Assembly: GCF_053078305.1 (NCBI RefSeq)
Contig: NZ_CP166879.1
Reading direction: 5' to 3' (one strand)
Length of the DNA stretch: 64,000 bases
A model generated the notes under the pieces. The model ran no database searches. It was not told the origin of the DNA and saw only the letters and a list, made by a program, of their open reading frames with translations. Numbering within the stretch: the first letter of the stretch is position 1; each line of letters starts with the position of its first letter. Of this stretch, positions 1 to 64,000 are shown in pieces. Made by a program: the position numbers and the translations under genes.

Positions 1-2525
1 ATCGTGACATGGTTACCCTGGACAGTGCCGCTGTTATCCAGTGAATTTCCATCAAGGGAGAGCGTGCCGACCGAAAGCAGACTGCCCCGGTTGTCAGTGG
101 TGGCTGCTTTCAGCGTGGTGTCACCCTGGCTCATGATATCGCCGGTACTGGTCAACTGACCGGTTGCCGAAGCAGTAAGGTTACCGGTTGCCAGCACGGA
201 ACCACTGTTCGCCCATCTGTCCGCCTGCACGGTGAGATTCTGTCCCTGCGTGGTCCCTGCGGTATTCAGTGTTTTACCCCGGAGGGAGAGGTCGCCCGCC
301 GTCAGCCAGCGTCCGTGACGCCCCTGTGAGAGGGTGTCGCCTGCAAGCGCCAGTGCAGCGGCGCCCTGCAACAGGCCATCGCCATCCAGCGTGGTCGCCC
401 TGACGTTCAGCGTGTCAGCGGTGATTTTACCCGGATTGCTGAGGGAGGCAGTGTTTAACGTTAAATCATTATCACCGGTGATAAGCCCGCTGTTGCGGAT
501 GTCCGGTATATCCAGCGTCAGGTCTGCAGCACTGTACAGCGTGCCGTTCTGCTGATTATCAAGCCTCTGTGTGTTAACGGTGAGTGAGGCCTCCCCCTGC
601 AACAGACCGCTGTTGGTCAGGGTCTGTGACTGTGTATTCAGGGCGGAACCAACAAGTACGCCGCTGCTGGTCAGTTCCGGCGCACTGAGGCTGAGCGACG
701 GGGCACTGCTTTTCCCGCTGTGGGTGAGCTTTTCACTGGCGTTCAGGGTGAGGATGTCTCTGGCAGCCTGTGTTCCGTCAAGCTGTGCGTTCTGCACATC
801 CACGCTGACACTGTTGCCCTGCGTCTGCGCAGTGGCCGTGGTCTTCAGACTGTTGCCTTTTACAGACACCGTGCTGCCCGCACTGGTTTCACCCGCCAGC
901 GTGGAAGACGCGCTGTTCAGCATGAGGTTACCGTCACTGTGCGTGACTGATTTTTCTGTGGTGGTCAGTGTGTCTGCAGAAGCCACAAGTTCCTTTGCCC
1001 CGGAGAGGGTACCGCTGTTGTTTATCTGCGTGGCACTGAGCGTCAGCACGTCATCGCTGACGAGTCTGCCGCGGTTTTCAAGTGTACCGCTGACGGTAAC
1101 GAGGGCTCTGTCTTTTGCTCCGGCATCACCGGACAGTGTGGCATTGCGGGCGCTGATATCGAGTGTGCTACAACTTTTAATACTGCCGGTGCTGGTCAGG
1201 TCAGTGGCGGTGACTTTCAGGCCGTTCCCCTGGACGGCACCGGTATTACTGAATGTCCCGGTTTTCACCGTGGCATCGCGCCCGGCAACCAGTGTCCCGC
1301 CGTTGTTCAGGCTGCCGGAACTGACGGTGAGTGTTTTCCCGGCAACGCTGCGGCCTTTCAGTGTGGTATCATCGGTGGTGGTAAGGGTGACATTTTCAGC
1401 TGCATTCACGTTCCCGGAAGTCTGGTTCAGGTGCTGTGCACTGAGCATGGCGTTCTGTCCGGCAGTCAGTTCACCACCGTTCTGTACAATCTGCCCGGAT
1501 GAAGACAGCACCAGATTTTTATCCGTCACCAGACGGGACTGATTCAGTGTCAGTCCCGTTGTCCCGGTAACGCTGAGATTTCCTCCGGCTTTGTTATCCC
1601 CTGAAAGTGAGACATCCGTTCCGGTTACGGTGGTATTGCCGCCGGCAAGGCTGTTCTTCAGGACCAGTTTTCCGGAACTGCTCAGTATGATATCGCCCTC
1701 GCGGGCATAAAGGTTACCAAGATTAACCCCGACACCACTTTCAGTGGAGGTCAGATGAATACGCCTGGCGTACATTCCACCGAGCGCGCCGGTATCAACA
1801 GCAACTTTCGGCACATCACCTTCGCCCTTCAGGGCACTGACACGACCATCTGCAGTTACCCGGTTAGCGCCTGCAGTGACAGTTAAATCCTTCGCATGAA
1901 GCGCGGCATTCACTTCCGTTGCACGGGCAATAATGGATACGGCATCGCTCCGGGTGCCGTCCAGGCCCGCGCCATTGATGGTGATACTGCCTTCAGTCAC
2001 CTCCAGCGCCTGCAGGCTGCCGTCGGCATTCATCACAGGTTTGCCTGTGGTGAGCGTCGCGTGCGGCGTGTTGATAAAGCCACAGCCGTCACAGGTGATA
2101 CCATACGGGTTGGCAACCATCACATTCGCCGCTTTGCCGGCCACTTCCGTATAGCCCTGCAGCAGTGAACGCTTACCGCCGGTCACTTCGTTGATGATAC
2201 CCTTCGCTTCCCCGCCCGCTTTCAGGTTCGGGTTATTCTGTATCAGTCCACCAAGCTGCGTCGGATTAAGCTTACCGGTGGCATTATTGAGAATCAGCCC
2301 TTCCTTCCCGACGTTGTAATCCGTAAACCGGTTATGCGAAATCCCGGCCCCGTCCGGCGTGGCAATGTTCACGACCGGCACACCATTTGCCGCTTTATCC
2401 ATTCCGGCCCCGTTTTGTGGGGTGATGACGGCCCCCACAGCCGGTAACAACGGCTGCCCGGCGATAATTGTACTGATAAGGTAACTCAGCAGGCGGTAAG
2501 TGAAGCGAACAGGAGGCTGATGCAT
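1..2525 (-). CDS. cdiA: CdiA-type two-partner-secretion exoprotein (contact-dependent inhibition effector), N-terminal ~841 codons only; gene continues past the left window edge
   Basis: Minus-strand frame is open from ATG 2525 to the window edge; it is absent from the ORF track because it has no stop here. Own translation: [81 protein letters not shown]... TPS-domain NPNL ([10 protein letters not shown], ~2225-2250) and NPYG ([14 protein letters not shown], ~2085-2120) motifs, then Gly/Thr/Asn-rich FHA-type repeats. Starts 12 nt after the cdiB stop. Confidence 0.9.
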
Positions 2526-2537
2526 GGTAATAATCCC

Positions 2538-4310
2538 TTAAAACGCGACGGCAACGCGCCAGTAAACCGTGAGATGGTCAGGGGCAAGCCAGTCCGGGTA
2601 AACAAGAGGCAGTCCGGCGGTGAACGAACCGGAAACATGACCACTGGTGGTGCTGAGCCCGGCAGCAGCACCCCACAGCGTGCCGGACGAGTACGGGTCA
2701 TCGCTGTCAGAGTGCAGCCAGCCGCCGTCCAGTGCAGTCACTGCACGGACTGTCCCCACATATGGCAGGGAGAACAGAGACCAGGACAGCTCATTTCGCA
2801 GATAACCGCCGTTATTACCGGAGATATACTGCTCCTTAAAGCCACGCACTGAACTCTCACCCCCGAGGCTCAGTTGTTCCACACCATGAAGACGGTCCGG
2901 TGACCACTGGGCATAAGCGCTGGTCAGCCACCACACCCTGTCCGTGACGGGGCGCTGAAAACTGGCGCTTAATGACCATTTCCGGAACTGATTTACGGGC
3001 AGGTCTCCCCTTTTCCCGTGGTCGCTTTCTGCGCCGAACCAGGGCATCCCCCGTGTGAATACCGGATTCAGTGTTCCGACACCCCCCAGAAACTTGTGTG
3101 TGTGATTCAGCCCGACAGAAAATGAAGTGAGTTTACGGCTGCTGCCCTGAAGCAGAACATCATCCAGATAATTGTGAATAATGCGGTGCTGCAGACCTCC
3201 GGTCAGTGCTGTCTTCATGTCCCCGTTACGGAACAGGACATGCGACAGTCCCAGCCGGTGAGTCTGCAGGTCTCCCGTGGAACGCCACCGCCAGCCCCGG
3301 TTATCAATGGTGCTGAGGTAGTCACTCCATGAATACGTGTAATCCACCAGGGTATAGCCATACGGCAGACTGACACCGGCGGCAAAATTCCTCGCATCAT
3401 GTGACACCGAAAAGTCACTGCTCCGTCCCCCGCTGACAAACCAGTTGTCAGCCAGCCCCAGCGGATTATTAAAGGAAAGGACACCATTTAACTGCCCCGT
3501 ACCGGTATTCTTCTGTCCGCTGTTGTCGATGCCCACGCTCCCTGTGACAGGCCATCCCGGCGATGCCGTCAGTGTCACCACCGACCATCCCTCACGGTCA
3601 CCGGGCGATATTTCAATCTGTACCGGCTCCGTACGCAGACGGTTAATCTGCTCCATCCCCTGCTCAATATCCCGCAGGTTCAGAACCGCCCCCTCCATTC
3701 CCGGGAAAACCATCTTCAGGGTGCGGGCAGGAAGGTCAGCGCCTTCCGCCCGGATTTGCTGCAGCCTGCCTTCCATGACCGTTATGTGCAGTACGCCCCC
3801 TGAAAGGTCCTGCTCTGTCAGAAAGGCCCGGCTGGTGATATATCCCCGACGTATATAGCCGTCCGTCACGGCATCCGTGACCGTGGTCAGCCCCGTGATA
3901 TTCAGACACTGATTCACCCACGGTGCCACCAGTCTGTCGGTTTCTGCAGACGTCAGTCGGGTGGCCCCACTGACAACAATGCGTGACACCGTAAAGCAGG
4001 GACCTTCAGTACCGGCAGACATTTCCGGAGACGGCGTGATGGTCAGCGGCGCACTGCGCTCCAGCGCATCACGCTGACGCTGGTTTTCATCCAGCAACTG
4101 CTGCTGTTGCTGCTGAATTGCACTGCGGTCACCCGGAGACAGCATGGCTGCCGGAGACGAAAATGCGGGGATAAAAAAACCAGAAAAAACGGAGAGGGAG
4201 AGATAGCATATCCACGGAGAACCGCGCCGGAACATATCACAACAGGGGACAGACAACGCACGGGATAAAAGAGACGTTTTCGTCAGAATGTTGTTCTGCC
4301 GGCGCTGCAT
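2538..4310 (-). CDS. cdiB: ShlB/FhaC/HecB-family TpsB outer-membrane transporter for CdiA
   Basis: 590-aa ORF with a Gln-rich linker (AIQQQQQQLLDENQRQRDALE), a POTRA-like region and a beta-barrel ending in an aromatic residue (...TVYWRVAVAF). N-terminus matches my memory of E. coli CdiB. Immediately upstream of cdiA. The true start may be an internal Met (MFRRGSPW...). Confidence 0.9.
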   Translation of the reverse strand: MQRRQNNILTKTSLLSRALSVPCCDMFRRGSPWICYLSLSVFSGFFIPAFSSPAAMLSPGDRSAIQQQQQQLLDENQRQRDALERSAPLTITPSPEMSAGTEGPCFTVSRIVVSGATRLTSAETDRLVAPWVNQCLNITGLTTVTDAVTDGYIRRGYITSRAFLTEQDLSGGVLHITVMEGRLQQIRAEGADLPARTLKMVFPGMEGAVLNLRDIEQGMEQINRLRTEPVQIEISPGDREGWSVVTLTASPGWPVTGSVGIDNSGQKNTGTGQLNGVLSFNNPLGLADNWFVSGGRSSDFSVSHDARNFAAGVSLPYGYTLVDYTYSWSDYLSTIDNRGWRWRSTGDLQTHRLGLSHVLFRNGDMKTALTGGLQHRIIHNYLDDVLLQGSSRKLTSFSVGLNHTHKFLGGVGTLNPVFTRGMPWFGAESDHGKRGDLPVNQFRKWSLSASFQRPVTDRVWWLTSAYAQWSPDRLHGVEQLSLGGESSVRGFKEQYISGNNGGYLRNELSWSLFSLPYVGTVRAVTALDGGWLHSDSDDPYSSGTLWGAAAGLSTTSGHVSGSFTAGLPLVYPDWLAPDHLTVYWRVAVAF

Positions 4311-4825
4311 GTTCTCCCCGTATTCTGGCCTGTGTGATGCCAGTGTAAATTCATGTCAGAAAGTGTCAGCGAGAAAATTTACACCTGAAAAAGTCTGTCA
4401 TGAAACAGTTTTATGACAAGACATCAAAAAAATGTCAAAAACGTGATCTTTCTTCAGCTTTTCAGAATATTGAGTACCAGGAGTTCAATATCAATTCTGG
4501 GACACATATGCATTTACCATTAAAACCGGGCACAACAAGCTGTTCAGTCTCAATCCATACCCCGTGTTTTATCAATATCAGAATAAGAATATCTGCGGAT
4601 AAATAAAAAAGGAATGTCGAGGGAGCTTACCGCAGAGGGCTCTCCACCTCACAAGCCATTTACAAAAATGATACCGGCATATCTTTGGTCCCTGTCACAA
4701 CCAGACATTGACAATCCAATATAACCCCAAATATATTTCGGGTAAGAAGTCTGGGATTTATACAGATATACTGTCTGTTATTACTATTTAATTATATAAT
4801 TGTATTACATACATAAGAGGCACTA

Positions 4826-5215
4826 ATGAAACGTTATATAAAATGGTTTGCCATCACAATTTTTATCAGTATGTTGAGTGCCTGTGCCCGTACGGCCCCA
4901 GTGCAACAGATAAGCACCACTGTCAGTGTGGGTCATACTCAGGAGCAGGTTAAAAATGCCATTTTGAAAGCAGGTGCGCAGCGCAAGTGGATTATGACGC
5001 AAGTGTCCCCTGGAGTTATTAAAGCTCGCTATCAAACACGAAATCACGTTGCAGAGGTTCGTATTACATATACAGCTACCTACTATAACATCAAATATGA
5101 CAGTAGCCTGAATCTGCAGGCTTCTGATGGAAAAATTCATAAAAACTATAACCGCTGGGTGCGTAACCTGGATAAAGATATACAGGTTAACTTATCTACA
5201 GGAGCAACGTTATAG
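4826..5215 (+). CDS. small lipoprotein of unknown function, first gene on the APE-cluster strand
   Basis: 129-aa ORF with RBS AAGAGG; signal peptide plus lipobox (FISMLSAC). No domain recognised. Lies 64 nt upstream of the methyltransferase. Confidence 0.6.
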   Translation: MKRYIKWFAITIFISMLSACARTAPVQQISTTVSVGHTQEQVKNAILKAGAQRKWIMTQVSPGVIKARYQTRNHVAEVRITYTATYYNIKYDSSLNLQASDGKIHKNYNRWVRNLDKDIQVNLSTGATL

Positions 5216-5279
5216 TGATGCTGATATCGGGCTGGAATGGCCCGATAGTATTTAACTTTCTCTATAAGAATGGTTATAT

Positions 5280-6338
5280 ATGTACGAACAGGACACGCTC
5301 AGCGCACTGGATGCCATCACCGAAGCACAGCGGATTGCCTTTGCTCCTATGCTTTTCCAGGCAGCTTTGTGCCTGCGCAATGCAGGAATATTAGATTATT
5401 TGGATCAACAGGGTAAACAGGGAGCTCCCCTTAATGCGATTACTGAGCACACAGTCCTGAATGAATATGCCGTGGGTGTGTTACTGGATATGGGCTTAAG
5501 CGGGCGAATTATTACCTGTAAAGAGGGAATTTATTACCTGGCGAAAATCGGTCATTACCTCCTGCATGACACTATGACTCGCGTGAATATGGATTTCACC
5601 CAGGATGTCTGTTACCAGGGGCTCTTCTTCCTTGCCGATTCACTCAATGAAGGAAAACCTTCCGGGTTAAAAGTATTTGGCGACTGGCCGACGATATATC
5701 CGGCACTTTCGCAATTACCAGACGCCGCACGTGATAGCTGGTTTGCGTTTGATCATTACTATTCAGATGGCGCATTTAACGCCGCACTGCCTTATGTATT
5801 CGCCAACAACCCCACAACCTTGTACGATGTGGGTGGCAATACGGGTAAGTGGGCTTTGCGCTGCTGCAAATTCAATGAAAACATCGCCGTTACGTTATTA
5901 GATCTGCCACAACAAATCGTACTGGCGAAAGAAAATATCGCGAATGCAGGTTTTTCTGATCGCATAGATTTCCATGCGGTGGATATGCTAAGCGATGCCC
6001 CATTACCAGGCGAGGCTGATATCTGGTGGATGAGCCAATTTTTAGACTGTTTTTCACCCGAACAAATAATTAGCATACTCAGCAAAATTGCCAGCGTAAT
6101 GAAGCCTGGCGCAAAACTTTGCATCATGGAGTTGTTCTGGGATGCACAGCGGTTTGAAGCGACATCGTTTAGCCTGAATGCATCCTCACTTTATTTTACC
6201 TGCATGGCAAACGGTAACAGCCGTTTCTATAGTGCAGAGAAATTTTACGACTATCTGAATAAAGCAGGATTCCAGGTAGCAGAGCGTCACGATAATTTAG
6301 GCGTTGGGCATACACTTTTGATATGCCAAAAGAAATAA
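5280..6338 (+). CDS. apeB: SAM-dependent (O-)methyltransferase of the aryl-polyene cluster
   Basis: 352 aa; class I methyltransferase motif I LYDVGGNTGKWA. Position and size match ApeB of described APE clusters. Confidence 0.8.
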   Translation: MYEQDTLSALDAITEAQRIAFAPMLFQAALCLRNAGILDYLDQQGKQGAPLNAITEHTVLNEYAVGVLLDMGLSGRIITCKEGIYYLAKIGHYLLHDTMTRVNMDFTQDVCYQGLFFLADSLNEGKPSGLKVFGDWPTIYPALSQLPDAARDSWFAFDHYYSDGAFNAALPYVFANNPTTLYDVGGNTGKWALRCCKFNENIAVTLLDLPQQIVLAKENIANAGFSDRIDFHAVDMLSDAPLPGEADIWWMSQFLDCFSPEQIISILSKIASVMKPGAKLCIMELFWDAQRFEATSFSLNASSLYFTCMANGNSRFYSAEKFYDYLNKAGFQVAERHDNLGVGHTLLICQKK

Positions 6339-6378
6339 TCGTCACTTAATAATTTTGGTTTACCGCGGGCGCGCGTTG

Positions 6379-7101
6379 ATGAAATTTGCATTAAATATTA
6401 CCAACTGGCAGGCACTGGCGCCTGGACTTAGCGATGTGCAGCAATGGCAAGCATGGTCGCGCCAGCCGTGGGCGATTGACCCTGCCGCGCCGTTGGCAAA
6501 ATTAAGTGAACTGCCAATGATGACCGCCCGTCGTCTCAGTTCAGGCAGCAAACTGGCTGTTGAATGCGGTCTGACAATGCTACGCCGCCATCAGCCAGAC
6601 GCTGTTTTGTATACCAGTCGTCATGGCGAACTGGAGCGCAATTACCGCATTGTTCATGCACTGGCAACCGAACAGGCGCTTTCTCCGACGGACTTCGCGC
6701 TTTCCGTACACAACTCTTCCGTGGGTAACCTGACCATTGTGGCCAAACAGCCGATCGTTTCGTCATCGCTTTCGGCTGGTCGCGACAGTTTCCAGCAAGG
6801 TTTGTGTGAAGTGCTTAGCCTGCTACAGGCGGGATACCAGCGCGTGTTGATGGTCGATTTTGATGGCTTTCTGCCTGAGTTCTATCATCCACAACTGCCC
6901 GCAGAAATGCCGACCTGGCCGTACGCCGTCGCGCTGGTGATTGAAGCTGGCGATGAGTGGCAATGTGAAACGCAGTCAGCCATTGCGGGTAATGAAACAA
7001 CACTGCCGCAAAGCATGTTGTTTTTACAGCACTATTTACAAAATGCGGACACATTTTCACTGCCTGGCGAGCGCGTACAGTGGCGCTGGAGCCGTGGATG
7101 A
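6379..7101 (+). CDS. apeC: beta-ketoacyl-synthase-like chain-length-factor-type protein
   Basis: ATG at 6379; the track start 6355 is a TTG extension. ~240 aa KS-N-terminal-like protein, too short to be a full KS. Position matches ApeC, the partner of ApeO. Confidence 0.7.
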   Translation: MKFALNITNWQALAPGLSDVQQWQAWSRQPWAIDPAAPLAKLSELPMMTARRLSSGSKLAVECGLTMLRRHQPDAVLYTSRHGELERNYRIVHALATEQALSPTDFALSVHNSSVGNLTIVAKQPIVSSSLSAGRDSFQQGLCEVLSLLQAGYQRVLMVDFDGFLPEFYHPQLPAEMPTWPYAVALVIEAGDEWQCETQSAIAGNETTLPQSMLFLQHYLQNADTFSLPGERVQWRWSRG

Positions 7102-7919
7102 GTAAGCTGATGTCACGTCTGGAGTGGACCTGGCGACTGGTCATGACCGGGTTATGTTTTGTCCTGTTTGGTCTCGGCGGCCTGCTGCTTTCAGTCGTGT
7201 GGTTTAACATATTGTTAGTTTTGGTGTGGGATACTTCCCGCCGCCGTCGTTTGGCACGTCGCAGCATTGCCGCCAGTTTTCGCCTGTTTTTAACTGTCGC
7301 GAAAGGGCTTGGCGTGCTGGATTATCGTATTGATGGCGCTGAAATTTTACGTCAGGAACGCGGTTGCCTCGTCGTAGCCAATCATCCCACGCTGATCGAT
7401 TACGTGCTGCTGGCATCAGTCATGCCAGAAACTGACTGCCTGGTGAAAAGCGCGCTGTTAAAAAATCCTTTTCTTGGCGGCGTCGTGCAAGCGGCAGATT
7501 ATTTAATCAACAGCGAAGCTGAAACCCTGTTACCCCGCTGCCAACAGCGACTGGCACAGGGTGACACTATCCTGATTTTCCCCGAAGGCACACGAACGAA
7601 GCCCGGTGAAAAAATGACGCTGCAGCGCGGTGCAGCGAATATTGCCGTGCGCTGCACCAGCGATTTACGCATCGTGACGATCGGCTGTAGCGAGCATCTG
7701 CTGGATAAACAAAGTAAGTGGTATGACGTCCCGCCTGCCAGGCCGTTTTTTACGGTTGAAGTCCATGGGCGGGTAGAAATCAATAAATTTTACGATGCAA
7801 CTTCACAAGAGCCGACGCTGGCTGCAAGACAGTTAAACCGGCATCTTTTGCTTCAATTACAGCAAGGTTGTTTACCTCTCTCAGGAATAAATAATGCAAG
7901 CGCTTTATCTGGAAATTAA
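7098..7919 (+). CDS. apeD: lysophospholipid/1-acyl-glycerol-3-phosphate acyltransferase family protein
   Basis: ATG 7098 overlaps the apeC stop (ATGA). N-terminal TM segment, then PlsC/LPLAT HX4D motif (NHPTLIDY) and FPEGTR. Confidence 0.8.
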   Translation: MSKLMSRLEWTWRLVMTGLCFVLFGLGGLLLSVVWFNILLVLVWDTSRRRRLARRSIAASFRLFLTVAKGLGVLDYRIDGAEILRQERGCLVVANHPTLIDYVLLASVMPETDCLVKSALLKNPFLGGVVQAADYLINSEAETLLPRCQQRLAQGDTILIFPEGTRTKPGEKMTLQRGAANIAVRCTSDLRIVTIGCSEHLLDKQSKWYDVPPARPFFTVEVHGRVEINKFYDATSQEPTLAARQLNRHLLLQLQQGCLPLSGINNASALSGN

Positions 7920-8151
7920 AAACCTCATCATCAGCACCCTCAATCTGGACGACTTGACTCCTGATGATATTGATATCAATGCGCCACTGTTTGGCGACGG
8001 TTTAGGGCTGGACTCTATCGATGCACTGGAACTGGGACTGGCAGTAAAAAATGAGTACGGCATCGTGCTCTCTGCGGAAAGCGAAGAAATGCGTCAGCAC
8101 TTTTTCTCCGTCGCCACTCTGGCCTCTTTCATTGCTGCGCAACGTGCCTGA
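7894..8151 (+). CDS. apeE: acyl carrier protein
   Basis: 85 aa; phosphopantetheine attachment context GLDSIDALEL. Confidence 0.85.
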   Translation: MQALYLEIKNLIISTLNLDDLTPDDIDINAPLFGDGLGLDSIDALELGLAVKNEYGIVLSAESEEMRQHFFSVATLASFIAAQRA

Positions 8152-8162
8152 GGAAAACCATC

Positions 8163-8414
8163 ATGACAGACCAACAAACCATTTATCAGGAAGTCTCAGC
8201 CCTGCTGGTTAAGCTGTTTGAAATCGATCCGCAGGACATCAAACCTGAAGCGCGACTGTACGAAGATCTGGAACTGGACAGCATCGACGCCGTTGACATG
8301 ATTGTGCACCTGCAAAAGAAAACCGGTAAGAAAATCAAGCCGGAAGAGTTTAAAGCAGTGCGTACAGTCCAGGATGTTGTCGAGGCTGTAGAACGCCTGC
8401 TACAAGAAGGCTAA
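8163..8414 (+). CDS. apeF: acyl carrier protein (second ACP)
   Basis: 83 aa; LELDSIDAVDM attachment motif. Confidence 0.85.
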   Translation: MTDQQTIYQEVSALLVKLFEIDPQDIKPEARLYEDLELDSIDAVDMIVHLQKKTGKKIKPEEFKAVRTVQDVVEAVERLLQEG

Positions 8415-8418
8415 TTTG

Positions 8419-9000
8419 ATGTCGGGCATTCGCTCGCTACCAATGATTAAGTTGCTGACCGGATTATTGCTGCTCGCCTGGCCTTTTTTAATCTGGCTAG
8501 GTTTGGTGCATAACAGCCTGCACTGGCTGTTGCCGCTGATGGCGCTGCTGCTTTTATTGCGCCTGCGCCAGCCCCGTCGCCAGACGGGGCCGCTCCAGGT
8601 CGTCACAAAAATCGTTGCTGTTGTGGGCATTGTATTGTGTGTCTCCAGTTTTCTGTTGAAAACGCACCAGTTACTGCTGTTTTACCCGGTAGTGGTTAAC
8701 GCAGTCATGCTGGCGGTTTTTGGCGGTTCGCTGCGGTCGACAATGCCGATAGTTGAGCGGCTGGCACGTTTGCAGGAGCCAGACCTCCCGGAAAAGGCCG
8801 TGCGATATACCCGCCGCGTAACGCAGGTCTGGTGCCTGTTTTTTATTTTCAATGGCAGTATTGCGTTATTTACCACCTTGTATGGCAACATGCCCTTGTG
8901 GACAGCCTGGAACGGTATCATTGCTTACCTTCTGATAGGTTTCCTGACTGCAGGGGAATGGCTGATACGTTGTCAGATGATCAAACGGAAAACACCATGA
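8419..9000 (+). CDS. apeG: integral membrane protein of the APE cluster
   Basis: ATG 8419 (TTG 8416 in track). ~193 aa with 4-5 hydrophobic helices and no catalytic motif. Position matches ApeG. Confidence 0.65.
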   Translation: MSGIRSLPMIKLLTGLLLLAWPFLIWLGLVHNSLHWLLPLMALLLLLRLRQPRRQTGPLQVVTKIVAVVGIVLCVSSFLLKTHQLLLFYPVVVNAVMLAVFGGSLRSTMPIVERLARLQEPDLPEKAVRYTRRVTQVWCLFFIFNGSIALFTTLYGNMPLWTAWNGIIAYLLIGFLTAGEWLIRCQMIKRKTP

Positions 9001-10355
9001 ATCAGACTCTCTCACTTTCACAGTGGTTGACAGCCTCTCGCCCTGTAACAACTCCTGTTGCCTGGCTTGGGGAATATACCTGGACACTGGGGCATCTGCG
9101 GCATGATGTAGCGCTTTTGATCGACCATTTACGCGACCAGCCAGGCAATCGCTGGGCACTTTGTTTTGAAAACAGCTATCTTTTTATTGTAGCGTTGTTG
9201 GCCACGCTACACTCAGGTAAAATCCCGGTAATCCCGGGCCATAATCGCGCCGCTTTGTTAAATGTACAACGCTCCTTGTTTGATTGCGTCCTGAGTGATA
9301 AAAGGCTGGGCTGGAACGGTCCACAGTTTGTTGTAAGCACATCTCACCAGATGACGACCAGCACGATAGCCTTTGATGATATTGCTTCTGATGCGTTTAT
9401 TGAACTTTTCACATCGGGTTCAACCGGACAACCAAAACAAATTGCAAAACCTGTTATCAGCCTTGATCAAGAAGCAAACATGCTGGCAACTCACTTTGCA
9501 GACCGACTACTGGGCTGTCGTTTTGTAGCATCCGTGATGCCTCAGCACCTGTATGGGCTGACTTTCCGTATTTTTTTACCCATGGCACTTGGCCTGCCAT
9601 TGCATGCCGCAATGCTCTGGTATTCTGAGCAACTTGCCGCATTAAGCCATACCTACCGCTATGCCTTTGTCAGCAGCCCGGCGTTCCTTAAGCGACTCGA
9701 CCTTCATCTGACGCCTCCCCCAGTGGAAATGATTCTCTCTGCCGGCGGTATGCTACCATGGCAGGATGTAGAGAAAACTTCCACCTGGCTGAATATATGG
9801 CCCGATGAAATCTATGGTAGTACCGAAACAGGTATTCTCGCATGGCGTTACCGTCAACAGGATAATATCCCCTGGTTTACTTTTTCTGATGTTCATCTTT
9901 CACAGGAAAGTGAGGGGGTTCGTGTCTTTTCGCCACTAATCCCTGCTGAAGGATTGGTGCTTGACGATATGTTGCAATTCAATGAAAACGGTCAGTTCCA
10001 CCTGATCGGACGACGTGGTCGAGTGGTAAAAATAGAGGAGAAGCGGATATCACTGGTTGAAATCGAACAACGACTTCTGGCACTTGACGGTATTATGGAT
10101 GTCGCTGCAATACCATTAATACGCAATGGCCGCCAGGCTATCGGTGTCGTGGTTGTACCAAATAAAGAGGCCCGTCAAATATGGCAATGCTCCGGAGGGA
10201 AAACTCTGGAGTTGTCCTGGCGCAAAGCACTATTACCATGGCTTGAACCTGTTGCAGTACCTCGTTACTGGCGCATTATTGATGAAATACCAGTAAACAA
10301 TATGAATAAGCGTGTCTATGCGCAATTACAGGAGTTATTTCATGATACGCCATGA
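8997..10355 (+). CDS. apeH: AMP-dependent synthetase/ligase (aryl starter-unit adenylating enzyme)
   Basis: ATG 8997 overlaps the apeG stop (ATGA); the track ORF start 8832 is an upstream in-frame extension. ANL-superfamily cores ELFTSGSTGQPKQI and YGSTETG. Confidence 0.85.
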   Translation: MNQTLSLSQWLTASRPVTTPVAWLGEYTWTLGHLRHDVALLIDHLRDQPGNRWALCFENSYLFIVALLATLHSGKIPVIPGHNRAALLNVQRSLFDCVLSDKRLGWNGPQFVVSTSHQMTTSTIAFDDIASDAFIELFTSGSTGQPKQIAKPVISLDQEANMLATHFADRLLGCRFVASVMPQHLYGLTFRIFLPMALGLPLHAAMLWYSEQLAALSHTYRYAFVSSPAFLKRLDLHLTPPPVEMILSAGGMLPWQDVEKTSTWLNIWPDEIYGSTETGILAWRYRQQDNIPWFTFSDVHLSQESEGVRVFSPLIPAEGLVLDDMLQFNENGQFHLIGRRGRVVKIEEKRISLVEIEQRLLALDGIMDVAAIPLIRNGRQAIGVVVVPNKEARQIWQCSGGKTLELSWRKALLPWLEPVAVPRYWRIIDEIPVNNMNKRVYAQLQELFHDTP

Positions 10356-10695
10356 AATTGAGCGCCATCTGGTTCAACCGCAGGAGATGGAAATCGTTCT
10401 ATACCTTGACCCGATGCTCTACTGGTTTAATGGTCATTTTGCCGTACAGCCTCTGTTACCAGGCGTGGCCCAATTGGACTGGGTAATGCATTATGCTACC
10501 ACGCTGCTTGCTCCGGGCTGGCGTTTTCGTAGTATCCAGAATGTTAAATTTCTGGCGCCACTTATACCTGAGACGACTGTTACCCTGCAATTAACATGGC
10601 AGGAAACAAGTCAGGTACTCACTTTCTGCTATCAGCGTCACGACGGTGACGCCCGCCACACCGCCAGTAGCGGGAAGATCCGCCTATGTCGGTAA
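10342..10695 (+). CDS. apeI: hot-dog-fold dehydratase
   Basis: ATG 10342 preceded by GGAG. ~117 aa, hot-dog-like size and composition. Position matches ApeI. Confidence 0.65.
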   Translation: MIRHEIERHLVQPQEMEIVLYLDPMLYWFNGHFAVQPLLPGVAQLDWVMHYATTLLAPGWRFRSIQNVKFLAPLIPETTVTLQLTWQETSQVLTFCYQRHDGDARHTASSGKIRLCR

Positions 10696-12362
10696 ACTTT
10701 TCTCCCTGCGTGTTGATACCCTGCTACAACCACGGCGCGATGATGCCGGGCGTGCTGGCGCGTCTTAAGCCATTTAATCTGCCCTGTATTGTGGTGGATG
10801 ACGGCAGCGATGCCACCACACAACAGCAACTGGACAGTCTGCTTGCCGAACAGCCTGGCGTGACCTTAATTCGCCTGGCAGAAAACGCAGGCAAAGGCGC
10901 GGCGGTGATGCGTGGCTTACAGGCAGCGGCAGACGCAGGGTTCAGCCATGCGGTGCAGGTGGATGCTGACGGTCAGCACGCGATTGAAGATATCCCTAAA
11001 CTGCTGGCACTCGCTGAACAACAACCTGCGGCACTGATCTCCGGCCAGCCAATTTACGATGACTCCATCCCCCGCTCACGGCTTTACGGGCGCTGGGTCA
11101 CCCACGTTTGGGTATGGATCGAAACGCTCTCCCTGCAACTGAAAGACAGCATGTGCGGCTTTCGCGTTTATCCGGTTGCGCCAACGCTGCAACTGGCAAA
11201 ACACGCCACCATCGGCAAGCGGATGGATTTCGACACTGAAGTGATGGTGCGCCTCTACTGGCAGGGAAACACCAGCTATTTCGTGCCGACCCGCGTCACC
11301 TATCCACTGGACGGGCTTTCGCATTTTGATGCCCTGAAAGATAACGTCCGCATCTCGCTCATGCACACGCGTCTGTTTTTCGGCATGTTACCGCGTATTC
11401 CTTCACTGCTGATGCGCCGCTCTTCCAGCCACTGGGCGCGGCAGAGTGAAGTGAAAGGATTATGGGGAATGCGCCTGATGCTGCTTGTCTGGCGTCTGCT
11501 GGGAAGAACGGCGTTTAGCGCGCTGCTTTACCCGGTGGTGGGCGTCTACTGGCTCACTGCTTCTCGTGCGCGCAAAGCGTCGCAAGACTGGCTCGCCCGT
11601 GTACGACAGCATCAACCACAGGCGGCAAAACTCAACAGCTATCAGCACTTTCTGCGTTTCGGTAATGCCATGCTCGACAAAATCGCCAGCTGGCGCGGCG
11701 AGCTACAACTGGGGCGTGATGTGCTGTTTGCGCCAGGCGCAGAAGCGGCGCTTGACGTCCGCGATCCGCGCGGCAAATTGCTGCTGGCCTCGCATCTTGG
11801 CGATGTGGAAGTGTGCCGGGCGCTGGCAAAAATTCAGGGCTACAAAACCATTAACGCGCTGGTGTTTAGCGAAAACGCCCAACGCTTTAAACAGATAATG
11901 CAGGAGATGGCTCCTCAGGCAGGCATTAACCTGATGCCGGTAACAGATATCGGCCCAGAAACCGCCATCCTGCTGAAAGAGAAGCTGAATAACGGCGAAT
12001 GGGTGGCGATTGTCGGTGACCGCATCGCCGTCACCCCGCAACGCGGCGGCGACTGGCGCGTCTGCTGGAGTCCGTTTATGGGCCAGCCTGCGCCCTTCCC
12101 ACAGGGGCCGTTTATTCTCGCCTCTATTTTGCGCTGCCCAGTGAATCTGATTTTCGCCCTACGCCAGCACGGCAAGCTGCATATTCACTGCGAAACCTTT
12201 GCCGACCCGCTGCTGTTGCCGCGTGGCGAACGCCAACAGGCGCTGCAAAACGCTATCGACCACTACGCCGCGCGTCTGGAACATTACGCGCTCCAGTCGC
12301 CCCTCGACTGGTTTAATTTTTTCGATTTCTGGCAACTGCCGGAAATTCAGGACAAGGAGTAA
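10686..12362 (+). CDS. apeJ: bifunctional glycosyltransferase family 2 / lipid-A-type acyltransferase-like protein
   Basis: 558 aa. N-terminal GT2 motifs (LIPCYNHG, VVDDGSDA, QVDADGQH). The C-terminal half resembles LpxL/HtrB-type acyltransferases. Start overlaps the apeI end. Confidence 0.8.
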   Translation: MSVNFSPCVLIPCYNHGAMMPGVLARLKPFNLPCIVVDDGSDATTQQQLDSLLAEQPGVTLIRLAENAGKGAAVMRGLQAAADAGFSHAVQVDADGQHAIEDIPKLLALAEQQPAALISGQPIYDDSIPRSRLYGRWVTHVWVWIETLSLQLKDSMCGFRVYPVAPTLQLAKHATIGKRMDFDTEVMVRLYWQGNTSYFVPTRVTYPLDGLSHFDALKDNVRISLMHTRLFFGMLPRIPSLLMRRSSSHWARQSEVKGLWGMRLMLLVWRLLGRTAFSALLYPVVGVYWLTASRARKASQDWLARVRQHQPQAAKLNSYQHFLRFGNAMLDKIASWRGELQLGRDVLFAPGAEAALDVRDPRGKLLLASHLGDVEVCRALAKIQGYKTINALVFSENAQRFKQIMQEMAPQAGINLMPVTDIGPETAILLKEKLNNGEWVAIVGDRIAVTPQRGGDWRVCWSPFMGQPAPFPQGPFILASILRCPVNLIFALRQHGKLHIHCETFADPLLLPRGERQQALQNAIDHYAARLEHYALQSPLDWFNFFDFWQLPEIQDKE

Positions 12363-12365
12363 AGG

Positions 12366-12788
12366 GTGCTTAACGATCCCCGATTTACCGCTGAAGTCGA
12401 GCTGACCATTCCCTTTCACGACGTCGATATGATGGGCGTGGCCTGGCACGGTAACTATTTTCGCTACTTTGAAGTGGCCCGCGAGGCGCTGCTCAACCAG
12501 TTCAATTACGGCTATCGGCAGATGAAAGAGTCCGGTTATTTGTGGCCAGTGGTCGATGCGCGGGTGAAATATCGCCACGCCCTCACCTTTGAGCAACGCA
12601 TCCGCGTGCGTGCGCATATCGAAGAGTTCGAAAACCGTCTGCGGATTGGCTATCAGATTTTCGATGCCGAAACGGGCAAACGCGCCACCACCGGATACAC
12701 CATTCAGGTCGCGGTCGACGAGCAAAGCCGCGAACTGTGCTTTGTCAGCCCCGATATTCTGTTTGAACGCATGGGAGTCAAATCATGA
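12366..12788 (+). CDS. apeK: 4HBT/YbgC-type acyl-(ACP/CoA) thioesterase
   Basis: GTG start; 140 aa hot-dog thioesterase pattern IPFHDVDMMGVAWHGNYFRYFE. Confidence 0.8.
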   Translation: MLNDPRFTAEVELTIPFHDVDMMGVAWHGNYFRYFEVAREALLNQFNYGYRQMKESGYLWPVVDARVKYRHALTFEQRIRVRAHIEEFENRLRIGYQIFDAETGKRATTGYTIQVAVDEQSRELCFVSPDILFERMGVKS

Positions 12789-13390
12789 AATTTTTACCGC
12801 TGCTGGCGCTGCTGATTAGCCCGTTTGTGAGCGCCCTGAGCCTGGACGATCTTCAGCAACGCTTTACCGAACAGCCGGTGATCCGCGCCCATTTCGATCA
12901 AACCCGGACGATTAAAGATCTGCCGCAGCCGCTGCGATCTCAGGGCCAGATGTTGATCGCCCGCGACCAGGGGCTGTTGTGGGATCAAACCTCACCGTTC
13001 CCCATGCAACTATTACTGGACGATAAACGCATGGTGCAGGTGATCAACGGTCAGCCGCCGCAAATCATCACGGCAGAAAACAACCCGCAGATGTTCCAGT
13101 TTAACCACCTGCTGCGCGCGCTGTTCCAGGCCGATCGCAAAGTGCTGGAACAAAACTTCCGCGTCGAATTTGCTGACAAAGGCGAAGGCCGCTGGACGCT
13201 GCGCCTGACGCCGACCACCACGCCGCTGGATAAAATTTTCAACACCATCGATCTCGCCGGGAAAACCTATCTGGAGAGCATTCAACTTAATGATAAACAG
13301 GGCGATCGCACCGATATTGCTCTTACCCAACATCAACTGACGCCAGCGCAACTGACCGATGACGAACGCCAACGTTTTGCCGCCCAGTAA
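12785..13390 (+). CDS. apeL: LolA-like periplasmic lipid/lipoprotein carrier
   Basis: ATGA overlap with apeK. Cleavable signal peptide (LLALLISPFVSA); 201 aa. Position matches ApeL. Confidence 0.7.
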   Translation: MKFLPLLALLISPFVSALSLDDLQQRFTEQPVIRAHFDQTRTIKDLPQPLRSQGQMLIARDQGLLWDQTSPFPMQLLLDDKRMVQVINGQPPQIITAENNPQMFQFNHLLRALFQADRKVLEQNFRVEFADKGEGRWTLRLTPTTTPLDKIFNTIDLAGKTYLESIQLNDKQGDRTDIALTQHQLTPAQLTDDERQRFAAQ

Positions 13391-15677
13391 ACGCCCCGCG
13401 CTGTTATGGGGGCTAGTCTGCCTGGTCATGGCGGCGGCGTTGCTGATCCTGCTGCCGCAATCACGGCTGAACAGTAGCGTGCTGGCTATGTTACCCAAAC
13501 AGGCGATGGGCGATATTCCCCCAGCGCTGAATGACGGCTTTATGCAGCGTCTGGACCGCCAACTGGTGTGGCTGGTCAGCCCCGGTAAAGAGGCTAATCC
13601 CAGGGTCGCTCAGGAGTGGCTGACGCTGCTGCAAAAATCCGCTGCGCTCGGCGACGTTAAAGGACCAATGGATGCCGCCAGCCAGCAAGCGTGGGGAGCG
13701 TTTTTCTGGCAGCACCGCAACGGCCTGATTGACCCCGACACCCGCGCCCGCCTGCAAAACGGTGGCGAAGCGCAGGCGCAGTGGATCCTCTCCCAGCTTT
13801 ATTCCGCATTCTCCGGGGTAAGCGGCAAGGAGCTGCAAAACGATCCGCTGATGTTAATGCGCGGCTCGCAGCTGGCGATGGCGAAAAACGGCCAGCGTTT
13901 GCGGCTGATGGACGGCTGGCTGGTGACGCAGGATCCCCAGGGCAACTACTGGTATCTGCTGCACGGTGAACTGGCGGGATCGTCGTTTGATATGCAGCAA
14001 ACCCACCAGCTCATCACGACCCTGAATACGCTGGAAAAGGATCTGAAAACGCGTTACCCACAGGCGCAGTTGCTCTCGCGCGGCACGGTATTTTACAGCG
14101 ATTACGCCAGTCAACAGGCGAAGCAGGATATCTCAACCCTGGGCGTGGCAACGCTGCTGGGGGTGATATTGCTGATTGTGGCGGTGTTCCGCTCTTTACG
14201 CCCGTTGCTACTTTGCGTGATTTCCATCGGCATCGGCGCACTGGCAGGAACGGTCGCCACATTGTTGATTTTCGGCGAATTACACCTGATGACGCTGGTG
14301 ATGAGCATGAGCGTTATTGGCATTTCCGCTGACTACACGCTCTATTACCTCACCGAACGAATGGTGCACGGCAACGACGTTTCACCGTGGCAAAGCCTGG
14401 CGAAAGTGCGCAATGCCCTGCTGCTGGCGCTGCTCACCACCGTGGCGGCGTATCTGATTATGATGCTCGCCCCCTTCCCCGGCATTCGCCAGATGGCGAT
14501 TTTTGCCGCCGTCGGGTTGAGCGCCTCCTGTCTGACCGTCCTGTTCTGGCATCCGTGGCTGTGCCGTGGCCTGCCGGTGCGTCCGGTTCCGGCGATGGCG
14601 CTGATGCTACGCTGGCTGGCAGCGTGGCGGCGCAATAAAAAACTGTCGCGGGGTCTGCCCGTCGTGCTGGCGCTGTTTTCGCTGGCGGGGATGTCAATGC
14701 TGCGCGTCGATGACGATATCTCGCAGTTACAGGCGCTACCGCAGCATATTCTGGCCCAGGAGAAAGCCATCACCGCTCTGACCGGGCAGAGCGTCGATCA
14801 AAAATGGTTCGTGGTTTACGGCGACTCCCCACAGCAAACATTGCGGCGACTGGAGAAATTTACCACCTCGCTGGAGAATGCGAAAAAAGAGGGGCTTATC
14901 AGCAACTACCGCACCATTCCGCTGAACTCCCTGGCGCGGCAGGAGGAAGATTTACATCTGCTGACAACAGCGGCCCCGACAGTAACAAAAGCACTGCAAA
15001 ATGCCGGGCTGACAACAGTGAACCCGGATCTCAACGCCATGCCAGTGAACGTTGATGAATGGCTGGCAAGCCCCGCCAGTGAAGGCTGGCGTCTGCTGTG
15101 GCTGACGCTGGAAAATGGCGCAAGCAGCGTGCTGGTGCCGGTTGAAGGGGTTAAAAATAGCGCGGCGCTACAGGAAATCTCCAGCTATTACCCTTGTGGC
15201 ATTGCCTGGGTTGATCGCAAAAACACCTTTGATGAATTGTTCGCACTTTACCGTTATGTGTTAACCGGCTTGTTGCTGGTGGCGTTGGCAGTAATTGCCT
15301 GCGGCGCAGTGGCCCGCCTCGGCTGGCGAAAAGGGTTTATCAGCCTTGTACCTTCGGTGCTTTCGCTGGGTTGTGGTCTGGCGGTGCTGGCGATGAGCGG
15401 GCAGGCGGTGAATCTCTTTTCGCTGCTGGCGCTGGTGCTGGTGCTTGGCATCGGCATCAACTACACGCTGTTTTTCAGTAATCCGCGCGGCACACCATTA
15501 ACTTCGCTACTGGCGATCACGCTGGCAATGCTCACCACCTTGCTGACGCTGGGAATGCTGGTATTCAGCGCCACCCAGGCCATCAGCAGTTTTGGCATTG
15601 TGCTGGTGAGCGGTATTTTCACCGCCTTCCTGCTTTCGCCGCTGGCGATGCCCGATAAAAAGAGAACAAAAAAATGA
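13359..15677 (+). CDS. apeM: MMPL/RND-type membrane exporter
   Basis: 772 aa with two blocks of ~6 hydrophobic helices separated by large soluble regions. Position matches ApeM. Confidence 0.8.
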   Translation: MTNANVLPPSKRPALLWGLVCLVMAAALLILLPQSRLNSSVLAMLPKQAMGDIPPALNDGFMQRLDRQLVWLVSPGKEANPRVAQEWLTLLQKSAALGDVKGPMDAASQQAWGAFFWQHRNGLIDPDTRARLQNGGEAQAQWILSQLYSAFSGVSGKELQNDPLMLMRGSQLAMAKNGQRLRLMDGWLVTQDPQGNYWYLLHGELAGSSFDMQQTHQLITTLNTLEKDLKTRYPQAQLLSRGTVFYSDYASQQAKQDISTLGVATLLGVILLIVAVFRSLRPLLLCVISIGIGALAGTVATLLIFGELHLMTLVMSMSVIGISADYTLYYLTERMVHGNDVSPWQSLAKVRNALLLALLTTVAAYLIMMLAPFPGIRQMAIFAAVGLSASCLTVLFWHPWLCRGLPVRPVPAMALMLRWLAAWRRNKKLSRGLPVVLALFSLAGMSMLRVDDDISQLQALPQHILAQEKAITALTGQSVDQKWFVVYGDSPQQTLRRLEKFTTSLENAKKEGLISNYRTIPLNSLARQEEDLHLLTTAAPTVTKALQNAGLTTVNPDLNAMPVNVDEWLASPASEGWRLLWLTLENGASSVLVPVEGVKNSAALQEISSYYPCGIAWVDRKNTFDELFALYRYVLTGLLLVALAVIACGAVARLGWRKGFISLVPSVLSLGCGLAVLAMSGQAVNLFSLLALVLVLGIGINYTLFFSNPRGTPLTSLLAITLAMLTTLLTLGMLVFSATQAISSFGIVLVSGIFTAFLLSPLAMPDKKRTKK

Positions 15678-16258
15678 TCAAACCTACCTTCTGGCGAGCG
15701 CTCGCCCTGACCGCTACGCTTATCCTCACCGGCTGTAGCCACTCGCAACCGGAACAGGAAGGCCGCCCGCAGGCGTGGCTGCAACCTGGCACGCGCATCA
15801 CGCTGCCGGCACCAGGGATTTCACCCGCCGTCAATTCCCAGCAACTGTTGACCGGCAGCTTCAACGGCAAAACCCAGTCGCTGTTAGTGATGCTTAACGC
15901 CGACGACCAGAAAATCACCCTTGCCGGGCTGTCGTCGGTCGGCATTCGCCTGTTTCTGGTGACCTACGATGCAAAAGGGCTACGCGCCGAGCAATCCATC
16001 GTCGTCCCACAGTTGCCGCCCGCAAGTCAGGTTCTGGCTGACGTAATGCTCAGCCACTGGCCGATTAGCGCCTGGCAACCGCAACTTCCCGCTGGCTGGA
16101 CACTTCGCGACAACGGTGACAAACGCGAACTGCGTAACGCCAGCGGCAAACTGGTCACGGAAATCACCTATCTGAATCGCCAGGGAAAACGCGTGCCAAT
16201 CAGCATTGAGCAGCATGTCTTTAAATACCACATCACCATTCAATACTTAGGTGACTGA
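15674..16258 (+). CDS. apeN: DUF3261-like lipoprotein
   Basis: ATGA overlap with apeM; lipobox LTGCSH; 194 aa. Confidence 0.7.
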   Translation: MIKPTFWRALALTATLILTGCSHSQPEQEGRPQAWLQPGTRITLPAPGISPAVNSQQLLTGSFNGKTQSLLVMLNADDQKITLAGLSSVGIRLFLVTYDAKGLRAEQSIVVPQLPPASQVLADVMLSHWPISAWQPQLPAGWTLRDNGDKRELRNASGKLVTEITYLNRQGKRVPISIEQHVFKYHITIQYLGD

Positions 16259-16259
16259 T

Positions 16260-17429
16260 ATGATTTATATTTCCGCCGTCGGCATGATCAACGCCCTGGG
16301 AAATAACCTTGACGAAATCGCAGCCAACCTAGCTCGCGGTGTCGCCCCCGGAATGCGCCCACGCGCAGGCTGGTTGCAGGGGCATCCGCAGGCGGTCCTG
16401 GCTGGCGTGGATGGCGAGCTTCCGCTTATCCCGGAAAAATTCGCTGCGCATCGCTCGCGCAACAATCAGATCCTGCTGGCGGCGCTGGCGCAGCTCCAGC
16501 CGCAGGTTGATGACGCTATAGCGAAATATGGTCGCGAGCGCATCGCGATTGTACTTGGCACCAGCACCTCCGGCCTGCATGAAGGCGACACGCACGTTAA
16601 CCTACGCACCCACGGGCAGCCGAGCACCACATGGCACTACGCGCAACAGGAACTCGGCGATCCGTCGCGTTTTCTCAGCCACTGGCTGGCGCTCGACGGC
16701 CCGGCCTATACCCTTTCAACCGCCTGCTCTTCCAGCGCCAGAGCGATAATCAGCGGGCGCAGGCTTATCGAAGCGGGGCTGGTCGATGCCGCCATTGTGG
16801 GTGGTGCAGACACCCTGAGCCGGATGCCGATTAACGGTTTTCACAGCCTCGAATCGCTGTCGCCAACCTTATGTCAGCCGTTTGGTCGTGACCGCGCAGG
16901 TATCACCATTGGTGAAGGGGCGGGGCTAATGCTGCTGACCCGGGAACCGCAGCCCATCGCGTTGCTGGGCGTTGGTGAATCGAGCGACGCTTACCATATT
17001 TCAGCCCCGCATCCGCAGGGCGAAGGAGCGATCCGCGCTATTAATCAGGCGCTGACCGATGCGCAGCTTACGCCGGATGACGTCGGCTATATCAACCTGC
17101 ACGGCACCGCCACACAGCTCAACGACCAGATTGAATCAATGGTGGTTAACGCCCTGTTTGGCGAACGCGTACCGTGCAGCTCCACCAAACATTTGACCGG
17201 ACACACGCTGGGCGCAGCGGGCATTACCGAGGCGGCAATTAGTATGTTGATTTTACAGCGTGATTTACCGCTGCCCGCTCAGGACTTCAGCCTGTCGCCG
17301 CGCGATCCCACGCTGCCACCGTGTGGCATTATCGAAAAACCGCAGCCGCTGGCACGTCCGGTGATCCTGTCCAATTCCTTCGCCTTTGGCGGCAATAACG
17401 CCAGCATTCTGCTCGGGAGGGTTTCGTGA
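16260..17429 (+). CDS. apeO: beta-ketoacyl-ACP synthase (elongating KS)
   Basis: ATG 16260 (GTG 16251 also possible). KS motifs TACSSS (active Cys), HGTATQLND, GHTLGAAG. Confidence 0.85.
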   Translation: MIYISAVGMINALGNNLDEIAANLARGVAPGMRPRAGWLQGHPQAVLAGVDGELPLIPEKFAAHRSRNNQILLAALAQLQPQVDDAIAKYGRERIAIVLGTSTSGLHEGDTHVNLRTHGQPSTTWHYAQQELGDPSRFLSHWLALDGPAYTLSTACSSSARAIISGRRLIEAGLVDAAIVGGADTLSRMPINGFHSLESLSPTLCQPFGRDRAGITIGEGAGLMLLTREPQPIALLGVGESSDAYHISAPHPQGEGAIRAINQALTDAQLTPDDVGYINLHGTATQLNDQIESMVVNALFGERVPCSSTKHLTGHTLGAAGITEAAISMLILQRDLPLPAQDFSLSPRDPTLPPCGIIEKPQPLARPVILSNSFAFGGNNASILLGRVS

Positions 17430-17890
17430 GCCACTATTTATCCCCCGGCGCTTATCTGCCCCACGACGCGCCCATGTTACTGCTGGAAGACGTGGTGAGC
17501 GTCAGCGATGACAGCGCGGTGTGCCGCGTGACGGTTTCGCCCAGTGGCGTACTGGCACCGTTTCTCGACCCGGACGGCAATCTCCCTGGCTGGTTTGCCC
17601 TTGAACTGATGGCGCAAACCGTCGGCGTCTGGTCTGGCTGGCATCGCCACCAGCAGGGCAAAAACAGTATTGAGTTAGGGATGATACTGGGCGCGCGTGA
17701 ATTGCTTTGCGCCGCTGGCATTCTGCCCGCAGGCCAGACGCTGACCATTACCGTCAAACTGCTGATGCAGGACGATCGCTTCGGCAGTTTTGAGTGCAGC
17801 ATCAACGACGGCGAGGCGACGGGCCGCATTAACACCTTCCAGCCGACCGCGGAAGAACTTACCACCCTGTTTCAACAAGGAGCGTCCTGA
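17426..17890 (+). CDS. apeP: FabA/FabZ-like hot-dog dehydratase
   Basis: GTG 17426 overlaps the apeO stop; 154 aa. Position matches ApeP. Confidence 0.7.
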   Translation: MSHYLSPGAYLPHDAPMLLLEDVVSVSDDSAVCRVTVSPSGVLAPFLDPDGNLPGWFALELMAQTVGVWSGWHRHQQGKNSIELGMILGARELLCAAGILPAGQTLTITVKLLMQDDRFGSFECSINDGEATGRINTFQPTAEELTTLFQQGAS

Positions 17891-18621
17891 TGAGTCGTTC
17901 AGTTCTGGTTACTGGTGCCAGCAAAGGCATTGGTCGCGCCATCGCCTGCCAACTGGCGGCAGACGGCTTTAACATTGGCGTTCACTATCACCGTGACGCC
18001 ACAGGCGCTCAGGAAACGCTGAATGCCATTGTCGCCAACGGGGGTAACGGGCGTTTGCTCAGTTTCGACGTCGCAAACCGCGAACAGTGTCGGGAAGTGC
18101 TGGAGCATGAGATCGCGCAACACGGTGCCTGGTACGGCGTGGTCAGTAACGCCGGGATCGCCCGCGATGCCGCTTTTCCGGCTTTAAGCGATGACGACTG
18201 GGATGCGGTGATCCACACCAATCTCGACAGTTTCTACAACGTCATTCAGCCGTGCATTATGCCAATGATCGGCGCGCGCCAGGGTGGGCGCATCATCACG
18301 CTGTCCTCGGTTTCCGGCGTAATGGGCAATCGCGGCCAGGTGAATTACAGCGCTGCCAAAGCCGGAATTATCGGCGCAACAAAAGCGCTGGCTATCGAAC
18401 TCGCAAAGCGCAAAATCACCGTCAATTGCATCGCGCCAGGGCTTATTGATACCGGGATGATCGAAATGGAAGAGAGCGCTCTGAAAGAGGCAATGTCGAT
18501 GATCCCCATGAAACGTATGGGCCAGGCGGAAGAAGTTGCCGGGCTTGCCAGTTATTTAATGTCTGATATTGCGGGTTACGTCACCCGCCAGGTTATTTCC
18601 ATCAACGGAGGGATGTTATGA
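17890..18621 (+). CDS. apeQ: 3-oxoacyl-ACP reductase (FabG-type SDR)
   Basis: ATGA overlap. TGASKGIGRA cofactor motif, NYSAAK catalytic motif; 243 aa. Confidence 0.9.
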   Translation: MSRSVLVTGASKGIGRAIACQLAADGFNIGVHYHRDATGAQETLNAIVANGGNGRLLSFDVANREQCREVLEHEIAQHGAWYGVVSNAGIARDAAFPALSDDDWDAVIHTNLDSFYNVIQPCIMPMIGARQGGRIITLSSVSGVMGNRGQVNYSAAKAGIIGATKALAIELAKRKITVNCIAPGLIDTGMIEMEESALKEAMSMIPMKRMGQAEEVAGLASYLMSDIAGYVTRQVISINGGML

Positions 18622-19847
18622 CACGTCGCGTAGTGATTACAGGAATGGGTGGCGTGACTGCCTTTGGTGAAAACTGGCAGGACGTTTCTGCACGCTTACT
18701 GGCGTATGAAAATGCGGTGCGCAAAATGCCGGAGTGGCAGGTCTACGACGGGCTGCACACCCTGCTTGGCGCGCCTGTTGATGATTTCACGCTACCGGAG
18801 CACTACACCCGCAAGCGTATCCGTGCGATGGGCCGCGTGTCGCAAATGTCGACCCGTGCCAGCGAGCTGGCGTTAGAGCAGGCAGGGTTGATTGGCGATC
18901 CGATATTAACCAGCGGCGAAACGGGCATTGCGTACGGTTCATCGACCGGCAGTACCGGCCCGGTAAGCGAGTTCGCCACCATGCTGACGGAAAAGCACAC
19001 CAATAACATCACTGGCACCACCTATGTGCAGATGATGCCGCACACCACCGCCGTTAATACTGGCCTCTTTTTCGGCCTGCGCGGGCGGGTGATCCCAACC
19101 TCCAGCGCCTGTACTTCCGGCAGCCAGGCAATCGGTTATGCGTGGGAAGCCATTCGCCACGGTTATCAAACGGTGATGGTTGCTGGTGGTGCCGAAGAGT
19201 TATGTCCTTCAGAAGCAGCGGTATTTGATACGCTTTTCGCCACCAGCCAGCACAATGATGCGCCGAAAACCACACCTTCACCGTTCGATGAAAACCGCGA
19301 CGGGCTGGTGATTGGTGAAGGCGCAGGTACGCTCATTCTCGAAGAACTGGAGCACGCCAAAGCGCGCGGCGCGACCATTTACGGTGAAATCGTCGGCTTT
19401 GCGACTAACTGCGACGCGGCACATATTACCCAGCCGCAGCGCGAAACCATGCAGTATTGTATGGAGCAATCGCTGAAAATCGCCGGGTTAAGCGCACAAG
19501 ATATCGGCTATATTTCAGCGCATGGTACGGCGACCGATCGCGGTGATATGGCAGAAAGTCTGGCGACAGCAACCATTTACGGTGATAATGTGCCGCTCTC
19601 CTCGCTGAAAAGTTATTTTGGTCATACGCTTGGTGCCTGTGGCGCGCTCGAAGCCTGGATGAGTCTGCAAATGATGCGCGAAGGTTGGTTTGCGCCTACG
19701 CTAAACCTGAATAAACCAGACCCGAACTGTGGCGCGCTGGATTACATCATGCATGAAGCCCGAAAGGTTGATTGTGAGTTTTTGCAGAGTAACAACTTTG
19801 CCTTTGGCGGCATTAATACATCCATCATCATTAAGCGCTGGCCCTGA
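18618..19847 (+). CDS. apeR: beta-ketoacyl-ACP synthase (FabB/FabF-like)
   Basis: ATGA overlap. 409 aa with SSACTSG (Cys), HGTATDRGD, GHTLGACG. Confidence 0.9.
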   Translation: MTRRVVITGMGGVTAFGENWQDVSARLLAYENAVRKMPEWQVYDGLHTLLGAPVDDFTLPEHYTRKRIRAMGRVSQMSTRASELALEQAGLIGDPILTSGETGIAYGSSTGSTGPVSEFATMLTEKHTNNITGTTYVQMMPHTTAVNTGLFFGLRGRVIPTSSACTSGSQAIGYAWEAIRHGYQTVMVAGGAEELCPSEAAVFDTLFATSQHNDAPKTTPSPFDENRDGLVIGEGAGTLILEELEHAKARGATIYGEIVGFATNCDAAHITQPQRETMQYCMEQSLKIAGLSAQDIGYISAHGTATDRGDMAESLATATIYGDNVPLSSLKSYFGHTLGACGALEAWMSLQMMREGWFAPTLNLNKPDPNCGALDYIMHEARKVDCEFLQSNNFAFGGINTSIIIKRWP

Positions 19848-19855
19848 GTTATACA

Positions 19856-19878
19856 ACCACATGGACATCCCATGTGGT
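19856..19878 (+). terminator. hairpin after apeR (probable operon terminator)
   Basis: ACCACATGG-ACATC-CCATGTGGT: 9-bp perfect stem, 5-nt loop, 9 nt after the apeR stop. The trailing tract GATTCTTC is only moderately U-rich. Confidence 0.5.
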
Positions 19879-20157
19879 GATTCTTCAAAAAATCTGAATC
19901 AATGAATATGAACCTCATCCACATTCAACCATTCTTTTGTTTACCATCTGGTTGTCGCCCCCCCTCCAAAAAGCAAATTCTCTTACGCATACTGGAGAGT
20001 ATTCCGTATAAAGATTCAGCTGGCAAAACTTTATCAGTCTGTAAAAACTAACGGAAGAGTCGATATTTCTCCCGTCCATCACCGGATGATTGTTGCAATA
20101 ACCCATAGCATCAGAGACTGAACAGCAGTTTTTAAAGCAACGTATTGCTCTGATGTA

Positions 20158-20583
20158 TCAGGCTGGGCAACCCGAAAAAAAACTTTCCACCCGACATTGT
20201 CCGCTAGCACTTATCACCCGCCAGGTCTGTTGCAGTAAATCCACCAGTTGTGAACATGCTTCATCACCTGTCACACTGGCTCGCGGATGGCAAATGCTCG
20301 TCTGGCTGAGCAGCAACAGGCATCGTATTGTTGCTCCTCCATGTAGTTGTTCCCGCAACCAGCGTAATACCAGCGGCGATGATGGACTGGTCGTGTGATT
20401 ACGCTCAGTAATACGTTCATAAAAGGAAGTACAGAATGCATGAATCTGTTGCCCGTTGATATTTCCTTCTGCCGAATGGAGTGTGAAGTGGACTGCCAGC
20501 AGATGCGTCCAGTGGTCCACCGCCTGCTGAACAAAACGCCGGATGTCTCCCTGCTCTGAAAATAACGCTTCGGTTATTTGCAC
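20158..20583 (-). CDS. YagK/YfjJ (inovirus Gp2-like) family island protein, probably truncated
   Basis: 141-aa ORF. The pattern LLAVHFTLH...IHAFCTSFYERI...LVLRWLREQ...CLLLL resembles YagK/YfjJ proteins. Shorter than the intact paralogue at 27566-28159. Confidence 0.5.
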   Translation of the reverse strand: MQITEALFSEQGDIRRFVQQAVDHWTHLLAVHFTLHSAEGNINGQQIHAFCTSFYERITERNHTTSPSSPLVLRWLREQLHGGATIRCLLLLSQTSICHPRASVTGDEACSQLVDLLQQTWRVISASGQCRVESFFSGCPA

Positions 20584-20726
20584 GAAATACTACTCCTTCA
20601 GACTCTGTTAAGTTTTGTTTGTTAAATCGGTGCAGACCTGCAGGAAAGCACGCAAGCACCGGCACAGTACGATATAAACATCCGGTACCGGGGATACGAA
20701 TGGAATGACGAATACGCCAGAAAAGG

Positions 20727-22081
20727 GATAACAACCTTCCTCAGAATGGTGAAATCATTCGCTATGGCGAAGTTATCGGTTACGCGGTACGCGATGTCGC
20801 CAAAGGCAGCTGGATCGACGAATCCACGGTCACGCTGCCGAAAGCGCCGCCGCTGGAAGATTACACCTTTGAAGGTTACCGCAACGCCGACGGCAGCGTG
20901 GGCACCAAAAACCTGTTGGGTATTACCACCAGCGTGCACTGCATGGCAGACGTTGTGAACTACGTGGTTAAAATTATCGAACGCAACCTGCTGCCGAAAT
21001 ACCCGAGCATCGACGGAGTGGTCGACTTGAACCACCTCTACGGCTGTGGCGTAGCGATTAATGCACCGACCGCCGTGGTGCCAATTCACACCATCCATAA
21101 TATTGCGCTGAACCCAAACTTCGGTGGCGAAGTGATGGTGGTGGGTCTCGGTTGCGAAAAGCTACAGCCATAGCGCCTGCAGAAAGGTACGGAAGATGTG
21201 CAGAGCATCCCGGTCGACAGAGCCAGCATCGTACGCCTACAGGACGAACAGCACGTTGGCTTTAAATCAATGGTCGACGATATCCTGCAGGTTGCCGCAC
21301 ACCATCTGGAAAAACTCAACCAGGCCAGCGCGTCACCTGCCCGGCCTCCGAGCTGGTGGTGGGCATGCACTGCGGTGGCAGCGACGCGTTCTCCGGCGTT
21401 ACCGCTAACCCCGCTGTCGGCTACGCCTCTGACCTGCTGGTGCGCTGCGGCGCAACGGTGATGTTCTCCGAAGTCACTGATGTACACGACGCCATTCATC
21501 TGTTAACGCCGCTCGCCATCAATGAAGAAGTTGGCAGGTGTCTGCTCGAAGAGATGGCCTGATACGATAACTATCCCGATATGGGCAAAACCGACCGCAG
21601 CGCCAACCCTTCGCCGGGCAACAAAAAGGGCGGCCTCGCCAACGTGGTAAAGAAGGCACTCGGCTCCATTGCTAAATCGGGTAAAACCGCAATTGTTGAA
21701 GTGCTGTCGCCCGGTCAACACCCGACTAAACGCGGATTAATTTACGCCGCGACGCCAGCCAGCGATTTTATCTGTGGCACGCAACAGGTGGCTTCGGGTA
21801 TCACCGTGCAAGTGTTTACGACCGGCCGTGGTACGCCGTACGGCCTGATGGCGGTACCCGTCATTAAAATGGCGACCCGCACCGGGCAGGCGAACCGCTG
21901 GTTTGATTTAATGGATATTAACGCGGGCACTATCGCTACCGGCGAAGAGACTATTGAAGAGGTGGGCTGGAAGTTGTTCCACTTTATTCTCGACGTCGCC
22001 AGCGGGAAGAAGAAAACCTTCTCGGATCAATGGGGATTGCATAACCAGCTGGCAGTGTTTAACCCGGCACCGGTGGTCTGA
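20727..22081 (+). pseudogene. garD: galactarate dehydratase pseudogene (N-terminally truncated, in-frame stop, frameshifts)
   Basis: Successive frames translate to GarD/UxaA-type sequence: [15 protein letters not shown]..., [23 protein letters not shown]..., [35 protein letters not shown]..., [23 protein letters not shown]...AVFNPAPV. There is a stop after CEKLQP (21171-21173) and at least two frame changes. The left boundary is approximate. Confidence 0.85.
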
Positions 22082-22143
22082 TATTCTCTTCATACATCAA
22101 GTTGTATTATGCCCGATAACGCTTGTTTATCGGGCATAGTGAA

Positions 22144-22715
22144 TCACAGCGAAGACGCGAGCTCCCCGACCAGTATCACTTCAACCCCAGCCTTTCGCAG
22201 GCCTTCCAGACTATCCGCAGGAATGCCTTCATCAACAATGATCATGTCGATACGTTGAGTATCAATGATCTTATGTAAACTGGAACGATTGAACTTACTG
22301 GAATCGGTGACCACGATGATCCGTTCCGCAACTTCGCACATCCGACGGTTTAAACGGGCTTCATCTTCATTATGCGTGCTGATGCCGCACTCCAGATCGA
22401 TCGCATCTACACCAAGAAACAGCATATCGAAGTGGTAATTTTGCAGCGATTGCTCAGCCTGATCACCGTAAAAAGATTGCGACTGACGGTGTCAGTGCTA
22501 TCGCAGATCAACGCGCCACCATAGGCACACACAGCGATCCCCTGCTTTTCCAGAAACGCCAGATCGTTGCGGATCGTCACAGTAGATACGCCATACAATG
22601 CCGACAGATCGTTAACCTGCACACTCCCTTGCTGTCGCAGACGCTGAATGATCTGTTCTCGTCGCTCGCTGGTGCCTGTCACTCGCTTCTCACCTGAAGC
22701 GTCGGTATTACTCAT
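22144..22715 (-). pseudogene. agaR: DeoR-type aga operon repressor pseudogene (internal deletion plus frameshift)
   Basis: The N-terminal ORF ([62 protein letters not shown]...) and the C-terminal ORF (...[54 protein letters not shown]...VILVGE) are in different frames. The sugar-binding middle (~110 codons) is missing. Confidence 0.85.
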
Positions 22716-22963
22716 AGTAAGTCCTTTCGTAAAACTTTCGTTTCATTTCGTTTTGCCTATTAACGCCTTTCTATTAAGCAAATGCAAGCCCACACTGCCC
22801 ATTGGCGCAAGCTACTCTCGTTTCAGTGACTTTCATTATGTTTCTTTTGTGAATCAGATCAGAAAACCCGTACCTTTCGTTTTGTTTTTATCTCACCATG
22901 ATGCAGTATCAACTGAAACAAAACGAAAGATTAATATCGCAGTAATCGGAACTGGAGAGGAAA

Positions 22964-23587
22964 GTGAAACATCTGACAGAAATGGTGAGGCAGCACAAAG
23001 CGGGCAAAACAAATGGGATTTATGCCGTTTGTTCCGCACATCCGCTGGTGCTGGAAGCTGCAATCCGCTACGCCAGTGCAAACCAAACGCCGTTACTGAT
23101 TGAAGCAACCTCCAATCAGGTGGACCAGTTCAGCGGTTATACCGGAATGACGCCCGCCGATTTTCGCAGCTTTGTTTGTCAGCTCGCCGACTCGTTGAAT
23201 TTCCCGCAGGATGCGCTGATGCTGGGTGGTGATCATCTGCGACCAAAATCGCTGGTCGATAGCGAAACGCTTATCGTGGTGTACATCTCCAGCCACCCTT
23301 ACACGCGCCAGTACGACCTGGGTCTGCTGACAGAACTGCGCCACGATCGTCAGGCAATGCGCGTGATCGCAATTGCGGTGGAAACGGATGCCATCATCGA
23401 AGCGGGCCCGCATATCCTGTTGCCTCCTTCCCGTTCGTTTATCGACATGGAACAGGCGTTCTGCTTCCTGATGTACGCCCAGGTCTTTGTGCTGGCTCAG
23501 TCGATTCATGTTGGCAATACGCCAGATCTCCCCTCTGCCAGCGGCACGGTTAACCGTGTGGTGCAAGGTGTGATTATTCATCCATAG
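22964..23587 (+). pseudogene. deletion fusion of the kbaZ 5' end to the agaS 3' end
   Basis: The first ~95 aa match KbaZ/AgaZ ([56 protein letters not shown]...LGGDHL). The rest matches the AgaS C-terminus (...[26 protein letters not shown]...[24 protein letters not shown]). This implies loss of agaV-agaA. Confidence 0.75.
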
Positions 23588-23596
23588 CGGGCTTAA

Positions 23597-23926
<330 letters not shown>

Positions 23927-24010
23927 TGCGCATAGCGTGCAGGTGATCATCGGAGCGCAGGTACAGAGCGTCAAAACCGGCATTGAAGCCTTAATTTAAC
24001 AGGAGGAGTG

Positions 24011-25174
24011 ATGTTTGATTTCGACAAAATCATTGAGCGTCAAAGTGATAAGTGCCGTAAATGGGACCATGCCTTTGTTTGCTCGCGTTTCGGTGACGTC
24101 CCGGAGTCCTTCATCCCCCTGTGGATAGCCGATATGGATTTCACCTCACCGCCTGCGGTGATTGACGGTTTCCGGCGCATCGTGGAGCACGGCACCTTTG
24201 GTTATACTTGGTGCTTTGACGAATTCTACGACGCAGTCATCGCCTTCCAGCGCAAACGTCATCAGGTTGAGGTGGAAAAATCGTGGATCACGTTGACCTA
24301 CGGCACGGTATCCACGCTGCACTACACGATTCAGGCGTACTGCAAACCGGGTGACAGCGTGATGATGAACACGCCGGTCTACGATCCTTTTGCGATGGCG
24401 GCACAGCGCCAGGGCGTGCAGGTACTGGCTAACCCGCTGCGCGTGGAGGGAAACCGCTACCAGCTTGATTTTAATCTGATAGAAGAACAGCTCAAAACCT
24501 ACCGTCCAACGCTGTGGTTCTTCTGCTCGCCGCATAACCCGTCCGGCAGGATCTGGCGCGAGGAAGAAATACGCCAGGTGTCCGATCTCTGTCAACGCTA
24601 CGGCACGATTCTGGTGGTCGATGAGGTTCACGCTGAACACATTCTGGATGGCAAATTCGTCAGTTGTCTCACCTCTGGCTGTGCCGCCCAGGACAACCTG
24701 ATCGTGCTCACATCGCCCAACAAAGCGTTAAAGCTGGGCGGGCTGAAAACCTCCAACTCCATGATTCCAGACGACTCGCTGCGCCAGCGCTTCCGCCAGC
24801 AGCTTGAGAAGAACTCCATTACCTCGCCCAATTTGTTCGGGGTATGGGGAATCATTCTGGCCTATCAACACGGTCTGCCCTGGCTCGACGCGCTGAACGG
24901 TTATCTGCAAGGCAACGCCCGGTATCTGGCGGATGCCCTCCAGACCCACTTCCCGGCGTGGAAGATGATGACCCCGGAATCGTCGTATCTGGCGTGGATA
25001 GACGTAAGCGCGGATGAGAGTAGCGCAACGCAGCTAACCCAACATTTCGCACGGCAGGCAGGCGTGGTCATAGAAGACGGCAGCCACTATGTACAAAACG
25101 GTGAAAACTACCTACAGATTAATTTTGGCTCTCAGCGCTACTGGCTGGAGCGATCCACCAACCGAATGCAGTAA
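24011..25174 (+). CDS. MalY/PatB-type PLP-dependent C-S lyase (cystathionine beta-lyase family)
   Basis: ATG 24011 follows AGGAGG. 387 aa fold-type I aminotransferase pattern (IPLWIADMDF, FCSPHNPSGRIW, TSPNKALKLGG). Preceded at 23922-23999 by the last ~25 codons of a PtsG/MalX-type EIICB gene (...VQVIIGAQVQSVKTGIEALI*). Confidence 0.75.
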   Translation: MFDFDKIIERQSDKCRKWDHAFVCSRFGDVPESFIPLWIADMDFTSPPAVIDGFRRIVEHGTFGYTWCFDEFYDAVIAFQRKRHQVEVEKSWITLTYGTVSTLHYTIQAYCKPGDSVMMNTPVYDPFAMAAQRQGVQVLANPLRVEGNRYQLDFNLIEEQLKTYRPTLWFFCSPHNPSGRIWREEEIRQVSDLCQRYGTILVVDEVHAEHILDGKFVSCLTSGCAAQDNLIVLTSPNKALKLGGLKTSNSMIPDDSLRQRFRQQLEKNSITSPNLFGVWGIILAYQHGLPWLDALNGYLQGNARYLADALQTHFPAWKMMTPESSYLAWIDVSADESSATQLTQHFARQAGVVIEDGSHYVQNGENYLQINFGSQRYWLERSTNRMQ

Positions 25175-25199
25175 CATTACAGATAAGGATCTTACACCA

Positions 25200-27089
25200 A
25201 TGAAGAAAGTGCTCACTCTCTCACTACTGGCTCTGTGTGTGTCTCATAGTGCAGTAGCAGCAAACTATACGTTCAATAACGATAATATTGCCCTCTCGTT
25301 TGATGATACAAACTCGACGATTGTGCTGAAGGACCGTAGAACTAACCATCCGATCACACCACAGGAATTGTTCTTTCTGACACTACCGGATGAGACAAAA
25401 ATCCACACCGCAGATTTCAAAATCAAGCACATCAAAAAACAGGACAATGCGATTGTCATCGACTTTACGCGCCCAGATTTTAACGTAACAGTGCAGTTGA
25501 ACCTTGTGAAGGGAAAATATGCCAGCATCGACTACACTATTGCCGCCGTTGGGCAACCACGAGACGTTGCCAAGATTACCTTCTTCCCGACCAAAAAACA
25601 GTTTCAGGCTCCTTACGTAGACGGCGCAATCACTAGCTCACCGATCATTGCGGACTCGTTCTTTATCCTGCCGAATAAACCGATCGTGAATACCTACGCC
25701 TATGAAGCAACAACCAATCTCAACGTAGAACTGAAAACTCCAATTCAGCCAGAAACGCCGGTTAGCTTTACCACCTGGTTCGGTACTTTCCCGGAAACCA
25801 GCCAGTTGCGACGCAGTGTGAACCAGTTTATTAATGCCGTACGTCCACGTCCGTACAAGCCTTATTTGCATTACAACAGTTGGATGGATATCGGCTTTTT
25901 CACTCCGTACACCGAACAGGATGTTCTGGGACGCATGGACGAATGGAACAAGGAATTCATTAGCGGCCGCGGAGTGGCGTTAGACGCTTTTCTGCTGGAC
26001 GATGGCTGGGACGATCTTACCGGACGCTGGTTATTTGGCCCGGCATTCAGCAACGGTTTTAGCAAAGTACGAGAGAAAGCCGATAGCCTGCACAGCTCCG
26101 TTGGGCTATGGCTTTCACCGTGGGGGGGTTACAATAAGCCGCGCGACGTTCGCGTTTCGCATGCAAAAGAGTATGGGTTCGAAACCGTGGACGGCAAGCT
26201 GGCGCTGTCGGGAGCGAACTACTTTAAAAACTTCAATGAGCAGATCATTAATCTTATCAAAAATGAACACATTACCTCGTTTAAACTCGACGGAATGGGG
26301 AACGCCAGTTCACATATAAAGGGTAGCCCGTTCGCCTCGGATTTTGATGCGTCAATAGCTCTGCTGCACAATATGCGCAGAGCAAACCCGGATCTATTTA
26401 TTAACCTGACCACCGGCACCAACGCCAGCCCGTCCTGGTTGTTCTATGCTGATTCTATCTGGCGTCAGGGGGATGATATAAACCTGTATGGCCCCGGCAC
26501 GCCGGTGCAGCAGTGGATAACATACCGTGATGCCGAGACATACCGCTCTATTGTACGTAAAGGCCCGCTGTTCCCGCTGAACTCGCTGATGTACCACGGG
26601 ATAGTCAGCGCCGAGAATGCCTATTACGGGTTAGAGAAGGTGCAAACGGACAGCGACTTTGCCGATCAGGTCTGGAGCTACTTCGCGACCGGCACCCAGC
26701 TGCAGGAGCTGTATATTACCCCGTCCATGCTGAACAAGGTGAAGTGGGATACGCTGGCGAAGGCTGCAAAATGGTCGAAGGAAAATGCCAGCGTGCTGGT
26801 TGATACCCACTGGATTGGCGGCGACCCAACGGCGCTTGCCGTGTACGGCTGGGCATCCTGGAGCAAAGACAAAGCCATTCTCGGTTTGCGCAACCCATCG
26901 GATAAGCCACAGACCTACTATCTGGATTTGGCGAAGGATTTCGAAATACCGGCAGGAAACGCGGCGCAGTTTAGTCTGAAAGCGGTATACGGCAGCAATA
27001 AAACCGTGCCCGTTGAGTATAAAAACGCGACGGTGATTACGTTGCAGCCGCTGGAAACGCTGGTGTTTGAGGCGGTGCCCATTAACTAA
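25200..27089 (+). CDS. secreted glycoside hydrolase, melibiase/alpha-galactosidase-like TIM-barrel
   Basis: ATG 25200 with AAGGA RBS; the track start 25089 overlaps the lyase gene. Signal peptide MKKVLTLSLLALCVSHSAVAA. Motifs HYNSWMDIGFF, LLDDGWDD and SFKLDGMG are typical of the GH27/36-like clan. The family call is tentative. Confidence 0.6.
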   Translation: MKKVLTLSLLALCVSHSAVAANYTFNNDNIALSFDDTNSTIVLKDRRTNHPITPQELFFLTLPDETKIHTADFKIKHIKKQDNAIVIDFTRPDFNVTVQLNLVKGKYASIDYTIAAVGQPRDVAKITFFPTKKQFQAPYVDGAITSSPIIADSFFILPNKPIVNTYAYEATTNLNVELKTPIQPETPVSFTTWFGTFPETSQLRRSVNQFINAVRPRPYKPYLHYNSWMDIGFFTPYTEQDVLGRMDEWNKEFISGRGVALDAFLLDDGWDDLTGRWLFGPAFSNGFSKVREKADSLHSSVGLWLSPWGGYNKPRDVRVSHAKEYGFETVDGKLALSGANYFKNFNEQIINLIKNEHITSFKLDGMGNASSHIKGSPFASDFDASIALLHNMRRANPDLFINLTTGTNASPSWLFYADSIWRQGDDINLYGPGTPVQQWITYRDAETYRSIVRKGPLFPLNSLMYHGIVSAENAYYGLEKVQTDSDFADQVWSYFATGTQLQELYITPSMLNKVKWDTLAKAAKWSKENASVLVDTHWIGGDPTALAVYGWASWSKDKAILGLRNPSDKPQTYYLDLAKDFEIPAGNAAQFSLKAVYGSNKTVPVEYKNATVITLQPLETLVFEAVPIN

Positions 27090-27110
27090 ACGCTTGTCCC
27101 AATAAGCAGA

Positions 27111-27136
27111 CCGGGTAAGGCGCAAGCGCCACCCGG
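27111..27136. repeat. REP-like palindromic element
   Basis: CCGGGTAAGGCGCAAGCGCCACCCGG: imperfect palindrome with the GGCG..CGCC core typical of enterobacterial REP units, between convergent genes. Confidence 0.5.
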
Positions 27137-27155
27137 CAAAACCGGCAGCAGGGGC

Positions 27156-27556
27156 TTAGTCCCCCTGCTGTTCCTGCGCATACTTATACAACGCATTCTT
27201 CTTCACTCCGTGGATTTCTGCTGCCAACGCCGCCGCTTGCTTCAACGGCACCTCAGCCTACAACAGCGCCAGCGTACGCAGCGCATCGGCGGGCAGTTCG
27301 TCATCCTGGGCTTTATGGCCTTCAATAATCAGCACCATCTCGCCTTTGCTAGGGTTTTCATCTTCTTTGATCCACGCCAGCAGTTCGCCGACCGACGTGC
27401 CGTGGATGGTTCCCAGGCGGGTGTTCATCACATAACGGTACAGGGCATCATTCAGCGGAGCCATTAACTAGCAGCATGCGTCCACCCAGTTGGAGAATAA
27501 TGCACGGCTCAGCTTGACGCCCTGACGGGCAAAAAAGAGCCAGCCCGTAGTTGTTG
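27156..27556 (-). pseudogene. rsmI: 16S rRNA 2'-O-methyltransferase RsmI (YraL), decayed 3' fragment
   Basis: Minus-strand translation ...[84 protein letters not shown] parallels the RsmI C-terminus, with an in-frame TAG at 27258-27260. Upstream similarity degrades (FLPVRASS* ...) and ends at the island junction. The upper boundary is approximate. Confidence 0.75.
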
Positions 27557-27565
27557 TTCAGAACA

Positions 27566-28159
27566 TTACAGCTGAGAACATATCCCTGGCAGGATGCCGT
27601 TCAGTCGTGGTCGGCCCCGGTTACTTTTTTCGGGAAGCCTGCTACGGCCCAGAATAATACCGTGTTCTTTCTGATCCTGTTTAGCCAGGTAGCTAAGGGC
27701 GTAACGTAAGTCGTCTACCGCAGATTTATCACTATAGTGAATCACGTGATCGATACGCACCGGGTATTTGTCTTTAGCCCGGCAAAGGTGAAAGTAACCC
27801 TCCCCTTCCGTGATCCGCCTCCAGATATCTCCCAGTTGCCTGGATATCTGATAAGAGTTCTTGTGACGTTGCCCATCCAGATAGCCGATAAAATGAATAT
27901 GAAGCCCTTTGTCTGATGTATATTCCATAACCCAGTAATATCCCGCCAGCATCGTTTGGGTTTCACTAAGTAAACGGTATATTTCAATACACATACTGTG
28001 CTTACAGGAATGCCCGAAACTGGGCGTGTCTTTCCTGTAGGCAAAATCAATTCTGAAAGGTAACAGTTTAGAAAAACGTTGAAACAGACCTTCCATGTGT
28101 TCATTCACATCTTTCAGAATCGCGAAATTCATTTCGTAATTGGGATTGGCATTATACAT
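27566..28159 (-). CDS. YagK/YfjJ (inovirus Gp2-like) family island protein
   Basis: 197 aa. LPFRIDFAY...YYWVMEYTSDKGLHIHFIGYLDG... is the characteristic core of YfjJ/YagK proteins of CP4-57-type islands. Confidence 0.75.
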   Translation of the reverse strand: MYNANPNYEMNFAILKDVNEHMEGLFQRFSKLLPFRIDFAYRKDTPSFGHSCKHSMCIEIYRLLSETQTMLAGYYWVMEYTSDKGLHIHFIGYLDGQRHKNSYQISRQLGDIWRRITEGEGYFHLCRAKDKYPVRIDHVIHYSDKSAVDDLRYALSYLAKQDQKEHGIILGRSRLPEKSNRGRPRLNGILPGICSQL

Positions 28160-29111
28160 TTTATAGTCCTTACTTTATAAAATTCACAGGAAGAGGGGAA
28201 TTACGTAAATACTGAGAGTACATAAACGCCGTACCACGGCATTAATAAACGAGGTAACCAGCAGTACAGACAACCTGATAAAACTGTTTGGTATTACCTC
28301 ATTACAATGAGGTAATACTTCAGAATACAGTGAGGCTCTCTTAAACAGAGGACCAGTAAGAATTACAATGGCAAAAACACACCTCATAGAATTAAGTTTA
28401 AGGAAGTACCATTCAATCACTTACAGGAAGTAATCTGATCTTCACAAAAGTCAGCTATCGAATAGCCACAGGCAACATCGCTATTAATATTGCCGTACCA
28501 TTAAGTAAAAACAGAGACTCTGCAGAGAGAGCCTACAGATATTTAACCTCACAATAAGAAGATTATTTCATACAGAAAATATTATATTTACCCATACTTA
28601 TAAACTGTAACGGAGCTATAACGTACGAACTAAAGACAATATACTCTAATAGTGTTCTGGTACGTAACTAGTGTTAAATACGAACCAGACACACACTCAA
28701 TGGATTAACTTTCTCAATATTACGCTATGAGTGAGTGACATAATTTACACATAACTAATCCCCATACACCACCACACTGTAGCATATGGGGATAGACGCA
28801 TTACGCACATACAGAATACTCAGCATAAAGAGGAGTGACATTACGATAGAAAGAGACAACATAACAGATAACATAACCCCCATTAATAATACTAATTAAC
28901 CTAAATTATTTATTGAATACGAAAACAATGAAGGCCCCACCTCACCTCAGACTAAAGCCGACAATATCCTGAGCAACAGGATATCCAATAGTAAATAGTG
29001 GTTACACCAGTTATATTTACTGACTGACCTGTACCAGAGTTTTCTAATACAACGCTGACATGGTAAAGGCATTAGTCTCCTCCGCAAGTAGCAGAGGAGA
29101 CTATATGTTAG

Positions 29112-30560
29112 TCAACGATTAAGTCGTTCAGAGGTCAAAGTTAGGTGCGACACACAACGTTTTTCCCTCAATAACCGGTACAACTCTGTTTTGTTCATAC
29201 AGTAAATCCAGTAACCAGTTGATTTTATCCTTTTTCCGGAAACGGTTCGGACCACGCTGTAAAATGTCATTTTTTTCATACAGAGGATCCCCTTCTCAAT
29301 GCAATAGCTTTTTATCCAGTTGAAAAGTTCAAGCTCCTCTGGAATGAGTCGCACAGGTACGGTCAGGGCAGGGTTGTCAAAAGTTAACGGATTAGACAAC
29401 CGCACATACTCATTACCGTACCATATTGCTAATTCTCTCGCCATTTCTGCAATGTAAGGGGAAATCTCCCCCTCCTCACCGCTCGAATGGTAAATAAGTC
29501 CTGCCAGTCTTGCCATATACTCTGCATTTTTAGCAGCATATTCCCGGCAATGTCTTAAAGGCCCCAATCCCCCCAGCTTCGATTCCACATCATTGTAATA
29601 ATCCGTCCAGATTCTGGCAGCCTGAGGAGAAAAGTGAAGGCAACGTCGTTCACCACTCATCGCCAGACTTTCATCAATAAGCTCATTGATCCTCTGTTCA
29701 AACAAATCCTGATACTGTGATGAATAATTATCTCCGGTTATTATCCTTGTCCCCTGCGTTGATGTTGGTTGACACATCAAAAACCTTGCATGATGTCCTG
29801 ACGTTTTCACAAGTTCTTTTTTTCGCGTACAAAAACCTTTGTGGTAAACATCAGGCTGAATCATCGCCGACATCGTCAGTCTTGGCTCCTTCAAATTAAT
29901 TCCGGGAGATGATTTCCTGTCGATGAAAAGAGAACCTCCATCCCACAAAGTGTTAATAATTCCCAGTTTACTCATGGCCCGGCTGTCAAAAATTACCCCT
30001 CCTTCACTGGATACAAGAGCAAAAGAACGATTGCTATCGGAGTAATATTTTAACATTCCCTCTATCGTTGTCTCATTAAAAATTGTTCGACGTATCTGCG
30101 GCGGAACAGGAGACTTATTCAGATGCGTTTCAAGCTCTGATTCTGTTGCCTTGTAATCTTTACCGGCACGAATCTCTTTATGAAATTTTGATTCCAGCGC
30201 TTTTTGTTTTTGCTCCCATATTTCCTTTTCTGTGCTGTAATTCTCAACCAGTTTCGCGTATTCTTCCGCCAGGGCTTCATCCCTGAGATAAAATGCTTTC
30301 ATAAACACTTTATCCACGGTCGTTTTCCTTTCACCAGAATCAGCCAGAATCAGAGAGTAAAGATTAACAGGCCCACGTAAATTTCCAGGTCTGCACACGT
30401 CAATCTGATTCTGACAGGCAATTGAGATCGCTGTTAATGCGGATGTCGCCACCATAGCCAAAGGTGCCTGTGTATTTTTTTGAGTTTCAATTATTGCATT
30501 TCTCACCAGCGGTGGTAGTGCATATATCGGATAAGGATTTTCTGGTGCAAGTAAGCACAT
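29112..30560 (-). CDS. DUF3987 (YfjI-like, primase/helicase-associated) island protein
   Basis: Start ATG 30560 (GAGAGG RBS); the track start 30578 is an extension. MCLLAPENPYPIYALPPLVRNAIIETQKNTQAPLAMVATSALTAISIACQNQIDV...ILADSGERKT resembles YfjI-family proteins. Gene order alpA-yfjI-yfjJ as in CP4-57. Confidence 0.75.
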   Translation of the reverse strand: MCLLAPENPYPIYALPPLVRNAIIETQKNTQAPLAMVATSALTAISIACQNQIDVCRPGNLRGPVNLYSLILADSGERKTTVDKVFMKAFYLRDEALAEEYAKLVENYSTEKEIWEQKQKALESKFHKEIRAGKDYKATESELETHLNKSPVPPQIRRTIFNETTIEGMLKYYSDSNRSFALVSSEGGVIFDSRAMSKLGIINTLWDGGSLFIDRKSSPGINLKEPRLTMSAMIQPDVYHKGFCTRKKELVKTSGHHARFLMCQPTSTQGTRIITGDNYSSQYQDLFEQRINELIDESLAMSGERRCLHFSPQAARIWTDYYNDVESKLGGLGPLRHCREYAAKNAEYMARLAGLIYHSSGEEGEISPYIAEMARELAIWYGNEYVRLSNPLTFDNPALTVPVRLIPEELELFNWIKSYCIEKGILCMKKMTFYSVVRTVSGKRIKSTGYWIYCMNKTELYRLLREKRCVSHLTLTSERLNR

Positions 30561-30808
30561 AAAAGCCTCTCTTTTCATTAATGGGTTAGTAAAGTAGCAG
30601 CAACTCCCGCTATAATAGCGAAATAGCTGCTGTTCAGACCTAATGTTCTGAGAAATACAGAATATCTGTAGATCTGATGTTTAATAAACCGATAAGGTTA
30701 ATTCAGTTCATACTGTGTTATTTACCACGAAATATCATTCATGTTTCTCATTCTTAACACCTCCTAAAATTATTTCACTAACACCTTCCCCCCGGTCTTT
30801 TTCCTTTC

Positions 30809-31036
30809 TCAGGAATCAGCCAGAACCATAGTGTAAATATTAACGGGCCCACGTAAATTTCCGGGGTTGCACACGTCAATCTGATTCTGACAGGCAATTG
30901 ACATCGCTGTTAATAATGATGTTGTAGTCATAGCCAGAGATGCTTTTTCATTGTGTTGAGTTTCAATTATTGCATTTCCAGTCATTGATGGTTGCGCATA
31001 TACTGGATACGGAGTATCCGGTTTGATGTAAGACAT
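30809..31036 (-). pseudogene. second, truncated YfjI-like 5' fragment (75 codons)
   Basis: MSYIKPDTPYPVYAQPSMTGNAIIETQHNEKASLAMTTTSLLTAMSIACQNQIDVCNPGNLRGPVNIYTMVLADS is collinear with the N-terminus of the 29112-30560 product. Its upstream leader (31037-31140) is also homologous to 30561-30670. Confidence 0.8.
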
Positions 31037-31140
31037 AAATATTTCTTTTTTCGTAATAACTTTCGGTTATAGCAGCTATTTCCGCTACAATAGCAACAAT
31101 AGCTGCTATACAGACTGGATATACTGAAAATACAGACAGT

Positions 31141-31368
31141 TCATCTGGTCTGTATCCAGCAGAGAAGGTCACTTAACAACCATCCGCAAGATTTCTTTCC
31201 GATAGACTTACGTGGTGGAAATGTTCCCTCCCGTTCAAGTTTCCACGCTTGTGTACGAGAAATTGACGTGATCTCATATCGTTCCTTTTCACGTACCAGT
31301 CTGTCGCATTCAATCCCATAAGCTTTCAAAATGACCAGACGCTGTTCATCTGTTAATGGAAGCCACAT
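31141..31368 (-). CDS. alpA: AlpA-family phage/island transcriptional regulator
   Basis: ATG 31368 follows AGGAGG. 75 aa; ...EITSISRTQAWKLEREGTFPPRKSIGKKSCGWLLSDLLCWIQTR is the AlpA/Phage_AlpA HTH pattern. Confidence 0.8.
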   Translation of the reverse strand: MWLPLTDEQRLVILKAYGIECDRLVREKERYEITSISRTQAWKLEREGTFPPRKSIGKKSCGWLLSDLLCWIQTR

Positions 31369-32059
31369 ACTACCCTCCTGATATATCAATACTTTTTATT
31401 TCCGGCATGAGCATGAAATGACTAAGTTTCCCGGATAAACAATGAGTGAAAGTCACTATCATTCATCCAGTCAACACCTTGCAAATAAAATGTAATACTA
31501 TGATTTTTATAGGTCAAAATACTGAATCGCAATGTTAAAATGGCTTTTAATAGAAAAAATAAAGACATATAGAACCAAATAAAAACAAGCCGCGACCAAT
31601 AAAAACAAAGAATTAATATTAAAAATCCATTATGACGATTTTTGTTGACTAAAATTAGGTTGGGATATATAAATAAATCCATGTAAAATTCAAACAAGGC
31701 ATGGAGGAGTCGCAGGAAGGTGAAATATTTCCATCTAATTTGTGATAATCATCACAAAAATAAGCTACAACAAGCGGAGGAAAAGACAATCTGTTGCTGA
31801 ACAGACAGAAGCAGGCTACGAATGATCGGAAAATGAAGCAAATACGCTTATACAGAAGACGCAGAGGTAACTGACGGAGACAATCACAATCAGGAGAAAA
31901 TTATCGTAAATAATGTATAAAATCTCAGGATATAAACAAATGTACACAAGCTATCCACGTAATCAGCGGCTGGCTCAGGATTAACGTTTCATTTCAGTGG
32001 ACAACATCGATTCTGTCTGACAGCGGACCAATATGTAGCAAGCAGAAACTTCTGACATC

Positions 32060-33658
32060 ATGGTAACTCGGACAATGCAACAAAAGTATCAGTATGATCG
32101 TGTTTTATCCGGCGAACTCCACCCATTCCCTGGCATATACGAGGCGGTTTCCGAACAAATCCTTTTGCTCATTTTTAAAGCACGTCAACTATATCAGGAT
32201 CCAGAATATCGCCCCTGGTTTGAAGAACAGCACAGAGTACTCTCTGCATTACGTGCCAATACAGAGCTCCTGAGAATCTTTAGAGAACAAAGAAGCGCTG
32301 AAGAACCAAAGCTTACTATTGAAGAGTCTACCTCCCCCCAACCCACTCCTTCTGCTCTTACAGATGCGCTTAATGTGATGTGCCATTTATACAATGGTTT
32401 TGATGAAGGAAATATCAGTCTGAAAACCTGGGGGGCGATGCAAGAGGTACAGACAACATCAACCTTTATCAGCCCAGGACCGAGAACCTGGAAAACACCT
32501 GAACTGGCAAAGTTTGTAGGAGATGATTTATTTAATATTCTGACTGAATGTAAGGCCTGGAGTTCACCAATTCCAGCAGAAACCCGACAGGGGTATTGCC
32601 ATCAGGATCTGTCTGTTGCACACTCCTGCACCTCAGAGTTACTGGCACACCTGAATCAATATCATGAAATTGATGAATCAGCAATACTTGCCAGAGTTAT
32701 TGGTATAACAGTTAACGGATTCTACAAGAAAAATAATACAGACCTTCCAGAATGGCTATCCCCCTTTAAAGAGGAACATAAAATATTCAGAGATTGTCCG
32801 GAGCAAAATACCGGGGATGTAATCAGACGGAAAGAACAACTGTTGAAAACAGGACGTACAGAATTCGTGAATAATTTGTGTCGGGTCGCCAACTGGTATG
32901 AAATTGAGTCAATATACGATGAATACGTCCGTCTTTATGCCAATGAAATCATTGACTGGTTCAACAAAACCATGAAGTATTTTAAACCAACAGATTTTAT
33001 CCGATATACATGGAAATTCGCAACAGTTACTCCGGATAAAGATACAGAAACCGGGCATACAACTGCATGGGAAAAGGATTATTGCCAGATAACCATACAA
33101 CGTGATGAACTTCTGAGGTTGATTCACACCAATACCCTTCAGGATGCAGTAATTTATCTTTGTCATTGTCTGCAGAAGGAATACAAGAAATCATCCCAAA
33201 ATGAGATAGAGTTCCCAGGAATAAAACCTCCGACATCAGAGAGTAAAATTAATATAACAAATAATATTAAATTTCATTCTCTCCTGGAGCTCAGTAAAGA
33301 TAATGAGAAGCGTCTGGAAACATTTCAAAAATGGTATGAAAAAAATAAAGTTTTGTTAGAAAGTCATAAACAAAAACGAACAGAGAAGATTGACGTTGCC
33401 GTACGACTTGTAGGGCTGAAAGCCTATGATCTGCATGAAGGGATTCCGGATAGTCCAAAACGAAAAGTTAAAGATGGCATAAATGAAGACATCAAAGCCG
33501 ATACCAGTTTACGCCTGTCAAAGACAAATATAAGTGATACGTCGCTAAACCGTTATCGCCGCACTGTTAAGGAGATTATCAATAACGAAATTGACGCATT
33601 CCTGTTGGAACAGAAGAAAAAAATAAAAGATTTCCCTACAGTGAAGATAGAGATGTGA
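32060..33658 (+). CDS. hypothetical protein (532 aa), no recognisable domain
   Basis: Long uninterrupted ORF in AT-rich island DNA with no competing ORFs. Soluble, Lys/Glu-rich C-terminus. I recognise no motif. The start could be the internal Met at 32075. Confidence 0.6.
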   Translation: MVTRTMQQKYQYDRVLSGELHPFPGIYEAVSEQILLLIFKARQLYQDPEYRPWFEEQHRVLSALRANTELLRIFREQRSAEEPKLTIEESTSPQPTPSALTDALNVMCHLYNGFDEGNISLKTWGAMQEVQTTSTFISPGPRTWKTPELAKFVGDDLFNILTECKAWSSPIPAETRQGYCHQDLSVAHSCTSELLAHLNQYHEIDESAILARVIGITVNGFYKKNNTDLPEWLSPFKEEHKIFRDCPEQNTGDVIRRKEQLLKTGRTEFVNNLCRVANWYEIESIYDEYVRLYANEIIDWFNKTMKYFKPTDFIRYTWKFATVTPDKDTETGHTTAWEKDYCQITIQRDELLRLIHTNTLQDAVIYLCHCLQKEYKKSSQNEIEFPGIKPPTSESKINITNNIKFHSLLELSKDNEKRLETFQKWYEKNKVLLESHKQKRTEKIDVAVRLVGLKAYDLHEGIPDSPKRKVKDGINEDIKADTSLRLSKTNISDTSLNRYRRTVKEIINNEIDAFLLEQKKKIKDFPTVKIEM

Positions 33659-33782
33659 TTCGACCTTTATGGGGAAAATGCCTGACCGGGCAGTAGATCA
33701 CAGATGGGATAACATCCCGGTTATCCCCTGTTTGTTCTGCTTCAGGTTGCCAGAGCTCCAGGAACACGCGGCAATCGGCAAA

Positions 33783-34379
33783 TTATGCGGCTTTTCCATT
33801 AACAGATTCGGCCACAAGAACAACACCGTGTTTGTTTCGATCAGGATGTTCACTCCAGATTTCTGATTCAGGAATACTTTCCCCATCATAGCAGATCCGA
33901 TCACCATCAAACGGATAATACCGTGCGGAATCTGTATCTAAGATAAACACCTTAAGATTCGTTGAACGACGCGCTATATGCTGCCAGAGGGCTTTACCTC
34001 CTTCATATTGCTCGTTATCACTTAATAGTATAACGCCTGCTTTTGTGGCTATTGTTTCATAAACAAACGTAGCAAGGCTAACATCACGTACAGCGCCATC
34101 GACAACAATCCCTTCAATCTGAGCAACGTCCTGTTCTTCCCAGAATTTCCGGACAAACACCCCTTCAAGCTGTGAACGACGCTGAAGCTCCAGAGTGGCA
34201 ACAACCTTATGGCGAATATCACCATCAATAACAGAAGGTGCAGCTTCGATTACCGCAGCGAACGGAGTCTTTGGATCCCAGATGATCTGGTAAAGCACAC
34301 CCTGAATAGTTACTCCATCCAGTATCGAAAAACGACGAGCTACAGTAGCAGGGGAGTAAGACATTGGAATGACAGCCAT
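33783..34379 (-). CDS. hypothetical protein (198 aa), no recognisable domain
   Basis: Clean ORF convergent with the 532-aa gene (124-nt gap). Balanced composition; no motif recognised. Confidence 0.55.
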   Translation of the reverse strand: MAVIPMSYSPATVARRFSILDGVTIQGVLYQIIWDPKTPFAAVIEAAPSVIDGDIRHKVVATLELQRRSQLEGVFVRKFWEEQDVAQIEGIVVDGAVRDVSLATFVYETIATKAGVILLSDNEQYEGGKALWQHIARRSTNLKVFILDTDSARYYPFDGDRICYDGESIPESEIWSEHPDRNKHGVVLVAESVNGKAA

Positions 34380-35526
34380 TTTATGACCTAAAATTTGAAA
34401 ACATCAGTATCAATACTGACCTCATCAGTCTGAGCATATATTGATAAAGTTTTTATGTTTACACTCAATAAATACCTTGCCAAACAACTAATAGCGATGT
34501 CTACATTGCCATTCGACATGCTTACAATTTTTGTCAACAAGAAAGTGAATTTATATCAACGGTAAGAAGTAAACACGAGGACACCAAAACCAAATGTACA
34601 CACTTTTGTGCTTTGTGTCCCCTGTGTGTACCCAAATGACAAACTGCAAGAAAATCTAGGCACACACTTATCTAACTTATTGATTTAAATGGTGCGATAA
34701 TAGGAATAAAACAAAAGATAAAAATCAATTGATATTTAACAATTTTTTATTGTTGTGTTTTCAATGATACCCCCAAAAGTACCCCCAAATAATTTTATTC
34801 CCTGTCAAAAACTGATAAATGCTCTCAGATATGAGCATTCCTATAGAGGGTTATATCCAGCAAAAAACATGATCCAGTAAAACATCTCGTCGACCAGTTG
34901 CATGGCACGCTCTGTTTTATCCGGGTGCACGGCGTGATTCTGCCCATGCATTACAATCGCCCTGAAGACTTCACATGTATTACTCACTAATTGTGTATCT
35001 TCTTGTGACGTTGGAGTCAACCGTAGTGTTATCGCGCTACGTTTTTTGGCTCCAGCTATAGTACTGCACTTTTTGAGTAGTGACCTACATTTTTCATGCC
35101 GTGTTCCCCTATCCCCGCCCTCTCATCCGCACATCGAATTTCAAGCCTCCTGCAAACCTGCATGACGCTTTCTGGAATATTGCGCCAGCGTTCAATTTAT
35201 CCCCGTTTCTGCGGATGTCTGACCGTGAGCGGCGGTGACTGGTTAACGACGTTATGCAGATACACCTGCACTTAAAAGATAACCGTAGGGATGTGACGAA
35301 ACTTTTGTAGGCTCAGTTTCGGGAGGGGGAACAATAGTCATTATGACCATTCAACCACCAACCAATATCCATGATTCTCTCCCGAATTAGTGATACACCT
35401 TTACCCCTGAGCTCTTCTCAAACAAAGGCTTTATGAAATGTATTTACAAACATCCGGACAGGGGACTGATACACTTTCATTTGCCCCCTCCCCGGCCGAC
35501 TCTTCCTTCTTACAGATTCTGAATAA

Positions 35527-36927
35527 TTATTGTTCGAACTTCGGAGCAATCAGATTATCAAGATTGAATGTCTTCTCCCATTCTTCCTGTGTGAGTAGCT
35601 TACGTTCGACAACCACTATCTGATGGAGGGATTTACCTGTATGGTATGCTTCGTGCGCCATTTCAGAACACACCTTATATCCCAGATGTGGCTTCAGGAG
35701 AGTCACAATACCGCAGGAATGCATTACCATCTCTGCAGTTCGATCGGAATTGGCTGTAATGCCATCAATGCATTTAGTACGGAGTGTGTTGCAGGCATTC
35801 GTCATCACCTTGAGTGAGGTGAACAGCGCAAAAGTGATAACCGGCTCCATAACGTTAAGCTCAAGCTGACCTGCGGATGCCGCCAGCATCACTGTGGTGT
35901 CCAGCCCCTGAACCAGGAAGCAAGACTGGTTTGTTACTTCCGGGATAACAGGGTTAACCTTACCAGGCATAATGGAAGAACCCGGTTGTAACTGAGGCAG
36001 GTTAATTTCAGCCAGTCCGCAACGGGGACCTGAAGCAAGCAACCGAATGTCATTACAAACCTTGGTAAGCTTCACAGAGAGGCTCTTCATGGCCGAACTA
36101 AGTGCAACGTATGCACCACAGTCGCTTGTGGCAGCGATGAGATCTTCACTGTTCCTGAAATTAATACCTGTGAACTGGGCCAGGTATTTCACGGCTAAAG
36201 CGGGATAATCCGGGTGAGCAGTAACACAGGTACCAATCGCAGTAGCACCAAGGTTTACAACCCGCAGGTGTTCCTGCGCATTGCGGATGACCCGAATTTC
36301 ATCATTAATTGTAAAACCCCAGCCATGAAACTCCTGACCGAGGGTCATTGGCACTGCATCCTGCAGATGAGTGCGTCCCATCTTGAGTACTCTGCTGAAT
36401 TCGTCAGCCTTTTTGTAGAATGCCCCAACAAGGTGTTCAACAGCCTCAAGCAATACATTGCTTCGCAGCAGCAATGCCAGATGTAATGCTGTCGGATATG
36501 TATCATTGGTGGACTGACCAAAATTAGCATGGTCGTTTGGCGAAACGCGTTTGTAATCCCCTTTAACGCTACCAAGTTTTTCTGCAGCAAGATTACAAAT
36601 CACTTCATTGCAGTTCATATTGGTTGACGTTCCGGCTCCTCCCTGAAGCCAGTCGGTCACAAACTGTTCCCGGTACTTACCATCAATTAATTGGTCGCAA
36701 GCCCAGATTAAAGCATCCGCAACATCAGCAGGAATTGTACCTAACTCCTTATTAGCCATCGCAGCTGCTTTTTTCACATAACCGAAGGCAATGATGAAGA
36801 AGGGCTCCTGACTCATTGGCATTTCAGTAATATGGAAATTATCCTCACCACGAAGTGTCTGAACACCATAATAGCAATCATCCGGAACTTCACGCTCACC
36901 AAGGAAATCACTTTCAGTACGAGACAT
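35527..36927 (-). CDS. aspartate ammonia-lyase (aspartase) paralogue
   Basis: 466 aa; fumarase/aspartase signature GSSIMPGKVNPV. Collinear with my memory of E. coli AspA (GGAGTS.NMN.NEV, NLGATAIGT, TSDCGAYV, NVMEPV). Confidence 0.85.
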   Translation of the reverse strand: MSRTESDFLGEREVPDDCYYGVQTLRGEDNFHITEMPMSQEPFFIIAFGYVKKAAAMANKELGTIPADVADALIWACDQLIDGKYREQFVTDWLQGGAGTSTNMNCNEVICNLAAEKLGSVKGDYKRVSPNDHANFGQSTNDTYPTALHLALLLRSNVLLEAVEHLVGAFYKKADEFSRVLKMGRTHLQDAVPMTLGQEFHGWGFTINDEIRVIRNAQEHLRVVNLGATAIGTCVTAHPDYPALAVKYLAQFTGINFRNSEDLIAATSDCGAYVALSSAMKSLSVKLTKVCNDIRLLASGPRCGLAEINLPQLQPGSSIMPGKVNPVIPEVTNQSCFLVQGLDTTVMLAASAGQLELNVMEPVITFALFTSLKVMTNACNTLRTKCIDGITANSDRTAEMVMHSCGIVTLLKPHLGYKVCSEMAHEAYHTGKSLHQIVVVERKLLTQEEWEKTFNLDNLIAPKFEQ

Positions 36928-37163
36928 AATTTTCTAACTCCATTTTTCAAAAACAACGATTATAATTATGAATTGTTTAACCGGAACTATGCTCTCGGAA
37001 TTTGAACTCTCAACTTCATTGAATAAGAACCTCGATAACATGTGATTTCAATCTGTCAGAATTCTTCTGACAGTCAGTAACTGAATGCAAATTAACTGCC
37101 TGACTAATTATCAAATAGTAACTCTGTAACTACTTCCATAAAGAATGAAAAATTATGATTCTG

Positions 37164-38462
37164 TCAGACCACCATTGGTGCAATCACAAACCCAAATGTC
37201 ACTCCTGCAATAACACCTCCCAACCCGGGTAGCATAAATGGGTGATTTAATACATATTTGCCCACACGGGTTGTACCGGTAGTATCAAATTCCATCGCGG
37301 CCAGTGATGTTGGATACGTTGGAAGCACGAATACTCCCGTAACGGCAACATAAGATGCAAGAATTGCCCAGGTGGGTACATCAAGCGCCACAGCAAGCGG
37401 AATAATTAACGGCGTGGTCGCGCCTTGCGAGTAGAGCAGAGCACAAGTGCCAAAAAGAACCAGCGCCAACAACATCGGATAGGCCTGCAAAATATCGCCA
37501 GCAGTATCCTTAATCTCGGTTAAATGCGCATCAATAAAAGTAGTGCCTAAGGTTACAATGCCGAGAATCACCGCCAGCGAGCTCATCCCCGCACGAAATG
37601 TGGAGGTGAGAATAATGGCATCGGTAGCCGTCTTGCACAGCACCACCATCAGGCAGGCGGCAGAGAGCATACAGATAATAATAATATCGCGTGTTTCCAT
37701 CGGTTTGCCGATATCAAACCCCGGACGCAGTTGAGGGAAAGCGGCAAGAATAACAATGGCGACCGTCGCCAGCAGGAACAATCCTACGGAAAGCGTCGCA
37801 CCAGGTTTGATGCTGCTATTATTCTCGTATTTATGCACCAGTCCTTTTTGCAGACGCTCAAGATAGACCTCGTCATCCTGCAACTCACATCCTTGTCGGG
37901 AAGCAATAAAAGCGGCGACCATCGCGGCGGCAAAAGAGGTAGGAAGACATACCGACATCACCTCAATAAAACTGACGCCGTTAACCTCCATAATAGTGAG
38001 CATAGCAGCCATTGCGGCGCTGATCGGCGAACCAGAAATCGCTACCTGCGAAGCAACGACCGAACCGGCGAGCGTGCGGGAAGGACGAATACCTGACTCT
38101 TTCGCAACTTCAGCAATCACCGGCAGTGTGGAAAAAACAATAAATCCGGTACCGGCCATAATAGTCATTGACCAGGTAATAATCGGCGCGATGATGTTGA
38201 TATATTTCGGGTTACGACGCATAAAATTACCGGCGACGCGTACCAGATAATCCATTCCGCCTGCGGCCTGTAATGCTGAAGCCGCCACAACAACAGTCAT
38301 AATAATCAGGATCACGTCTACTGGCGGTGACCCCATAGGCAGACCAAATCCCAGAGTCAGGATAGCGAGTCCAAGCCCGCCACATAAACCAATACCGATC
38401 CCTCCCTGGCGAATACCAAAAAATATTGCGCCAAGTACTACGATAATTTCCAGCCAAACCAT
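37164..38462 (-). CDS. anaerobic C4-dicarboxylate transporter, DcuA/DcuB family
   Basis: 432 aa polytopic membrane protein, collinear with DcuA (RRNPKYI, LPVIAEVAKE, LLYSQ, LPTYPT, GTTR.GK...NHPF). Confidence 0.85.
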   Translation of the reverse strand: MVWLEIIVVLGAIFFGIRQGGIGIGLCGGLGLAILTLGFGLPMGSPPVDVILIIMTVVVAASALQAAGGMDYLVRVAGNFMRRNPKYINIIAPIITWSMTIMAGTGFIVFSTLPVIAEVAKESGIRPSRTLAGSVVASQVAISGSPISAAMAAMLTIMEVNGVSFIEVMSVCLPTSFAAAMVAAFIASRQGCELQDDEVYLERLQKGLVHKYENNSSIKPGATLSVGLFLLATVAIVILAAFPQLRPGFDIGKPMETRDIIIICMLSAACLMVVLCKTATDAIILTSTFRAGMSSLAVILGIVTLGTTFIDAHLTEIKDTAGDILQAYPMLLALVLFGTCALLYSQGATTPLIIPLAVALDVPTWAILASYVAVTGVFVLPTYPTSLAAMEFDTTGTTRVGKYVLNHPFMLPGLGGVIAGVTFGFVIAPMVV

Positions 38463-38528
38463 GATGTTCTCCGTTATAAATATAATTTTTTCTAAAAGTG
38501 AATGACTTTCTGGCTGCGATTAAAATGA

Positions 38529-39248
38529 TTATTGGGTTAGAATATGCTGTTTTCCGACACGATTTTCATACCATTTTATTCCGGCGCGAACGAGTGAAGC
38601 AGTTGAGTCAATATAATGAGAAGGCTGTGCTTTAACAGCTTCTGCCAGAATAACCGGAATTTCCGTACAACCAAGAACAAGAACTTCAGCGCCGCGAGAA
38701 AATAGTATTTCAGCCTGCTCGCTCATCAACTGTTGTGCATGCGTCATATCGCCAGCTTTCAAAGAATAAATACTTTCCATTACTTTTTTCTGACTGTCTG
38801 CATCGGGGCGGATACAGGTAAGTCCCAGCGACTCAATTCCTTTTTGGTATAATCCCATATACAGCGTAGCATTGGTGGCTAACAGGCCAATGCGGGTTTT
38901 ACCACAGTCGCGAACTTCATTGATCGTTGTCTCTACGATACTTAATATATCAATATGACAAGCATCTTTTAATTCTTTGAACCAGTAATGTGCGGTATTA
39001 CAGGGAATAACAATACATTCCGCCCCGGCATCTTCCAGTTTATGCATATAGTCACGCATAACAGGTAACGGCGAGCGCCCATGATGCATTAATGCATCGG
39101 TACGGTCAGGAATATTCGGAATAGAAGAAATAATTAATGGAATATGTTCCTGATCACGTTGTGCGGTGGTAAACGTCACAAATTTATTAAACAGATCGAC
39201 GGTAGCCGCCGGCCCCATTCCGCCGAGCACACCGATTAAACCTTTCAT
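38529..39248 (-). CDS. aspartate racemase (Asp/Glu/hydantoin racemase family)
   Basis: 239 aa; N-terminal GVLGGMGPAAT; the two catalytic-Cys contexts IPCNTAH and VLGCTE. Confidence 0.8.
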   Translation of the reverse strand: MKGLIGVLGGMGPAATVDLFNKFVTFTTAQRDQEHIPLIISSIPNIPDRTDALMHHGRSPLPVMRDYMHKLEDAGAECIVIPCNTAHYWFKELKDACHIDILSIVETTINEVRDCGKTRIGLLATNATLYMGLYQKGIESLGLTCIRPDADSQKKVMESIYSLKAGDMTHAQQLMSEQAEILFSRGAEVLVLGCTEIPVILAEAVKAQPSHYIDSTASLVRAGIKWYENRVGKQHILTQ

Positions 39249-39601
39249 AATCTTTACCTCTCAGAACCTCAATAATAAATCTTAAATAACTACATCTCAT
39301 TTTTTAACAGTCTCCAATGGTTATGAGAAATGCAATGTTGTACAATGTAATGCAAGACTTGCATACTGTGGCTTTGTAATATATGAGCAATTTAGCATTG
39401 TGGCGTGAATACCTTTCATAATGATGAAAACAAACGCTTTTTGACGAGGTGTTAAACTTGTTTCGATACAAAAAATGAATGAATCATGCATAAAACGAAT
39501 AAGAAAATTTCAAATATGTTATCTGTAAACATTACTTTGATTTTCGGGGAAGTATCTTAACTAAGATTTGATAATAGTGGGATAATAGTGGGATTATAGA
39601 A

Positions 39602-40507
39602 ATGAAAAATATAGAGACAAAATGGTTATATGATTTTCTGGCGCTGGAAGCCTGTCGCAGTTTTTGTCAGGCAGCAAAAGAACGTAACCTTTCACAACCA
39701 GCATTCAGCAGAAGAATAAAGGCGTTAGAGTCAGCGATTGGTGTTGTTTTGTTCGATCGTACAACCTCACCTGTACAATTAACTGAAGAGGGTAGGCTTT
39801 TTCACTCCCAGACACGCAGTTTAGTGCAGCAGCTTGAATGCAATCTGAATGAATTAGGGGGGCTAAATTCATTCAATTTGCCCAATATTAAGATTGCAGC
39901 TGCTCACTCATTATCCCTCAGCATATTACCTAAACTGGTGTACTCACTCACTACCTTTGGCGGAGATTTTATCTATCATGTTGAGGCTATTGATGTTGTC
40001 CAAGCCGTAAATACATTACGAGAAGGGAAGAGTGACTTTGTTATTTCATTTCGAGATGAGGAGTTTATGCAATCGCCATTTTGCTACCTGAAACTGTTTG
40101 AGTCTGAGCTATATCCGGTATGTGCTGCTGATCAGCGGGGAAAACCAATTTTTGATATTACCCATTCACAGACCCCTTTGCTCAACTATACTCCAACTTC
40201 TTATATGGGCAGACTGGTTAATCATCATTTAGCAGAGTTAGGAGGGATATCCGGACACACAATTTTTGTATCTTCAATGAGTGAACTACTAAAAAATATG
40301 GCGCTCAATGGACTTGGTATTGCCTGGCTTCCACTCTGGTCAATTGCTGATGAGCTGAAGACCAAACGTCTTGTATGCCCGGGTTCAACTAAATGGACCG
40401 TGCCTATTCAGGCTTATATTTATCGTATGGATACTCGGCTGAATAAAACAGCTGAACACTTTTGGACGATTTTACGAAATAACATTGAAAAACTCAATGG
40501 TGAATAA
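39602..40507 (+). CDS. LysR-family transcriptional regulator, divergent from the aspartate operon
   Basis: 301 aa; N-terminal wHTH (FCQAAKERNLSQPAFSRRIKALE) and a LysR substrate-binding C-terminus. Confidence 0.85.
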   Translation: MKNIETKWLYDFLALEACRSFCQAAKERNLSQPAFSRRIKALESAIGVVLFDRTTSPVQLTEEGRLFHSQTRSLVQQLECNLNELGGLNSFNLPNIKIAAAHSLSLSILPKLVYSLTTFGGDFIYHVEAIDVVQAVNTLREGKSDFVISFRDEEFMQSPFCYLKLFESELYPVCAADQRGKPIFDITHSQTPLLNYTPTSYMGRLVNHHLAELGGISGHTIFVSSMSELLKNMALNGLGIAWLPLWSIADELKTKRLVCPGSTKWTVPIQAYIYRMDTRLNKTAEHFWTILRNNIEKLNGE

Positions 40508-40602
40508 CTAGAAACATCGGGGACAGTTTTCTTCAGGAAGGAGAATCTCAAGAAAGCTTGATATCAGTGATATATTACGTTAACGGAGCGCCGTATTGAC
40601 GC

Positions 40603-40776
40603 TTATTTATTGGTGAGAACTACGTTCCATAGCAGGAGTTCATCAACACGGTTGAAAGGCCATTCCTGCAGTACGCTCAGGATATGGCGCAGATCCGCCT
40701 CCGGATTGCTGATCAGCCCGTACAGTAGCGCACCACGCTCTCCACCGTGATCGTTGTCGAAGAACATGTAGATGAT
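40603..40776 (-). pseudogene. IS66-family transposase C-terminal remnant (57 codons)
   Basis: Minus-strand translation IIYMFFDNDHGGERGALLYGLISNPEADLRHILSVLQEWPFNRVDELLLWNVVLTNK* fits the IS66 TnpC C-terminal pattern (GGERAA..YSLI...PEAYLR.VL....P.NRV.ELLPWN), with an internal deletion. Confidence 0.6.
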
Positions 40777-40830
40777 ATGACCTTTATATACTCACTATAG
40801 CATTGGTGGGATATTCCAGAGGAGGTCATC

Positions 40831-41607
40831 ATGCATTCGGAAAATATTGCGGCTTACGTCGGGCTGGATGTGCATAAAGAAACGTTGGAGGTTGCTATTG
40901 CTGCACCTGAACGGCTTGGCGAAGTTCATTATTATGGTACGATTAACAACGAAGCCCAGGCTGTACGTCGATTATTTCAGAAATTGCAGGGACTTTACGG
41001 AAACATTCTTTCCTGCTATGAGGCTGGCCCCTGTGGTTTTGGGCTGTATCATCAACTCACAGCGATGAATATAAAATGCCAGGTTATTGCCCCTTCCCGG
41101 ATACCAAAATCACCGACAGACAGAATCAAAAATGATCATCGGGACGCAATTTCTCTCGCCAGGTTACTGCGGGCTGGAGAACTTACCCCTGCCTGGATCC
41201 CTGACCTGACTCATGAAGCTATGCGGGATCTAATCAGAGCCCGTGCAGCAGCTAAACGAGACAGCAGAGTTGCCCGACAGCGAATTCTGAGCATGCTATT
41301 GCGAACAGACAAACATTATGCAGGAAAGCACTGGACAGGAAAACACCGAACCTGGTTAGCTAATCAATCATTTAGTCAGCCATCTCAACAGATTGCTTTT
41401 CAGCACTATTGTCAGAGTCTGGAGCAGATTGAAGATCGCATACAGAAAATTAATGGTCATACGGCTGTTATCACATTTGATCCCGATATTGAGATGTTTC
41501 GCAGTGAGTTTACAGGCCTGAATGGCGGAGCTGATTTTTACGCGCACAGCGTAGAGGAGTTTAAGCGCAAAGGGATTAAGTCACTTGAAATTGAACCGGC
41601 CCCTTGA
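40831..41607 (+). pseudogene. IS110-family transposase N-terminal (DEDD) fragment fused to a HicB-like antitoxin fragment
   Basis: YVGLDVHKETLEVAI...CYEAGPCGFGLYHQL...KNDHRDAISLARLLRAGEL is the IS110 N-terminal domain. The C-terminal transposase domain is missing. The tail HTAVITFDPDIEMFRSEFTGLNGGADFYAHSVEEFKRKG resembles HicB N-termini. Confidence 0.65.
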
Positions 41608-41961
41608 AACGCCAGACAGTGGATGTATCTTAAAATAAGAGATAGGCTTGGATATATGTCTAACACTAGTGCTAATTTTGAGATGACTGGAATTTTGCTG
41701 GGGCAGGAGCTTCGTAAACGTAAAACTCCTCAGGAAAAAATCGCCATTATTCAGCAGACAATGGAACCCGGTATGACGGTGTCCCATGTGGCGCGTTTGC
41801 ATGGTATTCAGCCCAGCCTGTTGTTTAAGTGGAAAAAACAATATCTGGAAGGAAGTCTCACTGCTGTTGCTGCCGGAGAGGATGTCGTTCCTGCCTCAGA
41901 ACTGGCTGCCGCTATAAAACAAATAAAAGAGTTACAGCGCTTGCTGGGTAAGAAATCTATG

Positions 41962-42228
41962 GTCCCCACCATTTTTGCAACACTGATTTTGATTGATGTT
42001 GGCTTGCCTAAATCTATCCGGCGTCATTATGGGCATGGATGCCCGCGCCTCGATGAGTTCCGCACCTGATGAGCCCAAAAAACCATCCGGCTTCAGTGAG
42101 CCATTTTCTTGCTGAGGCTTTTCATCAGGCCGATATGCCGTTCATGTCATCAATAATCAGTCTTCGCAAAACCAGATTGGGAACTACTTTAATTCATGAT
42201 TAACCTGCCAGCCAGACTGGCGCCATCG
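41962..42228 (-). ncRNA. candidate guide RNA (bridge RNA / seekRNA) region of the IS1111-group element
   Basis: 267-bp non-coding end downstream of the recombinase. It contains AAATCTAT (42010-42017), identical to the target flank 41953-41960, and an 8-bp stem at 42065-42072/42122-42129. RNA ends are not determined. Confidence 0.3.
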
Positions 42229-43233
42229 TTACCTTTCGAACACAGTCTGCTGTGTTGTGATTGCCCACGCTATCCGGGCTAATTTGTTGGCCAGTGCGCA
42301 ACATACTACGCTGGAGTGTTTTCTTGCCAACAACGCCCTGACCCAATCCGCCAACCTTCCTGACTGATTCTCGATTCTCTGAATAAAGGATCTTGCGCAC
42401 TGAACGAGTAACCGTCGCAGATTTTTATCTCCACGTTTACTTATCCCTAAAAGTGTATTTTTACCACCTGTGCTGTACTGCCGGGGTACCAGACCGGTTG
42501 AAGCAGCAAAGTCCCGACTGCAGCTATATTGTTTACCGTCTCCCAGCTGCGATGACAGTACGCTGGCGGTTATCGGACCAATACCGGGTATTGTCTGAAG
42601 ACGTTGTCCTACCTCATCACGACTCAGTTCCTGCTCCAGTGCGATTTCAAGCTCGGTGATCTGTCCGACAAGATAAATATAATGGGCATGTAAGCGCATC
42701 AGTAACTGCGCCAGATAGGGAGGAAGTTCGTTCTCTGCAAGTACTGTTGAAAGTCGTTTTACCACTGCGACTCCTGTCGGCATACTGATGCCAAATTCCA
42801 GCAAAAAAGCATGCATCTGATTGGTCGTTTTGACTTTATCACTGACCAATGATTCCCTGGCCCGGTGAAGCGCCCGCATGGCCTGCTGAGCTTCTGTTCG
42901 TGGTTGCACAAATCGCATGGAGGGACGAGATGCCGCTTCGCATATGGCTTCTGCATCGACAAAATCGTTCTTGTTGCTCTTAACAAAAGGGCGAACGAAC
43001 TGCGGAGAAATCAATTTTGCTTCATGACCTAAATCAGCAATCCGGCGAGCCATAAAATGAGCTCCGGCGCAGGCTTCCATCACAACGGTAGACGAGGCAC
43101 AGCCTGCCAGAAACTCAATAAGTTTGGTACGGGTAAACTTTTTACGCAGCAATACCTTGCCTGACTTATCTTGGCAGTGAATGTGAAAGGAATGCTTGCC
43201 AAGATCTATACCAATAAGCGTAATGTTTTGCAT
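42229..43233 (-). CDS. IS110-family (IS1111 group) DEDD recombinase/transposase
   Basis: ATG 43233 (GGAGAAG RBS). 334 aa; MQNITLIGIDLGKHSFHIHCQDKSGK...PQFVRPFVKSNKNDFVDAEAICEAASRPSMRFV...STGGKNTLLGISKRGDKNLRRLLVQCAR closely parallels my memory of the IS4321/IS5075 transposases. Confidence 0.85.
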   Translation of the reverse strand: MQNITLIGIDLGKHSFHIHCQDKSGKVLLRKKFTRTKLIEFLAGCASSTVVMEACAGAHFMARRIADLGHEAKLISPQFVRPFVKSNKNDFVDAEAICEAASRPSMRFVQPRTEAQQAMRALHRARESLVSDKVKTTNQMHAFLLEFGISMPTGVAVVKRLSTVLAENELPPYLAQLLMRLHAHYIYLVGQITELEIALEQELSRDEVGQRLQTIPGIGPITASVLSSQLGDGKQYSCSRDFAASTGLVPRQYSTGGKNTLLGISKRGDKNLRRLLVQCARSFIQRIENQSGRLADWVRALLARKHSSVVCCALANKLARIAWAITTQQTVFER

Positions 43234-43358
43234 GATGGTCTTCTCCATGAAAGAAAAACACTCTACTAGGGTACAGCTCACAGGGTGGTGGGGACCATCT
43301 CATTAACCATGGAAGTTGAGATCCTCAAAGAAGCGGTGGAGTATGGTCAGTCGCGAAA

Positions 43359-44240
43359 ATGGATAGCGCATGCGCCCTTGTTGCCAACGGACAAGGAATA
43401 ACCCTGGTAAGCCGTATTCTGGGCGTGTCGCGTGCGCAACTGGCACAACGGATGAAAACATCTGGTAATAAGCCGAATAAACGTCGTCGCAGATGTGATG
43501 AGGCTGCGGATGCGGAAGTGTTAGCACGTATCCTTGATATCATCAGCGATATGCCGACATATGGCTATCGTCGTGTCTGGGCCATTCTCAGACGACAGTC
43601 CCGTAACAAAGGAGTGCCGTTCGTGAATGCAAAGCGCGTTTATCGGATAATGAGCGAAAATAACCTGTTGTTGTTACATGACAAACCTTCACGACCGCAG
43701 CGGGAACATAAAGGCCGAATATCGGTGAAGGAAAGCGACCAGCGCTGGTGTTCTGATGGCTTTGAGTTCGGTTGTGATGATGGCGCAAAACTGCGTGTCA
43801 CGTTCGCACTGGACTGTTGCGATCGTGAAGCCATAGACTGGGCCGCAAGCACGGGAGGTTATGACAAAGCAACGGTGCAGGATGTCATGTTAGGAGCAAT
43901 AGAAAAACGCTTTGGCGATAAAGGAGCGGAACGGCCAATCCAGTGGCTGACTGATAACGGTTCGGCTTATACAGCTCATGAAACACGGCAGTTCGCCAGA
44001 GAGTTGAATCTGGAGCCCTGCACGACGGCAGTCAGTAGCCCTCAGAGCAATGGAATGGCAGAAAGGTTTGTGAAAACGATGAAAGAAGACTACATCGCGT
44101 TCATGCCGAAACCGAATGTAAGAACGGCATTGCATAACCTTGCAGTGGCGATCGAGCATTACAATGAACCCCATCCGCATAGTGCGTTAGGTTATCTCTC
44201 ACCAAGGGAATATCGACGTCTGCGGGTAACGTCAACTTAA
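43359..44240 (+). CDS. IS2-like orfB (InsD-like DDE transposase)
   Basis: 293 aa collinear with IS2 InsD ([82 protein letters not shown]). In the -1 frame relative to the orfA end. Confidence 0.85.
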
Positions 44241-44272
44241 GATACAACGACTGTCTGAATATCGTGGGTCAA

Positions 44273-46276
44273 GGACAGTTTTTTCCTGCGTGTAAATCAA
44301 TAAATGCTGTTGTATCACCGAACAGAATATTTGAACTGTCTGACTGAATGTCACCTTTTACATCTGCGTTGCGACCGACAGAAAAGTCACTATTTTCAAG
44401 ATATAATGTACCGAATCTGAAAGTGCCATTTTCCCAGTCTGGCTGAGATAAATCAGATACAGTGTTACTGGTTTTATGGATATTACCACTCTGTCTTGCA
44501 ATATCTGCTTCTGTTTTCTGAATTTCGGCGACATAGTCTCTGCCACATAAGAAGCGTATTGGAGCAGGCAGTGAACAGGAGAAATTTCCATCACGGTAAA
44601 TAGCGTGTTCAGTGGCATGTCCCTGCATGGTCAGTTGTGTATTCCGCAGCCTTATATCATTTTGGATATTTATTTCACCATCGAGAATAAGACGATTATT
44701 TTCCTTTTTGGTCTCATGCTGCTGAATTATCGCCACGTTTCCATTTATTTTTCCATGATAGATATAATTAGTATTATTTTTCAGGAATAATTTTGCTTCT
44801 TTATCTGCTGTGTTTGTTATTACAGCGCCTGAATCAGTTGCAGCAATTTTATTGAAAGACTGGTCGTAACCATTCAGGTCAAGCGTACCTCCATTTCTGG
44901 TGAAGAAAATCCCGTTATACTCACCTTCGGACAGTGCTTTTTCTGCATTCAGTTTTACTGTTCCATTGCCGCCAGCCATATAGATATTATTGAAAGCATT
45001 TGTAGCACTGAGATTTACTGTACCATCCCCTGTTTTTAGATTTCCTCCCTAGGAGACCTTCACATTGAGTGTACCTGCACCTATTTTATGAAGGTTATCG
45101 TTTGTCGTGCCTTTCAGGAACCAGTCAACAGTCGAATTTTCACCAATATCAATACCTGCACCAGTATAGATAATATTATCTCCTGTGACAGTATATTTAT
45201 GTCCTTTATCAAAGACAAGTCCGCCACTACCGAGATTAAGATTACTGGTTATGTTCAGTGTTCCCCCACCATGAATAACATTATCTTTATTATTCGAGAG
45301 GGACGTCTGAGATAATTGATTTCCGTTCAGGATAATATCCTGAGAGTATTTTTTCTTTAAATTGTCAACGGTAGTCTGATTCCAGCGGTTTACTGCCGAA
45401 CGAACATTACCGTTGCCATAAATATATTCATCATAAAGAGTACCAAGCACAACCCATTTTTTCTATATTGTCATACAGCAAAAATGGCGATCCGCTGTCA
45501 CCGGAAGTTGTACGATTTCCAAACTCATCAAAAAGGTTATGTGTCGTAATATGTCCGGACCTCCAGTCATCCACGAGCACAAATGAACCATTCAGTAACT
45601 CAGGGACATATGAGACATCTTTGTAATTTATAGTCTTTCCACTTTTCTGTAGTGCCAGGTAACCAGAACCGGCTCTGAAAGCAATTAATTTCTTCTCTCC
45701 TTTAAAATTAATGCCATATCGTTCAATAGCTTGTTCCTTAGTCAGTGACGTATTTGCTCCGGAAACAATCCCTTTTGTTTCCACAACATATTTATTCAGT
45801 CGTGTGACGGCAAAGTCATTACTCGTGTTCCTGTCAACATACTTATAATTTGTTTGCCCCCATGACTGGGTGGCAATGGCATGATGCGTTATTTGATTAT
45901 GTGTCGCGGTAACACTATAAGCGCCGCCAATGGATGTGGATGCTCCTTTGTTTGATACAGGCGAAAAATCGGGGAATGGTACTTCAGGTAATCTATAAAC
46001 AGAACCATCCTTTTTTATAATAGAAATATTTTCATTACCTGCAGTAAATACGCCTTTATTCTGGGCAAAATCAAGATAATCCCGAATATAAAAATTATCA
46101 ATCCACATGTGCGATGCCATTGAGCTTGTAGCAAACAGCATTCCAGCAGGAACCACGATAACAGGTGCCAGTCTGATCTTTTTTCCTGATGCAGTAGTAA
46201 CTCTTTTGGTCAATTCAGAAACGGCAACCAGCCCCCCGGTGATTGCACTGAACTTTAGAGAATAAATTTTGTTCAT
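44273..46276 (-). pseudogene. serine protease autotransporter (SPATE) pseudogene: N-terminal ~650 codons, frameshifted, truncated by the IS2-like element
   Basis: MNKIYSLKFSAITGGLVAVSELTKRV extended signal peptide and S6 peptidase with GDSGSPFLLYD (ORF 45431-46276). It continues in two other frames (45049-45450; 44269-44979 with LTMQGHATEHAIYRDG). The beta-barrel translocator is absent. Confidence 0.85.
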
Positions 46277-46880
46277 ACCTAACTACCTGTCTCTTTTAAG
46301 CATTCAAATCAATTCAAATTCTACTGTTTACACACAGTGACCAGTAGTCAGGTAATAGTAACCATGAATTTGTTTTAATAACATATGGTTACAGTAAAAA
46401 AGCGTAAACTGAGATCCATCTGTGACCATTAAGCCAGTGTTGGTAACGCAAGTGCCCGCCTTTTCAATTCAGTTGTGGATACTTTGTTACAAAGTATCGT
46501 GAATTTGCCAGACGGTTATGGCGGGCCTTACTTCCCGCGTACTTCCCGGCTTTGTGCAAAAAAGATGATTCGGTCGGGGTTCAGACTGCGCCCGTACATT
46601 TGACTTCTTTTTTGCAGTTTTTCTGCAGAGCCATGATGGATATCTGAACATCAGCCCCTTACAGGCCTTATGGCCTTTGATGGTAGTCGTATACACCAGA
46701 TTATGCAGATATCATGTGCATCACACTCAGGTTAGCGGAATGAAAAAGTGACCGTTGATTATAGTGAGCACGTCTCCGGTATTCCGCGACGAATGTTCAC
46801 GTGGTGGCATGAACGGTCCGGAAACGTGCTCTTCTGATTTTTAACGTAAATTTGCACTAAAGGCAACTCAGATACGGCCT

Positions 46881-47456
46881 TCACCGTATACAGGAGAATG
46901 CCGTCGTGACCCGCTTCACGCCACTCACCCTACTGGCAATATCTGCTGCCGCTCGCCCTTCCTGCTCTGTAACCAGGCCCAGTAAAAAGACTTCGCTGTT
47001 TTCTGTCACCACCTTGACACTGGATGATTTGACACGGGCACTTGTGAGTAACTGAGAACGAATTTTTGTCGTGAGCCAGGCATCACCAGCCATTATGACC
47101 GGACTGACGGGAGTCCCCTGCCGGATTTCATTATAGACCTCCTTAACACCATCGACACCGAGTGCTATCTGACGGGCACGGGCAGATAATTCACGGTCCG
47201 GAGACTGACCGATCAGCAGCACGCGTCCCTGATATGCAATCTCACTGATGCGTGCTTCTTTTCTGATTTGTTCATCTTTTGAAAGTGCACTGCTGACCCT
47301 CAGCTCCAGCACTTCATCATCCACCTGCGTTCCGACACTGCGTGGGTCGGTTGCAGCCTTTGTCCCGACAGCAGCTGTACCCACCACAGCGGCAGCCACG
47401 CACCCCTGTAACAATAAGGCTGAAGTAAGGACAACAGCAGAATATAATAAACGCAT
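46881..47456 (-). CDS. DolP/YraP-like dual-BON-domain outer-membrane lipoprotein (divergent paralogue)
   Basis: 191 aa; lipobox LLQGC. CVAAAVVGTAAVGTKAATDPRSVGTQVDD... and ...AAADIASRVSGVKRVTTAF match my memory of E. coli DolP, but with many substitutions elsewhere. Confidence 0.8.
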   Translation of the reverse strand: MRLLYSAVVLTSALLLQGCVAAAVVGTAAVGTKAATDPRSVGTQVDDEVLELRVSSALSKDEQIRKEARISEIAYQGRVLLIGQSPDRELSARARQIALGVDGVKEVYNEIRQGTPVSPVIMAGDAWLTTKIRSQLLTSARVKSSSVKVVTENSEVFLLGLVTEQEGRAAADIASRVSGVKRVTTAFSCIR

Positions 47457-47731
47457 ATCTCCCCCGGAATTTATCGTACAAAAAGTTTACCTTCAGTGAA
47501 ACAAAACAAGCTACGGACTGTTATTCTCCTCCGCCCCAGCCGGAAACAGCGGATACGTTACGTGGCATATCTGTATCTGCCAGACGGAAATGTTTATGCC
47601 GGATATGGATGTACTGAAATTTAATATTGATCATGTTTTTTGCACGAAAACTTTGATATCGCCGTAAAGATTCTGTTTTTTTAACTACCTGGTTTGCTGA
47701 ACAGGATCTCCTTTTTCGTTATACACAGGCT

Positions 47732-47762
47732 AAAAGGCACCGTGGAGCCCCCGGTGCCTTTT
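47732..47762 (-). terminator. bidirectional intrinsic terminator downstream of the ydcH-like gene
   Basis: AAAAGGCACCG-N9-CGGTGCCTTTT: 11-bp stem flanked by A-run and T-run, 44 nt after the stop at 47806. Confidence 0.7.
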
Positions 47763-47805
47763 TCATAAAACAGAGAAAACACGGCTTTGAATATACCGTT
47801 TATGA

Positions 47806-48033
47806 TTACCGTTCGCCCTTTTCTGACTCATCTTCAAGGAGTTTCTGGATTTCTCTTTTGATCTCAAGTTTTTCAAGCTTCAGCCTGACCACTTTCGTCG
47901 AATACGCTGAACCAAACTCATCTTCAATTCTTTTTATTTCGTGATCAAGTTTATTATGCTTTTCAAATAAAGAATCAAAGCGTTTATGATTTCCTTTCAA
48001 TGCTGAAATCAGTTCTCTGTACTCCGGGAACAT
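47806..48033 (-). CDS. YdcH-family (DUF465) small protein
   Basis: 75 aa; MFPEYRELISALKGNHKRFDSLFEKHNKLDHEI...VVRLKLEKLEIKREI parallels E. coli YdcH. Confidence 0.8.
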   Translation of the reverse strand: MFPEYRELISALKGNHKRFDSLFEKHNKLDHEIKRIEDEFGSAYSTKVVRLKLEKLEIKREIQKLLEDESEKGER

Positions 48034-48150
48034 TGTTTTTATCTCCTTTCAACAACACTGTAACAACAAATATAAACATTAATATTATTAAAGATTCTCA
48101 CCATCAGTATTCGCAGTGAATAATGCAGCGTCTCATATTCATACCCTGCA

Positions 48151-48322
48151 GAGAAAACCCCTCCGAAGAGGGGCGAGTGTAGCGTAATGGAGTGTTATGT
48201 AGCATGGTGCCGGGTGCCTCCCGGTGAGTTCAGTATCAGCACCTGAACCCGCACAGATAAGGGATGTGACCAAACACCTACGATACTGATATGCCCCGCC
48301 GCTCAGGGGGATTCACCATGCA
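48151..48322 (-). ncRNA. candidate structured sRNA, copy 1 (unrecognised family)
   Basis: Minus strand: promoter-like TTGTCG (48352-48357), 17-nt spacer, TTAAAA (48329-48334). 5' GCAUGGUG (48321-48314) pairs with CACCAUGC (48209-48202). Internal hairpins. Terminator CCCCUC-UUCG-GAGGGG (48173-48158) plus UUUUCUC. Confidence 0.45.
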
Positions 48323-48610
48323 TTATTTTTTTAACAAATATCCCGTAAGACCGACAATAATCCACTGACTGAACTGTGAAGTATTTAACATTTACCGATA
48401 AAAAGCTGCAGCTGCAGTGGAAAAATACGAAATCACATCATGCCCGATTGCTGACTCGCATCCTGCCAATCGAACGTCGGGCGAACAACTGATCGAATAC
48501 ATCGGAATCCGCAGACAAAAAGCACTGCAGTCTCACGACTGTGCGTTATATATGTCAGCGCCTGTAATATAAGACGGTAATGGGGTCAAAAATCGTGGCG
48601 TTGGCATATA

Positions 48611-48770
48611 CAAAACAAAACGCCCCTCCGTAGAGGGGCTGACGCTGCGTATCTGTATCATCATGCGCATGGTGCCGGGTGCCTCCCGGTGAACAAACCG
48701 TTCGTGATACCAGTCAGCAACATAGGAAATTAATGGTATCACCCCACCGCACAGGGGGATTCACCATGCC
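48611..48770 (-). ncRNA. candidate structured sRNA, copy 2 (paralogue of copy 1)
   Basis: Same architecture as copy 1: TTGTCC (48800-48805), 17-nt spacer, CTAAAA (48777-48782). Closing stem 48769-48762 / 48674-48667. Central stem 48704-48712 / 48734-48742. Terminator GCCCCUC-UACG-GAGGGGC (48639-48622) plus GUUUUGUUUUG. Confidence 0.45.
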
Positions 48771-49171
48771 TGCCTTTTTTAGCAAATTCATCAGAAACCG
48801 GACAACATGCTTATTTATGAAATGAGGTGCTTTTCACATTTATATAAAATCATTATAACGATAATCCTAAAAATCAATGTAATTATCATCTTCAGTAACT
48901 TTCTGTATTACACCATACGGAAATTGATTTTTGACGGTAAAGATACAAGGGGAAGTATGTCTGTAAGGAGTACCCTGAATAATGGACAGGCATGCATCGT
49001 GGCTGTTCCCCTGAAATTATCAGTACAACCAGTCAGCTCATAATCCCTGTCTCTTTTTCCGGGGAGCCCTCAGGGGGACTTTCCCTTATCCCCCCAGTTT
49101 CTGGAGAGACGTAAAAAAGAATTAATCATATGTCAGGTATCTGAATATGTCCCGTAATTAATATATTTACG

Positions 49172-50263
49172 TCAGGATTTTTTCTGCCCGCCAGGAGTAT
49201 GAACATCTTCCGCCGTTGAGTCTGTCATATCCATTTTTTTCTGTGCCAGTACTTCATCTGATTTTTCTTTTTCCAGACTCTCCTGCTGCATCCCGTGAGC
49301 CGGAGCATATACAAGCTCAGCCATCACTGGAAAATGATCTGAACCCATATCCGGTAAACGGCGTAAACTTTTAAGCAGAAAATGCTGGCTGTGAAATACA
49401 TGGTCAAGCGGCCATCGCAGGAAAAAATAATGGCTGTGAAACGTGCTAAAAAAACCACGTCCCCGGCGTGGATTCAGCAGTCCACTTATTTTCATGAATA
49501 AACGAGTGGTCGCAGACCACGCAACATCATTCAGATCCCCCGCTAATATTACAGGTAATTCAGAATCTGCAACACTTTTCCCGACCATTAAAAGTTCTGA
49601 GTCACGATCAGTTGACTCATCACTTTCAGTCGGGCTCGGTGGAACAGGATGAAAACAATGTAATCTTATTCTCTGACCTTCCGGCATATGAACTATCATA
49701 TGCATGGAGGGAATTTCCTTGTCCACTAAATACTGTATTTCTGCATCACTTAAAATCATCCTTGAATATACATGCATGCCATATAAATTTTCTTTCGGGC
49801 ATTTCAGGGAGTATGGAAACACTTCATCCAGAGGTGATAGTTTCTGTTCCCACCATAAGTTTGTTTCAAGAAGAACAAGTATATCAGGTTTTTCTTTATT
49901 TATAAGTTCAAGCAAAGGCATATATTTTTTATTGGTCATAAGGACATTGAATACCAGTATACTTAAACCCGGAAATCCATCAGAGTCCTTTATTTCCTTT
50001 ACCTGCTTCTTGCCAATTACTGTATAAGGAATTATCCATACCAACTGGTAAGCGACACAAATTAAACTTATTATCACAACAAACAACTCTGCAAATGAGT
50101 CAAGAAAAACAACAGACAGAAAAACATTCAAAGTACACAGCAAAAGTATCTGTAGTCGGGGAAAATCCCATACCCTGACAACCCATGATGTATTACCGGA
50201 AACAGGGATAAAAGTTATGACTGCCAGAAGGATAGCAGTAAAAATAAAAACACAAGTTATCAC
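49172..50263 (-). CDS. membrane-anchored endonuclease/exonuclease/phosphatase (EEP) family protein
   Basis: 363 aa. Three N-terminal TM helices, then EEP-fold blocks (ILVFNVLMTN, DILVLLETN, ILAGDLNDVAWS, GSDHFPV). Confidence 0.75.
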   Translation of the reverse strand: MITCVFIFTAILLAVITFIPVSGNTSWVVRVWDFPRLQILLLCTLNVFLSVVFLDSFAELFVVIISLICVAYQLVWIIPYTVIGKKQVKEIKDSDGFPGLSILVFNVLMTNKKYMPLLELINKEKPDILVLLETNLWWEQKLSPLDEVFPYSLKCPKENLYGMHVYSRMILSDAEIQYLVDKEIPSMHMIVHMPEGQRIRLHCFHPVPPSPTESDESTDRDSELLMVGKSVADSELPVILAGDLNDVAWSATTRLFMKISGLLNPRRGRGFFSTFHSHYFFLRWPLDHVFHSQHFLLKSLRRLPDMGSDHFPVMAELVYAPAHGMQQESLEKEKSDEVLAQKKMDMTDSTAEDVHTPGGQKKS

Positions 50264-50433
50264 AAATCACTCCTTGTTCTGAACCGGCACACAAAACTGT
50301 CATATACGTTTCAAAAGTAAAAACACACTGCTGCCACAAGATTCACGACGTAACCGGGCAGCATATCCTGATTACGGACAATCCATGAAACCGCCTCGCC
50401 AGAAGCGTCCATCACATCCGGTTTTTCCCTGTT

Positions 50434-50529
50434 TTATATTCCACGAACCATTTTATTTTCAGGAATCTCCGGGCCTTTATCCCGCATCATATACACAGCT
50501 ATGACAACCCGCTCTTCTGCAGTCATCAT
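50434..50529 (-). CDS. possible 31-aa ORF translationally coupled to the upstream small membrane protein
   Basis: ATGA overlap with the stop of 50526-50714; MMTAEERVVIAVYMMRDKGPEIPENKMVRGI*. Below the ORF-track threshold; no other support. Confidence 0.25.
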   Translation of the reverse strand: MMTAEERVVIAVYMMRDKGPEIPENKMVRGI

Positions 50530-50714
50530 TTCCCCGTGGCTTCGCGGATTTTCTGTTCCGTCTTATACTGCGAAAGCGCATACACAGCCCATATTGTTGC
50601 CGGTATCCAGCCCAGCAGCGTTATCTGTAACACCAGACAAAAAATCCCCGTCAGAGGCCGGCCAATGGTGAAAAAAGTCAGCCAGGGAAGAAGAAAAGCA
50701 ATCAACAGACGCAT
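50526..50714 (-). CDS. small two-TM membrane protein (Pmp3/YqaE-like or superinfection-immunity-like)
   Basis: 62 aa; two hydrophobic helices with LLGWIPATIWAVYAL, resembling the LLGYIPG..HA.Y motif of Pmp3/YqaE proteolipids. Confidence 0.55.
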   Translation of the reverse strand: MRLLIAFLLPWLTFFTIGRPLTGIFCLVLQITLLGWIPATIWAVYALSQYKTEQKIREATGK

Positions 50715-50788
50715 AAAAACTCCTTATGATTATGAAATTAACGAATCAGAGGCTGCGTTTAACATTACCGGAAATAAGCTGTCCTGCT

Positions 50789-51304
50789 TCACAACCTCCC
50801 TTTTCTGACCAGAAGCATCCCCTTGTACAACAACTCAACTTCATTATGTACCCGTAACCTCTTTATCAGATTCTGCTTATGAGTGGAGAATGTTTTCTCT
50901 GACATGCCAAGATATCGTGCCCCCTCTGTTCCGTTACTGCCATAAAGCAGCATCATCAGTACATTTACCTGCCGGCCTGACAGGGTCAGCTTCTCCACCG
51001 ACATGAATGCGCGGTACAGATGACTGATATCGTTTACTGAACATCGCTCAGTAAGATGTCTGATATCATAAACCGGACTGTCAACCACTCCCCAGAGAAA
51101 ACGGAGCGCTTCCGGAGAAGAAAAATAAAGGGTGTTCGTATCACTTATATTATTCTTATACAGAAAGCCGACAATTTCAGATATCCGGGAAGAAGATATT
51201 ATCACCACATTATCTGTCTGCATGCCGCTGATAATGAATTTACCGGGATTAATATACTCCTTCACTCCCTCCAGAAAATAACTGTTATCACAAATAAAAC
51301 GCAT
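50789..51304 (-). CDS. LuxR/GerE-type HTH transcriptional regulator
   Basis: 171 aa; C-terminal LSGRQVNVLMMLLYGSNGTEGARYLGMSEKTFSTHKQNLIKRLRV. No receiver-domain phospho-acceptor pattern noticed. Confidence 0.75.
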   Translation of the reverse strand: MRFICDNSYFLEGVKEYINPGKFIISGMQTDNVVIISSSRISEIVGFLYKNNISDTNTLYFSSPEALRFLWGVVDSPVYDIRHLTERCSVNDISHLYRAFMSVEKLTLSGRQVNVLMMLLYGSNGTEGARYLGMSEKTFSTHKQNLIKRLRVHNEVELLYKGMLLVRKGRL

Positions 51305-51427
51305 ACCCGTTCCACATGAAATTTATCACGCCTGACCACATAACATTAATTATCCGGAGCACCGGGATGCCCGTGACACAGCATGCACAGAAATTCCCGT
51401 CGCAACAGCCTTCATCAGACCGGCTTT

Positions 51428-51904
51428 TTACCGGTCTGCGGTGCTGCAGAGATATTTAACACTGACACCTCGCAGACCATTTTTCTCCATCGCATTGTAA
51501 AGATGCGCACATACCGTCTTCATGCTTATCCCCAGCTGGTCTGCCAGAAAGGTACAGCCGTACTCATGGAAAATAACCCCGAAGACCACCACCATCTCGG
51601 TACGGGTCAGTGGTCTTGCCGTATGTCCGAACAACCACGCACCACGACGGATGGCCTGCCTGATATCTGTCAGGCATCTCACAGAGGAAACAGGAATGAC
51701 AAGAAAACGACGCCCACAGAACATACAGTATGTAAGCCTTTCCAGATTACGGTCACAGAGAATCACATAACTGTCTTCGGGAAGTGGCAGACGGCGCTTT
51801 CCGGCATCAAACAGTTCACGGCCTGTCGTGAGCCTGTATCCGTTCAGCATACGCATCAGGCCATATTCCAGATATCTGTCACGGGTCATAATAATAATCT
51901 GCAT
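51428..51904 (-). CDS. LuxR/GerE-type HTH transcriptional regulator (second)
   Basis: 158 aa; C-terminal LTRTEMVVVFGVIFHEYGCTFLADQLGISMKTVCAHLYNAMEKNGL. Confidence 0.7.
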   Translation of the reverse strand: MQIIIMTRDRYLEYGLMRMLNGYRLTTGRELFDAGKRRLPLPEDSYVILCDRNLERLTYCMFCGRRFLVIPVSSVRCLTDIRQAIRRGAWLFGHTARPLTRTEMVVVFGVIFHEYGCTFLADQLGISMKTVCAHLYNAMEKNGLRGVSVKYLCSTADR

Positions 51905-51966
51905 ACTCTCAGACCCTTATCTCCCGGATACCGGCTCCGTTCACCATTACCGGTATAACTGACTCA

Positions 51967-52179
51967 TCATTCATAACGGAAACTGTCTGCCGCATACATC
52001 AGTGCCCGCTCTTCCAGCTCTGACAGACTCAGCTCTTTCAGTTCCCCTTCTCCTTCAGCAAGAAGACAACATTCAAAAACAGCTGCATCGTCGCATTCCA
52101 GACGAACCTGCACCCTGTCAGCCCGACCGTTTACAGTAAATACCTGCACTGAACTTATGCGATAGTTCAGCATATACAC
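51967..52179 (-). CDS. hypothetical 70-aa acidic protein
   Basis: ORF fills the gap between the TAA gene and the LuxR gene on the same strand. No motif. Confidence 0.35.
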   Translation of the reverse strand: MYMLNYRISSVQVFTVNGRADRVQVRLECDDAAVFECCLLAEGEGELKELSLSELEERALMYAADSFRYE

Positions 52180-52300
52180 TCTCCCTCTCAGCTCCTCAGG
52201 AATACCCCGGAACCGTCAGTCATGCCACCGGGGAGAAAAGCAGGCAGCGAATCATGACCGCATACAGAACGCTGCCCGCCCCGGTGACTCAGACCCGGGT

Positions 52301-53503
52301 TCAGAACTCCCAGTTGACACCCACATTCCAGGAAACATCACCGTCACTGAACGCAGTACCTGCCTTTGCCGCAGCCTGTTCGTTAAAGCGATATCCCATG
52401 CCCACCGCAACAGCCTGCTTGTCACTGTACCCGCCCACTGCCGCTGTGGCGTTAAATTTACCCACACTGTATGGCTGGAAAAGACCGGCCAGCGCTGCTG
52501 ACTGGGCTGCTGCCCGCTTCATTTCCTCATGATTCTCATTAATCTGACGCTGCTGACTGTTCATACGACGCTCATGCGCCTGCAGGGTACGTGCCTGAGA
52601 AGCAATGGCGCGACTGTTGCGTTCACCCACCTGACGGTTACGGCTTACCGCAGCACGGTTTTCTGTGGCCATTTCCTGTGTACGTACCAGCCCTTCCTGT
52701 ACAGTAATTCGTTCACCGGTTCCCTCACCGCGCGTCACATAACCATGACTGTCCACAGCAACGGTACTTCCGGTATTTATCTGCTGTTGCTGGCTGTTCA
52801 GGCGCTCTTCATGCGTCTCCAGCACGTCTCTCTGGGAAAGCAGCCCCCTGGTGTTACGGTTTATGGCCACCGTGTTCCGGATAATATTCTCCCTGTTCTC
52901 TGCAGCAACCGTATCGGTATGGTCACGCGCCTTAAGTGCTTCCGCTGCAATCCGTCCACTGACGTCACTGTACACCTCATCCGCCTTCCGGTTCAGTTGC
53001 CCGACAGTGGCTGCATCCGTATCCCGTGTACCATCACTGACACCACCGAGAACCCGGGTTTTATCCGGTACACGCGGACTGGCCGGGTTTGTGACACCTG
53101 AGTCATATCCGATGTAGACTTCATTTTCACGGGTTGTACCGGACTGCTGACCAAGAGCCACTGAATACCTGTGCATTGCCTGTGCACCCGTACCCAGTGC
53201 TACTGAATTTAAAGCATCTGCAGATGCCCAGCTACCTACTGCCACACCATTAGACGCCTCCGGATTTACATAAGCAGACATCCCCACGGATGTGGAAAAC
53301 GGCGCATGCGCATACGATGCAGAGCCAAGAGCTGTCCCTGCCTTCCCGGCATTCGCCCATGCCCCCACTGCCGTGGAGTCAGTCTCTGATGCAGAGGCTG
53401 TGTCCGGAGACGCCCAGGAACTGCCATCCTGCGCAAACGCCGGAGCACCGGCAATCAGAAAGGAAATAAGCGATAAAGTAATACCGTGTCGATTTATTTT
53501 CAT
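52301..53503 (-). CDS. trimeric autotransporter adhesin (YadA/Eib-like)
   Basis: ATG 53503 (GAGG RBS). Signal peptide [24 protein letters not shown], head repeats (SVALG, AVGxxA), a coiled-coil stalk, and a YadA anchor ...[42 protein letters not shown]...WNVGVNWEF. Confidence 0.85.
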
Positions 53504-53769
53504 AAACAACCTCATTGATATACACAATATACTGGCACAGAGTTAAATTAATATATAATCAGGAGAGAAGTGAAAGAGTACCCGGTGCGAAAATGAATTA
53601 ATCTGAGCAGATTTAACGGTAAACGAAGCGCAATAAATTAAAATTAAAAAACAAAATCACTTGCAGTCTATTATCTTTACGTTCCTCACCGCAACCGCAC
53701 ACAAAAACAAAACACACAATGCATTGATTTTAAACAAAAAAAACAAAACAGAAACTCAACACATAAAAA

Positions 53770-55638
53770 TCAGACAATATAAACAGAATTGTGATTTATA
53801 TCCTCAAGCGCTGTATTAACGAAATATATCTGTCCTCCTGCAATACCTGCCTCAACATCATTTCCGGTTTGTTTCAGACATGAAATAAACTCATCTGTCG
53901 ATGTAACAATACCCTTTGATAAAAACAGAAAATCTTTTTCACCCTTATGTTTATTAAAATCCATGATAAATGAATTCCCTTCACAAGCAGCATCAAAGAC
54001 GAAGACATCATGACCAGTACCACCATACAGATAATCATTACCTCCCCCACCATATAACCAGTCGTTACCTTCTGCTCCGTACAACTCATCATTACCAGAA
54101 GCCCCATGAAGATAATCATTCCCGCGACCTCCGTGTAAAAGACTTACTCCTTCTCCCCCGGCACTATGTAATATATCATTTCCGTCAAGACCAAAAATAA
54201 TATTTCCGAACAGACTATCATCTCCGTTTGTACCTTCTGTATGTTTTCCGTAATCAACATTTTTATTACGCCACTTCAGAAGATACCTGTGGTCTGTAAT
54301 CTGCTCTTCTTCTATCTGATAAGGGCTTAGTTTACTCCTCCAGTCACCAGAAAAAGAGATACCTTCAATACCTGTTGCCTCAGTCAGACCGGCTCCCCGT
54401 TCTGAATGGAAAAACAGCGTCCCATCACTGACCCTGTATATATTCCAGTCATCCATTACATCGCTAAGAAGCAGCGTGTCATACCCACTGCCACCATCAA
54501 CCCTGTTTGCTCCCTTACCTGGTTCAATCTTATCATTCCCTCCCCCTCCCTCTATATAGTCGCCACCCTTCCCGCCTGCCAGCAGATTATTGCCATCATT
54601 ACCGATGATGAATACAGGTCTTTCACGACTCTCATCCCCCTTGTCATGAACCCATGAATACCAGGATGTCCAGCTACTTTGCTCATCCACAATGACTGTA
54701 CTGTCCGGTGACATGTAGTCGTAAAACTGAGCCCCTAAAATTCTTTCAAAGGCGTCAGTTTTTAAACCCGCAAAATGCGCACTCCAGCTTCCCAGCGGGA
54801 GTGCAAGCACAGAAAAGGGGATAATATTCCAGAGGAATGAACCATAAAGGTCTGTGTATAAAACAATGTTATCAGGAGAAGAGTCATATTCACGATCCGG
54901 GGTTGTCAAGCCCGGCCCCATTGCTTTAACTGCCTCCCAGAACCCGGCTCCATCTCCCAGCACACGAAATACCGGATCGTTTTCAAAACCGATATTTAAT
55001 ACCTTCCCATCCCCGTCAAATACCAGCGGGGAAGCCCAGGCTATATAGTCAGAATTAGCATAAAAACCATCAGCCAGAGACTCACTGAGTCTGGCCATAA
55101 TGTTAGTCAACCCGCCCCCCAGGCTATAGCCTGTGACAATAACATATTCACCACTTAAACCATTACTGACTGCAAAGTCTCTGATACTTTGAAGCAGGTT
55201 TTCTGCTTCAGACAGCGCTTTTCCATTATTGAGCTGTGTATAATCAACAATATCGCAGATATCATTTGTTCCACAGAATGATATTGCAATTTTCTGTAGA
55301 TTCTGTTGAGCATCAAACAACCCAACAACTTTCAACTGAGGACCAAATCCTGGCGCAGGGTTTCCTGTAACCGGACTGGGAAAGCGATAAAAACCTCTTG
55401 AATCGACATATTCCGAAGATAACCTGAGTTCTTCCACTGTAATATCACGCCAGCCTTCATTAAGAACATCGGTAGAATAATCAATCCTATCTGGGTGCTT
55501 TGCAAATAGCCTGGATACCAGAAAACTTCCTAATCCAAGAACCTTTCCAGTGTTGGAATATATAGCAAGATTATAAGAAGAAGAAACAAGTTCTGCTACA
55601 TGTGCAAAAGAATAAGATTTATAATTAAACACCCCCAT
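53770..55638 (-). CDS. family I.3-type lipase/esterase with C-terminal RTX repeats (T1SS substrate)
   Basis: ATG 55638 (AGGAGA RBS). MGVFNYKSY..., nucleophile elbow GYSLGG, LNIGFENDPVFRVL and LWNIIPFS parallel Pseudomonas/Serratia I.3 lipases. RTX nonapeptides GGKGGDYIEGGGGNDKI and GGRGNDYLHGASGNDELYGAEGNDWLYGGGGNDYLYGGTGHD. Confidence 0.8.
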   Translation of the reverse strand: MGVFNYKSYSFAHVAELVSSSYNLAIYSNTGKVLGLGSFLVSRLFAKHPDRIDYSTDVLNEGWRDITVEELRLSSEYVDSRGFYRFPSPVTGNPAPGFGPQLKVVGLFDAQQNLQKIAISFCGTNDICDIVDYTQLNNGKALSEAENLLQSIRDFAVSNGLSGEYVIVTGYSLGGGLTNIMARLSESLADGFYANSDYIAWASPLVFDGDGKVLNIGFENDPVFRVLGDGAGFWEAVKAMGPGLTTPDREYDSSPDNIVLYTDLYGSFLWNIIPFSVLALPLGSWSAHFAGLKTDAFERILGAQFYDYMSPDSTVIVDEQSSWTSWYSWVHDKGDESRERPVFIIGNDGNNLLAGGKGGDYIEGGGGNDKIEPGKGANRVDGGSGYDTLLLSDVMDDWNIYRVSDGTLFFHSERGAGLTEATGIEGISFSGDWRSKLSPYQIEEEQITDHRYLLKWRNKNVDYGKHTEGTNGDDSLFGNIIFGLDGNDILHSAGGEGVSLLHGGRGNDYLHGASGNDELYGAEGNDWLYGGGGNDYLYGGTGHDVFVFDAACEGNSFIMDFNKHKGEKDFLFLSKGIVTSTDEFISCLKQTGNDVEAGIAGGQIYFVNTALEDINHNSVYIV

Positions 55639-55797
55639 AAAATCTCCTCTGAATTCATTTAAATATCCTTCATTTATCCAAGAAGAAACAAAAAGCATTA
55701 TTCTCAGATAAATTTTTTCAGTAAAAGAGCATACCTGGAGTAGAACTTACAACGAAAAAGATCCCCCCACAGCAACGACTGTGAGGGGATACTATTG

Positions 55798-58700
55798 TTA
55801 CACTACATTAGTGATTCTCTCATCAATCAGAACCTGTACATCAGGAACCGAAGCATGTGTATAAATGTTATAAGTGATATCCCCTTCAGACTCAGTGCTT
55901 CCTTTAATCCAGTTATACCCATTGTCACTGAGGTTATCCCCGTTATTACCGAGGTCAACCCGAGAACTACCATCACCTGTGACTTTGAGTTTATTACCCT
56001 CTATAGAGGCAGAATTTAAATTCTCAGCCAACAAATTCAGTGCAGCTCCATCTTTCAGTTCAATCTTCTCAAAACCAGAGAATGTGTTGCTTGTGGCATT
56101 ACCCTGATGAATAACCAAGGTATCAAATCCAGAACCACCTTTAATATTTGAAGCATTATCAATATTAGCCACAATATCGATTACATCATTACCAGCACCT
56201 AAATCCAAGGTTGATGATTTGAGCGCAGCAAGAGAATTACCTCCTAACAATAACAGGCTGTCATTTCCATCTTCCATAGTAACAGTCGTTTTCTCTATAA
56301 AACCACCATTATTTGGGTATCCCGAATCATTATCAGGTATTATGATATCTCCATCCAGTCGTTGATACTTAGCGGTTTCTTCAATGCGGTAAGAACCATC
56401 CTTCCCATATACGACATCATAACCGCCTCGACCAAAACCAACTATCAGGATATCATCACCGATACCTGTATTTACCTCGGTCCATAGATCACTATATCCA
56501 ATCCCCAAATCACGACCAGTCACGATGGTATCGTCACCTGCACCAGTATCGACAACCATTGGTCTTACCCAGCGAGAAACGCCCAGATTCCCCAGTGACA
56601 GTTCAGTCGTAATTATATTATCCCCCTCTGTCATTTCCAGTAGAGCGACGTTATTAGCACCATTCTTACTTATTACATAAACATTTGTCCCTACATTTGC
56701 CTCATGAGCCTTAATGGCCAAGAATGATTTAGAATCTTTTTGTAAATCATCATCAGCGATTTTGACCTTTTGACCTGAGCCAGCTGTAACTCCATGACCT
56801 TGCGTCATGTTTACATTACCTGTATAGATAACGGTTCCAATCCGATCTATTGCATCCGGCTTGCCGTTGCCGTTTTCATCCACTGCCGGTACATCGATAC
56901 CGTCAACTTTAGCCAGACGCCCGTTCAGACCGTCCTTCGCATCTCCGGCCGGCAGACCTTCCACCGCTTTCGCCGCATCTGCTTTCGCCGCCGTTACCGC
57001 ATCGTTCTTCGCCGCAAGATCATCATGCTCCTGCTGGGTGATCTTATTGTCAGCCTTCGCCTGAGTCAGCGCCGCTTCTGCTTCTTTTTCCTTCGCTTCC
57101 GCTTCTGCTACCTTGGCTGTCGCTGCATTCACCGCCTCTGCTGCTTCCTCTGCATCCGGCTTGCCGTTGCCGTTTTCATCCACTGCCGGTACATCGATAC
57201 CGTCAACTTTAGCCAGACGCCCGTTCAGACCGTCCTTCGCATCTCCGGCCGGCAGACCTTCCACCGCTTTCGCCGCATCTGCTTTCGCCGCCGTTACCGC
57301 ATCGTTCTTCGCCGCAAGATCATCATGCTCCTGCTGGGTGATCTTATTGTCAGCCTTCGCCTGAGTCAGCGCCGCTTCTGCTTCTTTTTCCTTCGCTTCC
57401 GCTTCTGCTACCTTGGCTGTCGCTGCATTCACCGCCTCTGCTGCTTCCTCTGCATCCGGCTTGCCGTTGCCGTTTTCATCCACTGCCGGTACATCGATAC
57501 CGTCAACTTTAGCCAGACGCCCGTTCAGACCGTCCTTCGCATCTCCGGCCGGCAGACCTTCCACCGCTTTCGCCGCATCTGCTTTCGCCGCCGTTACCGC
57601 ATCGTTCTTCGCCGCAAGATCATCATGCTCCTGCTGGGTGATCTTATTGTCAGCCTTCGCCTGAGTCAGCGCCGCTTCTGCTTCTTTTTCCTTCGCTTCC
57701 GCTTCTGCTACCTTGGCTGTCGCTGCATTCACCGCCTCTGCTGCTTCCTCTGCATCCGGCTTGCCGTTGCCGTTTTCATCCACTGCCGGTACATCGATAC
57801 CGTCAACTTTAGCCAGACGCCCGTTCAGACCGTCCTTCGCATCTCCGGCCGGCAGACCTTCCACCGCTTTCGCCGCATCTGCTTTCGCCGCCGTTACCGC
57901 ATCGTTCTTCGCCGCAAGATCATCATGCTCCTGCTGGGTGATCTTATTGTCAGCCTTCGCCTGAGTCAGCGCCGCTTCTGCTTCTTTTTCCTTCGCTTCC
58001 GCTTCTGCTACCTTGGCTGTCGCTGCATTCACCGCCTCTGCTGCTTCCTCTGCATCCGGCTTGCCGTTGCCGTTTTCATCCACTGCCGGTACATCGATAC
58101 CGTCAACTTTAGCCAGACGCCCGTTCAGACCGTCCTTCGCATCTCCGGCCGGCAGACCTTCCACCGCTTTCGCCGCATCTGCTTTCGCCGCCGTTACCGC
58201 ATCGTTCTTCGCCGCAAGATCATCATGCTCCTGCTGGGTGATCTTATTGTCAGCCTTCGCCTGAGTCAGCGCCGCTTCTGCTTCTTTTTCCTTCGCTTCC
58301 GCTTCTGCTACCTTGGCTGTCGCTGCATTCACCGCCTCTGCTGCTTCCTCTGCATCCGGCTTGCCGTTGCCGTTTTCATCCACTGCCGGTACATCGATAC
58401 CGTCAACTTTAGCCAGACGCCCGTTCAGACCGTCCTTCGCATCTCCGGCCGGCAGACCTTCCACCGCTTTCGCCGCATCTGCTTTCGCCGCCGTTACCGC
58501 ATCGTTCTTCGCCGCAAGATCATCATGCTCCTGCTGGGTGATCTTATTGTCAGCCTTCGCCTGAGTCAGCGCCGCTTCTGCTTCTTTTTCCTTCGCTTCC
58601 GCTTCTGCTACCTTGGCTGTCGCTGCATTCACCGCCTCTGCTGCTTCCTCTGCATCCGGCTTGCCGTTGCCGTTTTCATCCACTGCCGGTACATCGATAC

Positions 58701-61700
58701 CGTCAACTTTAGCCAGACGCCCGTTCAGACCGTCCTTCGCATCTCCGGCCGGCAGACCTTCCACCGCTTTCGCCGCATCTGCTTTCGCCGCCGTTACCGC
58801 ATCGTTCTTCGCCGCAAGATCATCATGCTCCTGCTGGGTGATCTTATTGTCAGCCTTCGCCTGAGTCAGCGCCGCTTCTGCTTCTTTTTCCTTCGCTTCC
58901 GCTTCTGCTACCTTGGCTGTCGCTGCATTCACCGCCTCTGCTGCTTCCTCTGCATCCGGCTTGCCGTTGCCGTTTTCATCCACTGCCGGTACATCGATAC
59001 CGTCAACTTTAGCCAGACGCCCGTTCAGACCGTCCTTCGCATCTCCGGCCGGCAGACCTTCCACCGCTTTCGCCGCATCTGCTTTCGCCGCCGTTACCGC
59101 ATCGTTCTTCGCCGCAAGATCATCATGCTCCTGCTGGGTGATCTTATTGTCAGCCTTCGCCTGAGTCAGCGCCGCTTCTGCTTCTTTTTCCTTCGCTTCC
59201 GCTTCTGCTACCTTGGCTGTCGCTGCATTCACCGCCTCTGCTGCTTCCTCTGCATCCGGCTTGCCGTTGCCGTTTTCATCCACTGCCGGTACATCGATAC
59301 CGTCAACTTTAGCCAGACGCCCGTTCAGACCGTCCTTCGCATCTCCGGCCGGCAGACCTTCCACCGCTTTCGCCGCATCTGCTTTCGCCGCCGTTACCGC
59401 ATCGTTCTTCGCCGCAAGATCATCATGCTCCTGCTGGGTGATCTTATTGTCAGCCTTCGCCTGAGTCAGCGCCGCTTCTGCTTCTTTTTCCTTCGCTTCC
59501 GCTTCTGCTACCTTGGCTGTCGCTGCATTCACCGCCTCTGCTGCTTCCTCTGCATCCGGCTTGCCGTTGCCGTTTTCATCCACTGCCGGTACATCGATAC
59601 CGTCAACTTTAGCCAGACGCCCGTTCAGACCGTCCTTCGCATCTCCGGCCGGCAGACCTTCCACCGCTTTCGCCGCATCTGCTTTCGCCGCCGTTACCGC
59701 ATCGTTCTTCGCCGCAAGATCATCATGCTCCTGCTGGGTGATCTTATTGTCAGCCTTCGCCTGAGTCAGCGCCGCTTCTGCTTCTTTTTCCTTCGCTTCC
59801 GCTTCTGCTACCTTGGCTGTCGCTGCATTCACCGCCTCTGCTGCTTCCTCTGCATCCGGCTTGCCGTTGCCGTTTTCATCCACTGCCGGTACATCGATAC
59901 CGTCAACTTTAGCCAGACGCCCGTTCAGACCGTCCTTCGCATCTCCGGCCGGCAGACCTTCCACCGCTTTCGCCGCATCTGCTTTCGCCGCCGTTACCGC
60001 ATCGTTCTTCGCCGCAAGATCATCATGCTCCTGCTGGGTGATCTTATTGTCAGCCTTCGCCTGAGTCAGCGCCGCTTCTGCTTCTTTTTCCTTCGCTTCC
60101 GCTTCTGCTACCTTGGCTGTCGCTGCATTCACCGCCTCTGCTGCTTCCTCTGCATCCGGCTTGCCGTTGCCGTTTTCATCCACTGCCGGTACATCGATAC
60201 CGTCAACTTTAGCCAGACGCCCGTTCAGACCGTCCTTCGCATCTCCGGCCGGCAGACCTTCCACCGCTTTCGCCGCATCTGCTTTCGCCGCCGTTACCGC
60301 ATCGTTCTTCGCCGCAAGATCATCATGCTCCTGCTGGGTGATCTTATTGTCAGCCTTCGCCTGAGTCAGCGCCGCTTCTGCTTCTTTTTCCTTCGCTTCC
60401 GCTTCTGCTACCTTGGCTGTCGCTGCATTCACCGCCTCTGCTGCTTCCTCTGCATCCGGCTTGCCGTTGCCGTTTTCATCCACTGCCGGTACATCGATAC
60501 CGTCAACTTTAGCCAGACGCCCGTTCAGACCGTCCTTCGCATCTCCGGCCGGCAGACCTTCCACCGCTTTCGCCGCATCTGCTTTCGCCGCCGTTACCGC
60601 ATCGTTCTTCGCCGCAAGATCATCATGCTCCTGCTGGGTGATCTTATTGTCAGCCTTCGCCTGAGTCAGCGCCGCTTCTGCTTCTTTTTCCTTCGCTTCC
60701 GCTTCTGCTACCTTGGCTGTCGCTGCATTCACCGCCTCTGCTGCTTCCTCTGCATCCGGCTTGCCGTTGCCGTTTTCATCCACTGCCGGTACATCGATAC
60801 CGTCAACTTTAGCCAGACGCCCGTTCAGACCGTCCTTCGCATCTCCGGCCGGCAGACCTTCCACCGCTTTCGCCGCATCTGCTTTCGCCGCCGTTACCGC
60901 ATCGTTCTTCGCCGCAAGATCATCATGCTCCTGCTGGGTGATCTTATTGTCAGCCTTCGCCTGAGTCAGCGCCGCTTCTGCTTCTTTTTCCTTCGCTTCC
61001 GCTTCTGCTACCTTGGCTGTCGCTGCATTCACCGCCTCTGCTGCTTCCTCTGCATCCGGCTTGCCGTTGCCGTTTTCATCCACTGCCGGTACATCGATAC
61101 CGTCAACTTTAGCCAGACGCCCGTTCAGACCGTCCTTCGCATCTCCGGCCGGCAGACCTTCCACCGCTTTCGCCGCATCTGCTTTCGCCGCCGTTACCGC
61201 ATCGTTCTTCGCCGCAAGATCATCATGCTCCTGCTGGGTGATCTTATTGTCAGCCTTCGCCTGAGTCAGCGCCGCTTCTGCTTCTTTTTCCTTCGCTTCC
61301 GCTTCTGCTACCTTGGCTGTCGCTGCATTCACCGCCTCTGCTGCTTCCTCTGCATCCGGCTTGCCGTTGCCGTTTTCATCCACTGCCGGTACATCGATAC
61401 CGTCAACTTTAGCCAGACGCCCGTTCAGACCGTCCTTCGCATCTCCGGCCGGCAGACCTTCCACCGCTTTCGCCGCATCTGCTTTCGCCGCCGTTACCGC
61501 ATCGTTCTTCGCCGCAAGATCATCATGCTCCTGCTGGGTGATCTTATTGTCAGCCTTCGCCTGAGTCAGCGCCGCTTCTGCTTCTTTTTCCTTCGCTTCC
61601 GCTTCTGCTACCTTGGCTGTCGCTGCATTCACCGCCTCTGCTGCTTCCTCTGCATCCGGCTTGCCGTTGCCGTTTTCATCCACTGCCGGTACATCGATAC

Positions 61701-64000: not shown

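What the first reader, a model, noticed from the sequence alone, without database searches (positions are those of the whole stretch)
41953..42228. Guide-RNA-like non-coding end of the nested IS1111-group element carries an 8-nt copy of its own target flank
IS110/IS1111 recombinases use an element-encoded RNA (bridge RNA / seekRNA) whose loops match the target and the IS ends. In the IS1111 group this RNA lies 3' of the recombinase gene, which is where the 267-bp non-coding end sits here. AAATCTAT at 42010-42017 is identical to the 8 nt of IS2-like orfA abutting the insertion (41953-41960). The expected chance occurrence in a window this size, counting both strands, is of order 0.01. GATGTTGG (41995-42002) is a 6/8 match to the other flank, GAAGTTGA (43312-43319). 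ATTAACC (42199-42205) repeats the 7 nt just inside the opposite IS end (43302-43308). An 8-bp stem (42065-42072/42122-42129) brackets the centre. Relatives IS4321/IS5075 target Tn21-type terminal repeats, whereas this copy sits in an IS3-family gene. That implies a reprogrammed guide.
Basis: partly seen in the sequence, partly recalled or inferred. Interest (0 to 1): 0.55.

Follow-up and report, generated by a model that had tools for sequence, protein, structure and literature searches.

The report
Guide RNA end of a nested IS

Summary
An uninterrupted copy of the IS3-family orfA reads GGTAAGAAAACCATGGAAG. The element is therefore window 41956-43305 (1350 bp, ends TAATGAG...CCATAGA, the same as IS4321).

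The "flank" AAATCTAT (41953-41960) is 3 nt of flank plus 5 nt of the element's own right end. Its copy at 42010-42017 (RNA AUAGAUUU) has a 7-nt core, AUAGAUU, that is invariant in 32 relatives inserted at unrelated sites. It is not a reprogrammed target guide. It may be a donor-end guide.

They are RNA AAGAAAA (42110-42104) and AUGGUUUU (42086-42079), which match the two strands of CCATGGTTTTCTT across the insertion point. The same two loop positions change with the flanks across relatives (permutation test, 0 of 20,000). They also reproduce the known IS4321 target in the Tn21 inverted repeat.

Every copy of this IS examined (11 occupied sites, six different flank sequences) sits at the same position of an IS2-group orfA.

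Verdict: this is a seekRNA/bridge-RNA element of the IS4321/IS5075 clade (73% aa identity), naturally retargeted. The mechanism is known, the member is new, and the interest is modest.

The parts
41956..43305 (-). Complete IS1111-group insertion sequence, 1350 bp. In IS orientation it runs 5'-TAATGAGATGGTCCCCACCA...TGGTGGGGACCATAGA-3'. One T is shared with the target, so the boundary is ambiguous by 1 nt.
   Evidence: Occupied site compared with the uninterrupted IS3-family orfA L014. The termini are the same as in IS4321 (L092), where these ends give 1327 bp and the flanks rejoin to a 38-nt sequence.
42229..43233 (-). Transposase/recombinase gene, 334 aa and intact. It has the DEDD (RuvC-like) domain and the IS110-family C-terminal domain.
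   Evidence: Pfam PF01548 at 9e-21 and PF02371 at 3e-23. It is 73% identical to the IS4321/IS5075 transposases. RefSeq annotates the same gene as 'IS110 family RNA-guided transposase'.
43286..43305 (-). Left end: the 7-nt extension TAATGAG (43305-43299) followed by the subterminal inverted repeat ATGGTCCCCACCA (43298-43286).
41956..41971 (-). Right end: the subterminal inverted repeat TGGTGGGGACCAT (41971-41959) followed by the 3-nt extension AGA (41958-41956).
   Evidence: CCATAGA ends nearly every family member examined.
41956..42228 (-). The 273-bp non-coding end, 3' of the transposase gene. It is the template of the presumed seekRNA/bridge RNA.
   Evidence: It is more conserved among relatives than the transposase gene: about 86% DNA identity where the gene drops below megablast reach.
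42065..42129 (-). Target-binding stem-loop (seekRNA core). The outer stem is CCUGAUGA/UCAUCAGG (42129-42122 / 42072-42065). It encloses an internal loop and an inner hairpin.
   Evidence: RNAalifold consensus. Four of the 8 outer-stem pairs show compensatory changes.
42104..42110 (-). 5' target guide ('T'). RNA AAGAAAA is identical to the bottom strand and so pairs with the top strand TTTTCTT of the target. Extended to 42112, RNA GCAAGAAAA is a perfect 9-mer against the GGGCAAGAAAA variants of the target.
   Evidence: This loop position covaries with the right flank in relatives.
42079..42086 (-). 3' target guide ('B'). RNA AUGGUUUU is identical to the top strand of the target, CC-ATGGTTTT-CTT, and pairs with the bottom strand. 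It overlaps the T guide over TTTT at the insertion point.
   Evidence: This loop position covaries with the left flank in relatives.
42088..42103 (-). Inner hairpin UGGCUCACUGAAGCCG between the two guides. It is nearly invariant in the family.
   Evidence: Together with the following U-run it scores as terminator-like.
42149..42167 (-). 5' arm of the long-range closing stem (RNA GCGAAGACUGAUUAUUGAU). It pairs with 41993-41977.
   Evidence: Pairing is 99.8% but almost invariant, so covariation gives no evidence either way. This arm also lies inside the exact 22-nt pattern used to collect L015-L087, so its invariance is partly by construction.
41977..41993 (-). 3' arm of the closing stem (RNA AUCAAAAUCAGUGUUGC). 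It also carries TTGCAA, the predicted -35 box of the circle-junction promoter.
42021..42050 (-). Second hairpin, GGCGCGGGCAUCCAUGCCCAUAAUGACGCC. The two conserved single-strand segments of the putative donor loop flank it.
   Evidence: Two of the 4 distal pairs show compensatory changes.
42010..42017 (-). RNA AUAGAUUU is identical to the right-end terminus ATAGA plus the shared T and TT of the flank. Its 7-nt core AUAGAUU is invariant in 32 relatives. It is a putative donor (right-end) guide, not a target guide.
   Evidence: A151-T157 are invariant. In IS4321 the RNA has AUAGAUUC and the junction has ATAGATTC.
42051..42060 (-). 5' strand of the putative donor loop, RNA AACUCAUCGA. CUCAU is identical to the bottom strand of the left end (CCATCTCATTA).
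   Evidence: The match is only 5-6 nt and shows no covariation, so support is weak.
41947..41955 (+). Left half of the interrupted target in the IS3-family (IS2-group) orfA: GGTAAGAAA.
43306..43319 (+). Right half of the interrupted target: ACCATGGAAGTTGA.

Best explanation
Window 41956-43305 (minus strand) is an intact 1350-bp IS1111-group insertion sequence of the IS4321/IS5075/IS1328 clade. It is inserted in the orfA of an IS2-group (IS3-family) element.

Its 273-bp non-coding end, 3' of the recombinase gene, is the template for a seekRNA/bridge RNA. In that RNA a stem (42129-42122 / 42072-42065) closes an internal loop around a small hairpin.
- The 5' loop strand carries AAGAAAA (42110-42104). 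It can pair with the top strand of the target to the right of the crossover.
- The 3' loop strand carries AUGGUUUU (42086-42079). It can pair with the bottom strand to the left of the crossover.
- The two guides overlap on the T-run of CCATGG-TTTT-CTT, where the element entered.

The recombinase-RNA complex therefore reads both strands of GGCAAGAAAACCATGG. This motif is conserved in IS2-group orfA genes, so the element repeatedly lands in those genes.

It sits on the 3' side of a second loop. It equals the element's own right-end terminus plus the shared T. It most likely contacts the donor end, or the integrated right junction, and not the target.

Shown here: the element boundaries, the site specificity, the covariation of guides with targets across relatives, and conserved stems with some compensatory changes.

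Inferred, not shown: that the RNA is made, that it binds the recombinase, and that the invariant segment acts on the donor.
For: Boundaries:
- Empty site L014 compared with the occupied window.
- The ends are identical to those of IS4321.
- A second empty/occupied pair exists for a relative at fabF-pabC.

Protein: DEDD plus Transposase_20 domains, and 73% identity to IS4321/IS5075.

Site specificity: all 11 occupied sites of this IS (98.3-99.9% identical) lie at the same position of IS2-group orfA genes. These are the window plus L001-L006 and L088-L091. Their flanks fall into six different sequences: window/L001; the pAA plasmids; L088 and L089 (same left flank, different right flanks); L090; and L091, for which only the left-end junction was found.

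Guides:
- In the window, 8 nt and 7 nt match opposite strands and overlap at the insertion point.
- In 25 non-redundant family insertions the same two loop positions match their own flanks, for example L072 UAAACGUCAA/GGCUGUUG, L080 AGCAUGAAAA/ACACUUUUUU and L007 AUAAAAAA/GCGUUUUUU.
- Mean cognate score is 15.9 against 10.8 for non-cognate pairs. In 20,000 permutations none reached the observed sum.
- Positive control: the IS4321 loop carries AAAACGGAAA and UAUUUUC, which match the sequence obtained by rejoining its two flanks.

Structure: the consensus fold has 97.9% of cells paired, against 29-40% when the partners are slid. Six pairs carry double changes, 4 of them in the target-loop stem.

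Literature: in IS1111-type seekRNAs the top-strand match lies 5' of the bottom-strand match, the two overlap in the target, and natural retargeting is known (PMC11187229). Bridge RNAs of the IS1111 group lie in the right end, with donor-binding nucleotides in a multiloop (PMC11208160).
Against: There are no expression data, so no transcript or RNA ends are known.

Rfam 15 returns no family hit. This says little, because no matching family appears to be in the library.

The single-sequence fold is not significantly more stable than shuffled sequence (z = -1.74).

Within the window alone the guide matches are short. The joint chance of matches this long is about 0.015 by shuffling. The case rests on the family comparison.

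The T guide has one mismatch to this window's target (GCAAGAAAA against GTAAGAAAA).

The donor-guide role of AUAGAUUU cannot be tested by covariation, because the element ends are invariant across the clade, even in Burkholderia. In ISEc11 the short seekRNA without the downstream part sufficed for transposition.

The number of T's shared at the crossover is inconsistent by one between cases. The window and IS4321 fit one shared T. L011 and L072 fit none.
Confidence: 0.85

Rival explanations
1. AAATCTAT at 42010-42017, with GATGTTGG at 41995-42002, is the reprogrammed target guide. It copies the IS3-orfA flank.
For: The 8-nt identity is real and lies in the right kind of region.
Against: Five of the 8 'flank' bases are the IS terminus. 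The 7-nt core AUAGAUU is invariant in 32 relatives with unrelated left flanks and varied right flanks. The GATGTTGG segment is identical in L048 and L058, whose flanks are unrelated. The flank-specific variation sits elsewhere in the non-coding end.
Confidence: 0.03
2. The invariant AUAGAUUU segment is not a nucleic-acid guide at all. On this view it is a structural or protein-binding element of the RNA. It can pair with CUCAUC across the second loop. Alternatively it is a DNA-level subterminal binding site for the recombinase. Its identity to the right-end terminus would then be incidental, or would reflect duplicated protein sites.
For: RNAalifold pairs UCAUC (42057-42053) with GAUAGA. Only one-sided changes are seen there. 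In ISEc11 the short seekRNA alone supports movement, and how the ends are bound is stated to be unknown.
Against: The segment equals the exact terminal 5 nt plus the shared T. In IS4321 the 8th base changes together with the junction: AUAGAUUC against ATAGATTC. In L009 and L072 it does not. Its position, on the 3' strand of an internal loop flanking a hairpin, mirrors the 3' target guide. Donor-binding nucleotides in a multiloop were predicted for IS1111 elements.
Confidence: 0.3
3. All the short matches, the reader's and mine, are chance in an AT-rich, T-run-rich context. Site choice is made by the protein alone.
For: Matches in the window alone are only 7-8 nt. T-runs inflate background matching: non-cognate pairs still score 10.8.
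Against: The permutation test gives 0 of 20,000. Non-T-run targets are also tracked, for example L072 UAAACGUCAA/GGCUGUUG. The IS4321 control works. Reprogramming has been shown experimentally in the same family.
Confidence: 0.02

Closest known systems
IS4321 / IS5075 (IS1111 group; the 'hunters' of Tn21-family terminal inverted repeats)
   Same: The termini are identical (TAATGAG + ATGGTC.. ... ..GACCAT + AGA). The subterminal inverted repeats, the 334-aa recombinase, the architecture of the non-coding end, the invariant AUAGAUU segment and the single shared T at the crossover are all the same.
   Different: Amino-acid identity is only 73%, so it is a distinct IS. The two loop guides differ: AAGAAAA/AUGGUUUU here, AAAACGGAAA/UAUUUUC there. 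The target is an IS2-group orfA and not the 38-bp Tn21 inverted repeat.
ISEc11 / ISXne4 seekRNA (Siddiquee et al. 2024, PMC11187229)
   Same: The RNA comes from the 3' non-coding region. The top-strand match lies 5' of the bottom-strand match. The two matches overlap at the insertion point. Close relatives are naturally redirected. A junction promoter forms on circularisation.
   Different: ISEc11 is a distant recombinase; its protein sequence shows little similarity to this one on inspection, and the identity was not computed here. It is 1443 bp and has a different target (GTGAAAATACTG). Nothing has been tested experimentally for the present element.
IS621 bridge RNA (IS110 group; Durrant et al. 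2024, PMC11208160)
   Same: Each binding loop is an internal loop whose two strands read opposite DNA strands on either side of a shared core. Target and donor are handled by separate modules.
   Different: The RNA lies in the right end, not the left end. The order of the guides is reversed. The subterminal repeats are long. The shared core looks like a single T, not CT. The putative donor module sits in a multiloop closed by a long-range stem, and its function is untested.

Membership tests
IS1111 group of the IS110 family | DEDD/RuvC-like N-terminal domain plus the IS110-type C-terminal domain | tested here: met
   PF01548 at 9.1e-21 and PF02371 at 3.3e-23.
IS1111 group of the IS110 family | Subterminal inverted repeats with short terminal extensions (7 nt at the left, 3 nt at the right) | tested here: met
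   13-nt ATGGTCCCCACCA / TGGTGGGGACCAT, with extensions TAATGAG and AGA.
IS1111 group of the IS110 family | Long non-coding region downstream of the transposase gene | tested here: met
   273 bp downstream against 72 bp upstream.
IS1111 group of the IS110 family | Site- and orientation-specific insertion without a conventional target duplication | tested here: met
   Empty against occupied site. The position is the same in six different flank contexts.
IS1111 group of the IS110 family | Circular intermediate with a junction promoter | not testable with these tools
   In silico only. Joining the ends gives TTGCAA-17 nt-GATAAT.
seekRNA / bridge RNA | Two short loop segments complementary to opposite strands of the target, top-strand match 5', overlapping at the insertion point | tested here: met
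   42110-42104 and 42086-42079. The layout matches PMC11187229.
seekRNA / bridge RNA | The guide segments change with the target among relatives (programmability) | tested here: met
   18 distinct guide pairs; no permutation in 20,000 reached the observed score. IS4321 control.
seekRNA / bridge RNA | Conserved secondary structure supported by compensatory changes | tested here: met
   The stem of the target loop has double changes in 4 of 8 pairs. 97.9% of cells are paired, against under 40% when slid. The other helices are invariant.
seekRNA / bridge RNA | Donor-binding segments matching the element ends | tested here: inconclusive
   AUAGAU(UU) equals the right-end terminus plus T. CUCAU equals the bottom strand of the left end. 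Both RNA and ends are invariant, so covariation is impossible.
seekRNA / bridge RNA | The RNA is transcribed, processed and bound by the recombinase | not testable with these tools
   No expression data.
seekRNA / bridge RNA | Match to a curated covariance model | tested here: not met
   No Rfam 15 hit better than E = 2.8, and only to unrelated snoRNA models. The published bridge-RNA models are not in the library, so this is uninformative.
IS4321/IS5075 isoform | Near-identical transposase and the Tn21 inverted-repeat target | tested here: not met
   73% aa identity. The target is an IS2-group orfA.

The most novel reading that the evidence does not exclude
It would read across terminus, shared T and the first flank bases, which is the integrated right junction rather than the circle junction. 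With CUCAU on the opposite loop strand it would form a donor/excision module in the 'long seekRNA' part. That would bear on a question stated as open for IS1111 elements: how the ends are recognised and what the long RNA is for.
Probability: 0.3. Interest if true: 0.55.

Novelty: new member of a known kind. Interest (0 to 1): 0.3.

Why it matters
This is a clean natural example of retargeting within the IS4321/IS5075 clade. The ends and scaffold are the same, and two short loop segments are rewritten so that the element attacks the transposase gene of IS2-group elements and not the Tn21 inverted repeats.

The family alignment gathered here pins down exactly which loop positions are programmable in this clade and which are fixed. 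It comprises 32 sequences from Escherichia, Salmonella, Yersinia, Xenorhabdus, Photorhabdus, Symbiopectobacterium, Erwinia and Serratia; a Burkholderia relative read by eye shows the same layout. That is useful for annotating such elements and for choosing orthologues for engineering.

It does not reveal a new mechanism.

Tried and rejected
- Rfam scan of 41500-43800 at E <= 10: only spurious snoRNA/sRNA hits.
- Single-sequence folding of the whole non-coding end: z = -1.74, not informative.
- Search of the seekRNA paper's supplements for this family's motifs: none found. The protein fasta there only placed the recombinase near IS4321, IS1328 and ISAzvi4 and far from ISEc11.
- Partridge & Hall 2003 (PMC219399) is not held. 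The Tn21 inverted-repeat sequence and the IS4321 length of 1327 bp are therefore from memory. They were checked against L092, where the flanks rejoin to exactly 38 bp.
- Attempt to test the donor-guide idea by covariation, using more distant relatives (Yersinia pYV IS1328-like L093, Burkholderia L094). Their ends and the AUAGAUU segment are unchanged, so no test is possible.
- Considered that AAATCTATG might be target sequence conserved in all relatives' flanks. Rejected by two empty-site comparisons.
- Considered the promoter-like site at 42330-42303 (minus strand) as an RNA promoter. There was 1 hit against 1.5 expected by chance, so it is not evidence.
- The exact number of shared T's at the crossover could not be settled. 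The window and IS4321 fit one. L011 and L072 fit none, and T-run length polymorphism is a possible cause.

Full report
**What is there**

Window 41500-43800 contains an IS3-family (IS2-group) element. Its orfA (HTH_Tnp_1 domain) is interrupted, and its orfB (rve domain) follows at 43359-44240. Between the two halves lies a minus-strand gene (43233-42229, 334 aa) with the DEDD_Tnp_IS110 and Transposase_20 domains. It is flanked by inverted repeats, ATGGTCCCCACCA and TGGTGGGGACCAT.

**The boundaries are 6 bp off**

The uninterrupted sequence (L014) reads CTGGGTAAGAAAACCATGGAAGTTGAG, not ...AAGAAATCTATGGAAG. Both readings keep orfA in frame (KKTME against KKSME), and both give a 1350-bp insert. 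That is why the error could not be seen from the window alone.

The element is therefore 41956-43305. In its own orientation it runs TAATGAG-ATGGTCCCCACCA ... TGGTGGGGACCAT-AGA. A relative inserted between fabF and pabC of E. coli C5 has the same ends when compared with the empty site in another strain. So does IS4321 in a Tn21-family inverted repeat. There these ends give 1327 bp, and the flanks rejoin to exactly 38 bp with one T shared. That 1327 bp is the catalogued IS4321 length, and the 38-bp sequence is the Tn21 inverted repeat, are both from my memory.

**Same IS, always the same site**

Eleven occupied sites of this IS were examined. They lie in the window, in a Japanese clinical chromosome, in large plasmids of bovine and food isolates, in the aggR (pAA) plasmids including those of O104:H4, in an E. 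albertii plasmid and in others. The copies are 98.3-99.9% identical to the window copy. All sit at the same position of IS2-group orfA genes.

The surrounding sequence is much more diverged than the IS itself. There are six different flank sequences, one of them in an orfA relic reading ACGATGGAAAATGAACTCCTCAAAGAA. That relic looks like IS2 itself (from memory), and only its left-end junction was located. These are independent insertions into a conserved motif, GG(C/T)AAGAAAACCATGGAAG.

**Where the guides really are**

The 22-nt invariant string GCGAAGACTGATTATTGATGAC from the non-coding end retrieved 73 loci from one-genome-per-species contigs. They come from Xenorhabdus, Photorhabdus, Symbiopectobacterium, Erwinia, Serratia, Yersinia, Pectobacterium and others.

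Aligning 32 diverse non-coding ends shows long invariant blocks interrupted by two short hypervariable stretches. Both lie in the internal loop between the outer stem CCUGAUGA/UCAUCAGG and a nearly invariant hairpin UGGCUCACUGAAGCCG.
- The 5' stretch equals the bottom strand of each element's own right flank.
- The 3' stretch equals the top strand of its own left flank plus the T-run.

Examples are L072 UAAACGUCAA and GGCUGUUG, L080 AGCAUGAAAA and ACACUUUUUU, L007 AUAAAAAA and GCGUUUUUU, and Xenorhabdus GAAACAAAA and GGGAGUUUUU. With 18 distinct guide pairs, cognate scores average 15.9 nt against 10.8 for non-cognate pairs. None of 20,000 permutations of target assignment reached the observed sum.

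IS4321 serves as a positive control. Its loop carries AAAACGGAAA and UAUUUUC, which match CTTTATTTTCCGTTTTCTGAG of the Tn21 inverted repeat.

In the window the guides are AAGAAAA (42110-42104) and AUGGUUUU (42086-42079). Extended by two bases, the first becomes GCAAGAAAA, which is perfect against the GGGCAAGAAAA target variants. The two guides overlap on TTTT of CCATGGTTTTCTT.

This is the layout published for IS1111-type seekRNAs: the top-strand match lies 5' of the bottom-strand match, and the two overlap in the target (PMC11187229). It also fits the location predicted for IS1111 bridge RNAs (PMC11208160).

**Structure**

The RNAalifold consensus has four main features:
- a long-range closing stem (42167-42149 with 41993-41977);
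- the target stem-loop;
- a second hairpin (42050-42021);
- single-stranded segments on either side of that hairpin.

On the alignment, 97.9% of cells pair, against 29-40% when the partners are slid. Six pairs carry double changes, four of them in the stem of the target loop. The closing stem is almost invariant, so covariation says nothing about it; its 5' arm also lies inside the exact pattern used to collect the relatives. The window sequence folded alone is not unusually stable (z = -1.74).

AAATCTAT at 42010-42017 (RNA AUAGAUUU) lies on the 3' side of the second hairpin. AUAGAUU is invariant in all 32 sequences, whatever the flanks. It equals the terminal ATAGA of the right end, plus the shared T, plus the first flank T.

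By analogy with the 3' target guide, it is best read as a donor-end guide. CUCAU on the opposite strand (42056-42052) would match the bottom strand of the left end. This remains an inference. The ends are invariant even in a Burkholderia relative, so covariation cannot test it. In ISEc11 the short seekRNA alone sufficed for transposition.

GATGTTGG (41995-42002) is identical in Xenorhabdus relatives with unrelated flanks. ATTAACC (42199-42205) lies in the non-conserved part next to the stop codon. Both are chance matches.

**Comparison with known systems and novelty**

The recombinase is 73% identical to those of IS4321 and IS5075 and shares their termini. It is a distinct IS of that clade with rewritten loop guides. 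Natural retargeting of this kind has been described for ISEc11 and ISXne4. RefSeq already annotates the protein as an 'IS110 family RNA-guided transposase'.

I found no paper describing this element's RNA or its IS2-orfA target, but the library searched is partial.

**Limits**

Nothing here shows that the RNA exists in cells. The count of shared T's at the crossover differs by one between cases. The donor-guide reading is untested.

Noticed in passing
L007, L008, L011/L013, L044, L053, L055, L067 (flanks listed): Most relatives of this IS sit exactly between the GC-rich hairpin and the T-tract of intrinsic-terminator-like sites. One example is the hairpin and T-run in the fabF-pabC intergenic region of E. 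coli C5. The recombinase gene points in the direction in which hairpin then T-tract are read. The 3' guide equals the 3' half of the stem plus the T-run. Splitting a terminator could let upstream transcription read into the element.
   Followed up: partly
window 41977-41982 and 43300-43305/41956-41958 (ends joined in silico): Joining the right end to the left end creates TTGCAA-17 nt-GATAAT. This is a near-consensus sigma-70 promoter facing the recombinase gene. A junction promoter of this kind has been published for the circle junction of ISEc11.
   Followed up: partly
window 40831-41607 (+): A 258-aa ORF carries only the DEDD_Tnp_IS110 N-terminal domain. It begins MHSEN, as does the ISEc45 transposase in the seekRNA paper's fasta (only those five residues of the ISEc45 entry were visible). 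It looks like a truncated IS110-group element abutting the left end of the IS3-family element (about 41620), so this stretch is a pile-up of three IS types.
   Followed up: no
window 42077-42103 (-): The inner hairpin of the target loop, followed by the U-run of the 3' guide, is itself scored as an intrinsic-terminator-like site. It could set the 3' end of a short RNA species.
   Followed up: no
L002-L006 (pAA/aggR plasmids; also the O104:H4 plasmids listed): The enteroaggregative-E. coli pAA plasmids carry the same IS about 480 bp downstream of aggR. There it has a frameshifted recombinase gene and sits in a decayed IS3-family orfA. In the O104:H4 plasmids the match stops at position 1310 of 1350.
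   Followed up: partly
Xenorhabdus loci L019, L024, L035, L036, L039, L043, L045, L082: Many copies of one family member sit in near-identical flanks (CTCCCTT.CAGGCTACGGGAGT | TTTGTTTCGCC...). The target there appears to be a dispersed repeat of the host genome.
   Followed up: no
window 44269-46276 (-): ORFs next to the IS cluster look on inspection like fragments of an autotransporter (repetitive beta-helix-type sequence and a signal-peptide-like N-terminus). This would fit a virulence-plasmid or island context. No domain search was run.
   Followed up: no

Follow-up and report, generated by a model that had tools for sequence, protein, structure and literature searches.

Two tandem, very different copies of the STnc100 small RNA family in a non-prophage adhesin island

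What is encoded by two similar stretches of DNA that lie one behind the other on the minus strand? The question is raised by the segment between a DUF465 gene and an EEP-family gene, with no annotated gene between the two in the identical RefSeq segment. The window, by which we mean the whole stretch of contig NZ_CP166879.1 that was analysed, is 64,000 nucleotides long. The locus is a non-prophage adhesin/autotransporter island, and DUF465 and BON-lipoprotein genes lie downstream of the units, likewise on the minus strand. A first-pass annotation, made from the letters alone, saw here two paralogous sRNA-type units, in both of which a structured core stands between a separate promoter and an intrinsic terminator. 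It could match them to no known family, and as an additional reading it offered a pair of type I toxin-antitoxin loci. The general description is correct, and all five parts that it gave for each unit are in place on the minus strand. The statement that the units match no known family is not correct, because the Rfam search, which had been suggested as a check, returns STnc100 (RF02076) for both:

48148..48350, minus strand: copy 1, full match to the STnc100 model, 136.8 bits, E 5e-30, model positions 1-206
48610..48798, minus strand: copy 2, full match to the STnc100 model, 98.4 bits, E 4e-20, model positions 1-206

Both scores are far above the gathering score of RF02076 (47 bits), neither match is truncated, and such E-values put the resemblance far beyond chance. 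The model itself includes about 29 nt of promoter besides the RNA. Both units are unannotated copies of a known multi-copy sRNA family, whose home is the prophages and islands of E. coli and Salmonella (Rfam RF02076). Hence they do not represent a new RNA family, and any Rfam-based annotation would label both of them STnc100. Our own covariance model gives 112.3 bits for the core of copy 1 (48201-48321) and 78.4 bits for the core of copy 2 (48666-48769). The closing stem, P2, P4 and the terminator hairpin of the STnc100 consensus structure are present in both copies. Against the same model copy 2 has 5 nt in place of 18 positions of the P3 hairpin, which makes it a structural variant with other pairing where the 8-bp hairpin normally is. 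The first 18 nt of the two RNAs are identical. The terminators are separated by 465 bp and the 5' ends by 448 bp, since copy 2 is shorter. The promoter, the identical 5' and 3' blocks, the closing stem and the terminators in minus orientation only are kept in about 60 relatives.

Each unit is preceded by a promoter, which had been described as a conserved promoter-like block and is borne out in both copies and in the relatives:

48328..48357, minus strand: copy 1 promoter, -35 TTGTCG at 48357-48352, extended -10 TGTTAAAAA at 48336-48328, inferred start G48321
48776..48805, minus strand: copy 2 promoter, -35 TTGTCC at 48805-48800, extended -10 TGCTAAAAA at 48784-48776, inferred start G48769
48375..48390, minus strand: CRP-like site of copy 1, TGTTAAATACTTCACA, 9/10 half-site bases, centre at -61.5 from the start
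48823..48838, minus strand: CRP-like site of copy 2, TGTGAAAAGCACCTCA, 8/10 half-site bases, centre at -61.5 from the start

The extended -10 is TGnTAAAAA in both copies and ends 6 nt ahead of the G of GCAUGG (48321 and 48769). This layout (-35, extended -10, start 7 nt downstream) is kept in about 50 distinct upstream variants of the relatives. A generic promoter scan missed the promoter of copy 1 because its -10 is TAAAAA. The CRP-like site at -61.5 suggests cAMP-CRP control of both units and provides a testable regulatory input.

At the other end, each unit is closed by an intrinsic terminator, and in copy 1 a linker joins it to the core:

48150..48174, minus strand: copy 1 intrinsic terminator, GCCCCUC-UUCG-GAGGGGU followed by UUUCUCU, hairpin 48174-48157
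48612..48639, minus strand: copy 2 intrinsic terminator, GCCCCUC-UACG-GAGGGGC followed by GUUUUGUUUU, hairpin 48639-48622
48175..48201, minus strand: copy 1 3' linker, UACAUAACACUCCAUUACGCUACACUC, candidate seed region
48351..48609, minus strand: spacer, free of other STnc100 copies and with an additional terminator-like hairpin at 48541-48528

The UUCG- and UACG-loop terminators with U-rich tails had been predicted and are recovered, in the minus orientation only, by a terminator scan of 1.6 kb, which found 7 terminator-like sites where 1.1 were expected from shuffles. The terminator of copy 1 has only four consecutive U, which may make both termination and Hfq binding less efficient in that copy. 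The copy 1 linker is mostly unpaired in the minimum-free-energy fold and wholly unpaired in the centroid. This module varies among STnc100 members, and in copy 1 it would be a plausible seed. With the filters off, no third degenerate copy was found in the spacer; the best extra matches to STnc100 were 14.4 bits at 48097-48173 (partial, at the terminator of copy 1) and 12 bits at 48526-48648 (overlapping that of copy 2). The spacer has no homology to phage STnc100 arrays. Tandem arrays recur in phage contigs, and degenerate third copies do occur in such arrays.

The fold of the core is where our analysis departs most from the earlier description. The helices are as follows:

48202..48321, minus strand: copy 1 core, P1 48321-48314/48209-48202 and P2 48309-48305/48298-48294
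48202..48321, minus strand: copy 1 core, P3 48250-48243/48233-48226 and P4 48224-48220/48214-48210
48667..48769, minus strand: copy 2 core, P1 48769-48762/48674-48667, P2 48757-48753/48746-48742 and P4 48689-48685/48679-48675
48667..48769, minus strand: copy 2 nested central helix 48742-48734/48712-48704 and short hairpin GAAC/GUUC 48703-48700/48694-48691

On folding, both cores give the same junction. The topology of the units is an 8-bp closing stem, a 3-nt joint, a hairpin, a variable arm, 1 nt and a 5-bp hairpin that abuts the stem. The closing stem P1 (GCAUGGUG/CACCAUGC, 8 bp) joins the 5' end to the 3' block. P2 is the hairpin CCCCU...AGGGG, P4 is CCGGG-AGGCA-CCCGG, directly abutting P1, and the variable module is located between the two. 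The 3' block is 26 nt long, is identical in both copies and contains the CCGGG/CCCGG hairpin, so that the first-pass annotation was right about this block and about its 8-bp pairing to the 5' end. The helices of the copy 2 core are seen in both the minimum-free-energy and the centroid folds. For copy 1 the z-score of folding is only -1.4, from a calculation that cannot take in a pseudoknot.

A "covarying central hairpin" had been proposed for the variable module. The complementary arms do exist as described (UCAGUAUC/GAUACUGA in copy 1, GUGAUACCA/UGGUAUCAC in copy 2), but the proposal survives for one copy only. The 9-bp stem of copy 2 is part of the minimum-free-energy fold, while the 8-bp stem of copy 1 is unsupported: it is missing from that fold, it competes with the covarying P3 hairpin, and across 41 relatives 68% of its cells are paired, with 383 of 500 shuffles scoring as high. 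The hairpin that the relatives do back in copy 1 is GGGUUCAG/CUGAACUC, and the partner of its loop is the stretch that follows the first hairpin. This is the 8-bp P3 of the family (GGRUUCAG/CUGAAYUC), present in copy 1 and absent from copy 2, with 96.7% of cells paired and 4 pairs changed on both sides in the family alignment. Judging from the comparison of relatives, the 5' nucleotides of the rejected stem pair instead with the P3 loop, and the resulting pseudoknot is the actual covarying element:

48285..48291, minus strand: copy 1 pseudoknot 5' strand, UAUCAGU, pairing with the P3 loop, duplex energy -9.2 kcal/mol
48234..48240, minus strand: copy 1 pseudoknot 3' strand, GCUGAUA, within the 9-nt P3 loop GUGCUGAUA

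All of the pairs of this helix are changed on both sides (6/6), and among the relatives the predicted pseudoknot covaries across at least seven sequence classes. Between P2 and the 5' strand the linker measures anything from 2 to 5 nt, and neither in MAFFT nor in our own covariance model are the classes all in one register. Since column-based counting failed to align all classes, we used a register-free test of duplex energy, matched against cross-class. The mean energy of a 5' strand with its own loop is -9.08 kcal/mol, against -3.00 with loops of other classes, and none of the 682 cross-class pairs reaches the matched median. Divergent copies have three further pseudoknot classes, together with compensatory changes in P1, P2 and P4. 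The pseudoknot is absent from the Rfam consensus structure and is unmentioned in a 2026 preprint (bioRxiv 10.64898/2026.05.13.724894), nor does it appear in the other publications consulted. We believe that a better structural model of the family is thereby at hand, with a covarying pseudoknot and a split between the invariant scaffold and the swappable modules. Relatives of the copy 2 type also exist (L100, L128:3247 and L186), and the first two of them match Rfam STnc100 as well.

In our opinion, the two units are probably independently transcribed, Hfq-dependent, trans-acting sRNAs of the STnc100 family. Each would be driven by a sigma-70 promoter with an extended -10, possibly helped by cAMP-CRP at -61.5, and each transcript would run for about 160-175 nt from GCAUGG to the intrinsic terminator. 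The RNA folds as a junction of several helices with the 8-bp stem as its closure, and a single-stranded linker and the terminator hairpin and U tail come after the core. In the module of copy 1, the 9-nt loop of the 8-bp P3 hairpin pairs with the strand just 3' of P2, which makes the pseudoknot. The corresponding 5' strand of copy 2 lies in the nested 9-bp helix beside the short hairpin. By analogy with its relatives, the RNA would bind Hfq and act in trans, with mRNAs or further sRNAs as its base-pairing partners. If it is the variable module in the centre and the linker at the 3' end that set the target range, the two copies should therefore have different targets. For a base-pairing sRNA the core is unusually structured and sequence-invariant.

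Data on relatives are among the points for this reading. EDL933 carries 11 STnc100 copies, most of them transcribed and one confirmed by northern blot (PMC5331693); the two copies here may likewise be expressed. A point against the reading is that ribosome-footprint ratios >1 were reported for some EDL933 copies (PMC5331693). The copy downstream of stx2B overlaps EcOnc27/sRNA103 of EHEC, which is Hfq-bound (CRAC), is visible on northern blots, and on overexpression raises fimZ and espA (PMC12711010, PMC7873438). According to a review, the fimZ interaction is in-silico only, and there is none for espA (PMC12711010 / PMC7873438). No STnc100 member is known to have a validated direct target. Sequence variants of this stx2-downstream member are linked to clinical outcome (PMC12711010 / PMC7873438), and could be easier to interpret once promoter and structure are modelled correctly. 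The units described here resemble STnc100/EcOnc27 in promoter layout, closing stem, P2, P4 and terminator in both copies, in P3 in copy 1 only, and in being multi-copy on horizontally acquired DNA. However, they are located in an adhesin/autotransporter island and not in a lambdoid late region, and copy 2 differs from the typical STnc100 by its nested 9-bp helix and short hairpin in place of P3 and the pseudoknot. Hence prophage-associated STnc100 also travels in a non-phage adhesin island, and as a tandem of two very different members. PasD1/PasD2 of EPEC E2348/69, with Hfq-dependent stability and many RIL-seq partners (PMC8550237), are reported structural homologues of STnc100 (bioRxiv 10.64898/2026.05.13.724894). 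As described in the literature, PasD RNAs depend on Hfq, are encoded between the genes of prophages, and are near-identical paralogues whose target sets overlap in part. The PasD copies are reported to be far apart and not in tandem, whereas the copies here are neighbours with strongly divergent central modules.

A tentative extension, which we regard as possible but doubtful, is that STnc100 RNAs are not linear-seed sRNAs at all. They would instead be a modular scaffold, with an invariant cloverleaf-like junction and a hypervariable "address" module, and arrays of them would be sets of differently addressed regulators or decoys. The address may be the 9-nt loop (2 unpaired, 6 paired, 1 unpaired, a kissing-loop layout), masked by the complementary strand of the same RNA, and it may come in at least seven complementary sequence classes. 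If this is true, arrays, possibly switched by cAMP-CRP, supply phages and islands with differently addressed regulators or decoys, and the pseudoknotted copy 1 and the nested pairing of copy 2 are two states of the module.

It is also conceivable, though in our view unlikely, that the pseudoknotted junction is itself the functional part. As a structured RNA it would bind a protein or mimic a tRNA-like substrate, without seed pairing and with Hfq as an incidental companion; it may then be a decoy, a processing signal or a factor of the phage late operon. The cloverleaf-like topology speaks for this, as do the compensatory changes that keep the structure even in very divergent copies, and the lack of a validated direct target fits as well. 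So does the position of phage copies, which lie directly after the ileZ-argN-argO tRNA genes, often in arrays, and which, at loci with annotated flanks, have the antiterminator Q gene on one side and the lysis genes on the other. However, neither ARAGORN nor the Rfam tRNA model recognises the units as tRNA or tmRNA. Hfq and numerous partner RNAs are recovered together with relatives, the 3' end of each unit is typical of an sRNA, and there is no consistent candidate protein partner nearby, as the neighbours vary among loci.

Much less probable, in our judgement, is that the units are cis-acting leaders or attenuators, whose structure controls read-through of weak terminators into the DUF465 and BON-lipoprotein genes. 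All of these elements are on the minus strand, the U tail of copy 1 is short, and the generic scan called no minus-strand promoter in the interval that runs from the terminator of copy 1 to the start codon of DUF465; however, a 114-nt AT-rich gap before DUF465 could hide a promoter from such a crude scan. The order STnc100, DUF465, dolP-like gene recurs in other islands, but this is not independent evidence, because it is the same mobile module. In phages the downstream genes are wholly different (esterase, CP-933V proteins or tRNA), and relatives accumulate as discrete short RNAs. The DUF465 gene was considered as phage cargo and has no match in the phage collection.

We see just as little chance that the units are decaying or selfish repeats, remnants of morons kept by recombination and gene conversion, with no host function for both copies. 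It is true that the family is a multi-copy mosaic, in which cores, linkers and terminators are shuffled between copies. Of 5,426 complete E. coli genomes only 2 have the exact tandem pair, while in at least six others one chimeric unit is present, joined within the shared 26-nt block, and degenerate copies exist (e.g. L129:1554 and L069:1463). Yet both copies here have an intact promoter, all helices and a terminator. The family-wide compensatory changes show selection on RNA structure, and relatives are expressed and Hfq-bound. Of the wider surveys, a 16-mer scan of genome contigs (596 Gb) gave mostly chance matches and only three real loci. A tRNA-Phe island context, proposed via strain Z1323MEC0001, was dropped, as the window matches that strain only over about 46195-53165.

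A known dispersed repeat would be a related suspicion. ERIC is a roughly 127-bp imperfect palindrome, and ERIC/IRU elements are, like STnc100, multi-copy and intergenic in enterobacteria. The 10-mer GTGAATCCCC is, we presume, common to both. However, the STnc100 unit is explained end to end by another model, carries a promoter and a terminator of its own, and does not form a long imperfect palindrome.

The type I toxin-antitoxin reading, in which the minus-strand RNAs are antitoxins covering the RBS of tiny plus-strand toxin ORFs as in Ibs/Sib, is hardly credible, and we reject it because the ORFs are not conserved and the FFNK motif that they share comes from the reverse complement of the sRNA -10 box TTAAAAA. 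The 16- and 19-aa peptides MHYFFNKYPVRPTIIH and MPAFFSKFIRNRTTCLFMK, sharing FF(N/S)K, are reproduced, and in both copies AGGGGGA does lie 6 nt ahead of their ATG on the plus strand. Across the relatives, however, the antisense ORF from this stem ATG varies from 2 to 68 aa, with only 2-5 aa in more than 30 copies, and the peptides are not hydrophobic. The plus-strand terminator-like calls (48012-48031 and 48526-48543) are elsewhere, with none bounding the tiny ORFs, and toxin-antitoxin RNA families give no score within 47600-49400 even at E up to 10. Short tandem repeats of sRNA genes with a small ORF opposite are indeed reminiscent of Sib/Ibs, but the STnc100 RNA here is a structured junction and not a simple antisense. 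Coding on the sense strand is rejected as well: an ORF from the AUG at +3 ranges from 11 to 73 aa across relatives, and one from the conserved GGAGG...AUG in P4/P1 runs through the terminator with no stop inside the transcript. No conserved ORF was found on either strand among the relatives.

Finally, no partner RNA of the AsxR/AgvB kind matches at the units, and there is no plus-strand terminator call at the hairpin of either unit. In one relative (L187), AsxR is located next to STnc100.

The two five-part units that the first-pass annotation had read on the minus strand within 48148-48860 are a correct description of two sRNA genes of the STnc100 family, which is already catalogued and partly studied. 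The copies share an identical 5' block of 18 nt (GCAUGGUGAAUCCCCCUG), an identical 3' block of 26 nt (UCACCGGGAGGCACCCGGCACCAUGC) and a similar promoter-like block upstream, and in each a U-rich tail follows a GC-rich hairpin whose loop is UUCG or UACG. The terminator scan calls these hairpins in the minus orientation only (7 terminator-like sites in the 1.6-kb scan versus 1.1 expected from shuffles). As the arms described for the two copies are indeed complementary, and as both short plus-strand peptides could also be reproduced, the original observation is confirmed. The accompanying statement that the units match no known family is wrong, since a search of the whole window at Rfam gathering thresholds returned exactly two matches, both to RF02076, full length and far over its gathering score of 47. 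A permissive search of 47600-49400 on either strand gave nothing further credible, and no AsxR, AgvB or toxin-antitoxin RNA.

48350-48148, minus: copy 1, STnc100 (RF02076), full model, 136.8 bits, E 5e-30
48798-48610, minus: copy 2, STnc100 (RF02076), full model, 98.4 bits, E 4e-20
48174-48157 and 48639-48622, minus only: terminator hairpins

STnc100 was first listed from Salmonella and is among the sRNAs most often annotated in bacterial genomes, with its function column left blank (PMC9029176). E. coli O157:H7 EDL933 has 11 copies, most of them transcribed and one confirmed by northern blot; for a few of them the same single study gives ribosome-footprint ratios that exceed 1 (PMC5331693). 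EcOnc27 (sRNA103), an Hfq-binding sRNA whose overexpression raises fimZ and espA transcripts, overlaps the copy that directly follows stx2B, and a machine-learning study found sequence variants in this region to predict haemolytic uraemic syndrome (PMC12711010, PMC7873438). Another copy was found in outer-membrane vesicles, with a pairing to stxB that its authors call hypothetical (PMC12370729). A 2026 preprint takes STnc100 to mark phage-derived DNA and reports PasD as its structural homologue (bioRxiv 10.64898/2026.05.13.724894); PasD1 and PasD2 of EPEC are sRNAs stabilised by Hfq, with many RIL-seq partners (PMC8550237). What is new here concerns the family and not the locus: a pseudoknot, a division between an unvarying scaffold and swappable modules, a CRP-like site and a recombinant single-copy form.

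An exact match to the 5' 16-mer located 120 loci in viral contigs; together with a small number of genome and phage loci, these supplied 83 distinct 200-nt units (loci carry L-numbers below, with the position after a colon). The 5' block, the closing stem (P1) and the CCGGG/CCCGG hairpin (P4) are nearly invariant across them, and the centre and the stretch from closing stem to terminator are occupied by several unrelated modules. These combine differently between units, so the family is a mosaic. A covariance model built from a 41-sequence alignment found 126 copies in 100 sources. In that alignment P1, P4 and the first hairpin (P2) have 92-99% of cells paired and scarcely vary; the central 8-bp hairpin P3 (GGRUUCAG/CUGAAYUC) has 96.7% paired, and in four of its pairs both partners have changed. 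RNAalifold yields the same helices. Divergent copies add compensatory changes in P1 (AUAUGGCG/CGCCAUAU, AUGCGGUG/CACCGCAU, AUGUGAUG/CAUCACAU), and also in P2 and P4.

The covarying pairing, however, is not the one proposed for copy 1. Its 8-bp stem is missing from the minimum-free-energy fold and would require breaking P3; family-wide 68% of the cells are paired, no better than in 383 of 500 shuffles, and the stem is not supported. It is the strand directly 3' of P2 that covaries with the P3 loop, forming a pseudoknot of several classes.

Pseudoknot pairings in STnc100 relatives and in copy 1
AUCAGC with GCUGAU or GCUGGU: many
CUGGUG with CACCGG, CACCAG or UACCAG: many
AAUGAC with GUCAUU: L128:2992
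CUGGC with GCCAG: L241
CUGGCU with AGCCAG: L189
UAUCAGUAC with GUACUGAUA: L185
CUGAUU/AAUCAG, CAGUUAA/UUAACUG, AUCGG/CCGGU: divergent copies
48291-48285 with 48240-48234, minus, UAUCAGU with GCUGAUA: copy 1

All six pairs have changed on both sides, even with an imperfect MAFFT register. In a register-free test the 5' strand pairs with its own loop at a mean of -9.08 kcal/mol, versus -3.00 with loops of other classes; the matched median is reached by none of the 682 cross-class pairs and by 1% of shuffled own loops. Most classes have a P3 loop of 2 unpaired, 6 paired and 1 unpaired nt, a layout shared with known kissing loops. Copy 2 is of a rarer type, as in L100, L128:3247 and L186, in which the strand next to P2 lies in a nested 9-bp helix beside a 4-bp hairpin. 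This helix, as proposed, is present in both the minimum-free-energy and the centroid fold, and is invariant among its few relatives. Neither the Rfam consensus structure of RF02076 nor the 2026 preprint (bioRxiv 10.64898/2026.05.13.724894) includes the pseudoknot.

By analogy with their relatives, both copies most likely act as independently transcribed, Hfq-associated, trans-acting RNAs, and their variable modules would set separate targets for each. The main rival is that the conserved, pseudoknotted junction has a function of its own. Nothing supports translation of either strand. The tiny plus-strand ORFs, once offered as half of a type I toxin-antitoxin pair, are rejected: from the ATG in the closing stem they run from 2 to 68 aa across relatives (2-5 aa in more than 30 copies), and the FFNK motif common to both window peptides comes from the complementary strand of the TTAAAAA -10 box. 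Sense-strand coding is rejected too, with ORFs of 11 to 73 aa from the AUG at +3, and ORFs from the conserved GGAGG...AUG that continue past the terminator, meeting no stop in the transcript.

The promoter-like block is supported by the upstream region of relatives, where TTGTCn, about 18 nt and TGnTAAAAA, ending 6 nt before the G of GCAUGG, are conserved; this layout places the RNA 5' end at that G. Further upstream lies a CRP-like site in both copies.

48375-48390, minus: copy 1, TGTTAAATACTTCACA, 9/10 half-site bases, centre -61.5
48823-48838, minus: copy 2, TGTGAAAAGCACCTCA, 8/10 half-site bases, centre -61.5

At least 8 of the 10 half-site bases recur at the same position in 35 of 62 distinct upstream variants of relatives (loci L125-L244). 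Sites with at most two mismatches number 28 in the 64-kb window, which is about chance level, so the argument rests on fixed position and conservation and not on count. Class I CRP-dependent promoters, lac among them, have their site at -61.5, and the placement suggests that the family may be activated by cAMP-CRP in this manner. Elsewhere, the half-site pair at 31741-31756 (TGTGATAATCATCACA) fits the CRP consensus perfectly and is the sole zero-mismatch site in the window.

Phage contigs commonly carry arrays, with two, three or as many as four or five consecutive units, some of them with weak-scoring, highly divergent middle copies that keep the structure. In many arrays such a third copy lies between two strong ones, as at L131:3374-3479 (28.8 bits), with equivalents in L139, L146, L151, L158, L187 and L196, and retains the closing stem, P2, P4 and the pseudoknot through compensatory changes; the phage "tandems" of roughly 467 bp are thus really triplets. 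The window pair is distinct from these arrays. Its 260-bp spacer (48351-48609) has no homology to them, holds no third STnc100 copy and is present in about three E. coli genomes. Within the spacer, at 48528-48541 on the minus strand, there is a further terminator-like hairpin (CAGTCGTGAGACTG) and then a T run; another small transcript could end here.

E. coli Z1323MEC0001 contains the 751-bp tandem at 100% identity; the window has only about 7 kb in common with that genome (roughly 46195-53165). The full tandem occurs in just 2 of the 5,426 complete E. coli genomes, and parts of it are matched in 1,210. A single chimeric unit occupies the same island position in at least six other E. coli genomes, with the promoter and core of copy 2, the linker and terminator of copy 1, and the junction inside the 26-nt block (for example L246:2960-3330 of E. 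coli JNEC-KY202, against window 48130-48860). Recombination between the two direct repeats would be expected to yield just such a unit, which illustrates how modules are exchanged.

The locus is not a lambdoid late region. Phage STnc100 copies lie downstream of tRNA genes and, in Stx2 phages, also of stx2AB; where flanks are annotated, they have the Q antiterminator gene on one side and the lysis genes on the other. ARAGORN detects no tRNA gene anywhere in the window. In phage contig L187 an STnc100 copy (5928-6137, minus) adjoins a convergent AsxR (5872-5924, plus), the "dyad" known for Stx phages, and the window locus has no such partner. By Pfam it belongs instead to an adhesin and autotransporter island interrupted by insertion sequences, with its genes in this order from low to high coordinates.

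First: IS110 and IS3 transposases
Next: serine-protease autotransporter fragments
46881-47456, minus: BON-domain lipoprotein, dolP-like
47806-48033, minus: DUF465 gene
Next: the two sRNA genes
49172-50263: endonuclease/exonuclease/phosphatase protein
Next: LuxR-type regulator, then YadA-like adhesin, then RTX protein

The DUF465 and dolP-like genes follow copy 1 on the same strand, as they do in the L245 and L246 islands. The 114-nt gap past the copy 1 terminator yields no promoter call in a generic scan, and the phage collection contains nothing that matches the DUF465 protein. At 44269-46276, adjoining the IS3 and IS110 transposase genes, two neighbouring minus-strand ORFs encode serine-protease autotransporter pieces, namely an ESPR signal with Peptidase_S6, and a beta-solenoid repeat; this looks like a disrupted SPATE gene. 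Downstream of the RTX-repeat protein and the YadA-like adhesin, a minus-strand ORF of 2,357 aa (55798-62871) encodes a beta-strand-repeat protein, according to the annotation of the matching RefSeq segment.

Follow-up and report, generated by a model that had tools for sequence, protein, structure and literature searches.

Can a type I secretion system (T1SS) locus built around a giant adhesin also provide E. coli with a secreted RTX lipase? The question is raised by a 64,000-nt stretch of contig NZ_CP166879.1 (RefSeq assembly GCF_053078305.1; hereafter the window), in which a lipase-like gene follows directly on such an adhesin gene. We think it probable that this gene encodes an intact, maintained serine hydrolase of the I.3 superfamily, exported most likely by the adjacent TosCBD-type T1SS and carried as part of an inserted accessory module. 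That it is secreted, that it leaves through the adjacent T1SS, that it is co-transcribed and that its substrate is an ester or lipid are points that we infer from the comparisons below. Literature searches on the protein accession, on RTX lipase with Shiga toxin and on tosA with lipase returned nothing relevant, and activity or secretion data for the lipase or its close relatives were not found.

A family I.3-like lipase gene in E. coli

An earlier, sequence-only reading of the window had placed a Pseudomonas/Serratia-type RTX lipase at positions 53770–55638. These coordinates hold, with the strand now given as minus: an open reading frame starting with MGVFNYK encodes a protein of 622 aa (67.8 kDa, pI 4.5) at a GC content of 42.6%. 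An alternative upstream ATG at 55698, which would give a longer frame, is unlikely to be the true start because a Shine–Dalgarno sequence read as AGAGGAG (55644–55650, minus strand) precedes the ATG at 55638 by 5 nt, and because the homologous genes in RefSeq and other assemblies are all 1869 nt long. The motifs quoted in that reading were all present (GYSLGG, LNIGFENDPVFR, LWNIIPFS and the GGxGxD repeats).

Alignment to the structurally characterised lipase PML assigns the N-terminal part (approximately residues 1–340; 54619–55638, minus strand) to an alpha/beta-hydrolase catalytic domain. The C-terminal domain (residues 341–622; 53770–54618, minus strand), delimited by Pfam, repeats, model and alignment, holds two RTX beta-roll blocks and a hydrophobic tail ending in NSVYIV. 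Six strict GGxGxD units fall into two blocks, at residues 355–388 and 503–545, and this half of the protein matches Pfam HemolysinCabind at 1.1e-19. The catalytic half has no Pfam domain, Lipase_3 scoring E = 0.24.

Searching the PDB with phmmer identified PML (2z8x; E = 4e-64) and Serratia LipA (2qua; E = 3e-60). An AF2 model of the lipase (pLDDT 87.7, pTM 0.88) gave Foldseek TM scores of 0.66–0.68 to PML and LipA (E of about 1e-38), the only full-length matches, with 27–30% identity in the structural alignment; the RTX region was modelled as a beta-strand ladder at pLDDT >90. Judged by these scores, the similarity to I.3 lipases is far beyond chance, and the collinearity with T1SS-secreted I.3 lipases that had been read from the letters was borne out over the full length, triad included. 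The protein shares with PML, LipA and TliA the two-domain plan (622 versus 617/615 aa), a Ser-Asp-His triad in GxSLGG, ENDPVF and xSH motifs, the two RTX beta-roll blocks, the apparent absence of an N-terminal signal peptide and the hydrophobic C-terminal tail. It differs from them in shorter lid1 and lid2 regions, four cysteines and its position in a separate clade.

The N-terminus, MGVFNYKSYSFAHVAELV, is collinear with MGVYDYKNF of PML and is not of the Sec type; the lipase would therefore have to leave the cell by a T1SS. Its C-terminal 80 aa can be aligned with those of PML and relatives, and the hydrophobic tail, a putative T1SS signal, resembles that of I.3 lipases. The predicted product would combine an alpha/beta-hydrolase domain, bearing the Ser172–Asp221–His288 triad, with two beta-roll blocks that bind Ca2+ and a C-terminal secretion signal that is not cleaved off.

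Within the superfamily, the best-scoring curated profile was that of the polyurethane esterases PueA/PueB (NCBIfam PueAB, NF050046; E = 1.4e-99 over residues 1–511). However, the lipase scores 334.2 bits against a cut-off of 670 bits, about half, and is therefore not a PueA/PueB equivalog. RefSeq names the protein 'hypothetical protein' because its score is below this cut-off, and the lack of a Pfam domain for the catalytic half further explains the label. In a tree, the lipase clusters with sequences from Morganella, Neisseriaceae, Moraxella and Muribacter, apart from the sampled Pseudomonas sequences. With about 30% identity, a PueAB score of 334 versus 670 and a separate clade, the label 'Pseudomonas/Serratia-type' is too close; by sequence, the protein is better described as a divergent member among the I.3-like RTX lipases.

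Active site and lid regions

By alignment, Ser172 (in GYSLGG), Asp221 (ENDPVF) and His288 (SWSAHF) correspond to S207, D255 and H313 of PML, so that the catalytic Asp and His, whose absence would have been telling, are both present and aligned. All three residues are invariant across 48 homologues. Gln101, which aligns with PML Gln120, and D129 and D132 in the lid2 region are also conserved; we take their equivalents to be Ca-site ligands in the PML structure. PML has two lids (46–74 and 146–167), and its Ca1 site keeps lid2 open. In the E. coli protein, residues 29–49 correspond to PML 29–74, making lid1 about 25 aa shorter, with low AF2 pLDDT at residues 31–60, and the lid2 region falls about 9 aa short of its PML counterpart. 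The protein also contains four cysteines. Absence of Cys was a descriptive trait in the original classification of family I.3; being descriptive and not mechanistic, it makes the four residues a difference from I.3 lipases and not an exclusion. Because of the shortened lids and the cysteines, true lipase activity is uncertain.

These features bear on whether the protein is instead a secreted hydrolase of another kind, a short-chain esterase or phospholipase acting on host or mucosal lipids and not a triacylglycerol lipase or polyurethanase. Such an enzyme would fit the trimmed lids, of which lid1 is modelled at low confidence, the score under the PueAB equivalog cut-off, a clade found mainly in animal-mucosa bacteria (Moraxella, Neisseriaceae, Muribacter and Morganella) and faint Pfam 'Phospholipase-like' matches on some relatives. 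It is opposed by the overall collinearity with true lipases and by the retained Gln101 and acidic D129 and D132, and nothing in the sequence specifies a substrate. We regard this alternative as a serious possibility but not a probable one. An antibacterial lipase effector, that is, an interbacterial toxin, was also considered and set aside, as no adjacent immunity-like gene supports it.

A variant of the tos operon

In uropathogenic E. coli (UPEC) CFT073, the tosRCBDAEF operon encodes the RTX adhesin TosA, the T1SS TosCBD and the LuxR-family regulators TosE and TosF (PMC5956150). The window carries an allele of this characterised operon. The sequence-only reading had recognised an adhesin T1SS locus, and the adhesin and HlyD-type genes were indeed found; its treatment of the system as an anonymous one does not stand. 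The likeness to CFT073 extends to gene order, the T1SS proteins, TosA-like N and C termini of the adhesin and the TosE/F homologues.

The TosA-type T1SS adhesin (2357 aa; 55798–62871, minus strand) was identified from its open reading frame, Pfam and comparison with TosA. It matches TosA at 86% identity over its N-terminal 128 aa and at 32% over 139 aa of its C-terminal region (E = 6e-9), whereas the body of CFT073 TosA is replaced by about 18 identical 100-aa GA-like repeats. Upstream of it lies the 3' part of the gene for a HlyD-family adaptor (63156–64000, minus strand; frame open to the end of the window), a TosD orthologue at 97% aa identity. On the source contig, the HlyD-type gene is complete (415 aa, 97.8% to TosD) and has a 715-aa ABC gene ahead of it; the TolC-like and ABC genes fall beyond the window. 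In the four lipase loci whose flank reaches the T1SS genes, identities to CFT073 were 83–92% for TosC, 92–95% for TosB and 96–98% for TosD. The T1SS proteins next to the lipase are 92–98% identical to those of CFT073, a strain without the lipase, and give no hint of having adapted to a second cargo. For the PapB-family regulator TosR, whose position upstream of the T1SS genes falls beyond the window, a homologue (65%) was detected only in the plasmid locus L003; the chromosomal loci L001, L002, L010 and L012 yielded none.

Unlike the CFT073 operon, the window has three extra genes between the adhesin and the tosE-like gene: the lipase, a YadA-like trimeric autotransporter adhesin (TAA) and a small open reading frame. 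The TAA gene (52301–53503, minus strand; about 400 aa, annotated as 400 aa in homologous loci) carries Pfam YadA_anchor, YadA_head and YadA_stalk. As a type Vc secretion protein it is independent of the T1SS, and it is the second inserted gene. The small open reading frame (68–70 aa; 51967–52179, minus strand) has no Pfam match and is conserved in loci L001, L002, L012 and L093. The regulators follow on the minus strand, TosE-like at 51428–51904 (37% to TosE, 2e-40) and TosF-like at 50789–51304 (42% to TosF, 2e-43), both with a GerE domain. The lipase and the YadA-like adhesin together make up an accessory module, inserted so as to part the adhesin gene from the tosE/tosF-like regulators.

Linkage of the lipase to the T1SS

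An intact lipase-type enzyme inside a tos-operon variant is a plausible second secreted product of the TosCBD-type T1SS. This machine directly upstream (TolC-like protein, 715-aa ABC protein and HlyD-like adaptor) would be the likeliest exporter of the lipase; its cargo includes the TosA-type giant adhesin encoded in this operon. That the lipase uses it we infer purely from synteny. In all six E. coli loci examined, spanning three allelic lineages (72–100% identity) and both chromosome and plasmid, the lipase comes directly after a tos-type adhesin, with tos-type T1SS genes upstream wherever the flank reaches them. The same T1SS, adhesin and lipase order occurs in the betaproteobacterium Paralysiella testudinis: OEP, ABC (61% to TosB), MFP (66% to TosD), OmpA, giant adhesin and lipase (47% identity), the N and C termini of the giant adhesin being homologous.

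Across the wider family, we ran tblastn with TosB, TosC and TosD against 79 species-representative loci with 10-kb flanks. A T1SS lay within 10 kb of the lipase in only one of them, from Halomonas salifodinae, with a short 605-aa ABC protein, and no giant open reading frame was adjacent to the lipase in any of the 79. Seven further context look-ups of relatives found orphan genes in housekeeping surroundings. With most relatives orphans and a single linked locus, we rejected T1SS linkage as a general trait of the family.

At 715 aa, the neighbouring ABC protein belongs to the HlyB length class, with about 130 extra N-terminal residues compared with the 572-aa Aquifex chain 5l22, which we take to be a PrtD-type exporter. 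The classical lipase exporters TliD and LipB belong to the short ABC class, and the length of the neighbouring ABC protein sets it apart from them. The sequence-only reading had called the sharing of one T1SS by an adhesin and a lipase unusual, which in principle it is not. In Serratia, LipBCD handles LipA together with PrtA and the S-layer protein SlaA; in P. fluorescens, lipase and protease genes are clustered with one ABC exporter (PMC3034196). Because multi-cargo lipase T1SSs are already known, the E. coli arrangement is a variant and not a new principle. As in Serratia LipBCD and P. fluorescens AprDEF/TliDEF, one ABC exporter would serve an RTX lipase together with other RTX proteins; there, the lipase is accompanied by proteases or an S-layer protein and moved by a short-class ABC protein, whereas the E. 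coli locus would pair it with a giant adhesin, perhaps surface-held, and has an ABC protein of HlyB/LapB length.

The adhesin–lipase spacer and alternative exporters

The spacing of about 160 nt on the same strand noted from the sequence was measured as 159 nt from the adhesin stop (55798). Directly after this stop lies a terminator-like hairpin with a T-run (55761–55790, minus strand; 13 pairs, -25.2 kcal/mol, z = -5.3), so that a strong terminator-like structure separates the adhesin and lipase genes. Every tos-type locus examined has an equivalent hairpin, though with another sequence, and so does the CFT073 tosA–tosE spacer. Despite such a hairpin after tosA, published work on CFT073 counts tosE and tosF within the tosRCBDAEF operon (PMC5956150). 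Weak sigma-70 promoter-like hexamers (TTTACT-17-AATAAT; 55697–55725, minus strand) match at 9/12 positions, which is not commoner than in shuffles. The plasmid and FHI_NMBU_10 alleles have an adhesin–lipase spacer of only 58 nt, which contains a hairpin and a Shine–Dalgarno sequence, lacks the promoter-like stretch and is too short to fit a promoter. Transcription of the lipase would probably proceed by read-through of the hairpin after the adhesin gene, to which a weak promoter of its own may add in the allele of the window.

The lipase might instead be secreted by a different T1SS, either the Ehx/Hly system of STEC plasmids or another ABC exporter with TolC, its tos position then being a matter of island mosaicism and no sign of a functional partnership. 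The region is indeed mosaic in GC content (adhesin repeats 58%, lipase 43%, TAA gene 55%), with recombination breakpoints at either end of the lipase gene, and in strain Z1323MEC0001 a YadA-like gene occupies the lipase slot instead. Such an arrangement would also suit the fact that most relatives, like Serratia lipA (PMC3034196), lie apart from any T1SS, and that the adjacent ABC protein is of the long HlyB-like class rather than the short one. Against it stand the six E. coli loci of three lineages in which the lipase gene immediately follows that of a tos-type adhesin, the same gene order in Paralysiella testudinis and the 58-nt spacers too short for independent transcription. We consider a different exporter unlikely, and the neighbouring TosCBD-type T1SS remains our preferred candidate.

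Distribution and selection

Of 5426 complete E. coli genomes, 51 carry the lipase, either on an STEC island or on a plasmid, which makes it a rare accessory gene of pathogenic E. coli and agrees with the earlier impression that it is not a normal Escherichia component; the host, described there as Escherichia-like, is a genuine E. coli genome. Tos-type T1SSs were detected in 313 complete E. coli genomes, so that the insertion occupies a minority, about 1 in 6, of tos-type loci. The plasmids concerned are large, and the one examined is of the IncF type. No tRNA gene was found by scanning the 64-kb window. An identity of the island with PAI I-CL3/LAA was considered and dropped, as a review describes ShlA/ShlB-type two-partner secretion genes and pagC there and not the locus of the window.

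Five intact E. coli alleles, each 622 codons long, gave dN/dS values of 0.04–0.47, among them 0.04–0.09 against the 72%-identity allele; the lipase is under purifying selection and selectively maintained. A single full-length coding sequence is annotated in about 45 of 52 records, and the 90% identity cluster of the lipase has 1484 member sequences. An IS3 element disrupts the gene in 5 of 28 chromosomal copies, its annotation is split in some, and many STEC assemblies show the neighbouring adhesin in fragments. That the gene is a passenger in decay or without function, encoding a pseudo-enzyme and intact by chance in the source strain, is very improbable: these disruptions, the fragmented adhesin and the rarity of the gene in the species speak for it, but the triad is invariant, dN/dS is well below 1 and full-length copies prevail in the records and in the cluster.

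Implications for STEC and ExPEC

We can extend the preferred reading, that of an I.3-superfamily hydrolase exported by the TosCBD-type T1SS, to a bolder one. The tos-type T1SS may be genuinely dual-cargo, serving a giant adhesin and a released I.3-type lipase; adhesin and lipase genes may have been transferred horizontally, as one module, between Enterobacteriaceae and Neisseriaceae; and the lipase may be an unannotated, secreted, lipid- or ester-hydrolysing colonisation factor of LEE-negative STEC and plasmid-bearing ExPEC. We put this forward tentatively, as falling somewhat short of an even chance.

Should the protein prove active and secreted, a lipase or esterase so far overlooked would be among the secreted products of LEE-negative STEC and of some ExPEC plasmids; virulence-gene screens miss it because of the RefSeq label 'hypothetical protein'. 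On the same condition, the locus would offer a tractable natural E. coli case of a long HlyB/LapB-class ABC exporter with two kinds of cargo, a giant adhesin and a small RTX enzyme, which could be used to probe T1SS cargo specificity and translocon occupancy. The tos operon would then be a modular scaffold with a variable adhesin body and a downstream slot that is empty or holds the lipase or extra YadA-like genes.

The locus has apparently been seen before, as the OEP-locus by subAB2-2 in LEE-negative STEC (Funk et al. 2013, PMC3852854); only hypothetical OEP/T1SS genes are described there, and the word 'lipase' is absent from the text. Strain SCU-171 has a lipase-bearing locus with subAB some 1.5 kb upstream of its TolC-family gene, so that an active and secreted lipase would, in this one strain, neighbour the subtilase cytotoxin genes.

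An uncharacterized member of lipase family I.3

The ORF at 53770–55638 (minus strand) has 622 codons. It begins MGVFNYK, in line with the start quoted in the sequence-only reading, and its product contains every motif cited there, including GYSLGG, LNIGFENDPVFR and LWNIIPFS. An in-frame ATG at 55698, 20 codons 5′ of 55638, would lengthen the ORF; we take 55638 as the true start because AGAGGAG lies 5 nt ahead of this ATG and the gene is 1869 nt long in all other assemblies examined. Six strict GGxGxD units form two blocks (residues 355–388 and 503–545), the protein has four cysteines, and its C-terminal 80 residues, which can be aligned with Pseudomonas sp. MIS38 lipase (PML) and all relatives, end in the hydrophobic tail NSVYIV.

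Searched against all PDB chains, the protein matched PML (2z8x; E=4e-64) and LipA of Serratia marcescens (2qua; E=3e-60) beyond the RTX region, to which all other matches were confined. An AlphaFold2 model built from an alignment of 48 homologues (32–97% identity) was confident (mean pLDDT 87.7, pTM 0.88), and among solved structures only PML and LipA matched it over the full length (TM 0.66–0.68, E ~1e-38), bearing out the earlier assignment to family I.3. Counted on the PDB-search alignment, Ser207, Asp255 and His313 of PML correspond to Ser172 (GYSLGG), Asp221 (ENDPVF) and His288 (SWSAHF). All three are among the 22 invariant columns of the 48-homologue alignment, so the catalytic Asp and His on which the assignment depended are both in place. 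The protein differs from classical I.3 enzymes, to which it is ~30% identical, by its four cysteines; the segments corresponding to lid1 and lid2 of PML are ~25 (with low model confidence there) and ~9 residues shorter, respectively. Pfam recognized the RTX repeats alone, with Lipase_3 reaching only E=0.24. The top NCBIfam profile, PueAB polyurethane esterase, scored 334 bits, where the cut-off is 670, which explains why RefSeq and GenBank name the product ‘hypothetical protein’; once it is called, wrongly, ‘hemolysin E’. A search of the searchable literature library found no paper on the gene, which is an uncharacterized new member of a known enzyme family.

Scanning a single genome from each species gave 471 relatives, the closest non-E. 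coli proteins being only ~47% identical. Neighbour-joining placed the E. coli alleles together at 100% bootstrap and united them with Morganella, Paralysiella, Simonsiella, other Neisseriaceae, Muribacter and Moraxella in one group with 85% support, outside which lay the Halomonas, Psychrobacter, alphaproteobacterial and Pseudomonas sequences. Thus, the earlier label ‘Pseudomonas/Serratia-type’ holds for the family as a whole but not for the clade. The shortened lids, together with a clade of animal-mucosa bacteria, leave room for an activity other than that of a lipase, and the enzyme may be an esterase or phospholipase. Psychrobacter lutiphocae carries two lipase paralogues in tandem (~10001–13900 of its comparison locus).

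A variant of the tos operon

Many E. coli chromosomes match the first 25 kb of the window at 98.5% identity, which refines the Escherichia-like host of the earlier reading to E. coli; an identical lipase is encoded in assembly GCA_000736735.1 (1.76-Mb contig), and all named members of its cluster are from E. coli. Judged by sequence, the lipase locus is an allele of the tosRCBDAEF operon of the uropathogenic E. coli strain CFT073, which encodes TosA, an RTX adhesin exported by a type I secretion system (T1SS) (PMC5956150). The HlyD fragment in the window, whose frame is open up to the window edge, is 97% identical to TosD, and sister loci carry TosC, TosB and TosD that are 83–98% identical to those of CFT073. 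The T1SS adhesin gene (55798–62871, minus strand; 2357 aa) is 86% identical to TosA over its first 128 residues and has a homologous C-terminal domain, but its body, unlike that of TosA, consists of ~18 identical 100-aa GA-like repeats. It ends 159 nt upstream of the lipase on the same strand, in line with the ~160 nt noted earlier. The products of two LuxR-family genes further downstream resemble TosE (37% identity) and TosF (42%). Between its adhesin and tosE-like genes, the locus contains three inserted genes that CFT073 lacks: the lipase, a gene for a YadA-like trimeric autotransporter adhesin of ~400 aa and a 68–70-aa ORF. The locus is a mosaic in GC content, with 58% in the adhesin repeats, 43% in the lipase and 55% in the trimeric autotransporter. 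The lipase-bearing operon is a new variant of the known tos operon and not a new kind of system.

In one strain, subAB lies ~1.5 kb from the T1SS. Because an ‘OEP-locus’ adjoins subAB2-2 in food-borne STEC (PMC3852854, which does not mention a lipase), the tos-type T1SS locus is apparently this published locus. Only on plasmid p113Kb is the T1SS preceded by a TosR-like PapB-family regulator (65% identical; 2292–2573 of the comparison locus), and another PapB-family gene lies farther along that locus (25141–25374); upstream of the chromosomal versions we found no TosR homologue but IS fragments instead. The 300-nt adhesin repeat has 58% GC and identical composition across all sliding windows. 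An 1844-aa ORF antisense to it (56794–62328, plus strand) and several 83-aa ORFs are artefacts of this near-perfect tandem repeat.

Among 5426 complete E. coli genomes, 313 contain tosD-type DNA and 51 the lipase, making it an accessory of about one-sixth of tos-type loci and agreeing with the view that it is not a normal Escherichia component. The 28 chromosomal copies include many from strains with STEC-type names (humans, food and animals), and the 24 plasmid copies come from isolates of cattle faeces, urine, CSF and other human sources. The slot after the adhesin is variable: it is empty in CFT073, and in E. coli Z1323MEC0001 a 580-aa YadA-like gene (15616–17358 of the comparison locus) replaces the lipase within a 99% identical scaffold. 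In the latter locus the T1SS adhesin, a ‘beta strand repeat’ protein of 2616 aa, is not GA-like.

We compared five E. coli lipase alleles (the window, FHI_NMBU_10, SCU-171, plasmid p113Kb and one 72%-identical lineage). All five are intact at 622 codons, with dN/dS (Nei–Gojobori) of 0.26–0.47 between close alleles and 0.04–0.09 against the distant one, and IS3 insertions interrupt 5 of the 28 chromosomal copies; the gene is therefore under maintenance but dispensable. Recombination breakpoints map to codons 18–20 and ~180 nt ahead of the stop codon (55578–55638 and 53770–53950 in the window). Among 99%-identical alleles the match begins only at nt 55–61, and 13 of 19 amino-acid differences fall within residues 3–28; plasmid alleles differ over the last ~180 nt, the region coding the putative secretion signal.

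Does the lipase share the adjacent T1SS?

Use of the adjacent T1SS by the lipase is something we infer rather than demonstrate. In its favour, the lipase lies directly 3′ of a tos-type adhesin gene in all six E. coli loci examined (three allelic lineages, chromosome and plasmid), with tos-type T1SS genes upstream wherever the flank extends so far. The betaproteobacterium Paralysiella testudinis shares the order OEP, ABC (61% to TosB), MFP (66% to TosD), OmpA, giant adhesin and lipase, and its adhesin has N- and C-terminal modules homologous to the E. coli one. In the plasmid and FHI_NMBU_10 alleles, the distance from adhesin stop to lipase start is just 58 nt, and a hairpin and Shine–Dalgarno sequence fill this spacer, leaving no room for a promoter. 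A comparable hairpin lies 3′ of tosA in CFT073, where the downstream tosE and tosF are described as members of the operon (PMC5956150).

Against sharing, most lipase relatives are orphan genes amid housekeeping genes; a neighbouring exporter was present in 1 of 79 species-level loci, and its ABC protein is short (605 aa). The tos ABC protein has 715 aa, is collinear with HlyB and extends ~130 residues further at its N terminus than the 572-aa Aquifex chain 5l22, which we take to be a PrtD-type exporter. TliD and LipB, the exporters classically associated with lipases, belong to the short class. Moreover, the T1SS beside the lipase is 92–98% identical to the one of CFT073, which lacks the lipase, and the hairpin between adhesin and lipase is strong (−25 kcal/mol, z=−5.3).

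A GC-rich hairpin with a T-run occurs just 3′ of the adhesin stop in every tos-type locus examined (window 55761–55790; comparison loci p113Kb ~17959–17979, L010 ~9863–9886 and L013 20821–20843). As the sequences are unrelated between lineages, function rather than shared sequence ancestry seems conserved, which suggests an attenuator or mRNA-stabilizing role. In P. testudinis (CP069798.1), the giant Big_6 adhesin upstream of the lipase (1–4631 of the comparison locus) appears as successive 200-aa ORFs spaced at a 605-nt period. Each repeat contains one frame break, which probably reflects a systematic error in assembling the repeats.

An adhesin and a lipase sharing one T1SS had been called an unusual dual-cargo arrangement, which does not hold in principle, as multi-cargo T1SSs with I.3 lipases among their substrates are established: Serratia LipBCD has LipA, PrtA and the S-layer protein SlaA as cargo, and in P. 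fluorescens protease and lipase genes cluster with a single exporter (PMC3034196). If sharing is true, the giant adhesin as partner and the class of ABC protein would be new.

We envisage that the lipase is synthesized without a signal peptide, that its C-terminal region would be recognized by an exporter of the ABC/MFP/TolC type, for which the upstream TosCBD-type machine is the likeliest candidate, and that it would be exported unfolded, with Ca2+ binding by the RTX blocks driving folding outside the cell, where the Ser172–Asp221–His288 triad may hydrolyse ester or lipid substrates. Beyond homology and fold, these steps follow what is established for family I.3 lipases and would apply here by extension. 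The lipase is a candidate unrecognized secreted factor of LEE-negative STEC and ExPEC plasmids, and its locus is well suited to tests of cargo sharing in T1SSs.

Neighbouring features

The 3′ part of cdiA and a complete ShlB/FhaC-family cdiB (contact-dependent inhibition) occupy 1–4310, as identified from annotated E. coli chromosomes that match at 98.5%. According to the annotation of the matching genome, an aryl-polyene-type biosynthetic cluster follows at 4826–19847 (ApeI dehydratase, KS/CLF, ACPs, LolA-like protein, MMPL transporter and GT2). The stretch ~20000–25000 corresponds to pseudogenes in the annotation of the 98.5%-identical genome (garD, a DeoR regulator gene and tagatose/fructose-bisphosphate aldolase-like genes, frameshifted or partial) and appears to be a sugar-acid locus that has decayed at the island edge. 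Within 42229–46276, a SPATE-type serine-protease autotransporter gene (ESPR signal and Peptidase_S6) is broken into fragments (45431–46276 and 44269–44979) that adjoin IS110- and IS3-family transposase genes. Just 3′ of the tosF-like gene, 49172–50263 (minus strand) encodes a 363-aa endonuclease/exonuclease/phosphatase-family protein, kept in the GCA_000736735.1 contig and the lipase-free Z1323MEC0001 locus, that could be another secreted enzyme.

Follow-up and report, generated by a model that had tools for sequence, protein, structure and literature searches.

A predicted type I secretion substrate with a stalk of GA-like helical repeats in a TosA-type locus of Escherichia coli

Organization of the locus

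The window (the whole stretch of 64,000 nucleotides that was analyzed) carries an intact open reading frame for a predicted 2,357-residue Escherichia coli surface protein inside a TosA-type type I secretion operon. The protein, with a mass of about 239 kDa and a pI of 4.4, consists of an N-terminal part of 195 residues, 18 tandem repeats of 100 residues, and a C-terminal part of 362 residues, and an identical protein is recorded in the E. coli assembly GCA_000736735.1 (contig JPQG01000001.1). An earlier note, made from the sequence, had described a single long gene with this 100-residue unit, and the unit is found in 18 exact copies at aa 196 to 1995. The features of the locus are as follows.

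50789-51304, minus strand: LuxR-type (GerE/LuxR) regulator gene, product 42% identical to TosF
51428-51904, minus strand: LuxR-type (GerE/LuxR) regulator gene, product 37% identical to TosE
53770-55698, minus strand: RTX lipase/esterase-like gene (622 to 642 aa), downstream of the repeat gene, with a GYSLG serine motif and six canonical nonapeptides
55761-55790, minus strand: intrinsic-terminator-like hairpin, 8 nt past the stop codon, with a 13-bp stem (7 G-C pairs) followed by CTTTTTCGTT
55798-62871, minus strand: complete coding sequence of the repeat protein, 2,357 aa, ATG start
55801-56850, minus strand: C-terminal, mostly beta domain (aa 2008 to 2357), with four GxGxD turns and an acidic C-terminal tail
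56851-56886, minus strand: partial 19th repeat (aa 1996 to 2007), AVDENGNGKPDA, the final junction loop before the C-terminal domain
56887-62286, minus strand: 18 identical 300-bp/100-aa GA_3 repeats (aa 196 to 1995), each with three helices and a D-E-N-G-N-G-K-P-D-A-E-E junction loop
62287-62424, minus strand: low-complexity Ser/Thr/Gly/Glu/Gln linker (aa 150 to 195)
62425-62502, minus strand: hydrophobic Gly/Ala segment and polyglycine (aa 124 to 149), NGIIWGGIAFGAGLAAIALAAGGGGG, the sole transmembrane-like stretch of the protein
62512-62871, minus strand: all-beta domain (aa 1 to 120), with an R50-x-G-D-D-L55 motif, F71-W72, C75, and C82
62879-62883, minus strand: Shine-Dalgarno-like GAGGA, 7 nt before the ATG, read from the upstream sequence
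63156-64000, minus strand: 3' part of an HlyD-family adaptor gene (TIGR01843; TosD orthologue), which continues past the end of the window

Just past the end of the window, on the same strand as the repeat gene, lie genes encoding an ABC transporter (TosB) and a TolC-like protein (TosC). Compared with the tos locus of E. coli Nissle, TosC, TosB, and TosD are 92%, 95%, and 98% identical, respectively, and their order and strand are preserved. The ABC protein belongs to the LssB family (TIGR03375, 891 bits against a cutoff of 693), while the HlyB- and PrtD-type models score under their cutoffs. The earlier suggestion of a giant type I secretion substrate is thus borne out by TolC-family, LssB-family ABC, and HlyD genes directly upstream on the same strand. 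The Nissle tos locus comprises genes for a PapB-type regulator, the TolC, ABC, and HlyD proteins, the repeat protein, and two HTH regulators, and it adjoins pic. Residues 1 to 128 of the substrate are 86% identical to Nissle TosA, and the hydrophobic segment and polyglycine are also conserved. TosA, the product of the tos operon, is localized on the cell surface and adheres to host epithelial cells (PMC5956150).

The present locus has the secretion genes, the substrate N terminus, and two downstream LuxR-type regulator genes in common with tosRCBDAEF, the operon known from uropathogenic E. coli (CFT073/Nissle type), and both kinds of locus lie on genomic islands or plasmids. It differs in the passenger, which is GA_3 helical here, whereas that of TosA is of the beta-strand or Ig-like type; in the C-terminal domain, where identity reaches only 31% across 138 aa; and in the regulators, which are just 37 to 42% identical. 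The coding sequence is annotated here as specifying a predicted type I secretion substrate of the tosA kind whose stalk is helical and GA-like, and the protein is an uncharacterized variant within a known adhesin system rather than one of the LapA/LapG type. It is a member of the group that RefSeq names "GA-like domain-containing protein" in E. coli (PF22775), and its relatives in complete genomes bear that name; a full-text literature search returned no papers on these proteins.

No PapB-like ORF (TosR) lies upstream of this tos-type locus, where an IS remnant is in place; a PapB-family regulator gene is present upstream of the ST69 plasmid allele. With TosR missing upstream, expression may differ from that of the classic tos operon. 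The operon structure also departs from tosRCBDAEF through the hairpin that follows the stop codon of the repeat gene and through the insertion of extra lipase-like and YadA-like genes. The lipase-like product matches HemolysinCabind (E = 1.2e-19) and scores 334 bits with the PueAB model, under the cutoff of 670, and the adjacent secretion system probably exports it as a second substrate. The OI-28 RTX system of EHEC has the order tolC, two RTX genes, and then the ABC and MFP genes (PMC12758282); identity of our locus with OI-28 was rejected because that gene order differs and the STEC matches have the island layout of this window.

A homogenized helical stalk with acidic junctions

The 300-bp DNA copies encoding aa 196 to 1995 are identical in all 18 cases, and TRF reports one array at 56851-62292 with a period of 300, 18.1 copies, 100% matches, and zero indels. 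This identity is far beyond chance. Each repeat matches the Pfam family GA_3 (PF22775) with an E value of 3.5e-34 and 117.7 bits against a cutoff of 27, and the alignment spans profile positions 2 to 99 of 100. AlphaFold2 predicts three helices per unit (residues 12 to 45, 51 to 76, and 82 to 92) at a pLDDT of about 85 to 93, and together with the PF22775 match this upholds the earlier view of an alpha-helical, GA-like stalk that is not Ig-like. For sister alleles with a matching N terminus, the annotations name proteins with beta-strand or Ig-like repeats. In a megablast search of 5,426 complete E. coli genomes, two repeat units gave no match of about 85% or more; since blastn in distant mode finds genuine relatives in these genomes, the closest at only 66 to 77% similarity, the unit is unique at the level of about 85%.

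Ebh/FIVAR-GA and GA-module proteins of Gram-positive cocci are also long rods of tandem helical-bundle repeats. Those proteins are exported by sortase or Sec, whereas the genes here specify type I secretion, and the repeats here have 100 residues and an acidic, calcium-loop-like junction. Homology of the repeats with the albumin-binding GA module was dropped, as the streptococcal module gave an hhalign probability of 0.2% against the repeat profile (the comparison sequence being approximate).

A D-x-N-x-N-G-x-x-D-x-x-E loop lies at every repeat junction and occurs 18 times plus once more in the partial repeat. The acidic DxNGNG linkers noticed earlier are real and are conserved across alleles, in which the junction motif is kept though the helices have diverged to 46 to 57% identity. 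The pattern D.[DNS].[DNS]G..[DNE]..[DE], which occurs once per junction here, was found in 15 of 19 other sequences checked; it is absent from P0005, P0021, the second half of the ST69 protein, and the non-E. coli relative P0065. Compared by eye with what we take to be the strict PROSITE EF-hand pattern, the loop fails at positions 8 (Pro) and 13 (Ala), and the repeats have no Pfam match to TSP_3. The junction loop probably binds calcium.

Terminal domains

The non-repeat C-terminal region, which the earlier note had put at about 580 aa, measures 362 aa (aa 1996 to 2357, including the 12-aa partial 19th repeat). Four G-x-G-x-D motifs lie in it, and searches with RTX and T1SS-target models of Pfam and NCBIfam, PF00353 (HemolysinCabind) included, gave nothing at an E value of ≤1. 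A single motif is a canonical GGxGxDxUx nonapeptide (GGSGFDTLV, aa 2245 to 2253, nt 56113-56139), and the three other turns are looser. The acidic C-terminal tail is presumed to be the secretion signal. AlphaFold2 models the domain chiefly as strands (pLDDT of about 80 to 92), and the Foldseek matches, weak as they are (best E value, 4.5e-3), are all to RTX beta-roll proteins (such as PML lipase, PrtC, AprA, and MpIBP RIV), so that a beta-roll-like fold is predicted. Homologues of the C-terminal domain were found in E. coli only, at 36 to 100% identity, and the domain is complete in only one of the 5,426 complete E. coli genomes.

The N-terminal domain is modeled by AlphaFold2 with 11 strands at a pLDDT above 90 (aa 1 to 120). 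It holds the only two cysteines of the whole protein, C75 and C82, a pair that is kept in 16 of 22 relatives and fits folding in an oxidizing compartment. Hydropathy (Kyte-Doolittle, mean over 19 residues) reaches its maximum of 2.03 in the Gly/Ala segment, at aa 135, and no other region of the protein exceeds 1.6; in this segment W128, L137, A141, and G147 are invariant across 16 relatives, and the AlphaFold2 pLDDT is below 50. The N-terminal family has 71 representatives, located at the N termini of giant proteins that include repeat proteins of up to 4,233 aa, and it has relatives in Proteus, Pasteurellaceae, and Neisseria. A further profile search returned little beyond E. coli, plus one Gallibacterium protein, among the matches listed. 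A search for related loci with a seven-sequence N-terminal alignment yielded six loci, and the Proteus relative adjoins ORFs of TolC, ABC, and HlyD size, judged by size alone.

The N terminus had been likened to the BapA-prefix or retention module of LapA/BapA-type adhesins, a likeness that the searches did not support. It has no match in Pfam or NCBIfam at an E value of ≤1, the BapA prefix-like domain (PF22783/NF033677) among the models searched, and no retention-module domain was recognized by sequence model or by a fold like that of PDB entry 5ix9. The predicted fold has no significant structural match in the PDB and no profile match to solved structures, and sequence searches of the PDB with all three parts of the protein gave chance-level matches only. 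BapA_N appears below threshold in 4 of 22 distant relatives (13 to 19.5 bits against a cutoff of 27), and a remote homology of the N-terminal module with BapA_N is possible.

Alleles and distribution

Other E. coli alleles have different unit sequences (46 to 57% identical) that are likewise perfectly homogenized. The CFS3273 allele encodes 3,992 aa with 34 identical 303-bp units, and the STEC1585 allele, in an island with the same layout as here, encodes 3,503 aa with 28 identical 306-bp units. The ST69 plasmid allele has a 288-bp unit and is frameshifted and split into two coding sequences, and in one strain the allele carried by the same island has beta-strand repeats. Copy numbers among alleles are 18, 28, 34, and 40 or more, and the C-terminal domain varies too; these allelic differences in unit, copy number, and C-terminal domain suggest antigenic and length diversification. 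The locus was found in chromosomal islands of STEC and ExPEC and on conjugative virulence plasmids, and the GA-type allele is present in about 1% of complete E. coli genomes.

Proposed function and alternatives

We regard this gene as a probable variant, allelic or cassette, of tosA, which encodes a type I-secreted nonfimbrial adhesin in extraintestinal pathogenic E. coli, and we propose that the product of the variant works in five steps. The protein would be exported C terminus first through the adjacent TosC, TosB, and TosD, directed by the uncleaved acidic C-terminal signal. The 350-aa C-terminal domain would then fold outside the cell into a beta-roll-like structure with few degenerate Gly/Asp turns; this domain, which varies between strains, would be the most likely ligand-binding tip. 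Each of the 18 GA_3 units is predicted to be an elongated three-helix module, and the D-x-N-x-N-G-x-x-D-x-x-E loops between them would probably bind calcium and stiffen the chain into a rod some 90 nm long, as estimated from 18 units that each contain a helix of 34 residues measuring about 5 nm. The TosA-type N-terminal module would emerge last and tether the protein by staying behind in the channel and on the periplasmic side. Its function would resemble that of a retention module, though no LapG site can be recognized in it. No solved structure matches the N-terminal fold significantly, so this plug role is proposed from position and analogy only. Finally, the stalk varies in a pattern that may be caused by recombination; because the repeat copies are identical in-frame DNA, homologous recombination can freely change stalk length. 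We infer from these features that the product of this allele is secreted, retained at the surface, bound to calcium, and adhesive.

More tentatively, TosA-type proteins could represent a second means, independent of LapG, by which giant T1SS adhesins are tethered to the cell. An N-terminal beta "plug" locked by one periplasmic disulfide and a conserved transmembrane-like Gly/Ala helix would hold interchangeable stalk cassettes, here a calcium-clasped helical rod; the homogenized repeats would allow rapid change in length and antigenicity, and conjugative plasmids would spread the system. We regard this wider scheme as possible, at clearly lower confidence than the assignment to tosA itself.

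Alternatively, the protein might be released rather than cell tethered, acting as a binder of host proteins (albumin or immunoglobulin, like Gram-positive GA modules) or as a biofilm matrix component. The GA-like name of the repeat family and the neighboring lipase-like gene, whose kind of product is a classic released T1SS substrate, would agree with this, and mechanisms of retention or release are so far hypothetical. Against it, the repeat profile is unrelated to the streptococcal albumin-binding GA module in the approximate comparison above (hhalign, 0.2%). The protein shares its N-terminal module, Cys pair and hydrophobic segment included, with surface-localized TosA and other giant repeat proteins, and the strict conservation of this module in them argues for a cell-proximal function; moreover, 18 to 40 or more identical spacers are a typical build of fibrillar adhesins. 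Release is accordingly rather unlikely in our estimation.

A different mode of attachment would apply if the protein were a LapA-type adhesin whose retention module is cut at LAAG by periplasmic LapG, under c-di-GMP/LapD control, to release the protein. LssB-family ABC transporters, to which the one encoded here belongs, also serve LapA-like adhesins. The protein resembles the LapA/LapG/LapD adhesins (Pseudomonas fluorescens LapA, MpIBP, FrhA, and BrtA) as a giant repeat protein with an LssB-family T1SS, a folded N-terminal domain that leads into a Gly-rich stretch with AAG and into polyglycine, a repetitive stalk, a C-terminal region of Gly/Asp turns with the secretion signal and, probably, calcium-stiffened repeat junctions; the sub-threshold BapA_N matches of distant relatives point the same way. 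In LapA, polyglycine follows the retention module, the LapG site has the consensus [T/A/P]AA[G/V], and the C terminus of LapA-like proteins has the tandem RTX pattern Dx[L/I]x4GxDx[L/I]xGGx3D (10.1101/198937). The Gly/Ala segment with a LapG-like AAG that the earlier note described is present at aa 124 to 149 (GIIWGGIAFGAGLAAIALAAGGGGG), but its LAAG is off this consensus, which a regex search did not find in aa 1 to 195 or in the C terminus. The dialanine, moreover, is buried in the hydrophobic transmembrane-like segment and is not conserved in distant relatives such as P0066 (ALAIFLANRNHGG) and P0070 (ISAASSSS). The RTX pattern is absent from the repeat protein and occurs twice in the neighboring lipase, which served as a positive control. 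Retention-module and BapA-prefix models and solved retention-domain structures leave the N-terminal module unmatched, and it has a transmembrane-like segment and a conserved Cys pair that set it apart from LapA-type proteins, as does a helical stalk in place of BIg or cadherin-like domains. Pfam scans found no Peptidase_C93, LapD, GGDEF, or EAL domain in 8 neighboring and 45 further ORFs of the window (one window scan giving the best 25 of 26 families, the remaining one apparently the weakest), in agreement with the earlier note, and no LapG or LapD gene lies in the 64-kb window or in 10 kb more upstream (about 74 kb). LapG-controlled release is therefore quite improbable.

It is very improbable that the perfect array arose as an artifact of assembly or consensus, or that the gene is a decaying pseudogene. 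Tandem DNA that is 100% identical over 5.4 kb does pose a problem for assembly, many of the relatives in databases are fragments at contig ends, and on the ST69 plasmid a frameshift divides the gene into two coding sequences. Here, however, the ORF is unbroken across 7 kb, the array lies within a 1.76-Mb contig, and independent complete genomes show the pattern with other units, 34 identical ones of 303 bp in one case and 28 of 306 bp in another, each length being a multiple of 3.

Implications

The assignment of this gene to the tos family matters in that TosA is recognized as a marker of fitness and virulence in extraintestinal E. coli. Surveys of tosA by PCR or gene presence would misclassify loci of this sort, in which tos-type secretion genes and a tos-type 5' end of the substrate gene are combined with an entirely different passenger. 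The conserved Cys pair and hydrophobic segment provide a testable handle on the retention of T1SS adhesins in bacteria where LapG and LapD are apparently missing. If the proposed structure is true, the calcium-clasped helical-bundle rod would be a previously undescribed stalk cassette. One secretion machine and N-terminal module carrying either beta-strand or alpha-helical stalks amounts to a natural experiment on what RTX adhesins require of their stalks.

The repeat-protein gene and its tos-type secretion locus

The gene under study is intact and lies inside a tos-type T1SS operon, and its product shares the N-terminal module of TosA and varies between alleles. It is a single ORF of 2357 codons without interruption (window 55798-62871, minus strand), with an SD-like GAGGA 7 nt 5' of the ATG and a terminator-like hairpin (13-bp stem and T-tract) 3' of the stop codon. 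The 100-aa unit quoted in the earlier note was found exactly, and the protein is laid out as follows.

aa 1-195: unique N-terminal sequence (195 aa)
aa 196-1995: 18 copies of the 100-aa unit
after aa 1995: partial 19th copy of 12 aa, then 350 more C-terminal residues

All 18 copies are identical at the DNA level, and TRF reported one array with a period of 300 bp, 18.1 copies, 100% matches, and no indels. An antisense ORF of 1844 aa (window 56794-62328, plus strand) spans the array, and 17 ORFs of 83 aa form a ladder across it at 300-bp spacing. These ORFs exist only because the repeat has no stops in those frames; they are by-products of the repeat, with no evidence of being genes.

Exactly this protein is recorded from a 1.76-Mb contig of Escherichia coli assembly GCA_000736735.1, and relatives of both protein ends are almost all from E. 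coli. On this contig, a TolC-family gene, a 715-aa ABC gene, and a 415-aa HlyD-family gene precede the repeat-protein gene on the same strand. The neighbors within the window are as follows.

63156-64000: HlyD-family gene, 3' part
53770-55698, minus strand: RTX lipase/esterase-like gene, directly downstream of the repeat-protein gene
52301-53527, minus strand: YadA-type trimeric autotransporter gene (~400 aa; head, stalk, and anchor domains)

Against the curated model for LssB-family type I secretion ATPases, the ABC protein scores 891 bits (cut-off, 693); it lies under the cut-offs of the HlyB and PrtD models. The tos locus of strain Nissle, which adjoins pic, has the order PapB-family regulator, TolC, ABC, HlyD, repeat protein, and two HTH regulators, matching the published operon layout tosRCBDAEF (PMC5956150). 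Identity to the Nissle counterparts is 92% for the TolC protein, 95% for the ABC protein, and 98% for the HlyD protein. Residues 1 to 128 are 86% identical to Nissle TosA; past the Gly-rich segment, no relationship to TosA is left apart from a stretch of 138 residues with 31% identity close to the C terminus. Two LuxR-type genes downstream are 37 to 42% identical to TosE and TosF, and the small YadA-type gene sits between them and the lipase-like gene. Other tos loci have the PapB-family regulator TosR upstream; this one lacks it there, and in its place an IS remnant, an IS3-family integrase fragment, lies upstream of the TolC-like gene (3867-4711 of L001, the corresponding locus of GCA_000736735.1 including 10 kb beyond the window end). 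A PapB-type regulator is present with one plasmid-borne allele. A second YadA-like gene (1443 aa) and an OmpA/BamE-domain gene also lie outside the window, on the upstream side of the T1SS genes.

The lipase-like gene stands after a terminator-like hairpin, has its own promoter-like site, and also accompanies GA-type alleles of other strains. It encodes a GYSLG serine motif and scores 334 bits against the PueAB (polyurethane esterase) model, less than the cut-off of 670.

Predicted helical repeats and their junctions

The claim of an alpha-helical, GA-like stalk is supported by profile and model. Each unit aligns to the full length of the Pfam model GA_3 (PF22775, "GA-like domain"; E value, 3.5e-34 for two units), and AlphaFold2 predicts three helices of 34, 26, and 11 residues per unit (pLDDT, ~85 to 93) from an input of two units plus the C terminus (12 aligned sequences; mean pLDDT, 80), with low confidence at the unit junctions. 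Since three helices are predicted, the beta-sandwich that the earlier note named as counting against this reading does not do so. No solved structure is related to the repeat in sequence, and in a weak test the repeat profile did not resemble the streptococcal albumin-binding GA module; thus, the name "GA-like" tells nothing about albumin binding.

The acidic DxNGNG linkers proposed between units are present, with the junction sequence D-E-N-G-N-G-K-P-D-A-E-E. The pattern Asp1, Asn/Asp3, Asn/Asp5, Gly6, Asp9, and acidic 12 recurs at the junctions of most other E. coli alleles examined, the helices of which have diverged to 46 to 57% identity. Calcium loops of the DxDxDG, EF-hand, and thrombospondin-type-3 types share this spacing of Asp1/3/5, Gly6, Asp9, and acidic 12; two positions of the junction depart from the strict EF-hand pattern. 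In other RTX adhesins, the linkers between Ig-like domains are rigidified by calcium, and by analogy the junctions may be stiffened in the same way.

C-terminal domain

The 12-aa partial copy and the 350 residues after it make a C-terminal nonrepeat part of 362 aa, not the ~580 aa claimed earlier; the GxGxD turns claimed for it are present (n = 4), together with one canonical nonapeptide, GGSGFDTLV, at aa 2245. No Pfam or NCBIfam model matches the C terminus at an E value of ≤1, and the tandem RTX pattern that defines LapA-like proteins is absent from it. The neighboring lipase-like protein carries that pattern twice, with six canonical nonapeptides. The AlphaFold2 model of the C terminus is mostly beta (pLDDT, 80 to 92), and its sole structural matches are weak and all RTX beta-roll proteins: Pseudomonas MIS38 lipase, PrtC, alkaline protease, and the calcium-dependent beta-helix of MpIBP. 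A helical stalk with a beta-roll-like C terminus is the predicted architecture.

Homologous C termini are mosaic, are 36 to 100% identical, and come from E. coli only; this exact type is complete in 1 of 5,426 complete E. coli genomes. In P0058, a homolog found with the C-terminal part, the last ~30 residues are identical (window 55801-55890, minus strand) and the remaining domain is only ~45% identical, a mosaic that suggests recombination inside the C-terminal domain.

N-terminal module

The earlier note likened the N terminus to a BapA-prefix/retention module and its AAG to the dialanine LapG site; on the present evidence it is no such module, or not a recognizable one. No Pfam or NCBIfam model matches the N terminus at an E value of ≤1, and the family profile of the module finds nothing among PDB sequences. 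Sub-threshold matches to BapA_N occur in 4 of 22 distant members (13 to 19.5 bits; cut-off, 27); a remote kinship to the BapA prefix may exist, though these scores do not make the module a member. The proposed site, LAAG, misfits [T/A/P]AA[G/V] and sits within a hydrophobic stretch, and the dialanine is missing from relatives such as P0066, a homolog found with the N-terminal part. As had been remarked, the window lacks LapG and LapD genes: neither it nor the 10 kb beyond it encodes Peptidase_C93, LapD, GGDEF, or EAL proteins.

AlphaFold2 predicts residues 1 to 120 as an all-beta domain (pLDDT, >90; 22-sequence alignment). Residues 124 to 149 (NGIIWGGIAFGAGLAAIALAAGGGGG) are the only transmembrane-like stretch in the protein (Kyte-Doolittle 19-residue mean, 2.03) and the best-conserved part among relatives. 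An exhaustive HMMER search yielded 71 cluster representatives with the module, at the extreme N terminus in every case. Many carriers are giants of 1,850 to 4,233 aa that contain beta-type repeats and end in GGxGxDTL...GFE at the C terminus, and named relatives occur in Salmonella, Gallibacterium, Proteus, Testudinibacter, and Neisseria; in Proteus mirabilis, ORFs sized like TolC, ABC, and HlyD (judged by size alone) lie 3' of the gene. The whole 2357-aa protein has exactly two cysteines, C75 and C82 (CQPGETQC, window 62626-62649, minus strand). Of the 22 relatives, 16 keep this pair, and in several giants of up to 4,233 aa there are no other cysteines, which suggests a disulfide-closed loop formed in the periplasm; the N-terminal domain would then fold in an oxidizing compartment.

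Alleles and population distribution

DNA encoding the N terminus is present in 307 of 5,426 complete E. coli genomes. The match runs on into the GA-type linker in 64 of them, and most of the others carry what is annotated as a beta-strand or Ig-like repeat protein, i.e., classic TosA. Blastn detects GA-type repeats in 38 genomes, in up to 40 or more copies with only 66 to 77% identity to the present unit, and megablast found this unit itself in none of the complete E. coli genomes. The CFS3273 allele has 34 identical 303-bp units (3,992 aa), that of STEC1585, whose island matches the window in gene order, has 28 identical 306-bp units (3,503 aa), and that on a plasmid of an ST69 meningitis isolate has a 288-bp unit and a frameshift. 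Copies are identical inside an allele, whereas units of different alleles are about half identical. The N-terminal sequence is also found on 23 E. coli plasmids, 18 of which are predicted to be conjugative. The pattern indicates passenger cassette exchange together with repeated amplification or homogenization of a single unit, the biological reading of which may be length and antigenic variation.

Rest of the window

The window as a whole is a patchwork of islands and IS elements. G+C content ranges from 38% to 60% in 2-kb windows, and of a 25-kb stretch, at most 28% is found together at a single place in any complete E. coli genome. Other features are as follows.

44269-46276 and 42229-43281, minus strand: SPATE-type serine-protease autotransporter fragments (ESPR signal, Peptidase_S6, PIC/Hap beta-solenoid)
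about 5000-20000, plus strand: biosynthetic cluster (ApeI- and ApeP-type dehydratases, three ketoacyl synthases, ketoreductase, LolA-like, MMPL, acyltransferase, glycosyltransferase, and thioesterase genes)
2538-4310, minus strand: ShlB/FhaC-type two-partner-secretion outer-membrane transporter gene (POTRA domains; E value, 4.9e-91)

The SPATE-type fragments are split over three ORFs and adjoin an IS110-family transposase gene, and the gene is probably a disrupted pseudogene. By its gene content, the cluster looks like an aryl-polyene (APE) pigment cluster.

Proposed mechanism and significance

TosCBD would export the protein C terminus first, and calcium would make it fold once outside. The variable C-terminal tip would be held out on a rod about 90 nm long, and an N-terminal plug, disulfide-locked and with its hydrophobic/polyglycine stretch in or near the channel, would tether the protein; the lipase-like neighbor may be a second, released substrate. 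In this proposed way of working, the protein resembles RTX and LapA-type fibrillar adhesins, and by its genetics it is a member of the tos system, but it does not pass the tests that define LapA-like and canonical RTX proteins. Its RefSeq name is already "GA-like domain-containing protein" and the repeat family is in Pfam, so the parts are already catalogued; in the literature, no paper was found on these GA-like proteins or on a helical-stalk TosA variant. Of most interest are the LapG-independent N-terminal module, with its Cys pair and hydrophobic helix, and the perfectly homogenized helical stalk with joints predicted to be calcium-loop-like.
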